Source of the DNA: Nemertoderma westbladi | Lineage: Eukaryota > Animalia > Xenacoelomorpha | Reading direction: 5' to 3' | DNA length: 64,000 nt | Assembly: GCA_032718475.1 (NCBI GenBank) | Contig: JAUCBJ010001563.1 | Location: 1 to 64,000, forward strand | The notes under the pieces: model-generated | The model's database searches: none | What the model saw: the letters and a program-made list of their open reading frames with translations, nothing else | Told to the model about the DNA's origin: nothing | Part shown: piece after piece, positions 1 to 64,000 of the stretch | How the letters are laid out: every line of letters begins with the position of its first letter | How positions within the stretch are numbered: position 1 is the first letter of the stretch | Translations under genes and position numbers: made by a program

Positions 1-389
1 GTAGCACCAGAGGCGTACACAGACCCCACTCAGTAGTTTGCAGTGGAGTGAGGTGTTCGATTATCAAACCTGCGGGTTTGGTATAGTCGAACGCCATAAC
101 TATTATCCTTTCTAACTACTGTAGTCTACTACAAGTATTGGGGAGTAGCTTGGGCATCAAAAAGTGAGTCGGTCATGGCCAGTTTATCTCCGAAGTTTTT
201 GTGCTATGCATGGGAATAGGTTAGAAGGTAGTTAGGAATGAGACGGGATCTAGAAACCTGAACCTGAACTGCTGGAAGGCGGCCGGGTAGCTCGGGAAGT
301 TCGTCCCTCCGCATCATCTAGCTGACTTACCCACAGTGTAATTAGTTACGTAACGGACCTAATTGGGATAAATATATATACTTGGCAAT

Positions 390-632
390 ATGGAAAAGGA
401 GATTCGAGCACAACCGAGGAGAGGTTTCACCGCCAGAGAGGAAGCGGAACTACGGTTCGCCCGACCTGGGTGTAAAGATTCCAATGTTTACTACCATGGG
501 AGATCGGTAATGGAGTTGAATGGGAAGTGTAACCCCACGTACGAGAAGGAGTTGAGGAGGGAACGGATGCGAGCGTTGGGAGACCGCATGGAGGTTCTAC
601 GAAAGGAATATCGCACTCGTTTGAATAATTAA
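390..632 (+). CDS. Small 80-aa ORF immediately upstream of a putative PPT/3' LTR; function unknown
   Basis: ATG-initiated, charged ORF ending just before GCAGGGAGA-TGT; no recognisable motif. Confidence 0.25.
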   Translation: MEKEIRAQPRRGFTAREEAELRFARPGCKDSNVYYHGRSVMELNGKCNPTYEKELRRERMRALGDRMEVLRKEYRTRLNN

Positions 633-647
633 TTTAGTGCAGGGAGA

Positions 648-1022
648 TGTCGCGCCATTAGTCTGACACCGAGAGGGCACAGAGAAACACCAGAAGATGG
701 CTTAACCTAACTATAGGCCTGCCTACTAGACACTATTAACCGCACACTATAAAGGTAAACAAAATCCTTATCGCATTTCCAGCTGCAGTGAGTGACAGTT
801 CGCGGCAAACTACAGAGAGTTTCCAGATTACTAAGCGTTTCAAAAGTATTCAATTGTATCCTTTGGCGAAAAAATTTTGGTTGTTGCCAATTCAATTATG
901 TTCAATTGTCCCATTCAACAACATTACATTACACTGGTACACATTTGATAAAATGTGTTCACAATTGTACAAATCTGCGTTTTCTGGTGGCCTGTACTGT
1001 AATTGTATATTGATCGAATACA
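648..1022 (+). mobile_element. Putative 3' LTR of an LTR element extending left of the window
   Basis: Purine tract GCAGGGAGA followed by TGTCG at 648; plausible end GAATACA at 1022; partner LTR not in window. Confidence 0.35.
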
Positions 1023-1370
1023 TTTTATAGCCTGGGGTATAGGGTCCGAGCCACGAAGTTGGCGGAGCCTTTGCGAACTGGCGCTATCTCTTAGGGGGGT
1101 AGGTCAATTATGGCAAATACAGTAGTTCATTCAATAATTGTACTGTATGTCATCATCGTCGCCACGATTTTGACTTACTTATAACTTCGTCGGATTTAAA
1201 GCTTACGAGTCTAAAATTAGTAGGCATCAATAAGACCATAAGTTTTGTTTTTTAGGGACTTCCACACACCATCAAATCCTCAGTCTCTCGCTAGAGGGCT
1301 ACATTTCTAGATATTATACATCCTCACATTTTCTTTGCTTTAAACCCGTTCTAGCTGAAACTTGGCATAT

Positions 1371-3950
1371 TTGTACTAGACCATTAACTGTGTCATTTAA
1401 AGGAGGCTCTTCCGTCTGCAGTTCTCTAATCTGCCGCTTGAGGGCGAAATATCTCAAAGTGCAATCATTGCTTTAGCCTAAACGTATTTGTCAGATATGT
1501 GCTAGAACACGTCTGGTGTATTTGCCGGGCTACCAGTTCCACCTCACCACTATTCCAGCAAAGTGTAAATAGTACATGCAATAGTGTTAGGCCCCAGACT
1601 AATAAGACAGCTTGCTTATTGTTTATCTCGCAAAATGATTGGCTGAGTATTTAATGGAGATTCTTTATAATATTTCTTATAAATTGGGTCGCCTCCACGC
1701 CTAAAATATATTACTTCTAAAACACAAATTATCTGTTAATACCTGCCTGTCACCAATCCTCTGTGCGCCTTTGGGGGATGGGGTGCAGATTAAGGGAGGG
1801 GGGGGGGGGGGGGGGGGGGGGTTGAAAGCGAGTAACTTTCCCCTCTTATGATTTATTTGCGGTTTGGTTAATTTCTTAAATCCCGATTTTGTAATAGAAT
1901 TGCTCAATTTTAATTTGTGTCTCATAACTGAGCCTCGTGCTGCGCGAAGGCCCCACGAACTGTATGGACCATTGTACTAGACCATTAACTGTGTCATTCA
2001 AAGGAAGCTGTAAAAAGGGGTTTTGCAGACTATCTACCAGGCCAGCGTGTGGTTGCCTTCGATTCCCTATAAGGTTCGTGGAGTGTGTGGGGAGTGCAGT
2101 AGCCTGGTATGTGCTTGCCCTTTTTTAAAGAATAGGCCTATACGAGAGGGGTAGGGGGGGGGGGGGGGGGGGGGTTATCCGAATGGTTTCCTTCCTTGGT
2201 CTAGAGATTGGGGAGCCCGTGATTCATTTTCACCATGACGAAAACGTAAAAAACAGTTAAATAATTCAGTGCAGAGGTTTAATTTTTATTCAATTTCAAT
2301 CAGACAGTAAAAATTCATGCGGATATTGCATTAATGATAATAATAAAATTACCGGTCCGGCCGGGACCAAAAAACATTTAATTAAATGGCATGACAGTTG
2401 GCTGGGGGTTCGTAGGCTACTGAAGAATGAATCCCATAACTATAGTTTATATACACCGAAATTCAACCAATATAAAAGGTGTTAATGGATTACCGAACAA
2501 ACTGCACATTACTTCAACAGGCAAACAAGCAAACGAGCTATAATCAGTTTGACCCTTGCAACAATGGAGTAACACAACTTCACCATCCTAACATAGGCTA
2601 TTATTAGCTACAACATTCAAAGTAATAATATCACAAAGCCAAGCCTTGAATACACCCCCCCTCTCCCGAAAGGAATCCTCCAATCAAACTTACAAGAGAA
2701 ATAATGGCCACATGTTTATCCTACAACTTTACGGAAGCTAATCGTGATTACATATCCAATATAATGGCTAAGTACGCCCACCCCAAGCAATACCCGAGCC
2801 CGCCCCAGGCGAGGTATAAAGGTACATACTAACAATAACCGAGCTAAAAATAAACCCAATAATCAACTTACGGCCCACCAATAAAAATTACAACCCAATG
2901 GATGTCGTCACAGCCAATAGCACACCAACAAAATCAATATAGAACAAGTCCTAAGCCGAAACAATCACCCAATAAATGGATCAACATTACAGATTATATG
3001 CCGAGAAATAATGCACTAAATAAATAATTAAAGACATAAATAAATTATATGCCGAAATAATACATCGCATCGAATAGGTAGATTACATAGGATAAATTCT
3101 GAGCCGAAATAACACATCGAATAGTCAGATTACATAGATAGATTACAAGCTAAAAATAGTACACCGAATAAATAGATAAGACACAAAGCAAATCACATGT
3201 TAAAAATAATGCATTAAATAAATAATATGAATATCAGGCTAAAAAACTAATTTCCCCGTGGAGTCTACTTTGGGCGGCCGTTCGTCTTAACAGAAGCTTA
3301 TCTGACTGCAGTTCTCTAGTCTGCCGCTAGAGGGCAAAATGTCTCAAAGTGCAATCACTGATTTAGCTGAAACATCAGATATGTGCTAGAACAAGTCCGG
3401 TGTGTTTGCCGGGCTAGGAATCAGTCCGACCAGTTCTACCTAACCACTATTCCAGCTAGGTCTAATTATATAGGACATGCAATAGGTTTAGGCCCTAGAG
3501 TAATAAGACAGCTTGCTTATGGCTTATCTCGCAAAATGATTGGCTGAGTATTTAATGGAGATTCTTTAGAATTAATATAGCTAAATAATTTTGTTGTGAC
3601 ATCAACATGGTAAATTAATATTTCAGTATCAATACTAAAACGTCATAAGGTAAGTTATAATATTTCTTATAAATTGTTTCGCCTCCACGCCTAAAATATA
3701 TTACTTTTAAAACACCAATTTTCTGTTAATACCTGCCTGTGAACAATCCTCTGTGTACCTTTGGGTTGGGGTGCAGATTAAGGGGGGGGGGGGGGGGGGG
3801 GGGTTGAAAGCGAGCAACTTTCCCCTCTTATGATTTATTTGCGGTTTGGTTAATTTCTTAAATACAGATTTTGTGTTAGAATTGCTCAATTTTAATTTGT
3901 ATCTCATAACTGAGCCTCGTGCTGCGCGAAGGCCCCACGAACGTGTACTA
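1371..3950 (+). repeat. Two tandem ~600-bp copies of a Helitron/Helentron-like non-autonomous unit; second copy split by a solo LTR
   Basis: 1371-1971 recurs as 1972-2008 plus 3298-3950; both contain a poly-G tract and the GC-rich end motif CCTCGTGCTGCGCGAAGGCCCCACGAAC. Confidence 0.6.
2009..3292. mobile_element. Solo LTR (1284 bp)
   Basis: TGTAA...TTAACA termini; perfect 5-bp TSD GAAGC (2004-2008 and 3293-3297); removing it restores the repeat unit seen intact at 1371-1971. Confidence 0.85.
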
Positions 3951-5063
3951 ACTGGCTGATATAATATTATGGTTTTGTTCAGAAATTGAAAAAATCGTGT
4001 CACTGGGGGTCTGCTAGAGCTTATGCCTAGCAGACTTTCACTGAGGCTGCACTGCTAGCTGGGTGGACTTCCAGACAAACTGGCAGAATCTTAACTGCGG
4101 AACTGCTGGCAGCTAGGCCCAACTCAGCAACTCAGTACAGGTAACTGCCTGATTGCAGTACTGCAGTATGCAGTACCTGCAGTAAGTCATTACTGTACTG
4201 CCTGCCTGCACTGCGACTGCACTACTGCAGTGCAGGTGGCAGGTGTATAAACACAACCTGACAACAGCATCCATTAGATGTAGTCCCAGTCTGCCAGGGC
4301 CAGCCCAGCAGCCAGACTGCCAGACCACACTGCCAGACTGCCACAGACTGACAGACTCATGTCAGCATGTTGTCTGATGTCTGCATGACCGGTCTGCCAG
4401 TATAGGCCTATCAGCCTATGCCTATAGGATATATTTTTTGGACTTCCTATATCAGTTAGTGTAGGTTTCTTAAATAGGAAGTTTTTTTGTATTCCTATAT
4501 CAGTATATAGGAAATCTTGCTTCCTATATCAGTATATAGGAAGTTTTGGCCGTTTTTTGGAACATTTTCTTCATTATCTTTTGAAATTAATTTTAGCGGC
4601 ATATTTGAATTCCTGGTTATTGGAGGATAATCTATACTGCGTTTGTTGTGAAAACTAGACAAAAAACTATCTGTGCGTTCGCTTTCTATAGCCATTTTAA
4701 AAACGTTACTTTTTCCGAGAATTTCTTATATAGGAGATATTTTTTGGACTTCCTATTTTTAGCATTTAGGAGTTAAACTTATTTCTTAATTTAAAAATTT
4801 TATGTCTTGATTTTTCTTAATTAGGCCTAAGAAAATGGTGACTTGCCAGTTCATTTTAAGAGGATTTATTTAAGAATGTAAACTGGTAAATAACTGTAAA
4901 TTACTGTAAATTTCATTGTACATTATACTGTTATATAGACTAACTACAGTCTGACAGTAGGTACTACTATAGTCAGATAGTACAGTAGTACAGAAGCTAA
5001 CAGTACAGTACGGTACAGTACACGAGTACAGCAATAACAGAATAACACTAACTTATTTACTAT

Positions 5064-8035
5064 CAGTCGGTGAGAAGTCAAAAATTGGACTTCAAGTCCA
5101 ATTTTAGACTTCAAGTCCAATTTTGGACTCCAAAGTCCAATATTGGACTTTAGTACAACTCCAAGTGTACCCATGCTGCCATACTGTATATCGGCATTTA
5201 AATCAAAACTGCATCCCGTATCAGCTACATACTACATACCTAGATACCATATCTAGAAAGCCAGCAAGCTGGCTGGAAGGAGCCCGGGGGAAAAATCCTA
5301 GCCATAAGACTATTACAAAGAACTATGTCAGTCAGCAGTAAGTAAACTAAAATTGTCTAAACTGCAAGGCGTGAGGCTAGCTTTGTGGCTCGCCCCACAT
5401 AATAAAAAATGCAACTTAGCTACCACTAACAAAAATATAATATGAAGCAAATAATTTCATTATCAAGAACGTTTACAAGATATAAGATGCGATTACCGAA
5501 TATTTATAAAAAATGCCCATGATGCACAACCAGATAAATAACAACGAATAGAGCCAAATAACAAATTTAGTTTCCTTCTATAGGTATTACCCCGTCGTCA
5601 AGCGGAATATCTCTTCCCAGTGAATTCTATGTGAGGTACTCCTTAGGCGGTAGGCCAGAGCGGGCTCCTTAAATACATGCAACTACTGTATTATAGTGTA
5701 GGTCAACTATAAAACATTTTGCAATCCACAGTGAGTATCGACTGCAATAGGACACAACACACTGCTCTGTGTAACTAAAATTCATTCTCCTGATCCACCC
5801 CCTAACATAGCAGAGTGAGTAACCTTATTGTAGATATACCCTTAGGAAGCACTGGGAGAGCAATCAGCTTATGGGGTAATACATTAGAAACCAACAGCTT
5901 ATGTGTGAGTAAACATTGCCTTTCCTTATAGCCTACTAGTAAAACTTGGCAACCAACACGTTTTTCTATGACTGTGTATAACATATTAAGCCATATTTCA
6001 TCATGAACACCAGCTGTTATTTTACCATTGCTTTTAATTTCGCGACAAAACAATGTCAAAAAACTAAATATATCGAATACCACACATAGAATCGATCTGA
6101 AATTTTGTAACGCGATTATGAACCACCAAAGCAATGTACTTGCAAAATTTCATCAAAATCGCCAGGCAGGAAGTGCCTTAACCTAGATAATTATCAGTCA
6201 GTCAGTGTCAGTCAATGTAATGTATCCTGAAGATTCTTACAGTAAGTATCCCGCTGTCCATACTACATACTACATAATTACAATGCAACATTATTTTAAT
6301 GATCAAATTAATTATTATATGTATTATAAACAGGGATCGCACACGTACAGTCAGACATCAGTAGTTACTTTTTGCGGTAGTGGTATAGTTTTGCGGTAGC
6401 CTTACTGCCTTAGCGGTGTATACCGCGGTAGCGTAGTGGAGTTATAGCTGTATAGTTCATTCATACCCATACTGCCATACCTGTGGTATTTTCGTATGGC
6501 AAAAATAAGACTACTGTAAACTGTAACCTATTATCTGATTATGTTATTCAGTTAATGTTTATTGACTAATTGTTTAGATTAGGTTCACTGTGTCAAGTAC
6601 AATGCACACATCTCTGCATCTCCAACCAAACACTATATAACATTGGAGTTGGAGGTGTCTCATTCAGTCATTGGTTTCCCCAAGCTTGACACTAGAACAA
6701 AGCCGCCTCCGCTTTGCAGGACATCGCTTTAAGCCGTGAGGACCAGCCAGTGCACCTCATGGAGTGAATAAGCATGGTGGACAGCCCATAACTTTCTTGA
6801 GACACATCTTTCTTACTGTCTTAAAGGAAAGGACACTGGCCTTAAAGATGCGGATGATCTAGCAAATGTCATGGGTGATAAGGCTGTAAGAGTGTAAGGG
6901 AGTTGTGGAGGCGCACTTTTGTCAACAAGCCGGCACAGCATTCTTAATACATAATAGGGCCTATATATATAATGCAGTTGCAATGAATCATGCCGATTGT
7001 AGTAGTAGTATGTGGTGAGGTTATAGGGCTCCTTCAATTGGTAAAGTCAAAAGTGACTTTAGTTGTGAAGTTAGAAGTTGTGAAGTGAAGTTAGAAAAGC
7101 CTGCATCTGTAACCTGTTCCTTTCCCTCAATTGGTTTATGATTATGATGTGTGTTACTTGTTACTTCTGTACTTATTATGTGGAGACCCCAACACGTTAA
7201 TCAGTTACTAATCCCATTTCATTATCCTGTTATCCAGCGTTTTATAATACCCTTCCTGTTGTATGGAAAAATTAGAAGAGATGGTGGTAGCATCAACTTG
7301 TAGTATTTCTTTCTGATAGCCTGATTCTTTCCCATAGCCTTAGACGAAATCGTAGCTTGTACTGTAGTTAGCCTTAGCAGCAGCTGCAGTTGGCTAACCT
7401 GGCATTGTTATCAGTATCCACCAAATATAATTTGTAATTAAATATTTGTTGGAGCATAATCTAATCTAGTCCTAAAGACACTATAAAGTCCTGGGTACAT
7501 AAGGCTGTAAGGTTAGACATAACATGAATGTAAATTGTAAACTAAACAATACTGTATGCTAAAAGTAAAGTACAAACTACAAAGTACCTAGAATGCTAGA
7601 ATGTACCATTATATTCTAAGTACAGTACAGTCATTACACTGAAGATACATACAGAGCTGCAAAGGTAACTTTCCATAACTTAACAGCTGTCTGGCTGTCT
7701 CTCATCTGTCATGCTTCATGTACCTTTAAGTTCGATTCTCAATGTCACGTCCAAAATTGGACTTAAAGTCCAATATTGGACTTTTGTAAAAATTCAAAGC
7801 CTTATAAAAAAAGTTCCCCCTGGTGAATTTCAGGTCCCCCTGTTCAAAACTCTTATTTTTTGATATATTTTCGATTAAAGAACAAAAATCCCGCCCGATC
7901 CAATTACCCAAGGCCCTGGAACAATTGGCTGATTTGAAGTCCAATATTGGACTCACAGAAGTCCAATTTTGGACTTGAACTGGAGTCGAAGTCCAATTTT
8001 GGACTCAAGTCCAATTTTTGACTTCTCACCGACTG
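5064..8035. mobile_element. Non-autonomous DNA transposon with CAGTCGGTGAGAAGTC TIRs and a 5-bp TSD
   Basis: CAGTCGGTGAGAAGTCAAAAATTGGACT at 5064 is the reverse complement of the end at 8035; ACTAT on both flanks; subterminal AGTCCAA(T/A)TTGGACT repeats. Confidence 0.8.
6582..7010 (+). pseudogene. Degenerate 3' fragment of an RTE-clade LINE
   Basis: Homologous to the reverse complement of about 33545-33920; ends in a (TAG)n tail. Confidence 0.6.
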
Positions 8036-8356
8036 ACTATATTGTTTTAAAACATCATTTTGCAATTTCTTAGTATTTTATTACATTTAAAAAGTGAAAT
8101 GTTGCTCTCTACAAGTTCTTGGATGAAGAAATGTGCCATGTTTAGATGTCAATGTGCTGATGCAAATATATGTAAATTGTTGAAGATTGAAGGCAAGCAA
8201 ATAAGTTACGGTGTGATAAATTGATTATTAAAAAAAATTATTTCATGAATAATTAGGCCCTATTGATTAGGCCTATTTAAAAAAATATTGCATGAATAAT
8301 TATTGATTATTTAAAAAATATTGCATGAATAATTATTGATTAGGGGTCCTACTAAA

Positions 8357-8458
8357 AACCGCAATTTACCGCAACTAACCGCAATTTACCGCAACTTACC
8401 GCAATTTACCGCAACTTACCGCAATTTACCGCAACTAACCGCAATTTACCGCAACTAA
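8357..8458. repeat. 10-bp tandem repeat (ACCGCAATTT/ACCGCAACTA/ACCGCAACTT), about 10 copies
   Basis: Directly visible. Confidence 0.9.
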
Positions 8459-8470
8459 TTGTCATTTTTA

Positions 8471-8548
8471 AGCAGCCTTATGGTCTAGTGGTGACAACCT
8501 TAGGCTTCCACGTAGGAGGCCCTGGTTCGATCCCTTGACCAGGCAACA
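8471..8548 (+). mobile_element. tRNA-derived (Gly-like) SINE head or tRNA pseudogene
   Basis: A box TGGTCTAGTGG, CTTCCA loop, B box GGTTCGATCCC; relatives at 11745 and 35735; cloverleaf imperfect. Confidence 0.55.
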
Positions 8549-8634
8549 CGTTTTTTGCAGTGTTTTAAAAACGACAAAATTTACAATTAATGCTGTAATG
8601 TGATCAATATAAAACCAATATATGTTAACATTAG

Positions 8635-11110
8635 CAGTCAGGGAGATCATCAATTTTGGGGTTACCCCAAATTTCGAATTCTGGTAATAGACTGTCGAAA
8701 ATTGGGGTTTTTTGTTCAAATTTGAGGTATTTTTAGGCTCATAATATCGAGTGTTGCTGCGACTTAGGGAAACTATTGGAGCAACTTCTACTTTTAATAT
8801 GTTAAAATATAATGTAAAATAAGAACTTTTATCGATGCAATAAAATATTTCACCGATGCAAACATGCTTTTATTGGGGGCGAAAATTGAAATTTGAGGTT
8901 AAACCTCAAATTTGAGACAAAACCTCAAATTTCGCCAGCCTTTACAACATCACCAGCCTGTCAGCAGTAGGGTGTAGCAGTAGGCTTTTCTGCTTAGTGC
9001 TTATAGAGCTTGGTGAGAATGGGTGACCAGTGTAACCTGTGACATGACATGTATGCAGGGTAGGCTTAACCTTACAGCACAGTAACTTACAGTCAATAAC
9101 TTTAATGATTGTTAACTCCGTTAATGATTGGTGAGAAAAATGCAGAAGACTAGAGACTCTATCCTTACAGCCTTACTGTTGGTAAGAAAAACAGTAGACC
9201 AAATCCTCACTGTTGCGAGATTCAAGCTCACACAGCTGCACAGTCACAGACTCAGGAAGACCTACTATATCTTGTGGATGTTGAATCAATTCCAGAATTT
9301 GGTAGTTTACATATTCTGGCATTCATCTGTTCTGTTCATCATTCATATCACACATCTTCGGAAAAAAATATGTTTTCTGGTTGTTGATGTCCTCTTTAAC
9401 ACTTTGTATATCAAATGAAGCCATTCCTCTCCTGATAGCCTGAAGACTTATGTAATATTCGCCTGTCCTAGCTCTATCTGTCAATTGGAATACTGTACCA
9501 TCAGTTTGGAGCACAGACAAATGTTGCCGCAAAGGTTGACAGGTTGACGTGGTTTATACAATATATGTGGACTTGATTCTTTTGTTAGTTATTCTATATG
9601 ACTGGCAACTGGAGACTCTAAATGAAGCAAAGGCCAAGCCCCGCCCATCTGCCCATGCTGCCATGTCTGGGTCTGCTTTTTCCATACATCACCTCTTCTT
9701 TATCAGGGTCATTAACATATGGAACATGCTGGACCTGGAACACAGTAGAAACATCATGATCTCATCACTAATCGCTAGTCTTTTAAACAGTCTTCAGACT
9801 CTGCTTTCTTATCAAGACATCTGAAATGTTTTAGAAATCTAAGTGACTGTTTGTTTATAGGCGTACTATACATACATAAATCCTTATAAATTGACCTTAT
9901 GAGTAACCAGAATCATTTATAACTTGGGCAAAAAGTATAACCTTTTTCACCAACCTATTCTCGAGGCTTTATCTCATTTCTGGAGTAAACCTTGCAGGCA
10001 CTAAAGTTGCATTGCAATAGTCGATACGATAGTGTGTAGGGAGGGATGGATTTTGCTTTTTATTCCAAAATTTTAACATTACGAAATGATTGTACATATA
10101 CATTTCGATCAAAAATTTTGATCAACACTTTCAATGAAATTTTAGAAATTCCACCAAAAATATTTTGGCACTTGTGTCAAATCAAATAGGTGACCCTCCT
10201 AATCTGCTAATCCTGAAATCACCAGCTAATGCTGAAATTTAGTGCAGGTGATATCAATATTCCTAACTCTTGTTTATTGTTTTTTGGTTACTTTCAACTC
10301 ACCTCTGTAACCTGCTCCTTTGCTAACCCTGTAACCGGACACCAGTGAAAGTGACTTTAGTTTTGGTGATTTCAGGATTAGCAGAATAGGAGCTAGGAGG
10401 GTCTCCTACAGCCCTATTTGACACAAGTGCCAATGTTTTATTTTACTTTTTTTACCGGGAGAAAAAGTAAAATCAATGCAAAATTATGGCTCTGTGGTGC
10501 ATTATTATGTGGCAATATTATTCAATATTATTGCAGGTTGCTGTGTTGCCGACTTTGCAAAAGCTGTGCCCAACAAAAAGTTACAATATTCAGATATTAC
10601 GGGGACAACTTTTTCCCTACTAGTGGGGAAAAAAAGTAGGCCTACTACTTTTTCTCCCGATTTTAGGGCATATTCAAGCAAAAAAAGTAACAATATAAAA
10701 ATATAAGTTCTTTAAGCTCTGTACTTCGTTTTATATGTCTACCATCTGATCAGCCACCCCACTGCACCCCTACCAGTAGCCTTTTTATGTATAAGCCTTT
10801 TTAAACTAATACTGAATATGTTTTAATTTTAAATATTATATTTCACAACACTCAGACACTACCCTAGGCCTACATCAGTTTATTTTTTTACCTTTGCAAT
10901 ACAGTAACAAGCTAACAAAGTAACAACTACTGAACTAGGGCAACTATGACTTCTGTCTGTATCTGACTATGCTGCTATGAAATTCAAATTTGGGGTATAA
11001 CTCAAATTTAGAGAATTAACCTAACCTTGTATTAAAATTGAGGTAATTCCAAAATTGGGTCTATAATTTGAAATTTGAGGTATTCTCAAATTTGATGATC
11101 TCCCTGACTG
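8635..11110. mobile_element. Non-autonomous DNA transposon with CAGTCAGGGAGATCATCAA TIRs and a 5-bp TSD
   Basis: TIR at 8635 matches TTGATGATCTCCCTGACTG ending at 11110; ATTAG at 8630-8634 and 11111-11115; subterminal AAATTTGAGG repeats. Confidence 0.85.
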
Positions 11111-11744
11111 ATTAGACTGTTAGAGGGTCCTACGAATTAGGCCTACCGGTAGCGGTACCCAAAAATATTCACAAAATACCACAAAAAGGCTACACTCCTA
11201 CACTATTACCTGTACCCCAAAATAAGCCAACAATGTTTAGAAACGGCGAGGGAAAGGAGCAGGTTACAGTGGCAAGTTTTTCTAACCAAAACAATAAACG
11301 AGAGTGAAAAACAAGTATTTCGGGGTATTTGGGTTTGGCAGTCGGTGATATAGGCGATTTTGGACTTATTCCAATTTTGGAACTTTGTGCGAGGGTAGAT
11401 TCCGAAATCGGAATACACTCCAAAATTGCACTTTTCTAAATTAAAAAAAAATATTTTAAAGTCCAGTAAGTATATTTCCATCATAAATTCTATCATTTTT
11501 CAATAAATATATGATTTTTGTGCCAAATTCATTATTCATACCATGCTTTTGCAGAAATGTATTCATACATTCCAAAATTGGACTTTGTTTGCAGAGATGC
11601 TATGGAGGATGACTGCTGTAACACTAGTAACAAGGTACAGGGGTCCGACCATATGGCTATATGGGCATGCAGGCATGACTAGAGCTGTATCCTGTACAGC
11701 ACAGTTCTACGCTAGAAGCACAGCTGCAGCTAGACCCTAGACCA

Positions 11745-11825
11745 AGCAGCAGCTTGGTCTATTGGTGACATTCCTGGGCTTCCAATTAGGAAGCCCTGTT
11801 TCGATCCCTAGGAGGGGCACGCCAG
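11745..11825 (+). mobile_element. tRNA-derived SINE head, same family as 8471
   Basis: TGGTCTATTGG ... CTTCCA ... GTTTCGATCCC. Confidence 0.45.
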
Positions 11826-12109
11826 CCTGGGCATGGTGCACGGGGGCAGTACTGTTTGAGCACAGCTGCACAGTGCTTTAAATGCTTCAGCCTAGACCAA
11901 CCCTAGCTTTCATCCTTGTGAGTGGTCGATAAATGGGAACAAAGGCAACTTTCGAAAACATAATGGAAGAGGTTTACTATAGAATATCATCCATGGTGGT
12001 GAACAGGCATTCCTTGGCTTAATGAGCCTAAAAAGATTATCCCATTCAATCAGTCAATATCATGAATTGGGGTGTTAGCTATGATGATGGAAAATAAATA
12101 GACCTCTTA

Positions 12110-13250
12110 ATCGTTTCAATATATTGTTTTAGTGTCTCATGCGCTGCGCGAAGGCCTTTGAACCGTTTCAACAGATTGTTTCAGTATCTCAGATACTGCG
12201 TGAACACGAAGGTATCTTAAACATTTCAACAGTTTGTTACACAATGTTGGAGTACGCCACGTGCTGCGCGAAGGTCTTTTAAACGTTTCAACAGCTTGTT
12301 ACACAATCTTACAGTGGCCACGTGCTGCGCGAAGGTCTCTTAAACATTTGAACAGATTGTTGCACAATGTTACAGTGCGCCACGTGCTGCGCGAAGGTCT
12401 CTTAAACATTTGAACAGCTTTGTACACAATGTTGCAGTGCGCCACGTGCTGCGCGAAGGTCTCTCAAACGTTTCAACAGATTTACAGTAAGCCACGTGCT
12501 GCGCGAAGGTCTCTTAAACATTTGAACAGCTTGTTACACAATGTTACAGTGCGCCACGTGCTGCGCGAAGGTCTCCCAAACGTTTCAACATATTGTTACA
12601 CAATGTTACAGTAAGCCACGTGCTGCGCGAAGGTCTCTTAAACGTTTCAACAGCTTGTTACACAATCTTACAGTGCGCCACGTGCTGCGCGAAGGTCTCT
12701 TAAACATTTGAACAGATTGTTACACAATGTTACAGTGCGCCACGTGCTGCGCGAAGGTCTCTTAAACATTTGAACAGCTTGTTACACAATGTTACAGTGC
12801 GCCACGTGCTGCGCGAAGGTCTCTCAAACGTTTCAACATATTGTTACACAATGTTACAGTAAGCCACGTGCTGCGCGAAGGTCTCTTAAACATTTGAACA
12901 GCTTGTTACACAATGTTACAGTACGCCACATTCTGAGCGAAGGTCTCTTAAACTTTTCAACAGATTGTTACAGTTCTCCACATGCTGCGCGAAGGTCTCT
13001 TAAACGTTCCAACAGATTGTTACAATGTTACAGCAAGCCACGTGCTCCGTGAATGTCTCTTAAACGTTTCAACAGTTTGTTACACAATGTTGGAGGACCC
13101 CACGTGCTGCGCGAAGGTCTCTTAAACTTTTCAACAGATTGTTACAGTTCTCCACATGCTGCGCGAAGGCCTCAAACGTTTTAACATATTGTTTCAGTAT
13201 TTCACATACTGCGCGAAGGTCTCTCAAACGTTTCATCAGATTGTTACACA
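12110..13250. repeat. 62-bp minisatellite with core CACGTGCTGCGCGAAGGTCTC
   Basis: Unit spacing of 62 nt (12381 to 12443; 12679 to 12741); edges degenerate. Confidence 0.9.
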
Positions 13251-13867
13251 CAAGAGCAGGAAGAGCTGCTATATCAAGTACGCGAAAGAACCCTACGCAT
13301 TAGACTAATCCTATCAGCCTTTGAGGAAACTTCCAAAAGAAGACAGGACACGTCGCTGCAAGTTGCTGTCAAGACTTGGTTCCAGCGGGTAGGTCTCAAA
13401 GTACAAGAAACGGCCCAGTGGAAATCCCAGCTGTCTGAGCGACCAACCTATGAAGAATCAACCGATGCCACCTTTTCTCAAGTGGAAAGCGAAGTGACCG
13501 CAGAGAGACCGCGAACGAGAGACGCCATAGACATCTATCTGTCAGACTATCAACGTTTCCTAGGTGATGAAGAGTTGAGGAGACGACTGGCTGGACTTCG
13601 CCCCAATAGTGAAGGAGCCAAGCTTGTGTTGGACTCAATCGATACGGAAATGTTAGCTGCAAACCAAGCTAAATTTGATGAAAAACTCCGCCTCGCTAGA
13701 GTCCAAGAAGAACAAGTGAAGAAAAAACGGATAGAGGAACGAAAGGCAGCAGCAGTAGCATCGGCAATGGCAGAAGCGGAAGCGGCAAAAGCAGCAGCAG
13801 CAAAGGCAGTGGCAGTGGCAGAACTGAGAGCGTCTGAGGAGACTACCCAACTGGAGTTGGAAAATAT
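13251..13867 (+). pseudogene. Fragment of the gag N-terminal region from a relative of the Bel/Pao element at 43658
   Basis: RDAIDIYLSDYQRF.GDEELRRRL.GLRPNSEGAKLVLD...RASEETTQLELENI is shared with ORF 47129-49138. Confidence 0.9.
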
Positions 13868-14641
13868 TAAGTTATAAAGTTATAATAATTATATTCCCGA
13901 GGACTGGATATCACTTATTTGTATTATTGATTAGATTTTAGATACAGTATAAGGAATTAAGGAAATACAGTAGGTAGAACGTACTGTACAGTTATGTATA
14001 AATACTGTAGGTATGCAAGTATTTAAATACAAACTACTACATGTAGAGTACTGTATGGACACGTCCGTGGGGTCCTTCGCGCAGCGCGAGACTGCATAGG
14101 TTTGGTTTAATTTCATCTGTGATAGACTGACTTATTTCGGTTTTCTCAAAAGTCTGAAACTACCGGTACCAACAGAGAGGCCCTCTGATATTTGCGCAAA
14201 CTTCAGGATCTCTCTAAACCTTTGACAGACCACATGTTTACCCAGTTTGTTTAAATATCAGCAATGATTGATCGAATATACTTTCAAGAACTACAGTACA
14301 TACAGTAATTATAAAACATACAAATAATAGGCTACTTGCCGCAGGTAGGATACGAACCTACACGAACTTTTCACTTTTCAAAAAACTTTTCAAAAGATAG
14401 ACTTCATGATTCTCTACAAGCAACCACAATTAATTTCAGCACTGGTAAATGAGGCTTTCCCGAGAAATTTTACATTTTCAAAAAAAACACATAATCTGTC
14501 GTTACTAACTCACGCATTATATTTCACCAAATTTAACAAATTTTTTTAAATTTCCCTCTACTACTGTACTTGCCTACTACAGTAAGTTTGGTTCAATTCG
14601 TAACCAGCAATGTCGAGAAATTCGTGTTCAAACATTTTCCA

Positions 14642-14826
14642 GACAGACGGACGACATGTCCCATTTATCCTATACCTGGTATATGAACGGTATGTCAAGG
14701 CTCGCCGACTACGTGTCTCGCCCTACACACAGCATAAGTGTCGACCATTGGCATACCGGTCGGTGAGCATTGACATACCGGTCATATACCAGGTATGGGA
14801 TAAATGGGGCATGTCGTCCGTCTGTC
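14642..14826. repeat. ~57-bp inverted repeat around a Helentron-like hairpin
   Basis: GACAGACGGACGACATG...TATGTCAA versus TTGACATA...CATGTCGTCCGTCTGTC. Confidence 0.7.
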
Positions 14827-14999
14827 AGTACTGGACAGGGTAACAACAAAGGGTAGACAACATATGGTAGGGGAGACTCAGTGGCAGCCCATAGTTGGTG
14901 GTGAGATATAGTCTAGACAGTTAGCTACCACTTTCAAGGATGCAAGGCAGAGATGAGCCCTGGCGGGTCCCTTTAAAGCATTCGTGCCGAAACGAAAAT

Positions 15000-15079
15000 T
15001 GCCCTGGCCCATGTGAGGATCGAACCCACGACCTACGGGAGATGTGAATTCAATGCAACCACTACATCAAGGTGGAACC
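15000..15079 (-). mobile_element. tRNA-derived SINE head (second family)
   Basis: Minus strand reads GGTTCCACCTTGATGTAGTGG...GGGTTCGATCC; close copy at about 39677-39757. Confidence 0.6.
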
Positions 15080-17414
15080 CCTTTGGGGATCGGCTAGTGC
15101 CTAGAGACTCCGAAATTGGGGATCGGCTAGTGGCTAGAGACTCCGAAGTAATGACATAGGCCTACCGGTACGGTACTGCTGTACTGTACAAGTACGAAAT
15201 TGCAGAATAATAATTTGACACCACCTAGCGGATTAATATATACAGTACAAGCCACCAGAAAAAGCAGATTTCATCCAATGTGATCACATGTGAACACATT
15301 TGTTCAAGTCATCTGATTGGCGAGTTATCTAGCTAACTTGCTGGGACCAACAAAGGCTTAGTGTGCGGTGCGCCTGTATGTCTGATATCAGGTAGATGAG
15401 AGAGCCCACAGGACGTAACATTGCGGACATGGGCTGTATTGGTAGAGAGAGAACTACCCTAGTAGCACAAATCGTTCATGAACGATAAATAACGTTGAAA
15501 ATCAGGACAGTAGTATGAACGTCCAGAACAATGTACTGATTTGCAACGTACATAATTCGTTATCATCATTGAACGTGTCAGGTATGTCGATTTAGGAAAA
15601 AACCTAACGTTGAAGTATGGTGTATGTATGATGACGGTTTATATGCCGTTTAGAACAACTAACGTTTAAAAATCGTATCTATACATGAACCATTCATAAT
15701 TTGTTCAAAAGCTGACCATAAATGGATACACTTAATTATTAAAAAGTACACTATTAATGAACTAATCTCAAACAGTTTAAATACCGTTCAAATAATATAT
15801 ATCCATAGAAACGGTTCATTTGCAATGCATTTAAGGTTCAAAAATTGTCAGGATTATATATCCATAGAAACGGTTCATTTGCAATGCATTTAAGGTTCAA
15901 AAATTGTCAGAATTATGTGAACAAGTTTCTCACGCCATATAAGACAGGCGGAATAGTTCTTGCCCAATGTATTTTACTTACAGCCTTATAGAGTGTGGTA
16001 GTAAACTATTGTAGGCCTATATAATATACATACATAGTAACAGCAAACTGCCTACTAAGGCAGTCAGGTTATACTGTAGGCCAACTGTATGTAGGCCCTA
16101 CCGGTAATGTGTGTACCAGTACCAATGTACCAAAACTGTGCTGATACAGTAGATGCGAGTAGCTGGTTATTCAGTTCATTAAGCTTTGAAATTTTGACAT
16201 GTTTGCGGAAAATCGAAAATGGATGATATAGAATGTCTAAAGAGCGGTTTAGGGACATGCTTTCTCTTTCTCTTTTGACGAACTTTCACTTTCAGAAAAG
16301 GGTCTGAGCGCACCCTCTACTACTGGGATTGGCATGCTGCATTTTAGTTATTACTGTTTAGATTAGTCTGGCAAGTTAGTCTGGCACTTTCCATACTTTC
16401 TTAGTTCAATTTTATCAAGGATAGCATTCAGAATGTAAATCTTGTTGTAAATCTTGTATCTTATTCTGCAAGCAATTTATATTTCTAAAATATTTTACGC
16501 CTATTATCTGCAGTATGACAGTATATTCAGTATTCAGTTTATAATTATTTTTTCGTTAAATTTAACCCACATACTTACCTTGTGCGGTGCTAAAATAACT
16601 CTCTTAAAACATTTTTTTTACTTTTTGATTTCCGGGATTTTGATGGGAAATTTCATTTCACGTTCTTTTCTAGGTTAAAAATATTAAAACTTAAAGTACG
16701 ACGAGAAGAATAAGATAACAACTATTCGATTTAAATAAAGTACAGTACAGTGTAGCAACATCACACTTTGGCTTTTAGTACATTCTGTACGTACACCAAG
16801 ACTTTATTGTACCGGTATTCAACCTGTAGGGCCTACTTTCATTAATTCATTTATTTCTATTTGATGTTTTCCTTGCTTCGCATGACACGGCCTATATAAA
16901 CAAAGCGATCTTTATCCTATAAAGTGATACTTAATTCAGCGTCATATAGGCCTAAATACATAATTAATATTTTGAACAATAACTTTCCTCAAACATGTTA
17001 CTTAATTTCGAAACTTAACATAATAGTGTATACCTACGTATTATATTTGCACCCATGTGAAGAATACCAGGATTTCACTTTTCGGTCGACTTTTTATTGG
17101 TATTTTATATATGAAGATTTTTTTTTTATTATTTATCTTTATTAAGTGTTTTATAGCTTAATGTTTATTTCTGTCTTAATTCCAGTACATAATATACTAA
17201 TTCGTTTATTGTTTTGGTTAGATACTGCCCTTCTGTAACCTGTTTTTTTGGTGAAAATCTGGTATATTCTTCATATGAGGGTATCTGCAAAGTGAAATAT
17301 AACGGCAGAAAGTCTGGTATTCTTCACATGGGGGTAACTGCAAAGTGAAATATAACGGCAGAAAGTCTGGTATTCTTACATTACATGGGCCTATATTAGT
17401 ATATTTGTAAAACA

Positions 17415-19775
17415 ATGTCCTCTTCTTCGAAGCATACCAAATATGTATGTAACAGTACGGTGAGAAATAGAGCATGGCGATCATCGCGATCAATCATTGC
17501 TAATTTGTCGAATTTGGATGATTCTGAATTATTTTTAGAAACAAGTAATGAGAACAATATTACTGTTCTTGGTAGTGAAACAACCACTACGACTCTACAA
17601 TCCTTTACAACCGCTACTGCCAGTGCTGTTACTTCTCCCATCATCCCAACTATTTCTGTATACTCTCCTTGTAATACCATCAGTATTCCAGTGTCAACAA
17701 ATACAATTATTACAAGTTCTACTGATATAGCTCAATGTCAAAATTTGCCCAATGTTCAGAGAGATGCCTTTCAAGGTGATGCAAATATTCCAGGTAATTT
17801 GTTTGTGCCAGACTCTTGCAGTGTCATTGAAAGCAGTTCTGATGAGTCCTTGCAGTGTTCAGATTCTAGTGTGAGCAGTTACAACAGTAGTAGTCCCACA
17901 CCGGACCATTCTCACAATTTACAACTTTCTATGGAAGCAGAGTCTGATGATGAACGCTTATCGCTGAGAACTAAGCTAGCATTGTGGGCATTGTCTGGAA
18001 ATATAACTCACCAACATGTCACACATCTGTTACGAATTCTTAATAAAGAATTGCCGCATGGAAATTTACCAACTGATGCTAGGACATTACTAAAAACGCC
18101 GCGCAATAAACCGTCACTTAAAAATATAGGCACTGGTTGGTACACGTATTTTGGGGTTGAGGCCCATCTTGTCAACTTTTGTAATCAAGAACATGTATTT
18201 CGTAGGTTAGGTGGATCTGCACAATCTGATAATCAAATTAAAGTTGTTATTTGGCTTTGTATCAATATAGATGGGTTGCCTCTCTTCACCAGTTCAAGTA
18301 CAGAATTTTGGCCTATTTTAGGTGACTTCCACTACAAAGCAACACCTAATGGTGTTCAGTCTTACCCAGCAGTGTTTGGTTTGTACTGTGGTCCATGCAA
18401 ACCTAATGATGTGAATATGTTTCTCGAAGACCTTGTAAATGAGCTGCAGCTGTTACTAACTCAGCAAATTGTAGTTGGGAAATTTTCAATCTCACTTAAA
18501 CTTCAGAATTTTGTTTGCGATTATCCGGCCAAAACCTATATTCTGCGAATAAAGTCACATTCTGGGTACTATGGTTGTGACAAATGTTGTTGTAAAGGTA
18601 CATATGTAGGGGGTGGTGTTAAATTTGTTAAAGTTAATGCAGACCAACGAACGGACCAATCTTTTAGAGTAAAAGCTGATGGGCAGCATCATGTTGGATA
18701 TTCAATTTTGGAAAAGCTGCCTATCAAAATGGTTGAACAGTTTCCCATTGATGTTATGCATCAGGTATATTTAGGAGTTATGCGAAAGTTATTGAGGGGT
18801 TGGGTTAGAGGGAAGTCATTCATTAAATGTCACTCTGATGAAATCGCTCAAATGTCACACCATTTACAATCGATAGTTATGCCACGAGAATTTGCCAGAA
18901 AACCTCGCTCCTTGGTATTTATTGATAGATGGAAAGCGACTGAATTTCGACAATTCTTACTGTATACTGGGCCCGTTGTGGTTAAAGGGATACTTCCAGA
19001 AGAACAATATAAACATTTCCTTTGTCTGCATGTTGCAATTCGCTTGTTAAGCACATGCTTTGATATTGATGTTGTAGATTATGCTGACAAACTTCTGCGT
19101 AAATTTGTTACATTAGTTCCACAAATTTATTCACCAGTATTTCTTTCATACAATATGCACTCGCTGATTCATCTTGCAGGTGATGTAAAATTACATGGCA
19201 CATTGTCCAATATATCAGCGTTTCGGTTCGAATCTTTTTTATATCAAATAAAGCGAACTGTACGATCCTATGCTAAACCATTACCTCAGCTCTGTCGCAG
19301 AATTCAAGAACTTTCGTATTATAATATGACTGTTGGTGGACGCCCAGTTGCTCTCGATGTCGATACAAACTTTGTGTGCAGTAAGACTACTGTAAGGTTG
19401 CCAGTTGAATACGAACTGGATTTCAATGGTTATTCTGCTGTTGAATCATACAAATTTATTATTACAACAAAGTTTCCAGACAATATTGTGTTCTGTAGTG
19501 AAACAAAATCATTCTATAAAGTTATTTTTATTTTACAACATAAGCTCACATTAGCAATCCAATGTGTAATGGTCGGATTTGGGGCTTTGTTCCCACTCTT
19601 CGAATTTCCAACCAGTTCTGTAAATCTTGGAATTTATAAAACTGAAAATAAAACATCTGAACATCATGTTATTCTACACCCAAACCGGTTAACCAAAGTT
19701 TGCTGCCTGGAACTCCCAGAAACCAGTAGGTCTACTCCTGATCTTGCCTTTTTCCCACTATTGCACGACCATTAA
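17415..19775 (+). CDS. CACTA/EnSpm-family DDE transposase (786 aa, uninterrupted)
   Basis: Motifs LPTDARTLL, NIDGLPLF, FWPILG, CDYPAK, GYYGCDKC, PIDVMHQVYLGV, WKATEFRQFLLY, YNMHSLIHL, SAFRFES. Confidence 0.9.
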   Translation: MSSSSKHTKYVCNSTVRNRAWRSSRSIIANLSNLDDSELFLETSNENNITVLGSETTTTTLQSFTTATASAVTSPIIPTISVYSPCNTISIPVSTNTIITSSTDIAQCQNLPNVQRDAFQGDANIPGNLFVPDSCSVIESSSDESLQCSDSSVSSYNSSSPTPDHSHNLQLSMEAESDDERLSLRTKLALWALSGNITHQHVTHLLRILNKELPHGNLPTDARTLLKTPRNKPSLKNIGTGWYTYFGVEAHLVNFCNQEHVFRRLGGSAQSDNQIKVVIWLCINIDGLPLFTSSSTEFWPILGDFHYKATPNGVQSYPAVFGLYCGPCKPNDVNMFLEDLVNELQLLLTQQIVVGKFSISLKLQNFVCDYPAKTYILRIKSHSGYYGCDKCCCKGTYVGGGVKFVKVNADQRTDQSFRVKADGQHHVGYSILEKLPIKMVEQFPIDVMHQVYLGVMRKLLRGWVRGKSFIKCHSDEIAQMSHHLQSIVMPREFARKPRSLVFIDRWKATEFRQFLLYTGPVVVKGILPEEQYKHFLCLHVAIRLLSTCFDIDVVDYADKLLRKFVTLVPQIYSPVFLSYNMHSLIHLAGDVKLHGTLSNISAFRFESFLYQIKRTVRSYAKPLPQLCRRIQELSYYNMTVGGRPVALDVDTNFVCSKTTVRLPVEYELDFNGYSAVESYKFIITTKFPDNIVFCSETKSFYKVIFILQHKLTLAIQCVMVGFGALFPLFEFPTSSVNLGIYKTENKTSEHHVILHPNRLTKVCCLELPETSRSTPDLAFFPLLHDH

Positions 19776-19789
19776 ACTGTGATATTTAT

Positions 19790-22663
19790 ATGCTGTGTAT
19801 GATGAAGAACTTTGTTATAGTACATTTCCTCGAAAACGATAGTGTGGATTGGGCACCATCAATGTGGTTGGGCTTGGGAACAAGCGTGGAGCCACCCAAA
19901 TCGTCACTTAGTTATATATTCTGGCCCCCAAAGAACGCCGGTGGAATAACAAGAAGACGAGGTGAAGGCGACGTTACAAAGTGGCCAAAATATAAAATAA
20001 GGATCCTCCAATATACCAGTTAGTTTCGTTCGTCATTGCATTACAAAATATGAAATTGTATTATTATTACTGTAGTACTGTACTATACTATATTAATTAA
20101 TATATCACGACTATTAATTTTCCAGAAATTGTGACACACACTATACTACTTATGTGTATATATACTAGCAGAATTGCCGTCCAAAATGTCTTCATAGCAA
20201 AACAACATTGTACTGAGTGTTGCGCGAGTGTCAAATTTATTAAAAATGAATGTATTATACTGTATGTTGAAAAGAGTCTATTGTGTCATGTATTTTCTCC
20301 ATTTATTTTCTCCATGTATTTTCTTCTTAATACCCCTAGATCCCTTCCTATAATAAACGTATTTTCTCAAATTATATTACATCATAGTGCATGACGATCA
20401 CGATCATGTCATGTTGTTTTTGACTCATGTACATTATTTGTATTATTATCTTCCAGATTCCAATGAACGGGCTGTGATCTTAGCCGCCAAGGCTGAGAAT
20501 GATGGATTAATAACCGAACAATCCACATGCGGCGAAGATGAAGAATCGCAGATTGTTTGCGAACCTCTCAGGAAACGACCCAAGATTAATTATAACATCC
20601 TAAACAGTGATGGGTACATTAATGACGGTGATGAATCATCATCAGATCAGGTAAGTGTTTAGTTTAGAAACAACTTAACAACTTAATGTTTGCAACAGGA
20701 TTGTTCTAGAAAGTTTAAATAATATGCATAGTTACAATAATTAATAATTCCCCCAAATAATTCAACTTTCTTTTAAAAATTCACTTTTTTATCCGCAATT
20801 GCGGACATAATAATTATTTATTACATGGGAAAAAAAGTAAAAATTTTTTTTTCATTATTCTCGAGGCATTTTATTTAGCGAGCGTCAACGAGGTTAATAA
20901 AGGGTCGAGAGCATTTTGAAAGAAAGTGGTCTACGTGTTTTTTCCCATGTAATACGTAATTTTATTCTTAAATTGGTACTTTTTTGTTGCTTAATTGTTT
21001 AATAAAACGTAAAGCGATATAGTGTTACAAAATGTATTGAACTGTAGTTTTTTACTATATTGCTTCCATAGTTACTGCAATTTAATTTACTGTACCCTTC
21101 AACTCCTGATGCTGCCTTACTCAATGTTAAATAATTTAGTGTTCTAGAATATTTATTATGTAACTAGAGAGCCGATTAACAACATAAACAAATATTGGAT
21201 ATTGAGTCCGTTTTGGAGTTCGCCGCGCAGACACTAAAGTTCCAATAATTTTTGAGTGTGGATTTTGCTCAAATTACTTGCTAACCTTTTCTACGTCAAT
21301 GCTCATTGAACACATTTAATAAAATTTACGAAATTCCACCAAAAATATTTTGTTTTACTTTTTTCGCCGGGAAAAAAAGTAAAATCAATGCAATCCTATG
21401 GGTCACTTTTTATCCCTAGGCGAAAAAAGTGCAACTTTTTCTCCCGATATTGGTCTAATAAAACAAAAAAGTTATCTTAAATCTGTTCTATTGCGTTTAG
21501 TTTATTGTTTTGGTTAAAATAACTTGCCACTGTAACCTGCTCATTTCCCTAAATTGAGAATTTAACATTGAGGAGGGAAATTAATTCGCCAAGGCGGGTT
21601 TTGCATCCAATCCCCCCCCCCCCCCCATGTCTCGTTTTTCCACACATGTTAGTTCATTAAATGCTAATTTTGTGCATTTTAGGACGATGCATCTCAGTAT
21701 AATACGTGTAGCAGAGGAATAGATAGCAAATTAAGGAAAGATTTCGATTGTAGAATTATATTTGGAGAAATTCCTCTGTTTCCATCACCAGACCAAGTGC
21801 CATCTGGGTCTGGTGATATAAGTGCAGCAGGTGTCACGATTGGAGAAGCTACTGGGTCTGGTGATGTAAGTGCAGCGGGTGCCACGATTGGAGAAGGTAC
21901 TGGGTCTGGTGATGTAAGTGCAGCGGGAGCCACGATTGGAGAAGGTACTGGGTCTGGTGATGTAAGTGCAGCGGGAGCCACGATTGGAGAAGGTACTGGG
22001 TCTGGTGATGTAAGTGCAGCGGGAGCCACGATTGGAGAAGGTACTGGGTCTGGTGATGTAAGTGCAGCGGGAGCCACGATCCCAGAGCCACCTAATGAGG
22101 ACGAGCAGAATAGAAACGTAGTGCTAGCTACTATTGGACAAGATGCATGGAATTTAATTATGTCTACCGCGGTAGACAATGCCGACATCCAGACACCTTA
22201 TCCTGCTTCAACGTCATCCCAGGCATTGATCGATGAAGTATCCGTGTCCGGACTCACAACAAAGTGTGGCGGAACCACATCAAAAGTAGAAAAGCCAAGC
22301 GCAGTGGCGCAAATATTATCAAATCAGGAGTATATTAAAGAGAATCTTAGAGCCTTAACCCGGCTGATGAAGGCAGTTTTATGCCAATTGAAGACGGCTA
22401 TTCCTATTAACGATGAGGAACTGCAGGATGCTTCCCCATGCACGTATCTACCTTTATCATCATTAGATCAATTTCATGCTCTAGAAGCCAAGCTATGCGA
22501 TCTCTCCTTCTTCAACCGAATGGTTCACGAAATCCAGTGCGTTGGTGGCCCCGACTCCATGGCCACAGTCCGTGCCGCAATGCGCCATTGCATTACCAAT
22601 GATCTTGGGGCGCACTTTAATTGGATAGGATCAAATGGAAAGAAGGCATTTAGAGATACGAAG
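19790..22663 (+). CDS. Spliced accessory gene of the CACTA element, DUF4806-like; exons 19790-20018, 20457-20650, 21683-22663; terminal exon not found
   Basis: GT-AG junctions with matching phases (1, then 0); N-terminal FVIVHF...SVDWAPSMW...WPP; C-terminal LPLSS...LEAKL...VGG...FNWIG..GKKAF typical of DUF4806 proteins. Confidence 0.75.
21805..22080 (+). repeat. 48-bp coding tandem repeat (GSGDVSAAGATIGEGT), about 5.8 copies
   Basis: Units at 21805, 21853, 21901, 21949, 21997, 22045. Confidence 0.95.
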
Positions 22664-22856
22664 GTAATTAATATATAGTATTATCAAGCAATTTGTCATC
22701 AAATTTTATACTACTCCACTCCATTCCATAATTGTTTGATATCGGCTATCGACTTTAGCATGGTCACCAGTCTCTACAACGTTATGTGACAGAATCAACG
22801 GATTCAACGCACTTTGGCTAGTAAATGTGCTTACAATGAAATTATGGCTCATTTTC

Positions 22857-25557
22857 CGTTTATCTACCAATAGTGTTAGCGCTGACTATCTGTTTAACTA
22901 CTAATAGTGTCAGCACTAACTAACCAATTATCTACTAATAGTGTCAGCACTAACTAACCAATTATCTACCAATAGTGTTAATGCTGACTATCCATTTATA
23001 TACCAATACTGTTAGTGCTGACTATCCATTTATATACCAATAGTGATAGTGCTGACTATCTGTTTATATACCGATAGTGTTAGTGCTAACTATCTGTTTA
23101 TATACCAGTAGTATTAGTGCTAATTATCTGTTTATATACCAATAGTGTTAGTGCTAACTATCTGTTTATATACCAATAGTGTTAGTGCTAACTATCTGTT
23201 TATATACCAATAGTGTACCAATAGTATTAGCGCTAACTATCTGTTTATATACCAATAGTATTAGTGCTAACTATCTGTTTAAATACCAATAGTGTTAGTG
23301 CTAACTATCTGTTTATATACCAATAGTGTACCAATAGTATTAGCGCTAACTATCTGTTTATATACCAATAGTGTTAGTGCTAACTATCTGTTTATATACC
23401 AATAGTGTACCAATAGTATTAGCGCTAACTATCTGTTTATCTACCAATAGTGTTAGTGCTGACTATCCATTTATCTACCAATTGTATTAGCGCTGACAAT
23501 CTGTTTATCTACCAATAGTGATAGTGCTGACTATCTGTTTATATACCAATAATGTTAGTGCTAACACTATCTGTTTATAGACCAGTAGTGTTAGTGCTGA
23601 CTATCCTTTTATCTACCAATAGTGATAGTGCTGACTATCTGTTTATATACCAATAGTGTTAGTGCTAACTATCTGTTTATATACCAGTAGTGATAGTGCT
23701 AATTATCTGTTTATATACCAATAGTGTTAGTGCTAACTATCTTTTTATATACCAATAGTGTTAGTGCTGACTATCCAATTATCTACCAATAGTGATAGTG
23801 CTGCCTATCTGTTTATATACCAATAGTGTTAGTGCTGACTATCCATTTATATACCAATAGTGTTAGCACTGACTATCCAATTATCTACCAATAGTGTTAG
23901 TGCTGACTATCTGTATATACCAATAGTGTTAATGCTGACTATCTGTTTATATACCAATAGTGTTAGTGCTGACTATCTGTATATACCAATAGTGTTAATG
24001 CTGACTATCTGTTTATATACCAATAGTATTAGTGCTGACTATCTGTTTATATACCAATAGTATTAGTGCTGACTATCCAATTATCTACCAATAGTGTTAG
24101 TGCTGACTATCCGTTTATCTACCAATAGTATTAGTGCTGACTATCTGTTAATCTACCAATAGTATTAGTGCTGACTATCTGTTTATATACCAATAGTGTT
24201 AGTGCTGACTATCCTTTTATCTACCAGTAGTGTTAGTGCTGACTATCCTTTTATCTACCAATAGTGATAGCGCTGACTATCTGTTTATCTACCAATAGTG
24301 TTAGTGCTGACTATCCATTTATCTACCAATACTGTTAGTGCTGACTATCCATTTATCTACCAATACTGTTAGCGCTGACAATCTATTTATCTACCAATAG
24401 TGTTAGCGCTGACAATCTGTTTATCTACCAATAGTGTTAGCGCTGACTATCCTTTTATCTACCAGTAGTGTTAGTGCTGACTATCCTTTTATCTACCAAT
24501 AGTGATAGCGCTGACTATCTGTTTATCTACCAATAGTGTTAGTGCTGACTATCCATTTATCTACCAATACTGTTAGTGCTGACTATCCATTTATCTACCA
24601 ATACTGTTAGTGCTGACTATCCATTTATCTACCAATACTGTTAGCGCTGACAATCTATTTATCTACCAATAGTGTTAGCGCTGACTATCTGTTTATCTAC
24701 CAATAGTGTTAGTGCTGACTATCCATTTATCTACCAATACTGTTAGTGCTGACTATCTGTTTATATACCAATACTGTTAGCGCTGACAACCTATTTATCT
24801 ACCAATAGTGTTAGCGCTGACAATCTGTTTATCTACCAATAGTATTAGTGCTGACTATCCATTTATCTACCAATACTGTTAGTGCTGACTATCCGTTTAT
24901 CTACCAATAGTATTAGTGCTGACTATCTGTTTATATACCAATAGTATTAGTGCTGACTATCCATTTATCTACCAATAGTATTAGTGCTGACTATCCATTT
25001 ATCTACCAATAGTTTTTGCGCTGACTATCCATTTATCTACCAATAGTGTTAGTGCTGACTATCCATTTATCTACCAATAGTGTTAGCGCTGACTATCCTT
25101 TTATCTACCAATAGTGTTAGTGCTGACTATCTGTTTATCTACCAATAGTATTAGTGCTGACTATCTGTTTATATACCAATAGTGTTAGTGCTGACTATCC
25201 TTTTATCTACCAATACTGTTAGCGCTGACAATCTATTTATCTACCAATAGTGTTAATGCTGACTATCTGTTTATCTACCAATAGTATTAGTGCTGACTTA
25301 TTTGTTTATATACCAATAGTGTTAGTGCTAACTATCCATTTATCTACCAATAGTGTTAGCGCTGACTATCCTTTTATCTACCAATAGTGTTAGCGCTGAC
25401 TATCTGTTTATCTACCAATAGTATTAGTGCTGACTATCTGTTTATATACCAATAGTATTAGTGCTAACTATCCGTTTATCTACCAATAGTATTAGTGTTG
25501 ACTATCCATTTATCTACCAATAGTGTTAGTGCTGACTATCCATTTATCTACCAATAG
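22857..25557. repeat. 34-bp minisatellite (CTACCAATAGTGTTAGTGCTGACTATCCATTTAT), left block
   Basis: Head-to-tail units with no spacers. Confidence 0.97.
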
Positions 25558-27776
25558 AAAGTAAATAAATACAATAAAATTATAGCACTACAGTAGAAAA
25601 ACATAAATGCGGGAAATTTAAAAACTTAAGCAACAAACAGTTAAACTGCACCACCACCAAACACAGTAAATATATCAGCCAAATACAGCAGTAAATAGAC
25701 TTACAACTGTACCTACAGTAGACCGATATATTTAAATTGATTGTTTTTATGTTTATATATTATTATACACCTACACCAATATCGTTGCCAGGCAACACTA
25801 TTTACAGAATTCATAAATGTTGTATGGCAGCGCTTGTACCACAGTACTACACAGGTTGCCAGCTTTCTGGCAACCCCGCGCCATCATCCGGCCCCCGAGC
25901 GCTCCTCCACTTGGTGCGGGAGCCCCGCAAAGAGTGGGTGGCCCCTCTAATAATGGCCAACTGAACCCACGTACGGATCCAGCCCATTGTGACGCTATAG
26001 GGCCACCCCCACGATCGGTGCAGCCGGTCTGCCACCACACGGAGAAGATGGTTCGCTTGCGGCGCGAGAACTCCGTCGCAAGAGGCGACGAACGGCGAGA
26101 AGTCTCCCCGTCGGGCCGTCACTGCGTCCGCGTACAGCCTCTTCTTCTGGTCCACGGCCGATTCCAGGACAGACATTGGGGTGCGACCCGCATATGACCC
26201 GGCGTCAAGGTTTACAACCCGAATATCGATCAACGCCTGGGTCTGCGGGTTTAGCGCACCCCGTATCCCCACATCACAACGAAGACCTGCTGCTCCGTCT
26301 ACTCCCTGCTGTTCGCGGACCACCGGCTCGAGGGTGACGTTCTGGGGCCCGAACTCGCGCGCCGCGAGATCACCGACCACATCCCGGAGCTTGTTGTTTC
26401 TTTGGATTACGAGGCCGCCTTTTTTACAATTTAAACCATGGTTTAAATCGAAGGCGGCCCCGCACCCATCGCACCGACTCGGCACCGCCGCCAGGGGACG
26501 GCCGTACCGGATCGCCAGCGCATCCCGGAACTCCATGGGGGAGAGATCAAGTTGGTGTTCGGCTATCGGGAGGGAGGAAATCCACCCACTAGAGCGGAAG
26601 TTGGTGGCGCGCTCGACCGTCCGACGGCGGCCCTGTGGGAACTCGTCCAGCATGGCCTCCAGACTAGCCCTCTCCCTTCCGAGCTGTTGGTCCCGTCCTT
26701 CTTTCCGCGCTCGCTGTAAACAATTACGGTGGTCCATGAGCGAGAACTGCCGATCTCCCAATAGCGACTGCGCGATAGTCCGGGTTCCAGCTCGCGATAT
26801 ATCGAATGAGTGGGCCGCCTCGGACACCGGATTCCGCAGTCCGAGACCTGCAGTGCGAGGTGAGAGGCCGAACAGACAATGCTCGTTTGGGGAGATCGGT
26901 CCGCCAAACACTGCGGGAAGGAAACGCTCAGTCAGCGCATCCTCCAGCACCTGGTACTCATCATCACAGTCTGGGGTTATGCGCTTGAGGTAAGCCCACT
27001 CCCGTTGGAGGGAGCCGGCCATGGCAGCGAACGCAGCTTGGGGTTGGGTCTCGGCCATCTCTGAGAGACGATCAACCGATGCGACCCACGCAGCAACTTT
27101 GGCCTGAACGTAACCCAATCGCTCTGCAGTCCCACCAAGATACCCGCCAAGGAAACGGTGTCCCGTTACTATGTTTATCTCCTGGCCAGCGAAAACTCTA
27201 CGGGCCTCCTCCTCGTACTGTGGAGCTACGACGAGGTAACTCTTGGTGGGTTCCGGATAGTAGCCGAGGGTGGGGCCGTGACGTTTCAGTTCCCTGAACC
27301 ATTCCAGGATCGGGAAGGGTCTGCCAGCTGCCGCTGAGTCGTCGGCAAACCAGTTCTGAATGAGGGGGGGCTTTCTCAGGTGGTGGATGAGGGGGAGTAT
27401 ACCGGTCGAGTACTCCAGCATCGCAAGGGGATCGCCCTGGGTGGTTCCCTCCTCGCTAAATAGAACCACATTGGTCCCTCTAATAATTAGCATACTGTGC
27501 CCCCTGTAGCAGTTAAACAAAAACAGTGAGCACCTGGGCCACAGCTGACGAGCGTTCCACAACGCGGCCGTTCGGTTCATCGAATTGAACGCGTTGGATG
27601 CGTCGACGAGGAGAACTCCCCAGCCGTCTTCCTTGTGGTCCTCAAACAACTCCGCCATCGTGTGGACGGCAGCCTCGACGCCGGCTGGCGTGCCGGCGGA
27701 GAGCTGCTCGGCGCCACAGGTCGCGGTGACGTCATCCCCCGTTGCTTCGGCCAGGGATCCGCCGAGAAGCCATGGG
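25558..27776 (-). mobile_element. 5'-truncated CRE-like non-LTR retrotransposon with a restriction-like endonuclease
   Basis: GC-rich insert within the satellite; the satellite resumes 12 nt back (ATCTACCAATAG at 25546-25557 and 27777-27788), consistent with a TSD; 3' UTR about 290 nt. Confidence 0.85.
25847..27776 (-). CDS. RT, CCHC finger and REL endonuclease (N-terminally truncated; frame open to the junction)
   Basis: QLSAG..AGVEAAVH, VDASNAFN, GTTQGDPLAM, FADD, CDGC..HGLNCKKGG, RNNKLRD, EP..RCD..IDIRV..K. Confidence 0.9.
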
Positions 27777-28793
27777 ATCTACCAATAGTGTTAGCGCTGA
27801 CTATCCATTTATCTACCAATAGTGTTAGTGCTGACTATCTGTTTATCTACCAATAGTATTAGTGCTGACTATCTGTTTATATACCAATAGTATTAGTGCT
27901 GACTATCCATTTATCTACCAATAGTGTTAGTGCTGACTATCCATTTATCTACCAATAGTGTTAGCGCTGACTATCCATTTATCTACCAATAGTTTTAGCG
28001 CTGACTATCCATTTATCTACCAATAGTGTTAGCGCTGACTATCCTTTTATCTACCAATAGTGTTAGTGCTGACTATCTGTTTATCTACCAATAGTATTAG
28101 TGCTGACTATCTGTTTATATACCAATAGTGTTAGTGCTGACTATCCATTTATCTACCAATACTGTTAGCGCTGACAATCTATTTATCTACCAATAGTGTT
28201 AATGCTGACTATCTGTTTATCTACCAATAGTATTAGTGCTGACTATCTGTTTATATACCAATAGTGTTAGCGCTGACTATCCTTTTATCTACCAATAGTG
28301 TTAGTGCTGACTATCCATTTATCTACCAATAGTGTTAGCGCTGACTATCCTTTTATCTACCAATAGTGTTAGCGCTGACTATCTGTTTATCTACCAATAG
28401 TATTAGTTCTGACTATCTGTTTATATACCAATAGTATTAGTGCTGACTATCCGTTTATCTACCAATAGTATTAGTGCTGACTATTCATTTATCTACCAAT
28501 AGTGTTAGTGCTGACTATCCATTTATCTACCAATAGTGTTAGCGCTGACTATCCATTTATCTACCAATAGTGTTAGTGCTGACTATCCATTTATCTACCA
28601 ATAGTGTTAGCGCTGACTATCCATTTATCTACCAATAGTGTTAGTGCTGACTATCCATTTATCTACCAATAGTGTTAGCGCTGACTATCCTTTTATCTAC
28701 CAATAGTGTTAGTGCTGACTATCTGTTTATCTACCAATAGTATTAGTGCTGACTATCTGTTTATATACCAATAGTGTTAGTGCTGACTATCTG
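27777..28793. repeat. 34-bp minisatellite, right block
   Basis: Same unit as the left block. Confidence 0.97.
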
Positions 28794-30141
28794 TTATGTT
28801 CAATTTCATTATGAATCCTAATTGTACGTGGTAGTTTATTTTGATCAATGCTGGTACAATTATACATTATTATTCCAATAGGACATATATTCACAGTATG
28901 GGACCTACCTACCTATATTCCTAGACGGGGGGGGGGGGGGGGGTTCGGGGAGCACTTGACTCAAATCCCATCTCTGCAAAATACTATATCGTCTCAATAA
29001 TAAATTATTAATTTTGACCGTAATCAGCTGTTATTTGCGTCGATTGACCCCTGGAGATTGATGAATTTTGACTGCATCGAAAATCCCCCACCCCATATAT
29101 GAAAATGTATCTTTGCTTATGCATTTACGCGAAAACATATATACTATTATCAAAAGCATTGATTATGTTCGCAATTGCATATATTACGGATGCAAATGCA
29201 TATATGCTCATACGTAAATATGTATGCAAAGCCATACGTGGGTGTATACTGTATATATTCATTTGCATATCCGTATCAAATATTATATTCATCCTTGGTT
29301 GGCCTGATATTCCGAACTTAATCCTCGCACTTCTATATTTCTCAGCTAAGTTTGTTAATGTATCTGTTTTTAGGGGACCTGAGACTTGAGTTCAACACGT
29401 TGCAAACAATGTAACGGATTGATTATGAGTTCGGTCTGGAATACCCATCTCGATCTCATCAGACGCACATACGCATAGGACACTCAGCTATTATAAACTC
29501 GAATATCTTCAATGACCAATCCCATAGGATCAAGCCTTAAAATGCTCACACAAATAAGCTCATTATTGCATACAACAAAGACTTCTAATTGCCCTCGTCG
29601 GTTGAAAGAGACGAAATTAAATCTTACTGCGTTTTCTTTTTTGATAAGATAAACGATTGTTGCGACATTTATACGACTATCCTCTAGGAGCAAATTATCT
29701 GCGTTGACTGAAATTTTCTGCCACAAAGTTGAATACGGCAAATGTGTTGAAACATTATATCGGTCCCTCCTGGTTTGGTGTTTAACCATATTAGCACTGG
29801 GGTGTTTAGTTAGACCATTGCATTGGCAGCAGTAAGGGGGGAGGGGGTGATTCGGCCCACCCAATGTATTTTTGTAATCGTCCAATGAAATCCTACACAA
29901 TTTGGACTGCAGGTAAAAAATTACCGATGAAAACAACCAAACCTTTAAAAATGAAAATTTCATAAGCTGTATATCATAATTTTCATGAAAAAAAATAAGT
30001 AGTCCCAGGACCAAATTTCAACATATTTGTTATTTTAAAAACTATTAGAGTTGCTTTGTTGGCTAGCTCTAGATGGAAGCAGCTGTATTGAATGCGATTA
30101 TATTCCATTCCCGAAAATTAAGCGTATGCTATTTTTCGTAA

Positions 30142-30341
30142 GGCCGCGTTCACATTACCGAGTCAAAGTGAAAAGGAGTCAAAAGACAAAATGTGAAACA
30201 AATCACATGAAATTTATTTTTTTCTAGAATGCCCTTATGTATTATATTAGGCCTATATAATGTATTATTATTTATTATTGCTAGCTAGCTATATTTGTTT
30301 TCTTTTGACTTTGATTTTGACTCGGTAGTGTGAACGCGGCC
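30142..30341. mobile_element. PIF/Harbinger (Tourist-like) MITE
   Basis: TIR GGCCGCGTTCACA(T/C)TACCGAGTCAAA; TAA TSD on both sides. Confidence 0.85.
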
Positions 30342-30719
30342 TAAGGAGTAGGTGTGGCACATCAAATTTTGAAAAATATGAGATCCGAAAAAAACCCCCA
30401 TGTTTTGATTTCAGTGCATTTTAAAAGGCTTTCTGTGTCGCCGATTCGATTCTAAAATCATGACTATCTATCTATTGGTTGCTAATTTTTGATGCACGAA
30501 TATTAGGGCGTGGCACTTCAATTTTTGAAATATTCAAGATTCTTAATATACGCCCAAGTTTCGATTTCATCGCATTTTTAGAGATTTTCTGGGTCGCTGA
30601 ATCGAATGAGATAACACAATACATAGTGGTACTTTATTTTTTTTCTTAATTCGGTCGCGGCACCTCAAATTTGAAAATTATGAAAATAAGCCCAAGTTTT
30701 TATTACAAATTGTTCAACC

Positions 30720-31770
30720 ACTAGGACGTCAGGTTTATTAACGATATATTATAGAAACACATCACCGAAACTCTAGAGACAGGAAGATTCACAGACTGCA
30801 GTTGTTATCGAATCGAGACAGGTCGATGGGCGTCACACCCAAGACTACGGAACCAAATAAATGTAAACTCAAAATGGGCTATTGGCGTTTATAATATTAT
30901 AAACTCCTGGATACTACCGGTAGGCCTGGGCTGAATTCTACTGAACGAATAAGGAGACGCAAAAAGCCCTTGAAAAGGTGGAAGGGTCCGGTCATCATCG
31001 TCAGAGAGTATTTCCAAAGGCCAAATCAAATAATGATCCAATTCTACTAAAAGTTCTCATCACAATACACTACGTCGCACCATTTTCAAACAACAAAAAG
31101 TTAATTAGCATTTCCCCTTGCCAAGGGATAAGAAAACCAATCCCACTCTCAGCCTTTCAATAATCCTGAATCTCTGATGATAAATCGATTACACAGTGAT
31201 GAGTTTTCAATGCAACAACAAAAGTAAGTGAACCAGGACCGTCTACCATTTAGATAGGTTTATAAACCGTGAGGTAAGTTAAAAGAGGGCAATTTAAAAA
31301 CAGGTTATCAATTATTAATAAATAAATATCAATATTATATACGATAAAAGGAAGTCCTTCGATCTAAGTGAGATGCGGCACATATTCATGGAATTCTTGA
31401 AGCTCACCCTTGGGACCATCAACAAATCACAAAAAGTGCGAAGAGTTGCGGGACGATTGGGCGGTAATAATGTTAAATGAATATCGAGTGAGCAAACGTT
31501 TCCTAAAGTCCCCGAGTTTGACTCTCCCAATAAAACATCGGCAGGTTAAACTATCTCTTCTCTGTGCCAACTTTCACTTAATTGAGATATACTTTATAAA
31601 TTGTAGATGAGGGCAGATAACCGCGCAACTTCAGTAAATGAGAAGATCTAAAGATTATGTAATTGTGGATGAATCAGGATGAAGGGATGGGATGCACACG
31701 AAGCGTGAAATTTGTTTTCGACTTCTAATTAAAGACTGTGTTACAACCACCTTCTGATGAGACCTAGGCC
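30720..31770 (+). pseudogene. Possible highly degenerate Penelope-like element relic
   Basis: MNQDEG near 31670 resembles the GIY-YIG C-terminal (L/M)NRDEG motif; partial hammerhead core CTGATGAGACC near 31755. Confidence 0.3.
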
Positions 31771-31835
31771 ATGACGATGGCAAACTATAAAAATGTAATT
31801 AAAGAACATTACAAGTAAGGTGGGGATGATAAAAT

Positions 31836-31979
31836 ATATCAAATGTTGTCCAAGGTCTACACCCACCGATAGAGGTACAAAAGTGTATTATTACATACAG
31901 AAAGCTCGCTGTAATAATACCCTTTCTTTTTTGTACCTCTGTCGGTGGGTGTAGACGACCTTGAACAACATTTGTTATA
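31836..31979. mobile_element. Palindromic MITE-like hairpin
   Basis: CAAATGTTGTCCAAGGTCTACACCCACCGATAGAGGTACAAAA is mirrored at the right end. Confidence 0.65.
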
Positions 31980-32242
31980 AATTAATTCGTAAAGTCGCTA
32001 TCGCTCTCACAGAAATTGACGGATTCTTCGCGAATTTATCTAAATTCTCAAACGTCGTAAAAAAAATACCGAATTATTGGCATTAAAGCATGACTGTGAA
32101 ATATAATTATTTTGCAACAATAGTAAACAAGAATGATTAGATAGATTGTGCTACTGATAAGCAGACATAATATTATTATGTCTTACACCAAAAATTAACA
32201 AATGTAAAGTTGGACTGTTACTATTGTGAATTAATTTTATAT

Positions 32243-32371
32243 ATTTATCAATCACGTTAAGTAAAAAAACCTTACCAGTAGGTGTGTTAGTAACAAAGTA
32301 TGTAATACAGTATGTAACAAAGTAATAACACACCTACCGGTAAGGTTTTTTACTTAACATGCTTGATAAAT
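32243..32371. mobile_element. Palindromic MITE-like hairpin
   Basis: ATTTATCAA...GTTAAGTAAAAAAACCTTACC.GTAGGTGTGTT is mirrored at the right end. Confidence 0.65.
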
Positions 32372-32389
32372 AAATAAATATAATAGGTA

Positions 32390-33063
32390 ACTAGAGACGA
32401 CGTCAAGACGCCGTTAAGCAAGTCGGAAGTCATCAATCAAATGTAAATTCCATCAACAAGCTGTCATTGGTGTTATTTTACCATTGCGCCTATGGCGTTT
32501 TTTCGTTTATGTCTATTTTTCGAGCACACGGCTCATGGACGAAATAGCGGAACATACCAGGGACCTTAGAATCGCGGTATCTAGCCGCTGTGAAAATTTC
32601 ATCAAAATCGTTAGAGTAGTTTTGCCTGTAGATCAGTCAGTCAGCCAGCCAGTCAGTCAGTCAGCCAGCCAGCCAGCCAGCCAGTCAATCAATCAGCCAA
32701 CAATTCTTACAGTAATCAAGTCCTACGACTTGCTAACTAGAGACGGCGTCAAGACGCCGTTAAGCAAGTCGGAAGTCATCAATTCAAATGTAAATTCCAT
32801 CAACAAGCTGTCATTGGTGTTATTTTACCATTGCGCCTATGGCGTTTTTTCGTTAATCTCTATTTTTCGAGACCACGGCTCATGGACGAAATAGCGGAAC
32901 ATACCAGGGACCTTAGAATCGCGGTATCTAGCCGCTGTGAAAATTTCATCAAAATCGTTAGAGTAGTTTTGGCTGTAGATCAGTCAGCCAGCCAGCCAGT
33001 CAGTCAGCCAGTCAATCAATCAGCCAACAATTCTTACAGTAATCAAGTCCTACGACTTGCTAA
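32390..33063 (+). mobile_element. Head-to-tail dimer of a ~340-bp Helentron-associated (HINE/DINE-1-like) element
   Basis: Units start at 32390 and 32736; sub-TIR AGCAAGTCG/CGACTTGCT; internal (CAGY)n microsatellite. Confidence 0.7.
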
Positions 33064-33544
33064 TTATTGGTTACTCAAGCTTCTACATCAATTGTTACTA
33101 TTGTGATATGTGGCGTGTCACATAGAAGAGTAGAAAATAGGTCAATTTGTCACATTTCGTCAACACAGTTAAAGTTTTAGAAGATTAAAATATGTCAATT
33201 TTTCATTCCTGGTGCAGTTTTTTATGAGGATTTCAAAGCTTCCAACCATTTGTTAATAGCTAATGTAGTTCAAAAGTATATGGGGATATCCTGGTTGCTG
33301 ATTTCATTTTCCGATATAAGTTTTCATATTTGACGACAACCTACTGGTGGTTCTGTATGGCGGTTGTCTTGTCTGTCCAGCTATCTGTCTGTCAAAGTAA
33401 TAGGCAGACAGACAGACTGTCTGAAGCCCAAACTTTTTTGCATAAACGACAGTTTCTTTCTAGACGAATGACAAACTTTTTTCAAACTTTGTTGCAATTA
33501 TTGGACCGTTAGTTACTTAATTCGCTAATAATTAGCATTATTTC

Positions 33545-34120
33545 TACTACTACTACTAGGATCGGCATGCTGCATTTCAGCTGCTATTTTAAGAATGCTG
33601 TGCCGGCTTGTCGACAAAATTGCGCCGCCACAACTCCCTATCACCCATGACATTTGCTAGATCATCCGCATTTCCAAGGCCAGTGTCCTTTAAGATGCGT
33701 CTCAAGAAAGTCATGGGCTGTCCACCGTGCTTATTCACTCCATGAGGCTGCCAAAGTACAAGATTATGCACTGGCTGGTCCTCACGGCGAAAGCAATGTC
33801 CTCAAAGCCGAGGTGACTTTGTTCTAGTGTCAAGAATGGGGGAACCAATGAGACACTTCCAATGTTACATAGTCTCTGGTTGGAGATGTGTGCATTGTAC
33901 TTGACACAATGAACCCGGCGTAGCATTCTTGTGAATGTACCATCCAGAGATTTGGTGTCCTCAGCAGTTAGAGCCCAGCGGACTCCCATAGAAGAGTACT
34001 GGAACTACTGCTGCTCTAAATATTCGGACCATAAGTTTCCGATTAATTCTCAGTGACTTCCAGATCCTGGAAAGCCTATTCAAGGCTGCCCATGCCTTTC
34101 CCTTGCATATTCGAAGGTCC
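33545..34120 (-). pseudogene. 3' fragment of an RTE-clade LINE
   Basis: WALT...LDGTFTRMLRR...HISNQRL...LWQP...MGDRELWR on the minus strand, followed by a (TAG)n tail. Confidence 0.7.
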
Positions 34121-35482
34121 TAGACGGTCCTTACGTATTCGAAGCATTATTTCACTTTCATCAAGAAAATGGGTTAACAGGTTAGTTTTTTCTGGTTATT
34201 TTAGATGGACATGACGACTTCAATAACATTTTAAAATAATTAAAATAAAATTTATGGCAAGTGTTATAGCTCATTGGAAAGGTAACAACACCTTTTCTAT
34301 GTGATTCTAGGACATTTTGTACCTTTATTCATCAGTATCATTAAATGCCATGATATTTTAATGCTTTAAGTTGCGTTAAGTTTACAACTACTGGTATTTG
34401 TTTGCCCAAGATAGGTTTGTAAAGTAGCCGTCGTAATGGCGGTCCCGCAGGTTGAATTCAATATTTCGTACATATAAGGAAGATGCTATTTTTTGGCCTT
34501 CTTTCTGGCCTACAGATGGAAAACCAAAGGCATCCGATGATAGTTTGTTCTACTTATGCTAAAGGCATTTAATGTGTAAAGTGGACAACAAATTTATGGA
34601 ACCCTCACTTTTTCAAGTAATGGTACTTTATTGAAACTAAGAAAATCATTTTTTTTTAAAAAGGTAGTTAACTAAAATTGGGTGTGTGTTATCCAAAGTA
34701 GAAATATTTTAGAGTTTATGAAAGTGACTTTATTACCAATCGTCAAATAAGATTAACTTAACTCTCTTCAAAAAGTTAAATTCAACGCGAAAAGTGAGTT
34801 TGTGATTATTTGCACAGAACAGTTAGCCAATGATTCGAGGAGATTTGTAATAATTTTGCTTTAAAATTTGATAATTATTTCAATTATTAATTTGGAGTGG
34901 ATGTCTCATATAAAATTCAACATGTTTGAGATTGCTATGCTTTGAGAGTGCTAAGTCCCAGTCCCCAATAGAAATTTGTTGATGTTAAACAAACCGGCAA
35001 ATGACACGTGAAGTCTGTGGTGTGATATTTTACAATTTATCCACTATACTTGGCACATATAGATCTTGGCAGTCTCAATACTGCATAATGTTACATAAGC
35101 GACAAAAGATAGATAATTATTATTATTCTATAAAAGTGCCAAATTCAAATGGGCATAGCCAAACAAATTTATCATACCAATCCTAAAGCCATAAATTTTA
35201 TATGTATTTAATACTGTTGTAATATTTTCGATTTCAAAAAATCGTAACATTGCTAAAAGCCGTTAGTTTATTAATTGCGAATTGTAATAGCACATTTATT
35301 ATAGGAAGGGATCTAGGGGTCTTAACCTCGAATGATAAGTTTATTTTACCGAAAATACCTTATCTTTTATTGGCGCAATTGTAGGACTAATCCCATCACA
35401 TGCGTACTTTTTAACCGGGTAGTGTACAAATTTAGGAATCGCGTAATTTTTCTTGAAATTAATATCTCACATATCTCTCCAA

Positions 35483-35525
35483 ACCACGTACGCGTTTCGA
35501 CCTTACTGGGTCTCATCAGCGTGGT
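35483..35525 (-). ncRNA. Minimal type I hammerhead ribozyme
   Basis: Minus strand: ACCACG CTGATGA GACC CAGTAA GGTC GAAA CGCG TA CGTGGT. Confidence 0.85.
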
Positions 35526-35734
35526 GTCGGATTCGAATAAAAGATAAAAGATAAGGTATTTTCGGTAAAATAAACTTTTCATTCGAGGTTAAGACCCCTA
35601 GATCCCTTCCTATAATAAATGTATAATAACAAACACCTCGAAAAATACAGCTTGCCAACGCACTGTTACTATCAATAATAAAATTCAGGGGCTAATAAAA
35701 TGGCAGCTGGCATTGAAATTAATACTCCATCTCA

Positions 35735-35795
35735 AGAACCTGTGGCCTAGTGGTTGTTGTCTCGGCTTCCACCTCGAGGTCCCATGTTCGAATCC
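35735..35795 (+). promoter_or_regulatory. tRNA-like Pol III internal promoter (A and B boxes) directly upstream of the hammerhead
   Basis: A box TGGCCTAGTGG at 35743-35753; CTTCCA loop; B box GTTCGAATCC at 35786-35795. Confidence 0.55.
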
Positions 35796-35798
35796 GAC

Positions 35799-35841
35799 AC
35801 CACGCTGATGAGACCCAATAAGGTCGAAACGCGTACGTGGT
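35799..35841 (+). ncRNA. Minimal type I hammerhead ribozyme
   Basis: ACCACG CTGATGA GACC CAATAA GGTC GAAA CGCG TA CGTGGT: intact core, stems I and II, palindromic stem III, GUA cleavage triplet. Confidence 0.85.
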
Positions 35842-36793
35842 TTGGAGAGATATGTGAGATATTAATTTCAAGAAAAATTACGCGATTCCTAAATTTGTAC
35901 ACTACCCGGTTAAAAAGTACGCATGTGATTAGTCCTACAATTGCGCCAATAAAAGATAAGTTATTTTCGGTAAATCATTCGAGGTAAAGACCCCTAGATC
36001 CCTTCCTATAATAAATGTATAATAACAAACACCTCGAAAAATACAGCTTGCCAACACATTGTTACTATCAGTAATAGCACATCACATCATAAACGGTGTG
36101 ACACGTACGCGTACAATAGTTCATAATAGTCCATCACAGCTACACACACACCTTGACCCGTATTATAGTGTTATAATCTGGTGACAAGGAACCCACCAAA
36201 TTGTTCTTCAAATCTTTATCATATTGCTTTAAATTTGAAAAACAACTAGTTCAACTTACCGTCGATGTCCACATGCTAGAATTTTCTATTTTACCCTTAA
36301 TATTTTTTATGTTTTTATGTTTTTTAAAAGAGTTTTTAAAAGTGTCTTTTGCGAAGTCGCACCCTTCGCATCGCAGCCATTCTTCACAAGATTTTTATCA
36401 TTCGAAAGCTTGCGTTTCAAGGATTCTATTCCAAATATGTATCAATGTCTTCGATTCGTTGAGAAACATCTGATATATGGACGTTAAAATATTAGATAAT
36501 TAATACAAATCTGTGTGAAATATCGAATTCGTTTTTAGTCTGTTCAAGTTTCAAATGTTTCATTAATTATTATTTCGATCATCCACAAAATGAAATTCCC
36601 ATACTATAAAACTCTAAAAACTGTCACTAAATGGTATTAATGATTAAAAGTGAACTTTACTATTAAACATAAATATATTTTTTAATGGAACCAGTAATTA
36701 AGAAAGAGATGACGTGTGTGTATATTAGTGCTGAACACTGAAATAGAAACATGGATAAATCTTGAAAAGAAATTGATTGATAAATTCGAACTT

Positions 36794-39319
36794 ATGGGTA
36801 GAGTTAATATATTTGCCAGACTAAAACCAACTCCAAACATCTGTGAGTATTACCGGAACTCCAATGATGTCATTGAGGTTAATATGCCGGATACTCCTTT
36901 ACCAGGAAGCAGAACAACGTCATCCACTACCCAACACCGATTCGAGTTCAATCAAGTACTTGATATATACTCATCCCAGGAGAAAGTATTCGATGCTACT
37001 ACCAAAGGTATAATAGAATCTTTCATTGAGGGTTACAATGGGACCATCATGGCATATGGACAAACTAACAGCGGCAAAACCTTTTCCATACATGGTATAA
37101 ACGATAAACATTCTCATAAAGGCATTGCACCACGAGCTTTAACTATGATTTATGGAAAACTACCAGAAAAATCAGAAGTAAACGACGATATTTCAATAAA
37201 CATTTCGTATGTAGAAATTTACCAAGAGACATGTTACGATCTGTTGAGTCCTGTTGTTTCTTCATTCAATGGAGCTGCGAGTTATCCAAAGGTTTCTGTA
37301 CTCGAGACTTGTGGAGGTGATTACTCTCTACGCAATGTTAGCGTTCACCCTGCACCAAGGGAGGACATTGCACAGGCTTTACTAAACCGAGCTGTATTAA
37401 GTCGCAGTACATCGGAAACCACAACAAATCCGACATCCTCACGATCCCATGCTATATTTACTATCCACCTGAGTATCAGACATGGAGAAACTTCGCGACA
37501 CTCTAAACTCCACTTGGTAGATCTGGCGGGATCCGAACGTGTTTCAAAGTCACGAGTTGATGGCGTTCGATTGAATGAGGCGAAATTCATAAACCGGTCA
37601 CTCCATCATCTTGAACAAGTTATTATTGCTCTGCAAGTTAGTGAGCGCAACCACTCAGGCCGCTTTGAAACTCATATACCTTATAGGAATTCATTGCTGA
37701 CAATGTTGCTCAGAGACAGCCTGGGTGGTAACTGTCAGACATCAGTGATAGCGACAATGTCCATGGATATAAACAACATTGGAGAAACTCTATCAACCTG
37801 CCGTTTCTCCCAGCGATGTGCCTGTGTCTCAAATAATCCAGTTCGTAATGAAACACTAGATGATGCTGTTGTGATCCGTCAGTTGAAGAAAATAATTCAC
37901 GAATTGGAAAGAAAAATACAAACTTTAACGGCACCATTAACTTCCAAGTCGCATAGCATTGACTATGAAGATCTTGTTAATAAGTTTATCGATGGTGAAG
38001 TTGATAACATTGCACAATATGGTGTTAACAATGTAGAAGCCTTTAATTTATGCTTAAATATTTTGAAAACCAGAATAAACACTAGAGATCAAATAAGCCC
38101 GACAGTAATGACATCAGCCCAAGACACATCTACATCACAAGTTAAAATGTATAACAGTAGAGACATCCAAGGTCAGGTGAATATAAATATAACTGAAACT
38201 GCCGTATTTGATGGTGATTTAATTACAAATGGAGATAGTGGTTCCTCTAACAATGATCAAAGGAAAGAACATCCAAGGAAATTGTGTACTCCTTATGAAC
38301 GAAAGAAAAGCAAAGAATTACAAGAACTAAATATTCAAATCATCGATAGAGAAATAGAACAAAAGAAATCCGTGAGGAAGTTGGCAGAAGAACGGATGAT
38401 AATAAAAATGCAACGATTGGATATTACAAAACAGGAATTGGAAACTCAAATAGAAATGTACAAAGACAGAGTTGAAAATCAGCGAGGGTTTGTGCTGCAG
38501 ATGATACATGGGGGTGATTTATTGGATGATATTGAACAGGAAAAGATGGCAGAACACTTGTTAACGAAGAAGTTAAAAAAGTACCAACATCAATTGGCGA
38601 CAGTTAATGGGCAAATAGGAGTACTTGATCGAAAATATTTGAAGAAATATGATGAAACAGCAGAAGAATCATATGCACATGAAACGTTGGATTGTAGTAA
38701 TTCCTTACCCAAGTATCTCACAAGTAATATTGTTTCGCCAAAATATAAATCTCGGCTTGTCTATGACTATCTGAAAAATAAAGAGGATGACCAATTGAAA
38801 AATGATCAACAAATTAAAGAGGCAGCTCGGTGGCGTAAGATAGAAGAGTTGGATAACAAAGAAAAATTAACACGACAAAAACTCCAAGCTCTAAAACTAT
38901 CCCTAGGTACTACAGGTGGTTATGGCAAGAAATCTCTCCAAACTAATGATTCTATTACTGGATCAAAACTATCTAAAACTGAGCCAATCTCTGTAGAATC
39001 CATTACTAATTCCACAGCCAGCTTGTGCAACCAACATGTCAATAATGGGTCTATAGGAGAATACAAAAGCGCTAATGAAGCTGCGATAATTGTTGGTGAG
39101 AAGGGTAAACCAACTCTGTTTGGATCTCAGAAAGACACAGACCTCAAAAATTATAACTCAGATGCATACAACAACAGCTCTCATATTGCCATCATTGATA
39201 AGAAAGACTCTCGTTCCGAAACCAGAATAGCAGATAAACGATTGGAATATTTATTTACAAATATTATACAAAGTCAAAAAAATGGGTTGGTTGGAGAACA
39301 CTGTTTTAGCGAGGCATAG
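36794..39319 (+). CDS. Kinesin-9 family (KIF6/KIF9-like) motor protein, single exon
   Basis: P-loop GQTNSGKT, switch I SSRSH, switch II DLAGSER, EAKFINRSLHHLEQVIIAL, HIPYRNSLLTMLLRDSLGGNC, TCRFSQR; coiled-coil tail; first ATG at 36794. Confidence 0.9.
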   Translation: MGRVNIFARLKPTPNICEYYRNSNDVIEVNMPDTPLPGSRTTSSTTQHRFEFNQVLDIYSSQEKVFDATTKGIIESFIEGYNGTIMAYGQTNSGKTFSIHGINDKHSHKGIAPRALTMIYGKLPEKSEVNDDISINISYVEIYQETCYDLLSPVVSSFNGAASYPKVSVLETCGGDYSLRNVSVHPAPREDIAQALLNRAVLSRSTSETTTNPTSSRSHAIFTIHLSIRHGETSRHSKLHLVDLAGSERVSKSRVDGVRLNEAKFINRSLHHLEQVIIALQVSERNHSGRFETHIPYRNSLLTMLLRDSLGGNCQTSVIATMSMDINNIGETLSTCRFSQRCACVSNNPVRNETLDDAVVIRQLKKIIHELERKIQTLTAPLTSKSHSIDYEDLVNKFIDGEVDNIAQYGVNNVEAFNLCLNILKTRINTRDQISPTVMTSAQDTSTSQVKMYNSRDIQGQVNINITETAVFDGDLITNGDSGSSNNDQRKEHPRKLCTPYERKKSKELQELNIQIIDREIEQKKSVRKLAEERMIIKMQRLDITKQELETQIEMYKDRVENQRGFVLQMIHGGDLLDDIEQEKMAEHLLTKKLKKYQHQLATVNGQIGVLDRKYLKKYDETAEESYAHETLDCSNSLPKYLTSNIVSPKYKSRLVYDYLKNKEDDQLKNDQQIKEAARWRKIEELDNKEKLTRQKLQALKLSLGTTGGYGKKSLQTNDSITGSKLSKTEPISVESITNSTASLCNQHVNNGSIGEYKSANEAAIIVGEKGKPTLFGSQKDTDLKNYNSDAYNNSSHIAIIDKKDSRSETRIADKRLEYLFTNIIQSQKNGLVGEHCFSEA

Positions 39320-39539
39320 ACCACTGCCGGAAACCATGAACAGTTTAATTATGTAGTACAGTATAATACACAGTCTATCCGACTACCTTTAAATTACATT
39401 TTAATATTATTCACACTGCGATAAATATAACTTTTCTTAAATCTGGTCATGGGATGGAGGTATTGCCTTATGTGTTATTTAAAATGAACAACTACAGTAT
39501 TACTGTAGTTTTATTTAACTGTGCCTATTTCAAATATAG

Positions 39540-39758
39540 GGATTAAAGGTACAACTTTTGACATAATTTTGATATGGATAAACTTTGTACATTGCTGGAC
39601 GTTGCCATCCCTCAATTTTCTTTGGACTTCCGTTAGGCCTAATTCCAGTCATTTTTATGGTCACATTTGCCATTTGTGGGCAGATGTGGGGATCGAACCC
39701 ACGTCCTCCGGAAAGATCTGAATTCAATGCGACCGACCACTACACCAAGGTGGAACCT
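39540..39758 (-). mobile_element. tRNA-derived SINE, same family as 15000
   Basis: Minus strand reads GGTTCCACCTTGGTGTAGTGG...GGGTTCGATCCCC; 3' boundary approximate. Confidence 0.6.
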
Positions 39759-39999
39759 GCTTTTGTTTTGCTTGTTTGCTTGCTAACTTGTTCCTAAAAC
39801 AAAATTGCTGCCCTAGTAAGGCAAGGCGGTAAGGGAAAACTAAGTAAACTAATAACAACTGTTGTTGTTGTTGGCACAACAATAGACCGCGGTAAATTTA
39901 ACACAGCAGAGGGGCAGCTACTTAGGTCAGTAGTGCTCATGACGCAGAACAGCCTAAAAGACATGGCCGTGGTCAAATCAAGTAACCAGCACTTTTCAG

Positions 40000-41171
40000 T
40001 TTGAACACAAAACTTTTAATTGACTTATTCGATGCTACAAATTCACATTTTCAGATTTATTGGGGCGCTGATTCTAATGATATCATTTCTAATTTGCCAG
40101 ATAATTGCTACTCGTATTTTTCGGCGTAATTTGGCAAATTTTTGTGCCAGCACCAAATTTCGTACCCATCAACAAAAAGTACAAGTTTAAGATGTCCCAT
40201 GAAGTTTTTATTGATTCCATCGGATTGAGGACCCTCATAAACCCGTTTATCATAAGAAACAATATGATACTATCTTTTGATCAAATTGCTTATTTTCATA
40301 AATTTGGTGGTGGTACAAAAATTGTCACCGACCGCCGCAAAATATAAGTTTGAAAACTTTTATGCGATTTTACTTATTACATTGAATTCAGAACCCTGAC
40401 AAACTCGTATAACGCAAGAAAGAGGGTGACACAATCAATTGATATATTTGATGGCTTTCAAAATTTGGTGCTAGCACCAAATTTTGCATAACTCCCGAAA
40501 AATACAAGTTTGAGATCTCTAGTTAGGTAATTGTTTATACCACCATTGAATTCAGAACCCCCATAATCCGCTAAAATGCGAGAAATAAGTTGTCAATATC
40601 AATTGAACTATTGTATGGGATTTCAAAATTTCGTGCAGGCACCAAATTTTGCACATAGCCTTGAAAAGTAAATTTTGATATGCCTGGTGCAATTCATATA
40701 TATTACATTGAAACTAGAACCCCGAAAAACCACTATTACCCAAAAAAGAGGTTCAAACAATTAATGTACAAAATTTATATATTTCAAAATTTGGTGCTGG
40801 CATCACAATTTGGCACCCGTCGAAAAAAGTTTGAAATTTCTAGCTTATTTTATATGAATTCCATATAATTGCGTACATCAAAAACTAGTCTAAATCAAAA
40901 ATGGAGATGTTACAAATCATATTTCATGAAATGTAATTTTAAAAAAACAGCTAAAAAAAGTGCCAAAAGTAAGTTTAAAAAATGGTGCTATAACTCTAAA
41001 ACTTCCAAATATTTTTAAAAACCGCTTCCATTATTAGGTAAGACAATATATCTTTAGGAAAAGACATAAAATTTCAGATTCCCAACTGCGTTTGTTTGAG
41101 AGTTACTGTAGAACAAAAAACCACGGGGAGGTCCATATTGACACTACCGGTATCCCCCGTGTTTAATAGGG
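40000..41171. mobile_element. Right part of a TTAA-flanked (piggyBac-like) non-autonomous DNA element
   Basis: Ends AATAGGG|TTAA; internal AAATTTGGTGCTAGCACC repeats; homologous to about 62720-63206; left boundary approximate. Confidence 0.55.
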
Positions 41172-42917
41172 TTAAAAGGTTATCATTAGGCCTACCCCTA
41201 CAATCTAAGTGTTTGAAGATAATTCCGTAAAGAATTAGGTCTACAGTATGCTGGGCCGCAGCAGATACAAGAGGAGTAGACCCACTCCACCATTCCCTGA
41301 AACATCTCCTGAGGGGTGAATGAACTCACAGCCATCCCACCCACCCCCCCCCCCCCCCCCCTTTATTAGTAAATGCTGCACACTTTAACAAACTGCACCT
41401 TACCGAATTGTAGTGACAAAAATACCGTAGGTCTCTTTCCTGTATTGCAGTTGTAGTGACAGTATTCCTATCCTAGTAATGACTATTGACAGTCCCTATC
41501 CTACCGATAAATCAAATGTCTGTTTGATGTGATTTAATTTAATGTTATCTGTATGCCAGTGTGCTTGCATACTTTTTATCGGTTGCTTGTGTGTATGAAT
41601 AATTTCTAACCAATATTGATGGTAATTTCAAACTATCAAATTACTGAGAGACTTTGAATGACACTATAGCATATTGTACCGGTATTGTATTCGAATAGTA
41701 GGCCTACATTAAAGTAATAATAGTTACTCTACTGGGTGTTATTGGCAGTTGCATACAAAATAACATTATAGTATCACAATACAAAACTGTATACTGTATA
41801 CTAACTGTACTCAGTCAGTAGTAGTGACATAATGTAACTCCATGCCACCCTGTAGTATATAATACATACAACCTACTGCTGGGTACCAGACTGTGATTGA
41901 ATCAATCATCAAACAAATCATCAGGTGGCCTGTGTGATATAAAACGCCAAGGCCCTGATTCCAGCTCTGCAGTATATCCGGTGACAAATTGTTCCCCCAA
42001 ATCTACCATTGACATTGCACATTGCTGTCACTATCTCTGACATTTGACCACACACAATATCCACATATTGGACAACACTTTATTCAGCCAGATATACAGT
42101 ATACATTAACGGACTCACAAATTGAGATTCAAATATACTGTATGTATGATATTTTCTAGATAACAAAGTCACTGAAACTGCCGCTCATCACACAAAGTGC
42201 TGTTGGTACCTATACTATAGACTATTATCCGATACCAATAAGTATATACAGTAGAGAAGTACTCTTCTAGTAGTGGAAAACTTCGCCCACGAGAAAGCTT
42301 CGCCAGGAGCAATATTCACCCTCAAAATGAGTGTTAACAACCTCGTTTATTGTTTTAGTTAGAAAAAATCGTCTCAGTAACCTATCGGGTCTGTAACCTT
42401 CTCCTTTCCCACAATCGGGCGAAGGTTGGACGCGGGAGAAGATTTCCCGCGGGCGAAGGTTGGACGCGGGCGAAGATTGCACCCAACCTGTGCATGCGGT
42501 TAAGATAATAATAAATAAACCTGTTTCACTTTCTATTTCCAACCACGTCCTATCTGATTTAAATAAAGATATATAAAAATAAATTCATCAGTAATTCTCG
42601 AGGGAAATAACAAAACGAGGGCCGTAAAAGAACAAGGCCAACTATGAACAATGGCGATCTAAATTAATATAATATTTGTCAGGGAATTATTCGTAAATTA
42701 GGCAATTAAACTTTCTAGAACAACCTTGTAACAGGAAAGTTATCTCGTGCCAAATTAGTGTAGTGGATATTGCGTTGGGTTATGAATGTAAAGGCCGCTG
42801 GTTCGATTCTGACCTATTGCATTTTTGTAACTTTTAGAATTGTGAACTAGTAATAAGGTTTATTAGAATGACGTCATGTGTTTATGTTTAGAATGACGCA
42901 GTGACATACTGGATATA

Positions 42918-43657
42918 ATAATAATAATAATAATTGTATTTATAACCCGCCTATACAACAATACAGTAGCTCTAGGCGCACAGACTATGAGATAAGTAGA
43001 GTTCTAAAAATTCCAAATTACACAATTATACAAAAATGGAAACACATGTGCTTTTAATTATCAAAAATGTAAATAAACGCCCACCACGTATACAGATATG
43101 TCAACAATCAGGTGCCTAGCTACTATTGTAAAAATGAAATGAAGTAAATAATTAAAACTGAAGCAGCATTATACAAAAATACATTGCAATATTAATTAAT
43201 TAAGTAGAATTTAAAATCAGCAATAGTATAGTTATAAGTAAAAGTTATAAGTAAAAGTTATAAGTAAAAGTTATAAGTAAAAGTTATAAGTAAAAGTTAT
43301 AAGTAAAAGTTATAAGTAAAAGTTATAAGTAAAAGTTATAAGTAAAAGTTATAAGTAAAAGTTATATGTAAAAGTTATAAGTAAAAGATCTAAAATTCCA
43401 GCAAATAATTAAGTAGAGTTTAAAATCGGCAATATTAAAATCGAAAGTAAAAGTTCTAAAAATCCCAAATATACAATATTTTTAAATCGCTTAAAATCGG
43501 CAATAGTAAAGTCAATCACCATACTCGGTGTTAAACTAAAAAGTCTTCAAGTTTCTTAAAATGTCAAGGCTGGAGGAGTTTCTAATCGAATAGGGTAACG
43601 CATTCCACACTAACTGCCAACAGCAGCAGTTAGAGGAGCGCAGATTACGTGTGGGGT
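42918..43657 (-). pseudogene. 3' end of an L2/CR1-group LINE (left half of the element split by the LTR insertion)
   Basis: Minus strand PTRNLRSS...WNALP..IR; 3' tail GGCGGGTTATAAATACAA(TTA)n; 13-bp GTTATAAGTAAAA repeat at 43231-43386. Confidence 0.75.
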
Positions 43658-44815
43658 TGTAAAAGCTTTTGCGGAATTAGCCGGTTATTTTCCCCGTAAA
43701 GTACTCTGTAGTTGGTTTAACAGGCATAAAAGGCCGTATCCTTACTGTACTGGTGTTTTAGTGGACATAAAAAGCCATTTCTTCTGTATGTGTACTTTAG
43801 TGGACATAATTAGCAAATCTATGTCGCAATACGCGAAATCCTCTTGAAACAGTGTAGTTACTATGACGACAGCTAACAGCTGATCTGTACACGTGTAGCT
43901 TTTTTCCTTGTTCTCTGGTGTTTCTTTGTTCGGTCAACCAATCGGAGCGATTCTCCTGCTTTTTGTACAGAAACCTCCGGGAAATCGCGCAATGCATTAT
44001 GGGTCAATGTTTACATTTTGTCCTGAGCCCAGAAGACCGGCTTTGGAATCTCTGTGTTTTCAGTGTTTAGCCCAACATTAGTAGGCTTAATTATAGAACG
44101 TATATCTGTTATCTTACATATCATAACAATTTATACCTTAACATTTTGCTGCTATTTACTGTCGGTTATTCATTATATCAGTTGATGGAATATTATTATA
44201 TTTGGAATATCTATAAATAATTACAAAACCCTCAATCTTCTTGATATACTGAAGGTAAGAGAGACTGGTTACATATAACGATTGCGACTTACATTAAAGT
44301 GGCTTTGAAGTGAATCTAATGCTATTTCATAGGCACTACATGTATTGGTTGTTGTTCTCTTTATATGTGACTAAAATTAGTGAAGGTCGGCAGATCGGTG
44401 TGCAGCATTGTGCAGTATTGTGTATGATTGTGACTGATAACAAAGCATCTCCTAAAGAATGCGCTATATACGTGAATCCATAGCCATCCCGTTGTGTCTA
44501 GTTTAAGTCATAACTCTGTTTACATATTTAGAGCGCCACGTCCTAAAGGAACTGTTAATATTTCCCGAAAGTGAATAATATTTGTCAGAGATTATATATT
44601 ACGATCAGTCGAATAATACAGTAGGCCTACACCGCAATAAGGTTAGGCTTCCGAATCCAGTCTCCCAGGTATATCCAGCGGGTGAATGGTCGCGCATAGA
44701 CTGGCTTCGGCTAATGTAGTGTATCAAATACTCGTCATAGGCTAAAGACGATTTATTATCTAGAAGACATCCCAATTTGGCAGGTTAAACTGCTAAAGGT
44801 CTGAAAGCGCGAACA
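43658..44815 (+). repeat. 5' LTR
   Basis: Direct repeat of 59476-60633 with about a dozen substitutions counted by eye. Confidence 0.97.
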
Positions 44816-45094
44816 ATAACAGATATTGCTTCTGTATTGCGGTAGGCAATAAAGCTGAAGTACCGGTTAACCGGTACCTAGTAGGCCTGACTACCTAACT
44901 ACCCGGACCGGTACTTACAGCAGTACAGGTACAGCAGTATTATTCGATTTGATAATTATATACCGGTAGGCCTTAATATTGAATCAGGGAGGGCCCGCCC
45001 TGGTTTTTTATTGAGATTTTACTTATTTCTGTCAGTTTTATTTATTTGTAGGCCAATATTGAGCAGAAGGCGTGTAAGCCTGCTCAGATTGTAC

Positions 45095-45670
45095 AGATAA
45101 TTTGTAGGCTGGACTGTTGTCTGACTGTTGTTAAGTCTGAAGGGACTGTAGTGTGTGTAGAGCGTATGTCCGAAAAAGTACTAGTTAGGAAAGTAGGGGC
45201 TTCCAGTGCTGTGAGGTAAGCCCCCTCGAAAGAATAAGTCGTACTACTCAGTTAGAACGCATACTAAGTAACCATTTCGGAGTCTGCATATACTGTAGTG
45301 TATTTAGGCTTGATAGTAGTCTGCCAGCGTTTGGTCTGTACTTTGTTTGTGTAGTCTGTACGGGTAGCGTAATATTTCTTATTTAGATAATTTGTAGGCT
45401 GGATTTTGCCTGGCTGTTGTTAGGTCTGAAGAGATTTCGGTGTGTGTAGAGTGTATGTCCGATAAAGTGCCAGTTGGGAACGTAGGGGCTTCCAGTGATG
45501 TGAGGTAAACCCCCTCGAAAGAATAAGTCGTACTACTCGGTTAGAACGCATACTAACTAACCATTTCGGAGTCTGCATATACCGTAGTTTGTTTAGGCTT
45601 GATAGTAGTCTGTCAGCATTTGGTCTGCATTTTGTTTGAGTAGTCTGTACGCGTAGCGTAATATTTATTA
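45095..45670. repeat. Two tandem ~290-bp repeats in the element's 5' leader
   Basis: AGATAATTTGTAGGCTGGA at 45095 and 45385. Confidence 0.85.
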
Positions 45671-46619
45671 TTCAGAGTTTATGCGATTATTCGCAACATT
45701 CATATCCCCAAGTTTATTCCTACAGTAATTGTGCTTGTTATATATACCGTTATAGTTAAACTAACCCCGGTACTACATCAGGGCTGCTTGGCGTAGGTAA
45801 AGACTGGTGATTTTGTGCCCCGGTCACTCCAGCAGATGCCGTGGTTCTTTTAGCTGTTCAAGTATTTTTAACTTCTGATTATTTGTTGTATAAGTACTTG
45901 TACCTAATTTAGGGTTTAGTGTACAGTGCTTTCCGAAGGTGATTAGTGTGTGGGCAGTATATTTGTGTTGTAAAGTGGTTAATAGGCACGTTGGTTCTGG
46001 TAGACCGCGGTAATTAACTTCTAGGTAGGAACACTCCGTGATACATAATGTAGTACTTATAGCGATACGGCTATAAGTCGTCAGACGGTGGCATTTTCCT
46101 ATCTGGACAACGCAGTATATTTACTACTACTTATTATTTTCAAATACCGTAGTACCCTGTCCGTTGTAATAACCAGATATTCTAACCCTTTGTTAGGCTG
46201 GTTTGTACACTTCTTGTAAAATTACCCTAAAAATTCTTCCTTGTAATTTTTGTGTTTATTTAGAGATTGTAATCTCACCCCGAATTGTACGTAATTTGTA
46301 GTATTAAGTAACTTAGGTAAATTAGAATTATTTGTTTTAGTGTCCAACAAGTAGCACTTCACTGAGAGCGTACAGCTTCTGTGCGGTGACTCTTTCCCAG
46401 AAATAATAACATTTATTTCAAATATTGACAAAAACCCATTAAACGGGTATACATATATTATAAATCAACTCAAACCGATTTATAAAATAGTAGGCCTGTC
46501 ATACATCAATTAGGTCTTAATGTCAGTTTGACTACTGCTTAAATAACGGTAATCAAGTAAAGTAAAGTAAACAAGTAACCCCTAAAATTCAGAAATTCAA
46601 TTATTCTAAAATAATTGAC

Positions 46620-46995
46620 ATACCGGTATTTGCGATAGGCTTATTATATTTTTTTCTATAAATTTAGGCTGAAATTATACCGGTATTCTGTAATTAATTC
46701 TAGTCCATAATTATACTTATATATACTATAAGTGTAAGCTGTATACCGGTATTCACGATAGGCCTACTATATATTTCTATATATTTGTGCTGAAATTATA
46801 TACCGGTATTCTGTAATTAATTCTAGTCCATAATTATACTTATATATACTATAAGTATAAGCTGTATACCAGTATTCACGATAGGCCTATTATATATTTA
46901 TATATATTTGTGCTAAAATTACATACCGGTATTCTGTGACAAACCTAGTCTGTAATAATACTTATATATATACTATAAGTGTATACCGGTATTCT
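46620..46995. repeat. ~120-bp tandem repeats built on TACCGGTATT subunits, in the leader
   Basis: Directly visible. Confidence 0.8.
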
Positions 46996-47128
46996 AATAT
47001 ATTGTATATATATCATGTTACATAGAGTAACGATATCGGTAATTAATTACTAGGCTAACGGTGATACTGAATTACTAGACTTGCTTTAACTGTAATATAG
47101 CAGTAGGCATTCAACTGTATAAACAAAC

Positions 47129-50100
47129 ATGTCTGACACAAAGCCAAACCTGTCAGACAGTCTCCTAGATACAACCATCTGTGACCCAGGCAGGAGTGTG
47201 GAACGTGTGAGACCGAAGTTCAATTCACCTCCTACCGTAAGAAAGATCATCCCTCCAGTAGTAGTATCAGACCCTAGGCTAGTCCAACACCGTAGGTCTA
47301 TCATAGGCACTCGAGCTCAGGTCAAGCGGGACCAAGAAGCAGCAGAACGGCAGCAACACTCGAGCCGAGAACTTATTTCTCAGCGGCCTGACAGCTCCAG
47401 TAGTACGGATACTGTAGAGCTGACACCCGAGCGCGGAGCAAAGATGGCAGATGCGGTTTATTCAGATCCCCTTCTCATCCTTCCTGCAGCCGTACTCACT
47501 AGGGTATTGATTGCGGTGGAGGAACACCAGATTGATTGGGCGAGAAGTAAGCGATCGACCAAGGATAGTTATGCGGGATACACAAGGGAAGAACTGAAGT
47601 CTATTGTCGAGTCGCAATGGAACTTCCCCGGACCCGGACTCCCGTTTGACTTATCGGAAGCTGCCTGGGAAGACATACACAGGATGGGAGTGACAAAAGA
47701 AACCAGCGATCCAGCTGTGTGGAAGAGGTCAGCAGCAGGATACGTACAGGGATTCTTCAGCTCTATGGAGCGATTAGAGGAACAACTGTTTCGACAACCC
47801 CAAGGACCTCAAGAGCAGGGAGAGCTGCTTTATCAAGTTAGAGAAAGAATTCTAAGAATCAGACTAATCTTATCGGCGTTTGAGGAGGCTTCGAAAAGAA
47901 GACAAGACACGTCGTTGCAAGTTGCCGTAAAGACTTGGTTTCAGCGGGTGAGTTTCAAAGTTCAAGGAACTGCCCAGTGGAAATCTCAGCTGGTTGAGCG
48001 CTCAACCCATGGAGAATCAACAGACGCTACCTTCTCCCAAGTGGAAAGTGAAGTGACAGCAGAAAAACCGCATAAGAGGGATGCTATTGACATCTATCTG
48101 TCAGACTATCAACGATTTGTAGGTGACGAAGAGTTGAGGAGACGGCTGTCTGGACTTCGCCCTAATAGTGAAGGAGCCAAGCTTGTGTTGGACGCAATCG
48201 ATGCGGATATGAGAGCTGCGAACCAAGCTAAATTTGATGAACGCCTCCGCATCGCTAGAGTCCAAGAAGAACAAGTAAAGAAAAAACGTATAGAAGACAG
48301 AAAGATAGCAGCAGCGGCAGCAGCAGAGGCAGAAGCAGAAAGAAAAGCGGCAGAAGCGGAAAGAAAGGCGGCAGAGGCAATGGCAGCGGCAGAAGCGGAA
48401 AGAAAGGCGGCAGAGGCAATGGCAGCGGCAGAATCAGAAAGAAAAGCGGCAGAAGCGGAAAGAAAGCGAGCAGTGGCAGAAGCAGAACGAAGAGCATCTG
48501 AAGAGACCACCCAACTGGAGTTGGAAAATATTCAAGAGAATCAAGACTGCATAAATAAACAGTTAACAGCTAGTAATATGCAGATGATGAATCGATCTAC
48601 TCCCAAAAGACAGGGATATACATCATCTGAGGAAGGCGATACCACCGATACTGAAGGTGGAGGAAATAGATCTCGTCTCAGCAGACGTAGAAGAATGTCC
48701 CACCGTCAGAAATTGCCTGATTTGCCCCCAGCTGTTAGAAGGCAACTAACTAACACAGGCTTAGGTAGTACAGAACCCACAGACCAAATAATTAAAATAG
48801 AAAGACTCCCTACTATATTAGAAGAGCCTGAAATAATTAGGCCTGTTCTCGAAGCCACCCCCTCGGTGATAGAGACACCTGTACTCCCTGAACCTATCTC
48901 TAAATTCCCTCTGCACAGCACTAAGCTACCTGTGCCCAGCAGAACAGCCCATGAGACAGTTCATGTCCTGGACTCCGAGCGAAATATTAATGATTTGTCG
49001 CCCGTTGTCCCTCGTCCGCCCGCTACAACGTTGGCGGCTCCCGCTTCGGCGGTCGAGTGGGTGGATGAGAGACGGCGGGGGATGGATCTCCTGCTCGGGC
49101 AGATGCAGGAGACGGTTAAGCAGCAAAGGGCACAGTAAGGGAAAGTAGGTTAGAGTTGCAAGAAGTGCAGCAAAGTATCGCGTTAGAACGCGATAAATTA
49201 GTAAATACACAAAGGGGTATACCACCACCCCCGGTAACAATGTGTCAACCTGTTAGGTCTGAAGTATCTCATGCGCAAGGTGTGTAGCCTACACGCATCT
49301 ATACTGCTAGTGAAGTAGAAACTCCTCTAGTGAACCCTATTAAGGGTAATTATAAACCTGCTGACAATGATATTCCCTATAGACCTGATCATAATCCGAG
49401 AAATTTATATACCGATAACTCGATATTAAATAACACGATGGCCCAAGAAAGTTTTATGCGTCAAATGGCTAGAACCGAAGCCCGTCAAGCGGTAAAGGTG
49501 GGAGAGATAGTCAAGTTCAATGGAGATGAGATGAAATGGTTACCTTTTAATGAATATTACAAAGATAACATACAGAACTCTGTGCTATCAAATGGAGAGA
49601 AACTTAGATTCCTCATCGAGTGCTTGGAAGGATCTCCCAAGTTAATGGCGTTAAAGTTTATTGGACATCCAGATGGATTAAGACAAGTTTGGGATACACT
49701 AAACATCAGGTATGGTAATAGGAATAACATAGCTAAATATTTGTATGCAAAATTAGTAGCACCCCGAAAGTTCATTAGCAGCGGGATTATAGAGTTTTCC
49801 GATGAGATTCAAGAGATCTGTAGACAATTAGATTGGCTAGGTAAGTCTCATGAATATCAGAGTTCTATGGTTATTGGAGCTGTGGCTTCTACTTTACCGA
49901 AGGGTGGAGTAGGTACACGCTGGGATAAGAAAGTGTTATATATGATGGAACAACAACGCCGAGACCCTACCATGGCTGATCTTATGTCATTCTTAGATGG
50001 AGAAGTGAAATTACAGCTCCTAAAACAGTCCAGAGAGAAGACACCGGAAAACAAGGTAAGTGATAAACCAGTTTCTAGGAGAAAAGTAACACCAGTGTGT

Positions 50101-52083
50101 TATACCGACGACGGCGAAAGCCAGACTTCTCAAGGAGAGGATAGCGGGAAAGATACTGAAAGATCTTATTATGTCAATAAAACGCCTAAAGAACAGGTAA
50201 GTAAATTCAAGTCTCGAACCAATGACAGGAGAGAACAGGTAAGAAAAACTCCTCCTACGTCTCCTAAGAGAATTCAGGTAAGAAAGCCCGAAGAAAGAAC
50301 GAGTGTGCACAATGTTATTCAAAATAAGGTAAGTAACATCAAACCGAAATGTGTGCTATGTGACGGGACCCACCGTTTGAATATGTGTGATGAATTCCTA
50401 AAGAAATCATTAACGGAGAGACGGGAAGTCATGTGGGATAAGCGGTTGTGTTATAATTGCCTCAGACAAGGACACCAATGGCGAACCTGTTACTCCGACA
50501 CAAGGTGTGCAAAGTGCGGTGCGAAACATCATATCTTGTTGCACACTGAATTCGAACGAAACAGCCCGAGTCAGGTAAGTGATTCCGAACTACATGTCCA
50601 ATTCAGTGATGTGAACGACACGGACCAAAGTTCTGAGATGGAAGGATTCTATACGGACGAATTCTCCGATGAAAACGAATCCTGTTACATGATAAATACC
50701 GCAGTGTATCGAGCACTTACGTATGAAAAAGACACAGACAGCGACCTCACCCTAACTACTTCTGATCGACAACCATCTTGGAAAGCGCCAACTTCCAATG
50801 TAGGAATCCGAGAATTTCCTGTAGTACAGTTAAGGGTCCACGGACCTAAAAGGAGTTATATAGTGAACGCCCTTCTTGACTCCGGTAGTACAGGAACATT
50901 CATCGACAAAGAACTAGCCGAAGACATCTTTGCTGGACAACCCAAGTTCCGAACTAAGCTAAATATGTCAGGAATTATGCAGGTTTGGAAATCTACAGTA
51001 ATAGCGGATTATTATGTAGGTGCGTTGTCCACCCCCCAGGATGAACTAGGAGAACATAGTATAAGGTCAGTAAAAATGGTGGCGATAAAGAACTTCGCTA
51101 CCAGCCAAGTGGAACCTTATAACTGGGATGAGGACGATTTCACCCAGCAGCTTGAAATACCTAGATTCAACACCGATTACCCTGGAGTGCAAATACTCAT
51201 CGGTCAAAACGCGCATGAAGCGCTCGAGACATTGGAGAAACAGCCTGCTCAACCGCAACCACTACAAGCCTATGCGGGAAGAACTAGAGTGGGTTGGTAC
51301 TTTACTGGCCCTTCCCGTAGAACTCTCATGGAAAGATTACCAAAAGAACAGGTATATCATTTAAGTGAATGGGAAGTGGAGAGCAGTGAAGTTGACGACC
51401 CAACTGAGGGAACACCATACTCCTCAGATAATGACGATATTAACTCTAATGTAGATCAATGGAGATATTGCCCCGAGACGATTAATCTAACCAACATCGC
51501 TTCCAGAGGAGCAACTCCTCAAGAACTGACAGATACTCCAGACTGGTTAGGTGGACCCGACTTCCTAAGTAAAGTAGATGAATGGCCTCCCCATCTTACC
51601 ACGGCTGAGATTAGACAAGCCAAGGGAGCGGACAAAGTCAAACCTAAAACCCGGACGAGTAAATCAAGGTTATTTAAACCCGTGATAGATCTGTCTGTAT
51701 TACACATTGCGTGTATTGCACATCTAAACTCCCCCACCGCGAACCGATCTGTTGTGGAGATCAGAGAGAGAGACTGGAGATCTGGAACACCAGACATCTC
51801 GCCGGGACTCTCACCTCTCCTGCCGGGAGCGATGGACCACTATAGATCCTGGAATCGGCTTTGTAAGGCCGTCGTGTATTTGAAGCGATGTTTCTATCAT
51901 CACTATTCCAGGACGAAGAGGAAACCTGGAATTGTCTTCGAGACACAGCAGCTCAATCGCCCAGTTGGTCGTTTATGTTTACTGGAACGAGACCGAGAAC
52001 TGTCCGGAAACTATGGAAGGCAAGATACTCTTCCCACGACCACCTCCCTAATCCAACAAACATCTAGGGACTCCCCAACTTAA
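47129..52083 (+). pseudogene. Bel/Pao Gag-protease polyprotein, about 1650 codons; one frameshift near 49135 and one TAG at 49285-49287; RT and integrase absent
   Basis: DUF1759-like KFNGD..KW..F...LSNGEKLRFL; knuckles CVLC..H..C, CYNC..GH...C, CAKC..KHHILLH; protease LLDSGS; Pao RNase H tail QWRYCP..N..ASRG..WLGGPDFL; terminal RPVGRLCLLE. Confidence 0.88.
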
Positions 52084-53720
52084 CAACGGCTGGAGCGGGT
52101 GTGTGACTATATTTTGTATTTGTTTTTATTCTTTTATATTTATGTATGTATTATTATGTAATTTTATTATAATCATTTTCTTTAATTTTATTTAGTAGAA
52201 TGTTATTTTAGCGATTATTTAGTAGATTAGTGCAATATATATTAGTGTTTATTACTTAATTACTTATATATTATATATTTAGTGCGACGGCGAGAAATAA
52301 TTATTTTTCTCTTTCCTTACTGTCCGTATTACATTACAAATACGTAACTACAGTAAGATGAAATATCCGTACTTATTAAAGTACAATAAAGCTCCTACTA
52401 TATTCAAGTATTATTGGTAAAGTAGAGTATTAGGAATGCAAAATTCAGATCCTCGTGTCTCGGCTAAACCAAGCTCTGGGTAGACCTTGGAAACGACTTG
52501 CCTCTTCTCACTGACATTGCTTCGTGCGATATTGCTCTCATACCGTATATTAAATAATACATATAGTAGCGTGATGTCCCTTTAACAGTAGCGTACAACG
52601 CAAAATAAATCTGTTAAACCCTTTGACCATCTGTAATTCTAGTCGATTAAGATATCGCGGCACCCACCGATATACTTGAAAGACAAAATTCTAGAATCAG
52701 TGGTTAACGTCCCCAGACAAGTTCTGGAATAAACTGGTGCCCATCCTAAATATTAATTATTAATATTTACAAAATCTGTTAAATTTTAGATCCTTTAAAA
52801 TTCTAGTCTATTAAGATATCGTAGCACTTACCGATATTCTTAAAAAGACCAATTTCCTAGAATCAAGGATTCCAGTCCCCAGACATGTTCTGGAATAAAA
52901 TTGTGTCTATTTAACATTAAATAATAAAATTTACGGGAATAAATTTAAATTCATATTTTTAATGAATTTAATAAATTGTCATTTTTATACAATTTATAAC
53001 ATTCCCAAAATTCCTTTAATTAATAGATCATGGGAGCGGAGATTCACTCTATTAAGTGTATTAGTGTGCGAGAATCTCCAATATATAGTCAATAGCCGAT
53101 AAAATTCATAAAATCATGTATAGAGAGGATATTGACCATTAAAGAATTACTATTAAATAGCATCCCAGATCTGTATACATGAGAATTACCCTAATTCTAC
53201 CGCTAGCTTTCCATAATGTCACCATGGCAACAACCACGCTAGAATTAGAAGTGAGTTAAAAGAACAATAGAAAGCTTGCCCCATTGAATAGCATAGGGAA
53301 TAAATAGCGCACTGCTAGTATCCAAGGATACATAATAATAAAGTGACATTCTGGAAGGCACTGACTAACGGACAAATGGCCCGAATGTGTACAGTTTGTG
53401 ACAGTTGTGTTGAATTTGTGCATTTATAGGTGAATGTTACTGCTAAAAGTGTGTTTACAGTAGTGAGTCGCAATTGTGAAAGTAGCCCTAACTCTCCAGA
53501 AAGAACCTGAAGTACATCTAAGCCTTTGGGACGGACAGTGGAGTGACTTGTGCCGGTTATCGTTGTCGTTGTGTAGCTACATCGTTGGCGAAAGCACAGC
53601 GACGACGGTACATCGGCGCTGAGGATCTTGCACTGTCCGGGGGCAAAGAGGGGTAGGCAGCGACGCCCGCTAGCCTAAAATATAAACTCATTATAATATT
53701 GATAAACTCATATAGCAGAT

Positions 53721-56700
53721 ATGACTGAGTTGATAGAAGATGATCTTGGTATCAGGGAGCAATATACTCTACCTTTACAAGCGTTTGTCGATAGCTTGAT
53801 ACGCGGCGATGCTGGTCCAACTACTACGGAGGATGATGGTCGTTATATCGAACCGCCAATGTCCCCGGAGCAACTTACGCGTGAATTGGATTATAGAAAG
53901 TTCACCGCTCGCTATACGCATCGTAATGGTACGTATATGGACTTCTTAACTAATGGCCATCCTATCGATTTACACGATACGGACGATGTAGACACCAAAA
54001 GGGAAATGGTTTTATTTAAATATCATACCCAGCGGAGTCGGAACGATAAACCGAGAATAGAACACGAGAACTCTATTCGAAACAGACTCGAAAGGGAAGA
54101 CGTTGAAGAGCCGGATAAACGCAGCGACTTCAACGATTATCTGGAATTCCTGAGAGAGACATATCTCAATATTGCCAGCCAACAAAATCTCGAAACTCGA
54201 TATCCTCAAGGTATACATCATGATCCTATGATAGAACTCAAACGACTCTATTTCACTATGATGTATCTTACCGCCGATCGACCGCTACCTGTCGTCCCAG
54301 ATAGCTTCGAACAGATGGAGGAATATTGTAAAACTGGTGAACGATCACCCGCGTTTCCCCTGCAGGACGTGCGTCTTTGGTATTACTGCGACGAATGCCC
54401 TAGACCCAATCAGCAAACGGAAAGACATAAACATCCGCGGAGACGTTGCGCTAAACACAGTTTTACACGATATACTTACGGGAGTTTCGAGCGAAACCTG
54501 TTCGACGTATCACCTACGGTCGCTCGGCTCAAACGATCCTTGAATAAACCAATGATCAGAGTTCCGGAATACTCGGTCAGACCTCCTCATTCCTCAGTTA
54601 GACCTCAGACTCTTGAGCCTAATAGTATCACGGATCCTCCCGAACTGTACTCACTGTTCAAAGATCTAGTGTTACCCGAACAGTTGATCGGTGGCACTCC
54701 GGTAGTGGGCTCGCTAGATATTCGCCAACCCTACCTAGCCGGATTAGGACGCGGTCATCTAATATCGCCGTTTAACCCGTACAACCGTCCCGGCTTCACC
54801 CCGATACAACCCGTTACGGAAGTCGAAGAGAGCGTCGTACGAAACGCGTTAGACGCTATTCGGCAGAAAATCGGAAAGGGAACTTACGATTGTTTGGAGA
54901 AATGTAAATTGCAGCAACAAGTCCAAGCGGTGAAGGAATTAGCTTTACCCCAGTTCGATAGAGAAATACAAAATCTCGAGGAGGACATCGAACGTGGACG
55001 AACCTACTCTTTACAAGAGTTCCTAGATGAGCGTTTACAACAACAAGCGGAGGAAAATCAGCTCGAGGAGAGACATATAGAACTAGATGAGAGAGAAGAA
55101 GCAGCTTTAGCCCAGCCAGAAGCTCAAATCCTTATAACAGATCTCTATTCTAAAACCATTATCCATCCTTCGATGGTTCCTCATTTCGGAGACAAACTCT
55201 TCCCCACGGCACAGCCTCAACCGGTTGATATCAACCTAAGATCTCGAGATCTTATCGCTGATGCTCCCATGTTGCAACGTCCGCCCATCGAAGCCGCTCA
55301 TGTCGATGGTATACTCGTTGAACCTCCGGACAATAGAGCGGATCTTGTCCATCGCATGGTACACGATGTTAACATACTCGCTAGACCTTTACCGGACTCG
55401 TTTTATGGGATCAAAGATCACCCTTGTTGCGTCAATCTAACACAATATTACATGGTAAAACCGGAAGATCCTACACATAGTCTAAGGTTTCTACCACTAA
55501 TAAATCCTCTCGATCTTGTCGAACTCGAACAACTGCAGAAACATCTGGATCAGTTAGTTAAAGTTAACTCATTTCGAAAACCATATAATGTTTCCAGAAT
55601 AGAGAAAGAAACACTACCTCCGTATAATCTTGATGGATTCATCAAAACTCGATTAGTACACTGGAATCTTGACGTGTTATTCGAGGAGGAAAGAATACAA
55701 CGATATGGAGATGTGGAAACATATACTACACAATACTTAAAGTATAGAGATCTACCTAATGCTAGCGAATGCGCTACCTTGTGGCATCCAGTGGGAATGA
55801 CTCTCGAAAACGCCACTAAAGAGTGGAATGAGACTCTTAACGTTATCGAGATGTATGGAGTTGTCACTTACGATAACGAAGGTAGCGTTCCGGTTGGAGA
55901 ACTGGGAACTACGCGAATGATACACATATGAGGACTCGCTGGTTCTACCCACGTATTTACTCGAGCGTGTTCCGATGTGATTGATTATTCTTTTGAGACT
56001 CTTACTGAGACACAAAAGAAACTCCGACATGGACAATTCGAACTCGCGCAGCGTTACGTCACCGACACCGAGCGCAAACCAGCCATGGGTATCGATGGAT
56101 CGATGTTACCCCAGCCCGTGCTCGGAATGTTGTTTAACGAAAGAATCCTTAAAATCGGCTCAGCTGTTTATGGAGATCTACAAAACGACTTTCGGAACAT
56201 GGAGAACATTCCATACCCTTTCGTTGATACTCAGCTGATTGCTCCCTGGGCAGAAGGCCGAGGTTTCTTCCGCACTATGTATTAGGGCGGTGCGTTTTTT
56301 ACTTTTTTTCGATTTCATTGTTCTACCGGTGCACAAAAGTTGCCAAATGGTAAAAAAATAAGGCAAAAAAAATTTCTTTAAATTTCGTCTATATCTTCAC
56401 GGATCCCAAGAGGGTTGAAATTTTGTGCCATCGCGATGCACCATAATGAAATTTATAACAATATAACACATTGATGAAAGATCAATGACTCAAAAAAGGA
56501 CTTCCTGCATGCATCAAATGTCATCAAATGGGTCCAAACTTAGTTAGATACCAAAATTTTAATTTTTGGATCAAGGGAACTAGTGCCACAGGCACGTGGC
56601 CAGAACCTACCATTTGGCGCAAGTGATGATTATTCTCAATTTTCGCGATGACCAACTTTGAGTTCTCCTACTGCATTCATATTATGCTCATTAGAACCGC

Positions 56701-59397
56701 AATGGCCGATTTAGTGGGGGTAGACACCTTCAAAATAAACATAGAGGGAATAGTTCTTGAGATATCGCAGAAAATGTGAAGTCCGGCACAAGTCTACATT
56801 ACCACCTTGATGTGATATGGACAAATACACTAAAAATGATATTTTGAATTATCTCAAGGAATCACGAATAGACACATCACAGAAATGATCGATATAGTGG
56901 GTGAAGACACCTTCAAAATAAGAATAGAGTCATTAGTTCTTGAGTTATTTTACAAAATGTCAAGACTATGTCCACCAATTAATACTTGATATTGAGTTGA
57001 CCCATTCCACACATTTTGTACAAAAACTATAGTGAATTAATCACTACTCTTTAATTTTGAAGTTGTCTGTATACAGTAAATCAATTTGTTGCAGTGATGT
57101 GTATATTTTTGATGCCTTAAGATAATTAGAAGTAACATTTTTGTGTATTTGTCTATAAATCATCAAGGCGGTAATGTTGACTTGTGCCGTACTTTACATT
57201 TTCTGCAATATCTCAAGATCTATTCGCTCTATGCTTGTTTTGATGGTATCTACCCCCACTAAATCGGTCATTGCGGTTCTAATGAGCATAATATTAATGC
57301 CGTAGGATAAATAAAAGTTGTCCATCATCAAAATTGAGAATAATCATTACTTGCGCCAAAGAGTAGGTTCTGGTCATTTGCCTGTGGCACTACTTCCCTT
57401 GATCCAAAAATTAAAATTTTGATATCTAACTAAGTTAGGACCCATTTGATGATATTTGATGCATGCAGGAAGTTCTTTTTTGAGTCATTGATCTTTCATC
57501 AATGTGTTATATTGTTATAAATTTCATTATGGTGCATCGCGATGGCACAAAATTTCTACCCTCTTGGGATCCGTGAAGATATAGACGAAATTGAAAGAAA
57601 TTTTTTTTGCCTTATTTTTGTACCATTTGGCAACTTTTGTGCACCGGTAGAACAATGAAATCGAAAAAAAGTAAAAAACGCACCGCCCTACTATGTATGC
57701 CAATACACCCAGCGGCATTACTAAAGTACAACGAACCTCCATCGGACATCTTGCCTTTCAAGAATACGGATGGAATTTCAAGGTTGGAAATCCTATCAAT
57801 TACCAACAAGTATATGGAGATCATTATTCTCGTTTATACTTTGATGGACCATTGACCGCACCTGGCGCCGTGTATAGCTTTATGAGTGTTCCACTTCGTC
57901 CCTCCTTAGCTATATACACGATCTTTGAAAACGCAGCACTTGCTGGATGGCTAGCCGATGTGTGCAGTCGTACCATACGCACCCACCCCTTAATACTTGG
58001 AACCAAACTCGCCAAGTTAGATTAACACAATAAATTCATCCGCTTCGAATGTTTCAGGCGCTTTCTGACTCCGTTCCGTAACGTTGATAGTCAGTTCAAG
58101 GACCGCGCTCTGACCAAACTCAGCCTAAGAGACTCAGCTGCGGAGAAGCTAAACAGCGCGGGATTTGCCCTTTTCCAGGACGTTTGTATACAGAACTTAC
58201 ATTCATCTGTTATACAAAGACCCCGAATACCCACGGGTTATTCTGTCGTGGAAGTTCAGACAGTGGGTCCGCTTGCGGAGACAGCCGCACCTACCTCAGC
58301 TATGCAATTGGAAGACGAACCAATATGCTTAGAATCTGAGGCGATTCAGCCTACAGCGCCCCGGAGCAGCGATAACGACTACGTCTTAGAGTGGTATCAA
58401 GGTCCACAATGTCTCACCGCATACGATTATCGACACGCCAACTATGTTTCTCGAAAACGTTGTCGATTATGCGCATCGAGAGACCATTTCACCCCTATGG
58501 ACTCAGACGTACCCTGCTCCTATTTCCACGAACAACCGATGATGGAGATCTATTGTGCGTATTGCAGACTTAATAACTCGCACATTTTTGCAGTCTGCCC
58601 CCAATTTATGACTCAATGCCACCACTGTCAACTTAAAGGACATGCCAGTTATAATTGCCCCTTTAACCACGATTTAGAAAGCGTAGATGAGATGATTATT
58701 GCTTATCCTGCGCTACATCCGAGCTTGGGAAGCGAACGCGGATTTACATTGTGAGTCCCGCCATCGCTATTACCCTGGACGCTCTTACGAGGGAGTTTAC
58801 GCGTTCCATCCTTATTTATTCGCGTCTGTTGAACAAAAAACACGCACACCGAGTTACGAACTAATGAAGCGTGTTGGTGAGTGTATTTCCACCAAATTTG
58901 TTCGAAAATATCTCAGGAACGTCAATCCTAACGATATTACTTCATACCATTTGATCAATTTCATCCGTCAAGACCCTGAGTATGGCGATTTATTTATCAA
59001 CTCGCACCCTTAGTTACAGGAAGTATCTCGACGGCCCTACGAATATCGAGCCCGAGAACGTGAGCTGGAAAGAACCATTAAACCGAGGAAGTTTCTCACC
59101 ACTCACGGTCCACCTACCGCCATTGTCCAGACGACCCGTCAAGGACCCGTAGGAGCTGCTGTCCTAAGACGCGCCCTAAAGGCCGTTAGACCTCGCTCCA
59201 CTGAAGTTGATATCGATCAACCAGGTACTTCGACCGGCGGATACACCGATCGTAATCCTAAACCTTCTGATGCAATTGTATTGCACCCTTCACCCAGGAG
59301 TTACAGCCCTCCTAGTAAAGTGGCTCGCCCCAAAGAGAAAAGGACTCTTGCTAGCCTCAAAAAACTGCGTAAACGCCGTCCGCGTAAGAAAGACTAA
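53721..59397 (+). pseudogene. Extra gene (ORF3) of about 1420 codons after reconstruction: unknown N-terminus, DEDDy 3'-5' exonuclease-like domain, CCHC knuckles, basic tail
   Basis: The frame continues through TGA 55929, across the MITE (TSD CTATGTAT) and through TAA 58023; frameshift near 58740; TAG 59011; ends KKLRKRRPRKKD-stop near 59397. Confidence 0.8.
56283..57690. mobile_element. 1408-bp foldback MITE, hAT-like
   Basis: TIR TAGGGCGGTGCG; 8-bp TSD CTATGTAT (56275-56282 and 57691-57698); arms complementary over most of the length. Confidence 0.92.
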
Positions 59398-59465
59398 CTG
59401 TTTAGAGTATTTTTATATTTTAGAAACTGTGATTTTTTATATTTTATAGACTAAAATCCCATTTT

Positions 59466-59475
59466 CTGGGAGCGG
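59466..59475 (+). other. Polypurine tract before the 3' LTR
   Basis: CTGGGAGCGG directly followed by TGT. Confidence 0.7.
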
Positions 59476-60633
59476 TGTAAAAGCTTTTGCGGAATTAGCC
59501 GGTTATTTTCCCCGTAAAGTACTCTGTAGTTGGTTTAACAGGCATAAAAGGCCGTATCCTTACTGTACTGGTGTTTCAGTGGACATAAAAAGCCATTTCT
59601 TCTGTATGTGTACTTTAGTGGACATAATTAGCAATTCTATGTCGCAATACGCGAAATCCTCTTGAAACAGTATAGTTACTATGACGACAGCTAACAGCTG
59701 ATCTGTACACGTGTAGCTTTTTTCCTTGTTCTCTGGTGTTTCTTTGTTCGGTCAACCAATCAGAGCGATTCTCCTGCTTTTTGTACAGAAACCTCCGGGA
59801 AATCGCGCAATGCATTATGGGTCAATGTTAACATTTTGTCCTGAGCCCAGAAGACCGGCTTTGGAATCTCTGTGTTTTCAGTCTTTAGCCCAACATTAGT
59901 AGGCTTAATTATAGAACGTATATCTGTTATCTTACATATCATAACAATTTATACATTAACATTTTGCTGCTATTTACTGTCGGTTATTCATTATATCAGT
60001 TGATGGAATATTATTATATTTGGAATATCTATAAATAATTACAAAACCCTCAATCTTCTTGATATACTGAAGGTAAGAGAGACCGGTTACATATAACGAT
60101 TGCGACTTACATTAAAGTGGTTTTGAAGTGAATCTAATGCTATTTCATAGGCACTACATGTATTGGTTGTTGTTCTCTTTATATGTGACTAAAATTAGTG
60201 AAGGTCGGCAGATCGGTGTGCAGCATTGTGCAGTATTGTGTATGATTGTGACTGATAACAAAGCATCTCCTAAAGAATGCGCTATATACGTGAATCCATA
60301 GCCATCCCGTTGTGTCTAGTTTAAGTCATAACTCTGTTTACATATTTAGAGCGCCACGTCCTAAAGGAACTGTTAATATTTCCCGAAAGTGAATAATATT
60401 TGTCAGAGATTATATATTACGATCAGTCGAATAATACAGTAGGCCTACACCGCAATAAGGTTAGGCTTCCGAATCCAGTCTCCCGGATATATCCAGCGGG
60501 TGAATGGTCGCGCATAGACTGGCTTCGGCTAATGTAGTGTATCAAATACTCGTCATAGGCTAAAGACGATTTATTATCTAGAAGACATCCCAATTTGGCA
60601 GGTTAAACTGCTAAAGGTCTGAAAGCGCGAACA
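59476..60633 (+). repeat. 3' LTR
   Basis: Direct repeat of 43658-44815. Confidence 0.97.
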
Positions 60634-61548
60634 GGGATGGTAAAGTGAAAGTAATTCAGACAAGTATTCCGGAGCCGTTTCATGTAGGCATTTATAAGTA
60701 AGAACTGCTAGTATCTTGTAGTCAATTCGTCTATGAACTGGTAGCCAATGAAGTTTTTCAAGAATGGAGATATGGTCATATTTTCTGACATTACAGAGCA
60801 ATCTAGAAGAACAGTTCTGTACATATTGCAGCTTCTTAATATATTTCTGTGGTAACCCAAAGTACAGTATAATGAATTATTCAAGTCCAACCGAGATGAG
60901 ATAAAAGCGTGAATCGCTGTCTCCAAGTCTTTTTTAGGCAAATATTTCCTAATCCGCGAAAGATTGCGAATGTATGGTAGAATGACTCCGAAACTACGTG
61001 AGCTATTTGTTTATCTATCCTCAGGTGTTCATCCTCAATAAAACCAATACTCCTGGCTGATTTATGACTTTCCTCCATTTTCCTCCGATTTGCAGCTTTT
61101 GAGCAGGCAGTTGATCAGCAAAACGCGATTGCATTAGGACCATCTCAGTCTTACCGTCATTTATTTTCATAAAATGCTTATTCATCCAATTTTTAATATC
61201 ACCAATGCAATCTGCCTAACATCAATGACCTCACTACGTTTAAATGAAACATATAGCTGTGTATCATCAGCAAACAAGTGATATTTTAGACATTGTCGCC
61301 GAATTACGTTGGAAAGGGAACGCGTATATAGTTAAAATAATAATGGCCCAAGAACAGAACCCTGTGGAACTCCATATTTCAAATACTTTTTATGTGAATA
61401 ACTATCTCCAATAAGTACTCGATAAGAGCGCTCACTAAGGTAAGAGCGAAACCAATTTAATGCATGCCCAGTTACACCAACATTATGCTCTAAAATTTGT
61501 AGTAGTATGGAATGGTCAATGGCATCAAACGCGGCACTTAAGTCGAGC
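60634..61548 (-). pseudogene. RT region of an L2/CR1-group LINE (right half), frameshifted and 5'-truncated
   Basis: [58 protein letters not shown]; joins 43657 as YHP|TRNLRSS. Confidence 0.88.
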
Positions 61549-62538
61549 TCCCCTATATGCGCTCTGAAATGGTTTATATAAAGAATGCAGGTGTAAATGA
61601 TTTATTAATTGCTGTGCAACAACCTAACCTTTTCAGTTATCTTCGCAAGAATTTTCAAGTTTGATACCGGGCGAAAGTTATTTATATGTCAGGGTTAAGA
61701 CGCCTCTTCTTAATCAATGGACGCAATACACTCTCTTTGAAGAGTTGTGGGACTTGCCTAATCGACAATGACAGATTGATTATAATTACAAACAATCGTA
61801 ACAGCAATCCAATGCATCCATGTAACACCCTAGAGGGAAGTGGATCAGATGTGCATGCATATACTGGGCATACAAGTAAATGTATGGCGTAGGGACATAC
61901 TGATCAATAATGTCGCACTGCGATATACGTTGGAAAATATATCGCTCTGGCGAATTGGTAGTGCGAAATTAATTCCATTAAATTCAATAAAATAATTCAT
62001 TATTATTATTGCATAATAAATAATGTAGTACATGATTTTCACTATATTATACTAAGATATTTTAGCGAGCGTAGAGAGGTTAATAAAGAAGCGAGGAAAC
62101 ATTGAAAATATATTTATGGAAATATTTATATACAGTAGCCGATTTTGAAATGTGGAGTTGTTTGGTTGCAGAGGCAACCGGCTATATGGATCGTAGTAGG
62201 GATATAAGTTGGAATATAAAGCAATTGTGGGTTTGTAGAGACAATACAGTATTCACACACAGGCTTTTGTTTCGATTTCTGCCAGTTACTACCGCGGTTA
62301 GGTACAGTAGTAGATTAGATGAACTGAACAGTGAACAATATTCCAGTTTTTTTTATATTGGTATTCGGATGAAACATATTTCACATGAAAAAGTGAGATG
62401 GTTTGGGACAAAATGGGATATTCGGGCGTGCCACTCCCACCGGATATCTCGTGGGACAGCGTGACTGAAACTCCAAAGCAGCGGGGAAGTTCAGTTCCGC
62501 CCGCGGAAATCAGCACACCATACTTTTGAGTTCTTTAA

Positions 62539-63206
62539 CCCTATTAGTACCGGGCTATAAAATGTTGTACAAATACCGGGAGGGGTCCCCTATATGCGCT
62601 CTGAAATGGTTTATATAAAGAATGCAGGTGTAAATGATTTATTAATTGCTGTGCAACAACCTAACCTTTTCAGTTATCTTCGCAAGAATTTTCAAGTTTG
62701 ATACCGGGCGAAAGTTATATATTTCATCGAAACGAGAACCCCAAAAAAACCCCAATTGCGTAAAAAACAAGTTTCAAACAATCAATTTTCAAAATTGACA
62801 TATTTCAAAATTTGGTGCTAGCACCAAAATTTGGCACGCGCCAAAAAAACAAGTTTGAAATTTCTAAATCAATTTATATGAACTCCATCCAACTGCTAAC
62901 ACCAAAAAACCGGTGTAAATCAAAAATAGAGATGTTACAATTCATATTTAATGAAATGTAATTTTCAAAAAACGTCTCAAAAAAAGTGCCAAAAGTAGGG
63001 TTAAAAAATGGTGCTATAACGCGAAAACTGCTCAATATTTTTGAAAATGGTTTTCACTACTAGGAAGACAATAGATTTTTGGGAAAAGTCATAAAGTTTC
63101 AGATTCTCAACTGCGTTTGTTTCAGAATTATAACAAAAAAACCACGGGAGGGGCCATATTGACCCCCACCCCCCCCCCCCCCCCCCCCCCCCCGGGTTTA
63201 ATAGGG
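62539..63206. mobile_element. TTAA-flanked (piggyBac-like) non-autonomous element
   Basis: TTAA|CCCTATTA...TAATAGGG|TTTA; internal 130 bp also present at about 61550-61680. Confidence 0.6.
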
Positions 63207-63317
63207 TTTATAAGAGTGAAAAGCTGTTATGAGTGAAGTTTGTAATAGTTTTCGATTTTCGCATCTGTATTTGTTGATTGTACTGTATTTGTGTATGTCA
63301 TTTACCATCAAGAAACC

Positions 63318-63566
63318 CGAGACTTGGAGGCGATCCTTGACACATTTCCCGACAACCGCAGCCAAACGACGCGCTACAGAATGCAAGGAAAGCAACTGGA
63401 TCTCCACCATACCGCTCAGTCAACATAACTTCGACCTGTACCAGCCCGAGTTTCGAGACGCCATTGCGATTCGGTACGGGTGACCAATCACCATAGTGCC
63501 GAACTGCTTTGATGGCATGGGTGGGGGCCTCCTTCGATCTAAATCACGGTTTAAATTGTCAATGGG
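63318..63566 (+). pseudogene. Degenerate fragment of a CRE-like element related to 25558-27776
   Basis: SNWISTIPLSQHNFDL..EFRDAIAIRYG*...FDLNHGLNC versus SGWISSLPIAEHQLDL..EFRDALAIRYG...FDLNHGLNC. Confidence 0.85.
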
Positions 63567-63654
63567 GGGGGGGGGGGGGGGGGGGGGCTCAAGATAATAA
63601 TTTCTGGCTGTTGTCGATGATCGATTTCAATATGACTGTAGCACTCATATTCTA

Positions 63655-63960
63655 GCCCAAAACAATTACCAATTGAGGGAAAGGAGCAGGTTAAAGAGTA
63701 AGGCTTTTCTAACCAAAACTATAAAAGATCACTTTTCCAATGAGGGGAAGGAGCAGGTTACATAGACGAGTTATTCTAACCAAAACAATAAACGAACACT
63801 TTTCCAATTGTGGGAAAGGAGCAGGTTACAGAGGCGGGCTTTTCTAACAAAAACAATAAACGATTATTTTGCCAATTAGGGAAAGAAACAGATTACAGAA
63901 ACGGCTTTTCTAACAAAAAAATAAACGACCATTTACCAAATTGAGAAAAAAGAGCACTTT
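63655..63960. repeat. Diverged ~65-bp tandem repeat (GGGAAAGGAGCAGGTTACAG...TTTCTAACCAAAACAATAAACG)
   Basis: About 4-5 units; single copies also near 7100, 10300, 11250, 17220 and 21510. Confidence 0.7.
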
Positions 63961-64000
63961 ACGGCAGCACGATTTTATAGTGCTGTTTTGGCAAAAAACG

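Follow-up and report, generated by a model that had tools for sequence, protein, structure and literature searches.

The window (the whole stretch that was analysed, 64,000 nucleotides of contig JAUCBJ010001563.1 from Nemertoderma westbladi) carries an LTR element that spans positions 43658–60633 and measures 16,976 bp, or 15.6 kb without the MITE lodged in its third gene (Table 1). Comparison of the window with itself found two direct repeats of 1158 bp, the LTRs, which differ at 11 positions (99.05% identity, 0.95% divergence), both with TG...CA termini, and around them a 5-bp target duplication in which four of the five bases match. On these three features, we judge the insertion to be recent and the work of an integrase. 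Between the LTRs lie a leader, ORF1 and ORF2 (Gag, protease and remnants of pol), a spacer of 1.6 kb and a damaged third frame, ORF3. The polypurine-tract-like run directly 3′ of ORF2 is possibly a relic 3′ boundary, or else an internal tract. Four TGG-type patterns of a primer binding site are absent from positions 44816–45300, behind the 5′ LTR; an Rfam scan of the window gave three matches, all at chance level, and a tRNA search found none.

Table 1. Features of the element, in window coordinates.
Feature	Position	Strand	Remarks
Left target-site duplication	43653–43657	.	5 bp; 4/5 bases equal to the right duplication
5′ LTR	43658–44815	+	1158 bp, TG...CA
Leader	44816–47128	+	2.3 kb; tandem duplications at 45095–45676 and 46620–46994
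ORF1	47129–49138	+	669 aa, coiled-coil-like
ORF2	49288–52083	+	931 codons, open throughout
ORF2, Gag part	49288–50790	+	DUF1759 capsid (~49516–49899), three zinc knuckles (from 50350)
ORF2, aspartic protease	50791–51346	+	LDSGS at 50875, to GW end motif
ORF2, acidic linker with joint A	51347–51441	+	RT and most of RNase H (~510 aa) gone
ORF2, RNase H tail remnant	51442–51651	+	NLTN at NPAD position; i-E 1.4e-10
ORF2, post-RNase H helix remnant (SWNRL)	51829–51927	+	missing from shorter subfamily
ORF2, joint C, RPVGRLCLLE (51958–51987) and stop	51928–52083	+	integrase core gone
Polypurine-tract-like run, then TGTG	52088–52104	+	directly 3′ of ORF2
ORF3, broken	53721–59397	+	stops at 55929, 58023 and 59011; frameshift near 58750; MITE
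MITE within ORF3	56283–57690	.	long inverted ends, 8-bp target duplication, hAT-like
Polypurine tract	59467–59475	+	5′ of the 3′ LTR
3′ LTR	59476–60633	+	1158 bp, 11 differences from the 5′ LTR
Right target-site duplication	60634–60638	.	

ORF2 was placed by means of a profile built from 28 full-length Bel/Pao polyproteins, chosen among 157 search matches by their length and three motifs, against which we searched 2023 segments from all six frames of the window. Residues 45–687 match nodes 182–715 (Gag and protease, i-E 6.6e-76), residues 719–788 match nodes 1266–1334 (the tail of RNase H, i-E 1.4e-10) and residues 848–880 weakly match nodes 1351–1383 (the helix after RNase H, i-E 0.077); no further segment of the window did better than i-E 0.84. 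The nodes skipped by ORF2 include those of the YxDD (983) and DAS (1161) motifs, the integrase zinc finger (1475–1510) and the D-D-E triad (1546, 1607, 1657). Nodes 716–1265, the reverse transcriptase (RT) and the RNase H core, are unmatched in all six frames, leaving the RNase H tail alone, and the zinc finger and D-D-E of integrase are likewise unmatched in the window, leaving its last motif alone. The profile search thereby rules out a reverse transcriptase of this type hidden in a different reading frame or at another site of the window, and the element is hence a Bel/Pao derivative rather than an autonomous member. In the Pfam scan, ORF2 matched DUF1759 (E 5e-11) and, weakly, an aspartic protease; families of RT, RNase H or integrase were not among the matches. 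The sole YxDD-like word of ORF2 sits within Gag (residue 272).

Spacing gives the size of the losses. From the protease to the WxxGP motif ORF2 has 223 aa, against 687–746 in the 18 references where the distance can be measured, and from WxxGP to the C-terminal motif 138 aa, where the 28 references have a median of 522.5. Measured this way, the element has lost some 510 residues on the way from the protease to the RNase H tail, and a net total of about 385 from there to the end. Among 43,047 windows scored, the SWNRL helix takes first place (31.9 vs 3.4 bits); among 63,277, RPVGRLCLLE does (27.0 vs 14.4 bits, with references that were selected for carrying that motif). The remnant of the RNase H tail reads NLTN where the references have NPAD, the Asp of which we take to be catalytic. 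A sequence-only reading of this DNA had described just such a frame, with Gag and protease kept and running into the RNase H tail, SWNRL and RPVGRLCLLE, with no YxDD, DAS, HHCC or DDE motif, and with both gaps preserving the frame; the profile matches and the 931 open codons of ORF2 bear this out. One protein that appeared to share the passage from protease to RNase H tail, P0061, is a single barnacle gene model, which may have been predicted by splicing across a broken element, and was set aside.

The same reading had treated 47129–52083 as one unit in frame, which it is not: a frameshift near 49.11–49.14 kb and the stop at 49285 divide ORF1 from ORF2, so that the Gag of the window copy is broken. 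ORF1 is likely the N-terminal part of Gag, split in this copy from the capsid and the zinc knuckles (residues 355, 388 and 407) of ORF2. Contigs from other copies vary in length at the site of the frameshift, and the break is therefore likely not family-wide. In total, the window copy has four stops, where about 1.8 would be expected since insertion from the divergence of the LTRs, as well as two frameshifts. One of the four stops may be a true end of an ORF, and decay after insertion accounts for most of the damage.

ORF3 measures about 1,400 codons and carries Cys/His knuckles; it is interrupted by the 1.4-kb MITE as well as by stops and a frameshift. With Gag and ORF3 both broken, the window copy itself does not support the earlier proposal of particles and an exonuclease cargo. 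One piece of ORF3 matches RNase D (NCBIfam rnd, E 0.0036, model positions 60–104), far below the cut-off, and a later piece matches a zinc knuckle (Pfam, E 0.007). Neither Pfam, PDB nor two protein searches matched an exonuclease, and relatives of the ORF3 pieces were found neither in the protein searches nor, usefully, in PDB. Inspection by eye against exonuclease motifs shows a D-x-E word near 55875 as well as an Asp like that of ExoII; the ExoIII Asp is not clear. ORF3 is thus likely an RNase D-like accessory exonuclease with Cys/His knuckles. For the cargo proposed beforehand, the identity as an exonuclease is weak, with the single match at E 0.0036.

Other copies of the element were studied through the contigs of public sequencing runs, six of which, from four studies, contain the stretch or a part of it. 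None of the listed runs is recorded as RNA, which says nothing for or against expression. Run X1 is possibly the window's own sample; X3 and X4 come from different samples and studies with the same organism label; X5, of low depth and another organism label, is guessed to be RNA and was not counted as a second host; X6 (11 of 30 bins, low depth) was left out. Over positions 47000–56270, 89,598 of the 8,938,268 contigs of X1 and 26,084 of the 1,581,921 of X3 align, covering 30 of 30 bins, so that contigs of the family make up 1.0–1.6% of the records in these two runs. Across the pol remnants (51000–52200) all 30 bins are covered in each of four runs, and the share of aligned contigs that continue into unlike sequence is 0, 0, 0.10 and 0.23 per run.

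Both gaps recur in these contigs. Joint A, located between 51346 and 51442, is spanned by a piece of X4 (51239–51471, 18 differences in 233) that reaches 31 letters past 51440, and a second (51271–51460, 33 differences in 190, depth 743) passes from the protease into the RNase H tail by 19 letters; position 51447 lies 65 (X4) and 54 (X5) letters from the contig ends. Joint C is spanned by pieces of X4 (51884–52153, 37 differences, depth 819) and X5 (51758–52113, 49 differences). The contigs are short, and of the 12,879 pieces and 404 loose ends, 32 and 24 respectively furnish the evidence on the joints, which was traced in contigs rather than at separate loci with target duplications of their own. 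Copies with the same joints stand 8–17% from the window, compared with 0.95% between the LTRs of the window copy, and because of this difference both gaps must be older than the insertion. The RNA that was copied at this locus thus already lacked pol, and RT and integrase were likely supplied in trans.

It is therefore very unlikely that the deletions arose at the window locus after insertion, that one dead copy was spread by segmental duplication, or that the gaps are assembly errors. That separate loci were not seen directly would leave room for a private or duplicated deletion, but the divergence of the joint-sharing copies far exceeds that of the LTRs, and the joints are present in contigs from several samples and studies, a recurrence which also rules out an assembly artefact. 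The proposal that the gaps mark a lineage rather than a single locus is accordingly upheld by the diverged contigs that span both of them in other samples.

The family has its own substructure. In a shorter subfamily, present in X3, X4 and X5, ~51635 is joined to ~51955 with a net loss of 303 bases, at joint depths of 4671 in X3, 960 and 480 in X4 and 4.8 in X5; the length could be determined for four of the nine listed joints, and three of these four keep the frame. Beside rare contigs at depths of 10–60, single ones stand at several hundred up to several thousand; this suggests that each subfamily has tens to hundreds of nearly identical copies, depth not being equal to copy number. Other contigs behave differently: at least eight of X1 and at least one of X5 (with 255 loose letters) depart at 51438–51440, before the RNase H tail, and at least four of low depth (X1, X3), ~80% alike, align from 51928 onward alone. 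Not all relatives, then, have the gaps. The low-depth contigs may be pol-bearing relatives, as expected of a rare helper, or more diverged copies.

Differences between the copies appear to be mostly synonymous in the protease and in ORF3 and not in the remnants of pol, on counts from the 40 best-supported differences of 337 and of 1889, which are small subsets picked by the tool. Eight of the 12 listed differences in the protease are synonymous (expected share 0.27, p 0.005) and nine of 11 in ORF3 (p 0.0003), compared with eight of 24 in the linker and pol remnants (p 0.39). The shares in Gag (4/8, p 0.14) and in ORF1 (3/6) are not significant; ORF1 compared with a fragment at 13251–13718, whose parent is of unassigned type, gives a dN/dS of 0.15 over 156 codons. 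These signals bear on whether the family could be a passive passenger, its RNA packaged by the proteins of a helper alone, its own Gag and protease idle, and the synonymous excess inherited from autonomous ancestors. The Gag of the window copy is indeed broken and its stops are slightly above the prediction from LTR age, the dN/dS of 0.15 comes from that unassigned fragment, and the contigs over the protease may include pol-bearing relatives. Against this, pol-less subfamilies 8–17% apart hold the frame at joints of high depth, and the synonymous share of the protease and ORF3 is unlike that of the pol scraps; we consider such passivity quite improbable.

Most probably, we believe, the window holds a recently inserted copy, broken by now, of an old pol-less Bel/Pao family with many copies, one that keeps Gag, protease and a long third gene and uses the enzymes of a rarer autonomous helper. 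Intact members would make a Gag-protease that packages their own RNA by cis preference, with the Gag-Pol of the rarer Bel/Pao helper co-assembled into the particle, and the helper's RT and integrase would then work on the LTR ends and the polypurine tract. The scraps of pol are likely leftovers under little constraint, held in frame to the old stop, and ORF3 would likely be expressed from a spliced RNA as an accessory RNase D-like protein, with candidate donors at 44253, 45214 and 50054–50579 and a candidate acceptor ahead of 53721. On this view, as the sequence-only reading had also proposed, the family would assemble particles of its own and take RT and integrase from elsewhere.

A helper was sought as well. 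Protein searches returned no close relative and no helper, the best matches being ~27–31% identical, and none of 43 pattern matches in metagenome contigs and neither of two in viral contigs was confirmed. This weighs on a reciprocal arrangement, the possible division of labour that the sequence-only reading had raised, in which the pol-less family would give Gag, protease and ORF3, a partner without ORF3 or a working Gag would give RT and integrase, and each would need the other. Such a system would agree with the apparent selection on Gag-protease and ORF3 but not on the pol scraps, with the predominance of pol-less forms among the aligned contigs, and with the low-depth relatives (depth 22–61, ~80% alike), which differ upstream of the last integrase motif. 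No sequence of a partner was found, though, and a one-sided parasite accounts for all of these data; moreover, Bel/Pao helpers have Gag and Pol in one frame, as in the 28 references, and hence bring their own Gag. Mutual need is in our view unlikely.

The family had been likened to the TR-GAG elements of plants, a likeness that holds in function and not in definition. As described in the relevant parts of PMC4350172, TR-GAGs are below 4 kb, with a primer binding site and a single Gag frame of Copia or Gypsy type, and the absence of similarity to protease and RNase H was a criterion in choosing them. Going by the same parts, both have LTRs, a polypurine tract, a 5-bp target duplication and Gag; both lack RT and integrase, are multi-copy and are inferred to be mobilised in trans. 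The window element differs in being 17 kb long (16,976 bp, well above the 4-kb limit) and of Bel/Pao type, with a DUF1759 Gag, and in having a protease, scraps of pol and the long ORF3 in place of a Gag-only frame. Several like-structured copies without RT do exist, as seen from contigs rather than loci. The closest published architecture that we found is that of sugar beet, where the sections consulted of PMC13570524 report 28 families with GAG/PROT only and eight more with GAG/PROT and a decayed POL, many without a recognisable partner. These are plant Copia and Gypsy elements, with no accessory enzyme gene described in those sections, while the window element is an animal Bel/Pao.

With the Bel/Pao elements (Belpaoviridae) as presented in parts of PMC3118150 and PMC7642597, the window element shares the DUF1759 capsid, three zinc knuckles, the protease, the order of its PR-RH-IN remnants and the LTRs, and it differs in lacking RT, RNase H and the integrase core. 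Defective copies are common there (mosquito Pao/Anakin), and these accounts, in the parts concerned, count such copies without mention of a pol-less family whose joints are shared and whose Gag-protease is under selection. Further literature (passages of PMC3286476, PMC3442997, PMC2997562, PMC6431247 and PMC3915180) treats defective copies of Bel/Pao elements as well as non-coding derivatives of LTR elements, and no pol-less Bel/Pao family, a statement that excludes Repbase, most subscription papers and supplements, where such families may be found. Gag/protease-only LTR parasites have so far been described from plants; an abundant and old Bel/Pao case would show that the same strategy arose in an animal lineage, and surveys by RT or integrase profiles would overlook such a family in spite of its share of the records.

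Third genes of this kind have a precedent in the rotifer elements Juno and Vesta, in which, according to the portions of PMC5408684 that concern them, an ORF3 after pol encodes a DEDDy exonuclease with likeness to RNase D. The third gene of the window element may have this RNase D likeness too; unlike Juno and Vesta, which have gag and pol, its host element is without pol, ORF3 runs to ~1,400 codons and has Cys/His knuckles, and the match to an exonuclease is weak. A parasite of the proposed sort would show that a large accessory gene can stay under selection once pol is lost, and would make the role of exonuclease-like third genes testable separately from pol.

The contigs of the public sequencing runs contain candidates for pol-bearing relatives. 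Eight contigs from X1 (possibly the window's own sample) and one from X5 (a low-depth run under another organism label; this contig has 255 loose letters) diverge from the window just upstream of the RNase H tail. Four low-depth contigs from X1 and X3 (another sample with the same organism label), approximately 80% alike to the window, match only from a point further downstream, with 84 to several hundred unlike letters upstream of the match. The contig comparison also shows a second, shorter subfamily in which the SWNRL helix, the remnant of the post-RNase H helix, is missing as well; the net loss is 303 bases, the same from two different joints.

Coordinates of features in the window
Feature	Position	Strand
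ORF1 fragment	13185-13877	
Transposase_21/DUF4218-like and DUF4806 frames	17400-22678	
Tandem array	from 22725 on	
643-codon frame	25847-27778	-
Kinesin frame	36713-39319	
AGGTAAG words	49839-50579	
Contigs diverge	51438-51440	
Shorter subfamily	51632-51955	
Contigs join	51928	
Polypurine-like run	52088-52104	
MITE	56283-57690	

The Gag part of ORF2 carries seven copies of the perfect splice-donor word AGGTAAG, six of them in codon phase 0 and the last directly downstream of the third zinc knuckle; synonymous shuffles give a mean of 0.45 and reached seven in 0 of 5000 cases. The words may serve as donors in making an RNA for Gag alone, or they may be vestiges of short internal repeats.

Directly 3′ of the ORF2 stop, a run resembling the true polypurine tract is followed by TGTG, at the site where the 3′ LTR of a plain Bel/Pao element would start, and is possibly an old element boundary predating the uptake of ORF3. 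No standard primer binding site was found behind the 5′ LTR (44816-44900). ORF3 itself contains a 1.4-kb MITE with inverted ends of about 550 bp and an 8-bp target duplication.

Elsewhere in the window lies a fragment of another ORF1 copy, without LTRs, 83% alike in DNA and with a dN/dS of 0.15 against ORF1. The Transposase_21/DUF4218-like frame and the DUF4806 frame, adjoined by a long tandem array of a 34-bp unit, likely belong to a DNA transposon. By eye, the 643-codon frame looks like a non-LTR retroelement in its RT and C-terminal part, and a Pfam search of it gave no match at E 0.1. An intronless kinesin frame of 868 codons (Pfam Kinesin, E 3e-87) is possibly a retrocopy.

What the first reader, a model, noticed from the sequence alone, without database searches (positions are those of the whole stretch)
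55830..57960. Hidden DEDDy (WRN/Mut-7/EXD-like) 3'-5' exonuclease domain in the extra gene of a Bel/Pao LTR element
Seen: reading through TGA 55929 and removing the MITE plus one TSD joins three ORF-track fragments in one frame: VVTYDNEG...TTRMIHIxGLAGSTHVF...LPQPVLGMLFNERILKIGSAVYGDL...FVDTQLIA...TSIGHLAFQEYGWNFK...VPLRPSLAIYTIFE. Knowledge: this follows the block order of WRN/RNase D-type exonucleases (ExoI DxE; LP..L..LL....ILK.G.....D ExoII; FVD; SL..L; RPL....YAAxD ExoIII). ExoI falls at 55872-55880, the ExoII Asp at 56175 and ExoIII at 57915-57929, with Glu replacing the last Asp. Extra DEDDy ORFs are known from bdelloid rotifer LTR elements and giant Penelope-like elements; I do not know of them in Bel/Pao. 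Inference: host relatives (Mut-7/Nibbler, EXD1) act in small-RNA/piRNA pathways, so this could be a transposon-borne anti-silencing or RNA-processing factor.
Basis: partly seen in the sequence, partly recalled or inferred. Interest (0 to 1): 0.9.

Follow-up and report, generated by a model that had tools for sequence, protein, structure and literature searches.

The report
Retrotransposon's third gene hides RNA-trimming nuclease
A young, many-copy jumping gene of the Bel/Pao type in an animal genome carries a large extra gene, broken in this copy but open at those points in its sister copies, that likely encodes a highly divergent RNA-trimming enzyme with zinc fingers, a kind of cargo already described in rotifer retrotransposons.

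Summary
A 17-kb LTR element (LTRs 99% identical) has Bel/Pao-type gag and protease but no RT or integrase, followed by a third gene of about 1,420 codons. Three stops, a 7-base excess and a 1.4-kb foldback insert break it, but contigs of sister copies differ at every break, and listed variation falls mostly on third codon positions (15 of 19 in the nuclease region). The nuclease call is supported only in part. The ExoII/strand-5 core matches RNase D (the only NCBIfam families hit; best of 2,023 window pieces with a DEDDy profile, E 0.001). ExoI is moderately supported. ExoIII (Glu for Asp) is not significant, two ~40-residue insertions are needed, and no fold was obtained. Nothing favours WRN/Mut-7/EXD over RNase D, and anti-silencing is untested. 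Three zinc-knuckle-like motifs follow the domain. DEDDy third genes are known from rotifer Ty3/gypsy elements, and this scan noted similar ones in other genomes. My paper searches found none in Bel/Pao, but I recall, unverified, a 2001 mention for C. elegans BEL elements. Verdict: new variant of a known kind, interest 0.5.

The parts
43658..44815 (+). 5' LTR, 1,158 bp, TG...CA
   Evidence: 99.05% to the 3' LTR, 11 mismatches; flanking 5-mers match at 4 of 5 letters
44816..44826 (+). primer-site position; 11 nt complementary to 44102-44112 inside the LTR (self-priming signature, inferred)
   Evidence: exact 11-nt match; 27 of 20,000 LTR shuffles hold it
47123..49138 (+). first part of gag-like gene, coiled-coil rich; separated from the next ORF by a frameshift and a stop (49285) in this copy
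   Evidence: no Pfam family over cut-off
49288..52083 (+). gag (DUF1759, Cys-His array), aspartic protease, short pol remnant; no RT, no integrase
   Evidence: PF03564 E 5.1e-11, over cut-off; Asp_protease_2 E 0.0019, under cut-off; no family for 51301-52080
53706..55928 (+). third gene, first open piece (741 aa; first ATG 53721); N-terminal ~700 aa of no known family; ends with ExoI
   Evidence: 16 of 25 listed variable places before 55760 on third positions
55860..55883 (+). candidate ExoI strand with Asp 55872 and Glu 55878
   Evidence: rank 35 of 67,323 sites in the window; best site of the 70 codons before the stop, reached by 488 of 5,000 shuffles
55929..55931 (+). stop codon particular to this copy
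55932..56282 (+). second open piece (117 aa): ~40-aa insertion, then the ExoII block (Asp 56175) and strand 5 (56220)
   Evidence: TIGR01388 E 0.0036, PRK10829 E 0.016; E 0.00096, best of 2,023 pieces; both blocks rank 1; Asp in register with RNase D residue 85
56283..57689 (.). foldback DNA insert (non-autonomous; Mutator-like by its 9-bp duplication and long arms, inferred)
   Evidence: insert-free contigs
57699..58022 (+). third open piece (108 aa): candidate helix (57735) and candidate ExoIII, Tyr 57915 / Glu 57927; rival register with Tyr 57873
   Evidence: rank 198 of 32,421, not the best register in its piece; not aligned by hhalign; model pLDDT 36.9
58026..58754 (+). fourth piece with three zinc-knuckle-like motifs (58461, 58554, 58617)
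   Evidence: zf-CCHC_3 E 0.00059 (under cut-off)
58696..59397 (+). end of third gene (shifted frame, stop at 59011, basic Lys/Arg tail)
   Evidence: 9 of 15 listed variable places on third positions
59466..59475 (+). polypurine tract
59476..60633 (+). 3' LTR

Best explanation
This is a recently inserted LTR element with Bel/Pao-type gag and protease, no reverse transcriptase, and a large third gene that is broken in this copy but open at those points in sister copies; the gene likely encodes a divergent RNase D/WRN-type (DEDDy) 3'-5' exonuclease joined to zinc knuckles, which would trim the 3' ends of the element's own RNA or cDNA intermediates. Shown: the element's anatomy, that the breaks are particular to this copy, the third-position bias of family variation, and the ExoII/strand-5 match. 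Inferred: that ExoI and ExoIII complete the site as D-E-D-E; that the zinc knuckles and basic tail bind nucleic acid and bring the enzyme to the element's ribonucleoprotein; and that RT and integrase come in trans from an autonomous relative. Odds: DEDDy-derived domain about 0.85. Given that, work on the element's own nucleic acid about 0.5, on host small RNAs about 0.25, binding without cutting about 0.25.
For: LTRs of 1,158 bp, 99.05% identical. DUF1759 over cut-off. Stops and insert differ in sister contigs of 4 of 4 laid runs for the stops and 2 of 4 listed for the insert. Third-position share of listed variable places: 15 of 19 in the nuclease region (P 6e-5), 44 of 64 over 53706-58690. 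Of 18,950 NCBIfam models only two hit piece 55932-56282, both RNase D (E 0.0036, 0.016); none of the other 7 pieces hit them. Ungapped 43-residue BLASTP alignment to E. coli RNase D with the Asp on residue 85; hhalign probability 82%, E 1e-5. A 60-sequence DEDDy profile ranks this piece first of 2,023 (E 0.00096; next 0.43). Block scans: ExoII rank 1 of 35,591, strand 5 rank 1 of 67,323, ExoI rank 35 of 67,323, all in the right order. By eye the blocks also follow the WRN sequences printed. Zinc knuckle E 0.00059. Rotifer DEDDy ORF3s tolerate an Asp-to-Glu change (DEED) and were proposed to process 3' ends of element RNA (PMC5408684, passages).
Against: No Pfam hit for any nuclease piece, nor for a 184-residue read through the first stop. 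No exonuclease among PDB sequence hits for two pieces. ExoIII is not significant (the best register in its piece is another one, reached by 881 of 5,000 shuffles), and strands 2 and 3 and the helix blocks scored at chance locally. With the RNase D-dominated profile neither ExoI nor ExoIII was among the top three sites of the gene. hhalign gave E 0.8 and 0.72 for those pieces. Spacings are 101 against 57 and 91 against 50 residues. No relative outside the family's own contigs was found, so cross-species conservation of the acidic residues is untested. The variation tables show only the 40 best-supported rows of 805 and 375, so conservation among copies is not shown either. No fold. Nothing here bears on the substrate.
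Confidence: 0.5

Rival explanations
1. The DEDDy domain is an anti-silencing factor: it trims or destroys host piRNAs or siRNAs aimed at the element.
For: Host DEDDy proteins of the Mut-7/Nibbler and EXD1 kind act in small-RNA pathways (recalled; EXD1 and mut-7 are also named in PMC5408684, passages). The large N-terminal part could dock on host factors. The family is multi-copy and young.
Against: No closer link to Mut-7/EXD than to RNase D was shown. In rotifers the DEDDy ORF3 showed no clear tie to copy number, and every ORF type drew small RNAs (PMC5408684 section 3.5). No small-RNA data here.
Confidence: 0.2
2. The domain descends from a DEDDy nuclease but no longer cuts; with the zinc knuckles it works as an RNA-binding or scaffolding module, as EXD1 and Maelstrom are said to.
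For: The last catalytic position is Glu in the favoured register and Ser in the rival one; the ExoIII block scores poorly; two large insertions. PMC5408684 calls EXD1 and Maelstrom catalytically inactive DEDD derivatives.
Against: Asp-x-Glu, the ExoII Asp and a Tyr four residues before an acidic residue are all present. The listed changes next to ExoI fall on third positions (55859, 55865, 55871).
Confidence: 0.2
3. The gene is a real, selected accessory gene of unknown fold, and the nuclease resemblance is confined to one 46-residue stretch by chance or convergence.
For: Only ExoII and strand 5 are clearly significant; library-wide E-values are modest (0.0036); Pfam and PDB searches are blank.
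Against: The only families hit are the ones predicted in advance. The match is ungapped with the catalytic Asp in register, and an ExoI-like strand lies upstream in the right order.
Confidence: 0.1

Closest known systems
DEDDy ORF3 of Juno and Vesta LTR retrotransposons and of Terminons in bdelloid rotifers (PMC5408684: passages and section 3.5 read; supplement listed, not read; PMC6431247: passages)
   Same: RNase D-like DEDDy domain in the third-gene position of an LTR element; one catalytic Asp changed to Glu; more divergent than host enzymes; function untested.
   Different: Here gag and protease are of Bel/Pao type (the rotifer lineages are Ty3/gypsy, recalled); the change falls on the last acidic residue (D-E-D-E, if the register is right) and not DEED; the gene is about 1,420 codons with a ~700-residue N-terminal part, three zinc-knuckle-like motifs and a basic tail; this copy has no RT. 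No sequence comparison with the rotifer proteins was possible.
RNase D / NrnC / WRN-exo / EXD2 / Mut-7 (PF01612 group; structures listed)
   Same: Block order ExoI, ExoII, strand 5; ExoII Asp in register with E. coli RNase D residue 85; a G-x5-D ExoII pattern as in WRN.
   Different: Two ~40-residue insertions, Glu in place of the ExoIII Asp, below all curated cut-offs. An RNase D-like chain labelled 'CCHC-type domain-containing protein' (7c42) is a cellular parallel for nuclease plus knuckle; that it is the trypanosome RNase D is recalled.
C. elegans BEL-like (Cer) elements of Frame, Cutfield and Poulter 2001 (PMID 11223261)
   Same: I recall that its abstract mentions RNase D-like sequence in some C. 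elegans BEL elements; if so it is a Bel/Pao precedent.
   Different: Recalled only: the paper is not held and I saw just its citation in a reference list. Any relation to this gene is untested.
KolobokD DNA transposons with a DEDDh exonuclease (PMC9587614, passages)
   Same: A transposon-borne DnaQ-superfamily exonuclease proposed to act on transposition intermediates.
   Different: DNA transposon; DEDDh and not DEDDy.

Membership tests
DEDDy 3'-5' exonucleases (RNase D/WRN group) | ExoI Asp-x-Glu at the end of a hydrophobic strand | tested here: met
   residues at 55872/55878; rank 35 of 67,323 with the merged profile, 488 of 5,000 local shuffles reach it; not in the gene's top three with the RNase D-dominated profile: moderate support
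DEDDy 3'-5' exonucleases (RNase D/WRN group) | ExoII Asp in the L..LL....ILK.....D block, followed by strand 5 | tested here: met
DEDDy 3'-5' exonucleases (RNase D/WRN group) | ExoIII Tyr-x3-Asp on the C-terminal helix | tested here: inconclusive
   Tyr-x3-Glu at 57915-57929; rank 198 of 32,421; rival register at 57873; not significant against shuffles; not aligned by hhalign
DEDDy 3'-5' exonucleases (RNase D/WRN group) | RNase H-like fold with the four acidic residues in one site | tested here: inconclusive
   only the 108-aa third piece was folded, without an alignment: pLDDT 36.9; no fold search run on it
DEDDy 3'-5' exonucleases (RNase D/WRN group) | metal-dependent 3'-5' exonuclease activity | not testable with these tools
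   needs an assay
WRN/Mut-7/EXD branch specifically | closer to WRN, EXD or Mut-7 than to RNase D/Rrp6 | tested here: inconclusive
   bacterial WRN-like profile (10 sequences) E 0.1; RNase D/NrnC-dominated profile (52 sequences) E 0.024; no eukaryotic set, no tree
Bel/Pao LTR retrotransposons (Belpaoviridae) | TG...CA LTRs with a short target duplication | tested here: met
   (5-bp flanks match at 4 of 5)
Bel/Pao LTR retrotransposons (Belpaoviridae) | Bel/Pao-type gag (DUF1759, Cys-His array) and protease | tested here: met
   PF03564 E 5.1e-11; Cys-His motifs at 50350, 50449; protease E 0.0019. That DUF1759 marks Bel/Pao gag is recalled.
Bel/Pao LTR retrotransposons (Belpaoviridae) | pol with RT, RNase H and integrase, RT grouping with Bel/Pao | tested here: not met
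   no RT, RNase H or integrase family in the element's ORFs; filed therefore as a pol-deleted derivative of Bel/Pao type, not as an autonomous member

The most novel reading that the evidence does not exclude
A Bel/Pao lineage has its own, undescribed family of ~1,400-residue accessory proteins with an active D-E-D-E exonuclease and zinc knuckles, too divergent for any current protein collection, that either disarms host small-RNA defence or finishes the 3' end of the element's self-made primer; pol-less copies keep it because it helps their own RNA.
Probability: 0.25. Interest if true: 0.8.

Novelty: new variant of a known kind. Interest (0 to 1): 0.5.

Why it matters
Third genes of Bel/Pao elements described in the papers I could read are envelope genes. 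A selected, multi-copy nuclease-plus-zinc-knuckle gene would extend the rotifer finding to another LTR group and suggest that 3'-5' exonucleases are a recurrent accessory function of retroelements. What these enzymes do is an open question since 2017, and a young high-copy family with uninterrupted natural copies makes it testable. The self-priming signature in the same element offers one concrete substrate.

Tried and rejected
No genome is held for the window, so no whole copies, dN/dS or pol-bearing partner could be examined. Homologue searches were blank: residues 640-858 of the read through the first stop (376 candidates), third piece against longer proteins (266 candidates), second piece against 1.84 billion representatives (one hit, a repetitive protein outside the motifs, rejected), viral contigs, metagenome contigs (one 13-residue off-frame match in a bacterial-looking gene, rejected). 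No Atlas result was obtained, so language-model look-alikes remain untested. PDB sequence searches with two pieces gave no exonuclease. The single-sequence fold of the third piece was uninformative. The second fold job was not used, because an alignment of known DEDDy proteins under the query would have imposed the fold. Expression: no RNA holder listed; run X5 is only guessed to be RNA and was not used as evidence. Contig depth was not read as copy number. Literature: ten searches listed no paper on an exonuclease ORF in Bel/Pao. Term look-ups found no 'exonuclease' in PMC3118150, PMC554778, PMC9094657, PMC2774666 or PMC13524379 (passages only; supplements not read, and the element sequences in the supplements of PMC3118150 may bear on this). 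Frame et al. 2001 and a PMC id that I recalled for a Cer-element paper are not held. No look-alike of this DNA among earlier scan findings. Nine of 60 fetched reference loci were dropped from the first profile for low score to RNase D; the lowest-scoring loci printed look like DNA polymerase I domains.
Full report
Anatomy. The finding lies in an LTR element spanning 43658-60633. Its LTRs are 1,158 bp, TG...CA, and differ at 11 places (99.05%); the flanking 5-mers agree at 4 of 5 letters. Inside are a leader of about 2.3 kb, a gag-like gene in two pieces (47123-49138 and 49288-52083) and, after 1.6 kb without a long forward ORF, a third gene from 53706 to 59397. The second gag piece has DUF1759 (E 5.1e-11, over cut-off), Cys-His motifs and a weak aspartic protease hit. 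No RT, RNase H or integrase family was found, so this is a pol-deleted element of Bel/Pao type; that DUF1759 marks Bel/Pao gag is recalled. A polypurine tract precedes the 3' LTR.

Observation. The insert is 1,407 bp (56283-57689) with 556-nt arms and a 9-bp target duplication, and both flanks are in one frame.

Is the gene real? No genome is held, so I laid contigs of 4 of the 7 listed public runs (three of organism A, one of organism B) on the gene in two parts, leaving most of the insert out. Thousands of contigs lie on it in X1 and X3, most 90-99% alike, so it is a multi-copy family. At 55929 another letter is read by 104,629 of 104,755 depth units in X1, 117,441 of 117,498 in X3 and all in X4 and X5. 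At 58023 and 59011 it is all or nearly all in each run. Contigs lack 7 bases near 58696-58708. Loose ends at 56282 continue with the sequence found after the insert (9 contigs in X3, 2 in X5). The breaks therefore belong to this copy. Of the variable places listed (the 40 best-supported of 805, and of 375), 15 of 19 in the nuclease region and 44 of 64 over 53706-58690 are third codon positions (P 6e-5 and 8e-9 against one third); 9 of 15 in the last frame. This points to purifying selection on the protein in the family. It is not dN/dS, and the listed rows are a selected subset.

Is it a DEDDy nuclease? Pfam gave nothing for the pieces or for a read through the first stop, nor did the PDB sequence search. 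NCBIfam gave two families for piece 55932-56282, both RNase D (E 0.0036 and 0.016, far under cut-off), and neither for the other 7 pieces. BLASTP to E. coli RNase D aligns 43 residues without gaps and puts the Asp at 56175 on residue 85, an invariant column in my reference alignment. I built profiles from bacterial references: 52 sequences dominated by RNase D/NrnC (51 of 60 fetched loci plus E. coli RNase D), 10 WRN-like, and 60 merged. Scored against all 2,023 stop-to-stop pieces of the window, the same piece came first each time (E 0.024, 0.1, 0.00096; next best with the merged profile 0.43); hhalign gave 82%. Block scans with the merged alignment: ExoII rank 1 of 35,591 (2 of 5,000 shuffles), strand 5 rank 1 of 67,323 (0 of 5,000), ExoI rank 35 of 67,323 and the best site in the 70 codons before the stop (488 of 5,000 shuffles). 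Against the reading: ExoIII ranks 198 of 32,421, is not the best register of its piece, and has a rival register with Ser at the catalytic place. With the RNase D-dominated profile ExoI and ExoIII were not in the gene's top three, and hhalign did not support them. The spacings ExoI-ExoII and strand 5-ExoIII are 101 and 91 residues against 57 and 50 in RNase D. By eye the blocks follow the WRN sequences printed, including the G-x5-D of ExoII and PL-x6-Y-x3-acid of ExoIII, but that is not a test. A single-sequence model of the third piece was uninformative. I put a DEDDy origin at about 0.85, and I cannot choose between the WRN/EXD and RNase D branches.

Relatives. None was found outside the family's own contigs. 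These collections are mostly microbial, so this is weak evidence of rarity.

Mechanism. Most likely the third gene encodes an accessory 3'-5' exonuclease that its zinc knuckles and basic tail bring to nucleic acid, and that trims 3' ends of the element's RNA or cDNA intermediates, with RT and integrase supplied in trans (all inferred). The element has 11 nt after the 5' LTR that pair with the LTR itself (a lead), so a self-made primer is one candidate substrate; this link is speculation. Rivals are anti-silencing (0.2), a non-cutting RNA binder (0.2) and an unrelated fold (0.1).

Comparison with what is known. Rodriguez et al. 2017 (PMC5408684; passages and section 3.5) describe DEDDy ORF3s with a DEED motif in rotifer Juno and Vesta elements and Terminons, with activity untested and no clear departure from neutrality within the genome. 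PMC6431247 and PMC9587614 (passages) cover Terminons and KolobokD. Ten searches listed no report for Bel/Pao, and five papers on Bel/Pao or LTR elements lack the word exonuclease. However, I recall that Frame et al. 2001 mention RNase D-like sequence in C. elegans BEL elements; the paper is not held, so novelty in Bel/Pao is not established. This scan has noted RNase D/Rrp6-like third genes with zinc knuckles, including a pol-less element, in other genomes (unchecked notes).

Verdict. The gene is real and appears to be under selection; the DEDDy domain is likely but only half demonstrated; function is untested. New variant of a known kind; interest 0.5.

Noticed in passing
window 44816-44826 and 44102-44112: The 11 nt right after the 5' LTR do not start like a tRNA primer site and are the exact reverse complement of 11 nt inside the LTR (27 of 20,000 shuffles): a self-priming signature, as earlier scan notes describe for other Bel/Pao elements.
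   Followed up: partly
window 51625, 52092, 53033, 59469: The 7-letter word of the polypurine tract occurs four times in 64 kb, all inside the element; the one at 52092 follows the gag-protease stop and precedes TGT like the true tract. It may be a relic 3' end behind which the third gene was added.
   Followed up: partly
window 54088/58310 and about 55090/59235: Loose ends of contigs in several runs join these places, pointing to internally deleted derivatives that lack the nuclease.
   Followed up: partly
window 49100-49287: The gag gene is also broken in this copy (frameshift and stop), although the LTRs differ by under 1%. Three stops in the third gene against about 0.9 expected since insertion suggest that the template may already have been defective.
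   Followed up: partly
window 13185-13874: A second fragment of the same gag-like gene (87% over 156 aa).
   Followed up: no
window 36713-39316: An 868-codon uninterrupted ORF with a kinesin motor domain (PF00225 E 3e-87): an intronless host gene or retrocopy.
   Followed up: no
window 17400-19772: 791-codon ORF with weak DUF4218 and Transposase_21 hits, likely a CACTA-type transposase.
   Followed up: no
window about 22700-29000 and 25850-27778 (-): A 34-bp tandem array interrupted by a GC-rich stretch with a 643-codon ORF of no Pfam family.
   Followed up: no
window 21683-22675: 331-codon ORF with DUF4806 (E 2e-08).
   Followed up: no

Follow-up and report, generated by a model that had tools for sequence, protein, structure and literature searches.

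ORF3, a third open reading frame identified in the 64,000-nucleotide window of Nemertoderma westbladi DNA analysed here, is supported as a real gene, and the sequence of its middle part suggests that this part is RNase D-like and likely derives from an RNA-trimming DEDDy exonuclease. The frame is carried by a 17-kb BEL/Pao-type LTR element that has no reverse transcriptase (RT) or integrase and is non-autonomous. The element belongs to an abundant and diverse family, in which many divergent copies carry ORF3 DNA. We consider with moderate confidence that ORF3 is a broken accessory gene of this family, whose product would be a soluble RNA-binding RNase D-like protein with zinc knuckles. All parts of the element described below lie on the + strand except the insertion within ORF3, which is unstranded.

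Reading frame of ORF3 and its breaks

ORF3 consists of six stop-free pieces that together comprise 1420 codons when an X is placed at each of the five breaks. Piece 1 (53721-55928; 736 codons) starts with ATG and is followed by pieces 2, 3 and 4 (55932-56282, 57699-58022 and 58026-58751) and, in the next frame, by pieces 5 and 6 (58756-59010 and 59014-59394), with the final stop at 59395-59397. The breaks are TGA 55929, TAA 58023, TAG 59011, an insertion at 56283-57690 and one frame break located within the overlap 58696-58754; about 73 stops are expected per 1420 codons in random sequence of the same composition. An earlier note on this DNA had assembled a frame of about 1420 codons from six fragments, and its three stops, one frame break and one insertion are all reconfirmed. 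When codon usage is learned from the gag region of the element itself, the assigned frame ranks as the best of the three + frames in all six pieces, with a margin of only 0.001 for piece 4, while piece 5 is outscored by one reverse frame. The last 213 codons (58756..59397), which lie in the next frame with the internal stop 59011 and a basic tail, are probably the C-terminus of ORF3, and we infer that they belong to the same protein.

The highest 19-residue hydropathy mean among all the pieces is 1.19. ORF3 thus has no membrane segment and is not env, in agreement with the earlier note; no viral glycoprotein among Pfam and PDB sequences matched it below E 0.65.

The insertion (56283..57690) was previously described as a MITE. 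A single insertion is indeed present, but it is 1408 nt long and is better described as a large hAT-like non-autonomous DNA transposon, situated inside the exonuclease-like domain. It has 556-nt inverted arms at 92% identity, ends of the form TAGGG...CCCTA and an 8-bp target duplication (56275-56282 / 57691-57698), and we take it to be of hAT type on account of its target duplication of 8 bp and terminal inverted repeats. A 9-bp target duplication of Mutator-like kind fits as well, but it leaves asymmetric ends, whereas the 8-bp one gives symmetric ends. In one contig of a public run (X4) the match ends at 56281, and the 94 letters that follow are unlike the insertion.

The BEL/Pao-type element encoding ORF3

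The LTRs of the element, each of 1158 nt, are located at 43658..44815 (5' LTR, TG...CA) and 59476..60633 (3' LTR). They differ by 11 mismatches in 1158 sites (0.95%), in agreement with the divergence of about 1% noted earlier, and the target duplication is 5 bp with one mismatch. A purine-rich tract (59468..59475) lies directly 5' of the 3' LTR. The primer-binding position (44816..44826), directly after the 5' LTR, does not begin with TGG; its 11 nt are the exact complement of LTR positions 44102-44112, a candidate for self-priming with a chance probability of about 0.0013 before allowing for the four offsets tried.

The 5' part of the gag region (47129..49138; 669 codons) contains a coiled coil, has no family match and is cut off from the remaining gag by one frame break and one stop. 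A BEL/Pao gag (DUF1759), a triple Cys-His box and a DSG aspartic protease follow at 49288..51390 (Pfam DUF1759 E 5e-11; Asp_protease_2 E 0.02). Nine BEL/Pao-type homologues have been identified for this part, and gag-pro of relatives matches the element in tblastn; viral contigs searched with gag-pro gave no relative. A pol remnant continues in frame at 51391..52083, with no RT, no recognisable integrase core and zero Pfam or NCBIfam matches; by eye it presumably resembles the end of Pao RNase H. The RT/RNase H parts of three relatives have no match within the element (tblastn, best E 0.44), whereas the gag-pro parts of these three do match. The TG...CA LTRs and short target duplication are common to the element and the BEL/Pao LTR retrotransposons (Belpaoviridae), and the DUF1759 gag, triple Cys-His box and DSG protease of the latter, as given in the part of PMC554778 considered, are all present. 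The pol of Belpaoviridae, however, includes RT (YVDD), RNase H and integrase, which the element lacks, and it is thus a non-autonomous derivative and not a full member. Both the loss of pol and the RNase D-like domain of ORF3 had been overlooked in the earlier note.

An AT-rich non-coding spacer (52084..53720) separates the pol remnant from ORF3. The TATAAA mentioned earlier as lying near 53681 is present at 53681, and AG dinucleotides occur just 5' of the ORF3 ATG; these are a possible internal promoter or splice acceptor for ORF3.

Family copies and the age of the lesions

Between 796 and 88,789 contig pieces per public run match 47000-56340, most of them at 90-99% identity, and all 30 bins of this interval are covered in each of four runs from three studies. 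Between 54800 and 56047 the depth is several-fold lower, and contigs with deletions within ORF3 occur, so many copies of the family may be without the ORF3 middle.

The family lends itself to counts of variants, taken here from 40 listed places chosen for support out of 1796 variable places. Among the 37 of these that fall within open reading frames, 16 are shared by some family members and 11 of these 16 are synonymous, against an expectation of 28% (P 0.0008), whereas the variants nearly private to this copy are neutral-looking (6 of 21 synonymous). The corresponding values for ORF3 alone are 4/6 for shared and 2/11 for private variants (P 0.056, Fisher 0.11). Nine of the 12 family indels listed (there are 60 more) are in the non-coding spacer and none is in ORF3. 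For the 5' part of the gag region, comparison with a second partial copy at 13251-13718 over 158 codons gives a dN/dS of 0.15 and a dS of 0.52.

ORF3 had been proposed to be intact at insertion and kept by selection. The excess of synonymous changes among the shared variants makes the second half of this proposal probable, and ORF3 was likely under selection at the family level while the family spread. The intactness of this copy at insertion is unproven, since 0.63-0.85 new stops are expected in ORF3 from the LTR clock and three are observed (P of at least three stops 0.03-0.055, or 0.11-0.20 if the clock is taken at its upper bound). The CpG observed/expected ratio is 1.24, with no depletion, so that CpG decay is no obvious explanation for the excess. 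Lesions can also be inherited, as an element without RT and integrase moves in trans.

The surplus of stops could mean that ORF3 is decaying cargo, once useful to an autonomous ancestor and now passive in a non-autonomous family, with some lesions older than the insertion. This copy has a broken gag region as well, ORF3 shows deletion variants and reduced depth, and its own selection signal falls short of significance. We nevertheless regard such decay as unlikely, as the listed indels spare ORF3 and concentrate in the spacer, 736 codons are open in one piece and the gag region appears constrained between copies.

RNase D-like domain and flanking regions

The RNase D-like domain is interrupted by the transposon into a 5' half (55801..56282), which contains the stop 55929, and a 3' half (57699..58200), which contains the stop 58023. 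RNase D was chosen as the candidate after motifs had been spotted by eye. RNase D models are the sole matches of the piece 55932-56282 among 18,950 NCBIfam models (rnd E 0.0036; second 0.016), and an RNase D profile built here from 12 domains gives E 1.3e-5 among 237 targets, the next unrelated frame having E 2. The block with the Exo II Asp (56175) and DTQ (56112-56246) is significant, with an hhalign score of 33.7 as against a shuffle maximum of 14.0. The alignment spanning the insertion scores 33.9, compared with 13.8 +/- 3.0 (maximum 24.0) for 60 shuffles, and the motifs Exo II, DTQ and Exo III follow one another in it as they do in RNase D.

Significant likeness to RNase D is confined to one block of 45-57 residues. 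A weak Exo I-like D-x-E (55872-55880) aligns upstream of Exo II with a score equalled by 20 of 60 shuffles, and a PHROG exonuclease family matches on this side with E 0.19. In the Exo III-like segment (~57846-57930) the Tyr of Y-x-x-x-D is aligned and a Ser stands at the Asp column, the score by itself being equalled by 56 of 60 shuffles; judging from this alignment, the last catalytic Asp of RNase D seems to be absent from ORF3. Possible HRDC-like helices at ~58059-58166 have an hhalign score of 13.7, reached by 1 of 60 shuffles, and hmmsearch with an HRDC profile found nothing at this segment. Neither Pfam PF01612 nor either of two profiles for bacterial 3'-5' exonucleases of the stand-alone type matches ORF3. 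The single-sequence structural models, with pLDDT of 29 for the 5' half of the domain and 38, are too low for use.

Residues 1-693 (53721..55800) constitute an orphan region with an acidic start, Pro-rich linkers, a CxxC..H..C..H motif (54387-54455; residues 223-245) and a likely coiled coil (~54840-55115). The earlier statement that the first ~700 residues match nothing except this motif holds for families and homologues, the sole match of the region being a biased coiled-coil one among PDB sequences (E 1.1). With residues 1-854, 0 of 7996 candidates scored in a word-index search and HMMER over 1.84 billion representatives gave 0 matches. No PDB sequence matched below E 0.39, metagenome contigs searched with piece 1 gave no relative, and a tblastn search for phage and plasmid relatives gave chance matches only.

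Three CxxC-H-C zinc-knuckle-like motifs, one of them a canonical CX2CX4HX4C, are found at 58461..58658 and match Pfam zf-CCHC_3 with E 0.007, under the cut-off. A Pfam EAD2 match to the last piece (E 0.003, under the cut-off) was taken as chance.

The RNase D likeness might itself have arisen by chance in a single short block, ORF3 then being an orphan structural or regulatory protein such as a second nucleocapsid-like protein. The flanking motifs, none significant alone, and the lack of a Pfam match and of homologues for residues 1-854 agree with such a view, but two RNase D models are the sole NCBIfam matches and the motif order is correct over ~200 residues and across the insertion, and we consider a chance origin improbable.

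Proposed role of ORF3

The accessory protein that we favour would bind the RNA of the element, whose 3' ends it would protect or trim. Given the apparent loss of the last catalytic Asp, a protein that binds but does not cut has about the same probability as an active nuclease. ORF3 would be expressed from a subgenomic RNA by means of the TATA or the splice acceptor beside its ATG. An autonomous BEL/Pao partner could mobilise the family in trans, and the family may supply Gag, protease and the ORF3 protein. The protein might also shield packaged RNA from small-RNA silencing or interfere with it. A more elaborate version, which we hold to be rather unlikely, is that of a mutualistic RT/integrase-less BEL/Pao family in which a 1420-residue orphan zinc/coiled-coil scaffold with a catalytically altered DEDDy nuclease and CCHC knuckles acts as a suppressor or mimic of piRNA-pathway factors (EXD1/mut-7), which would explain the very high abundance.

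A role in primer maturation has also been considered, in which the element self-primes reverse transcription and the ORF3 exonuclease cuts back this primer, or the 3' end of the RNA, as far as the edge of the duplex. In Tf1 the primer cut is made by the RNase H of the RT, which counts against such a role for ORF3. The complementary 11 nt right after the 5' LTR are suggestive, and structured 3' ends are trimmed by RNase D-type enzymes according to the part of PMC5408684 considered; set against the apparent loss of the catalytic Asp, these leave primer maturation a doubtful explanation. That this copy alone captured a host gene, although compatible with an exonuclease joined to knuckles, is very improbable indeed, given the many divergent copies covering ORF3 DNA in all four runs, codon statistics that are those of the element and the lack of a conserved animal homologue for residues 1-854 in large-collection searches.

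The favoured reading of ORF3 as an RNA-binding accessory gene raises the question of why 4 kb of accessory coding sequence is kept under selection by an element unable to copy itself, and the abundant and diverse family provides the statistics for testing this selection. If true, such an RNA-end or anti-silencing factor, encoded by an animal's element, would be an uncommon example of counter-defence by a transposon.

Comparison with known systems

Rrp6/EXOSC10, EXD1, WRN and mut-7 are among the closest known systems, beside bacterial RNase D. With the latter (TIGR01388) ORF3 shares the Exo II/DTQ block, the motif order and the possible HRDC-like helices that follow; it differs in that Exo I and Exo II lie ~45 residues further apart and that Exo I and III are weak, and it scores 16.6 bits, far below the family cut-off of 299. 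A nuclease domain may already have been mentioned for a nematode Cer element, reportedly by Malik et al. in 2000 or in a related study; the present case would then be less novel. The open-access articles covered describe no exonuclease ORF for BEL/Pao.

The BEL/Pao elements Tas, Cer7, Cer13 and Atlas are of the same gag/protease superfamily and have extra coding capacity after pol, but the additional genes encode viral fusion glycoproteins (PMC554778, PMC9094657), the only BEL/Pao third genes in the portions of literature searched; the word 'exonuclease' occurs in neither of these two papers. The wheat RLG_Quinta/RLG_Cereba system likewise includes a non-autonomous LTR family which has retained gag and undergoes cross-mobilisation, and provides a precedent for a non-autonomous partner supplying Gag; it is a plant gypsy system, with no large accessory ORF mentioned in the abstract (PMC11302176).

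A DEDDy (RNase D-like) ORF3 is known from the LTR retrotransposons Juno1/2 and Vesta2/5 of bdelloid rotifers, for which a role in 3'-end processing or silencing has been proposed (Rodriguez, Kenefick, Arkhipova 2017, PMC5408684). In both cases, as far as the sections of that paper considered describe it, ORF3 is non-env, lies 3' of pol, has an RNase D-like domain and has no transmembrane segment. The rotifer elements are autonomous, with full pol and intact catalytic residues (DEED), and their ORF3s are described as free of coiled coils, whereas the present element combines a BEL/Pao gag and no RT or integrase with a multi-domain ORF of 1420 codons, in which an apparently altered Exo III is accompanied by a 700-residue orphan N-terminus and three knuckles. 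Nuclease-type third genes would thereby be extended from the gypsy-like elements of rotifers to BEL/Pao.

ORF3 as a reading frame

The third reading frame of the LTR element, ORF3, is a real feature of the window. The six fragments described in the earlier note correspond to six stop-free pieces that together extend from an ATG (53721) to a stop codon (59397), interrupted by stop codons at 55929, 58023 and 59011, a frame break within 58696-58754 and an insertion at 56283-57690. The reassembled frame has a length of 1420 with an X at each break, where about 73 stops are expected by chance. With codon statistics from the gag region of the element itself, the top-scoring plus-strand frame of each piece is the one assigned to it, the preference being marginal for piece 4. 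The insertion comprises 1408 nt, is a near-palindrome (556-nt arms, 92%) and is flanked by an 8-bp target duplication. The maximum hydrophobic stretch of any ORF3 piece is at most 1.19.

The element carrying ORF3

Between the LTRs (43658-44815 and 59476-60633), 11 of 1158 sites differ, in agreement with the divergence of about 1% noted earlier. The element is of BEL/Pao type: it encodes a DSG protease and a triple Cys-His box, and DUF1759 matches at E 5e-11; eight of nine homologues, at 20-40% identity, are annotated with DUF1759. The pol remnant comprises about 230 codons between the protease and the stop at 52083, and is covered by contigs in all four sequencing runs aligned (X1-X4; 24 of 3082 loose contig ends are listed). 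The gag-pro parts of three relatives match the element at E 1e-7 to 6e-17, and their RT/RNase H parts give no match to it (best E 0.44). Since an integrase family match is also lacking in the element, this element is regarded as non-autonomous. Lesions can be passed on within such elements, which bears on the earlier argument that ORF3 was intact at insertion.

The 5' gag region (47129-49288) is unusually long, with about 720 codons ahead of DUF1759; it contains a coiled coil of AAEAERK-type repeats, has no family match, and is joined to the rest of gag in a manner unlike that of other copies. The 5' leader of 2.3 kb (44827-47128) contains tandem duplications, namely two 290-nt units at 45095-45676 and two to three 123-nt units at 46620-46994, and a 165-nt duplication is found in the spacer (52607-52934). 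CpG is undepleted (observed/expected 1.24 in ORF3, 0.95 in the LTR and 0.81 in gag), an indication that the family is little methylated in the germline.

RNase D-like region of ORF3

Residues 1-854 of ORF3 have no homologue by word search, nor among 1.84 billion representatives. The middle of ORF3 resembles by eye a DEDDy exonuclease, and exonuclease tests were therefore made. In the unbiased comparison with the 18,950 models of NCBIfam, the sole matches of 55932-56282 are two RNase D models (E 0.0036 and 0.016). Of the directed tests, a profile of 12 bacterial RNase D domains matches the same segment at E 1.3e-5 (237 targets; best unrelated frame, E 2), and hhalign of residues 691-960 with RNase D scores 33.9 (60 shuffles, 13.8 +/- 3.0) in an alignment that covers Exo II, DTQ and Exo III on either side of the insertion. 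When the motifs are scored separately, significance is confined to the Exo II/DTQ block, at 33.7 against at most 14.0 in the shuffles; the scores of Exo I, Exo III and the HRDC-like stretch are reached by 20, 56 and 1 of 60 shuffles respectively. No exonuclease match came from Pfam, nor from two profiles built on bacterial exonucleases of the stand-alone kind. Homology of the ORF3 middle to RNase D is quite probable. ORF3 has the D-x-E of Exo I and the Asp of Exo II, and Ser occupies the position of the RNase D Asp in Exo III; the domain could as readily be catalytic as inactive. It is followed by three zinc-knuckle-like motifs (residues 1110-1175) and a basic tail.

Family copies, selection and decay

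The segment 53700-56270 is partly present in five of seven runs listed, three of which contain more than half of its words. Contig pieces on 47000-56340 number 88,789, 62,624, 25,822 and 796 in X1-X4, which represent three samples from three studies, the best-matching run possibly being the source of the window itself. All 30 bins of this region are covered, most pieces being of 90-99% identity. Contig depth is not copy number; so many divergent pieces do imply many copies, and capture of ORF3 as a one-off by this copy is thereby made very unlikely. An X4 contig matches up to 56281 and then departs from the insertion, which is therefore not shared by all copies. Depth is several-fold lower over 54800-56047 and contig joints skip parts of ORF3, so that deleted derivatives are probably common; this counts against selection on ORF3. 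Another X4 contig, inspected by eye, leaves ORF3 at 54088 and resumes like 58310-58340 at a short shared word; it looks like a deletion derivative in which roughly 4 kb of ORF3 is missing, the nuclease-like domain with it.

Forty of 1796 variable places are listed, of which the 37 in ORFs were used and three non-coding ones left out; two that share one codon were counted separately. Among the places listed, near-private ones (at least 90% of X2 depth differing from this copy) are synonymous in 6 of 21 cases, equal to the neutral share (28%), and those common to part of the family in 11 of 16 (P 0.0008; Fisher 0.02). When the count is restricted to the places listed in ORF3, synonymous changes make up 2 of 11 near-private and 4 of 6 shared ones (P 0.056; Fisher 0.11). 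None of the 12 listed indels (60 more are unlisted) falls within ORF3; nine are in the spacer. The window also contains an older, partial second copy of the 5' gag region of this family, lying inside other repeats (13185-13877, 83% DNA identity); it gives dN/dS 0.15 at dS 0.52, and on this measure the 5' gag region is under purifying selection.

From half of the LTR divergence, 0.63-0.85 new stops are predicted in ORF3, and three or more have P 0.03-0.055 (0.11-0.20 at the upper bound of the clock); for ORF3 and the gag region together, four stops stand against 1.5-1.9 expected (P 0.06-0.12). The damage, earlier said to fit neutral decay after insertion, is therefore within reach of it, at the high end. 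Whether ORF3 was intact when this copy inserted is evenly balanced.

Proposed role of ORF3

Domain layout aside, the whole mechanism proposed here is what we infer. TATAAA lies 40 nt before the ORF3 ATG and AG immediately precedes it; on these signals ORF3 is most likely made from a subgenomic RNA. With its knuckles and nuclease-like domain, the protein would bind the RNA of the element and may protect or trim it, possibly against small-RNA silencing. Particles would be built from the Gag of the family, and a partner would supply RT and integrase.

The 11 nt following the 5' LTR (44816-44826) are exactly complementary to 44102-44112 within the LTR and their first bases are not TGG, making this a candidate for tRNA-independent self-priming in a BEL/Pao-type element. 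A less likely rival role, in which ORF3 would trim the primer, has this complementarity in its favour. Passive decay of ORF3 is another, less likely explanation, and so is a chance likeness to RNase D.

Other features of the window

An intron-free kinesin ORF of 868 codons (36713-39319) belongs to the KIF6/KIF9-like group, with at most 34-44% identity to proteins of other animals (lancelet, mollusc). It marks the host as an animal, from a lineage with sparse database coverage. A 791-codon open frame at 17400-19775 has weak matches to CACTA/EnSpm transposases (DUF4218, E 7e-5; Transposase_21, E 0.005). The stretch 21683-28000 contains a DUF4806 ORF (21683-22678), a 34-nt repeat in long arrays, and a GC-rich 643-codon frame with no family match on the minus strand (25847-27778).

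Comparison with known systems

A search of the literature, largely of openly available papers, found no exonuclease ORF described for BEL/Pao elements. The rotifer elements Juno and Vesta carry DEDDy ORF3s (PMC5408684), work that is cited in PMC5718144 and PMC6431247. For wheat, PMC11302176 proposes a non-autonomous partner that supplies Gag. The third genes of BEL/Pao elements are fusion glycoproteins in the relevant passages of PMC554778 and PMC9094657.
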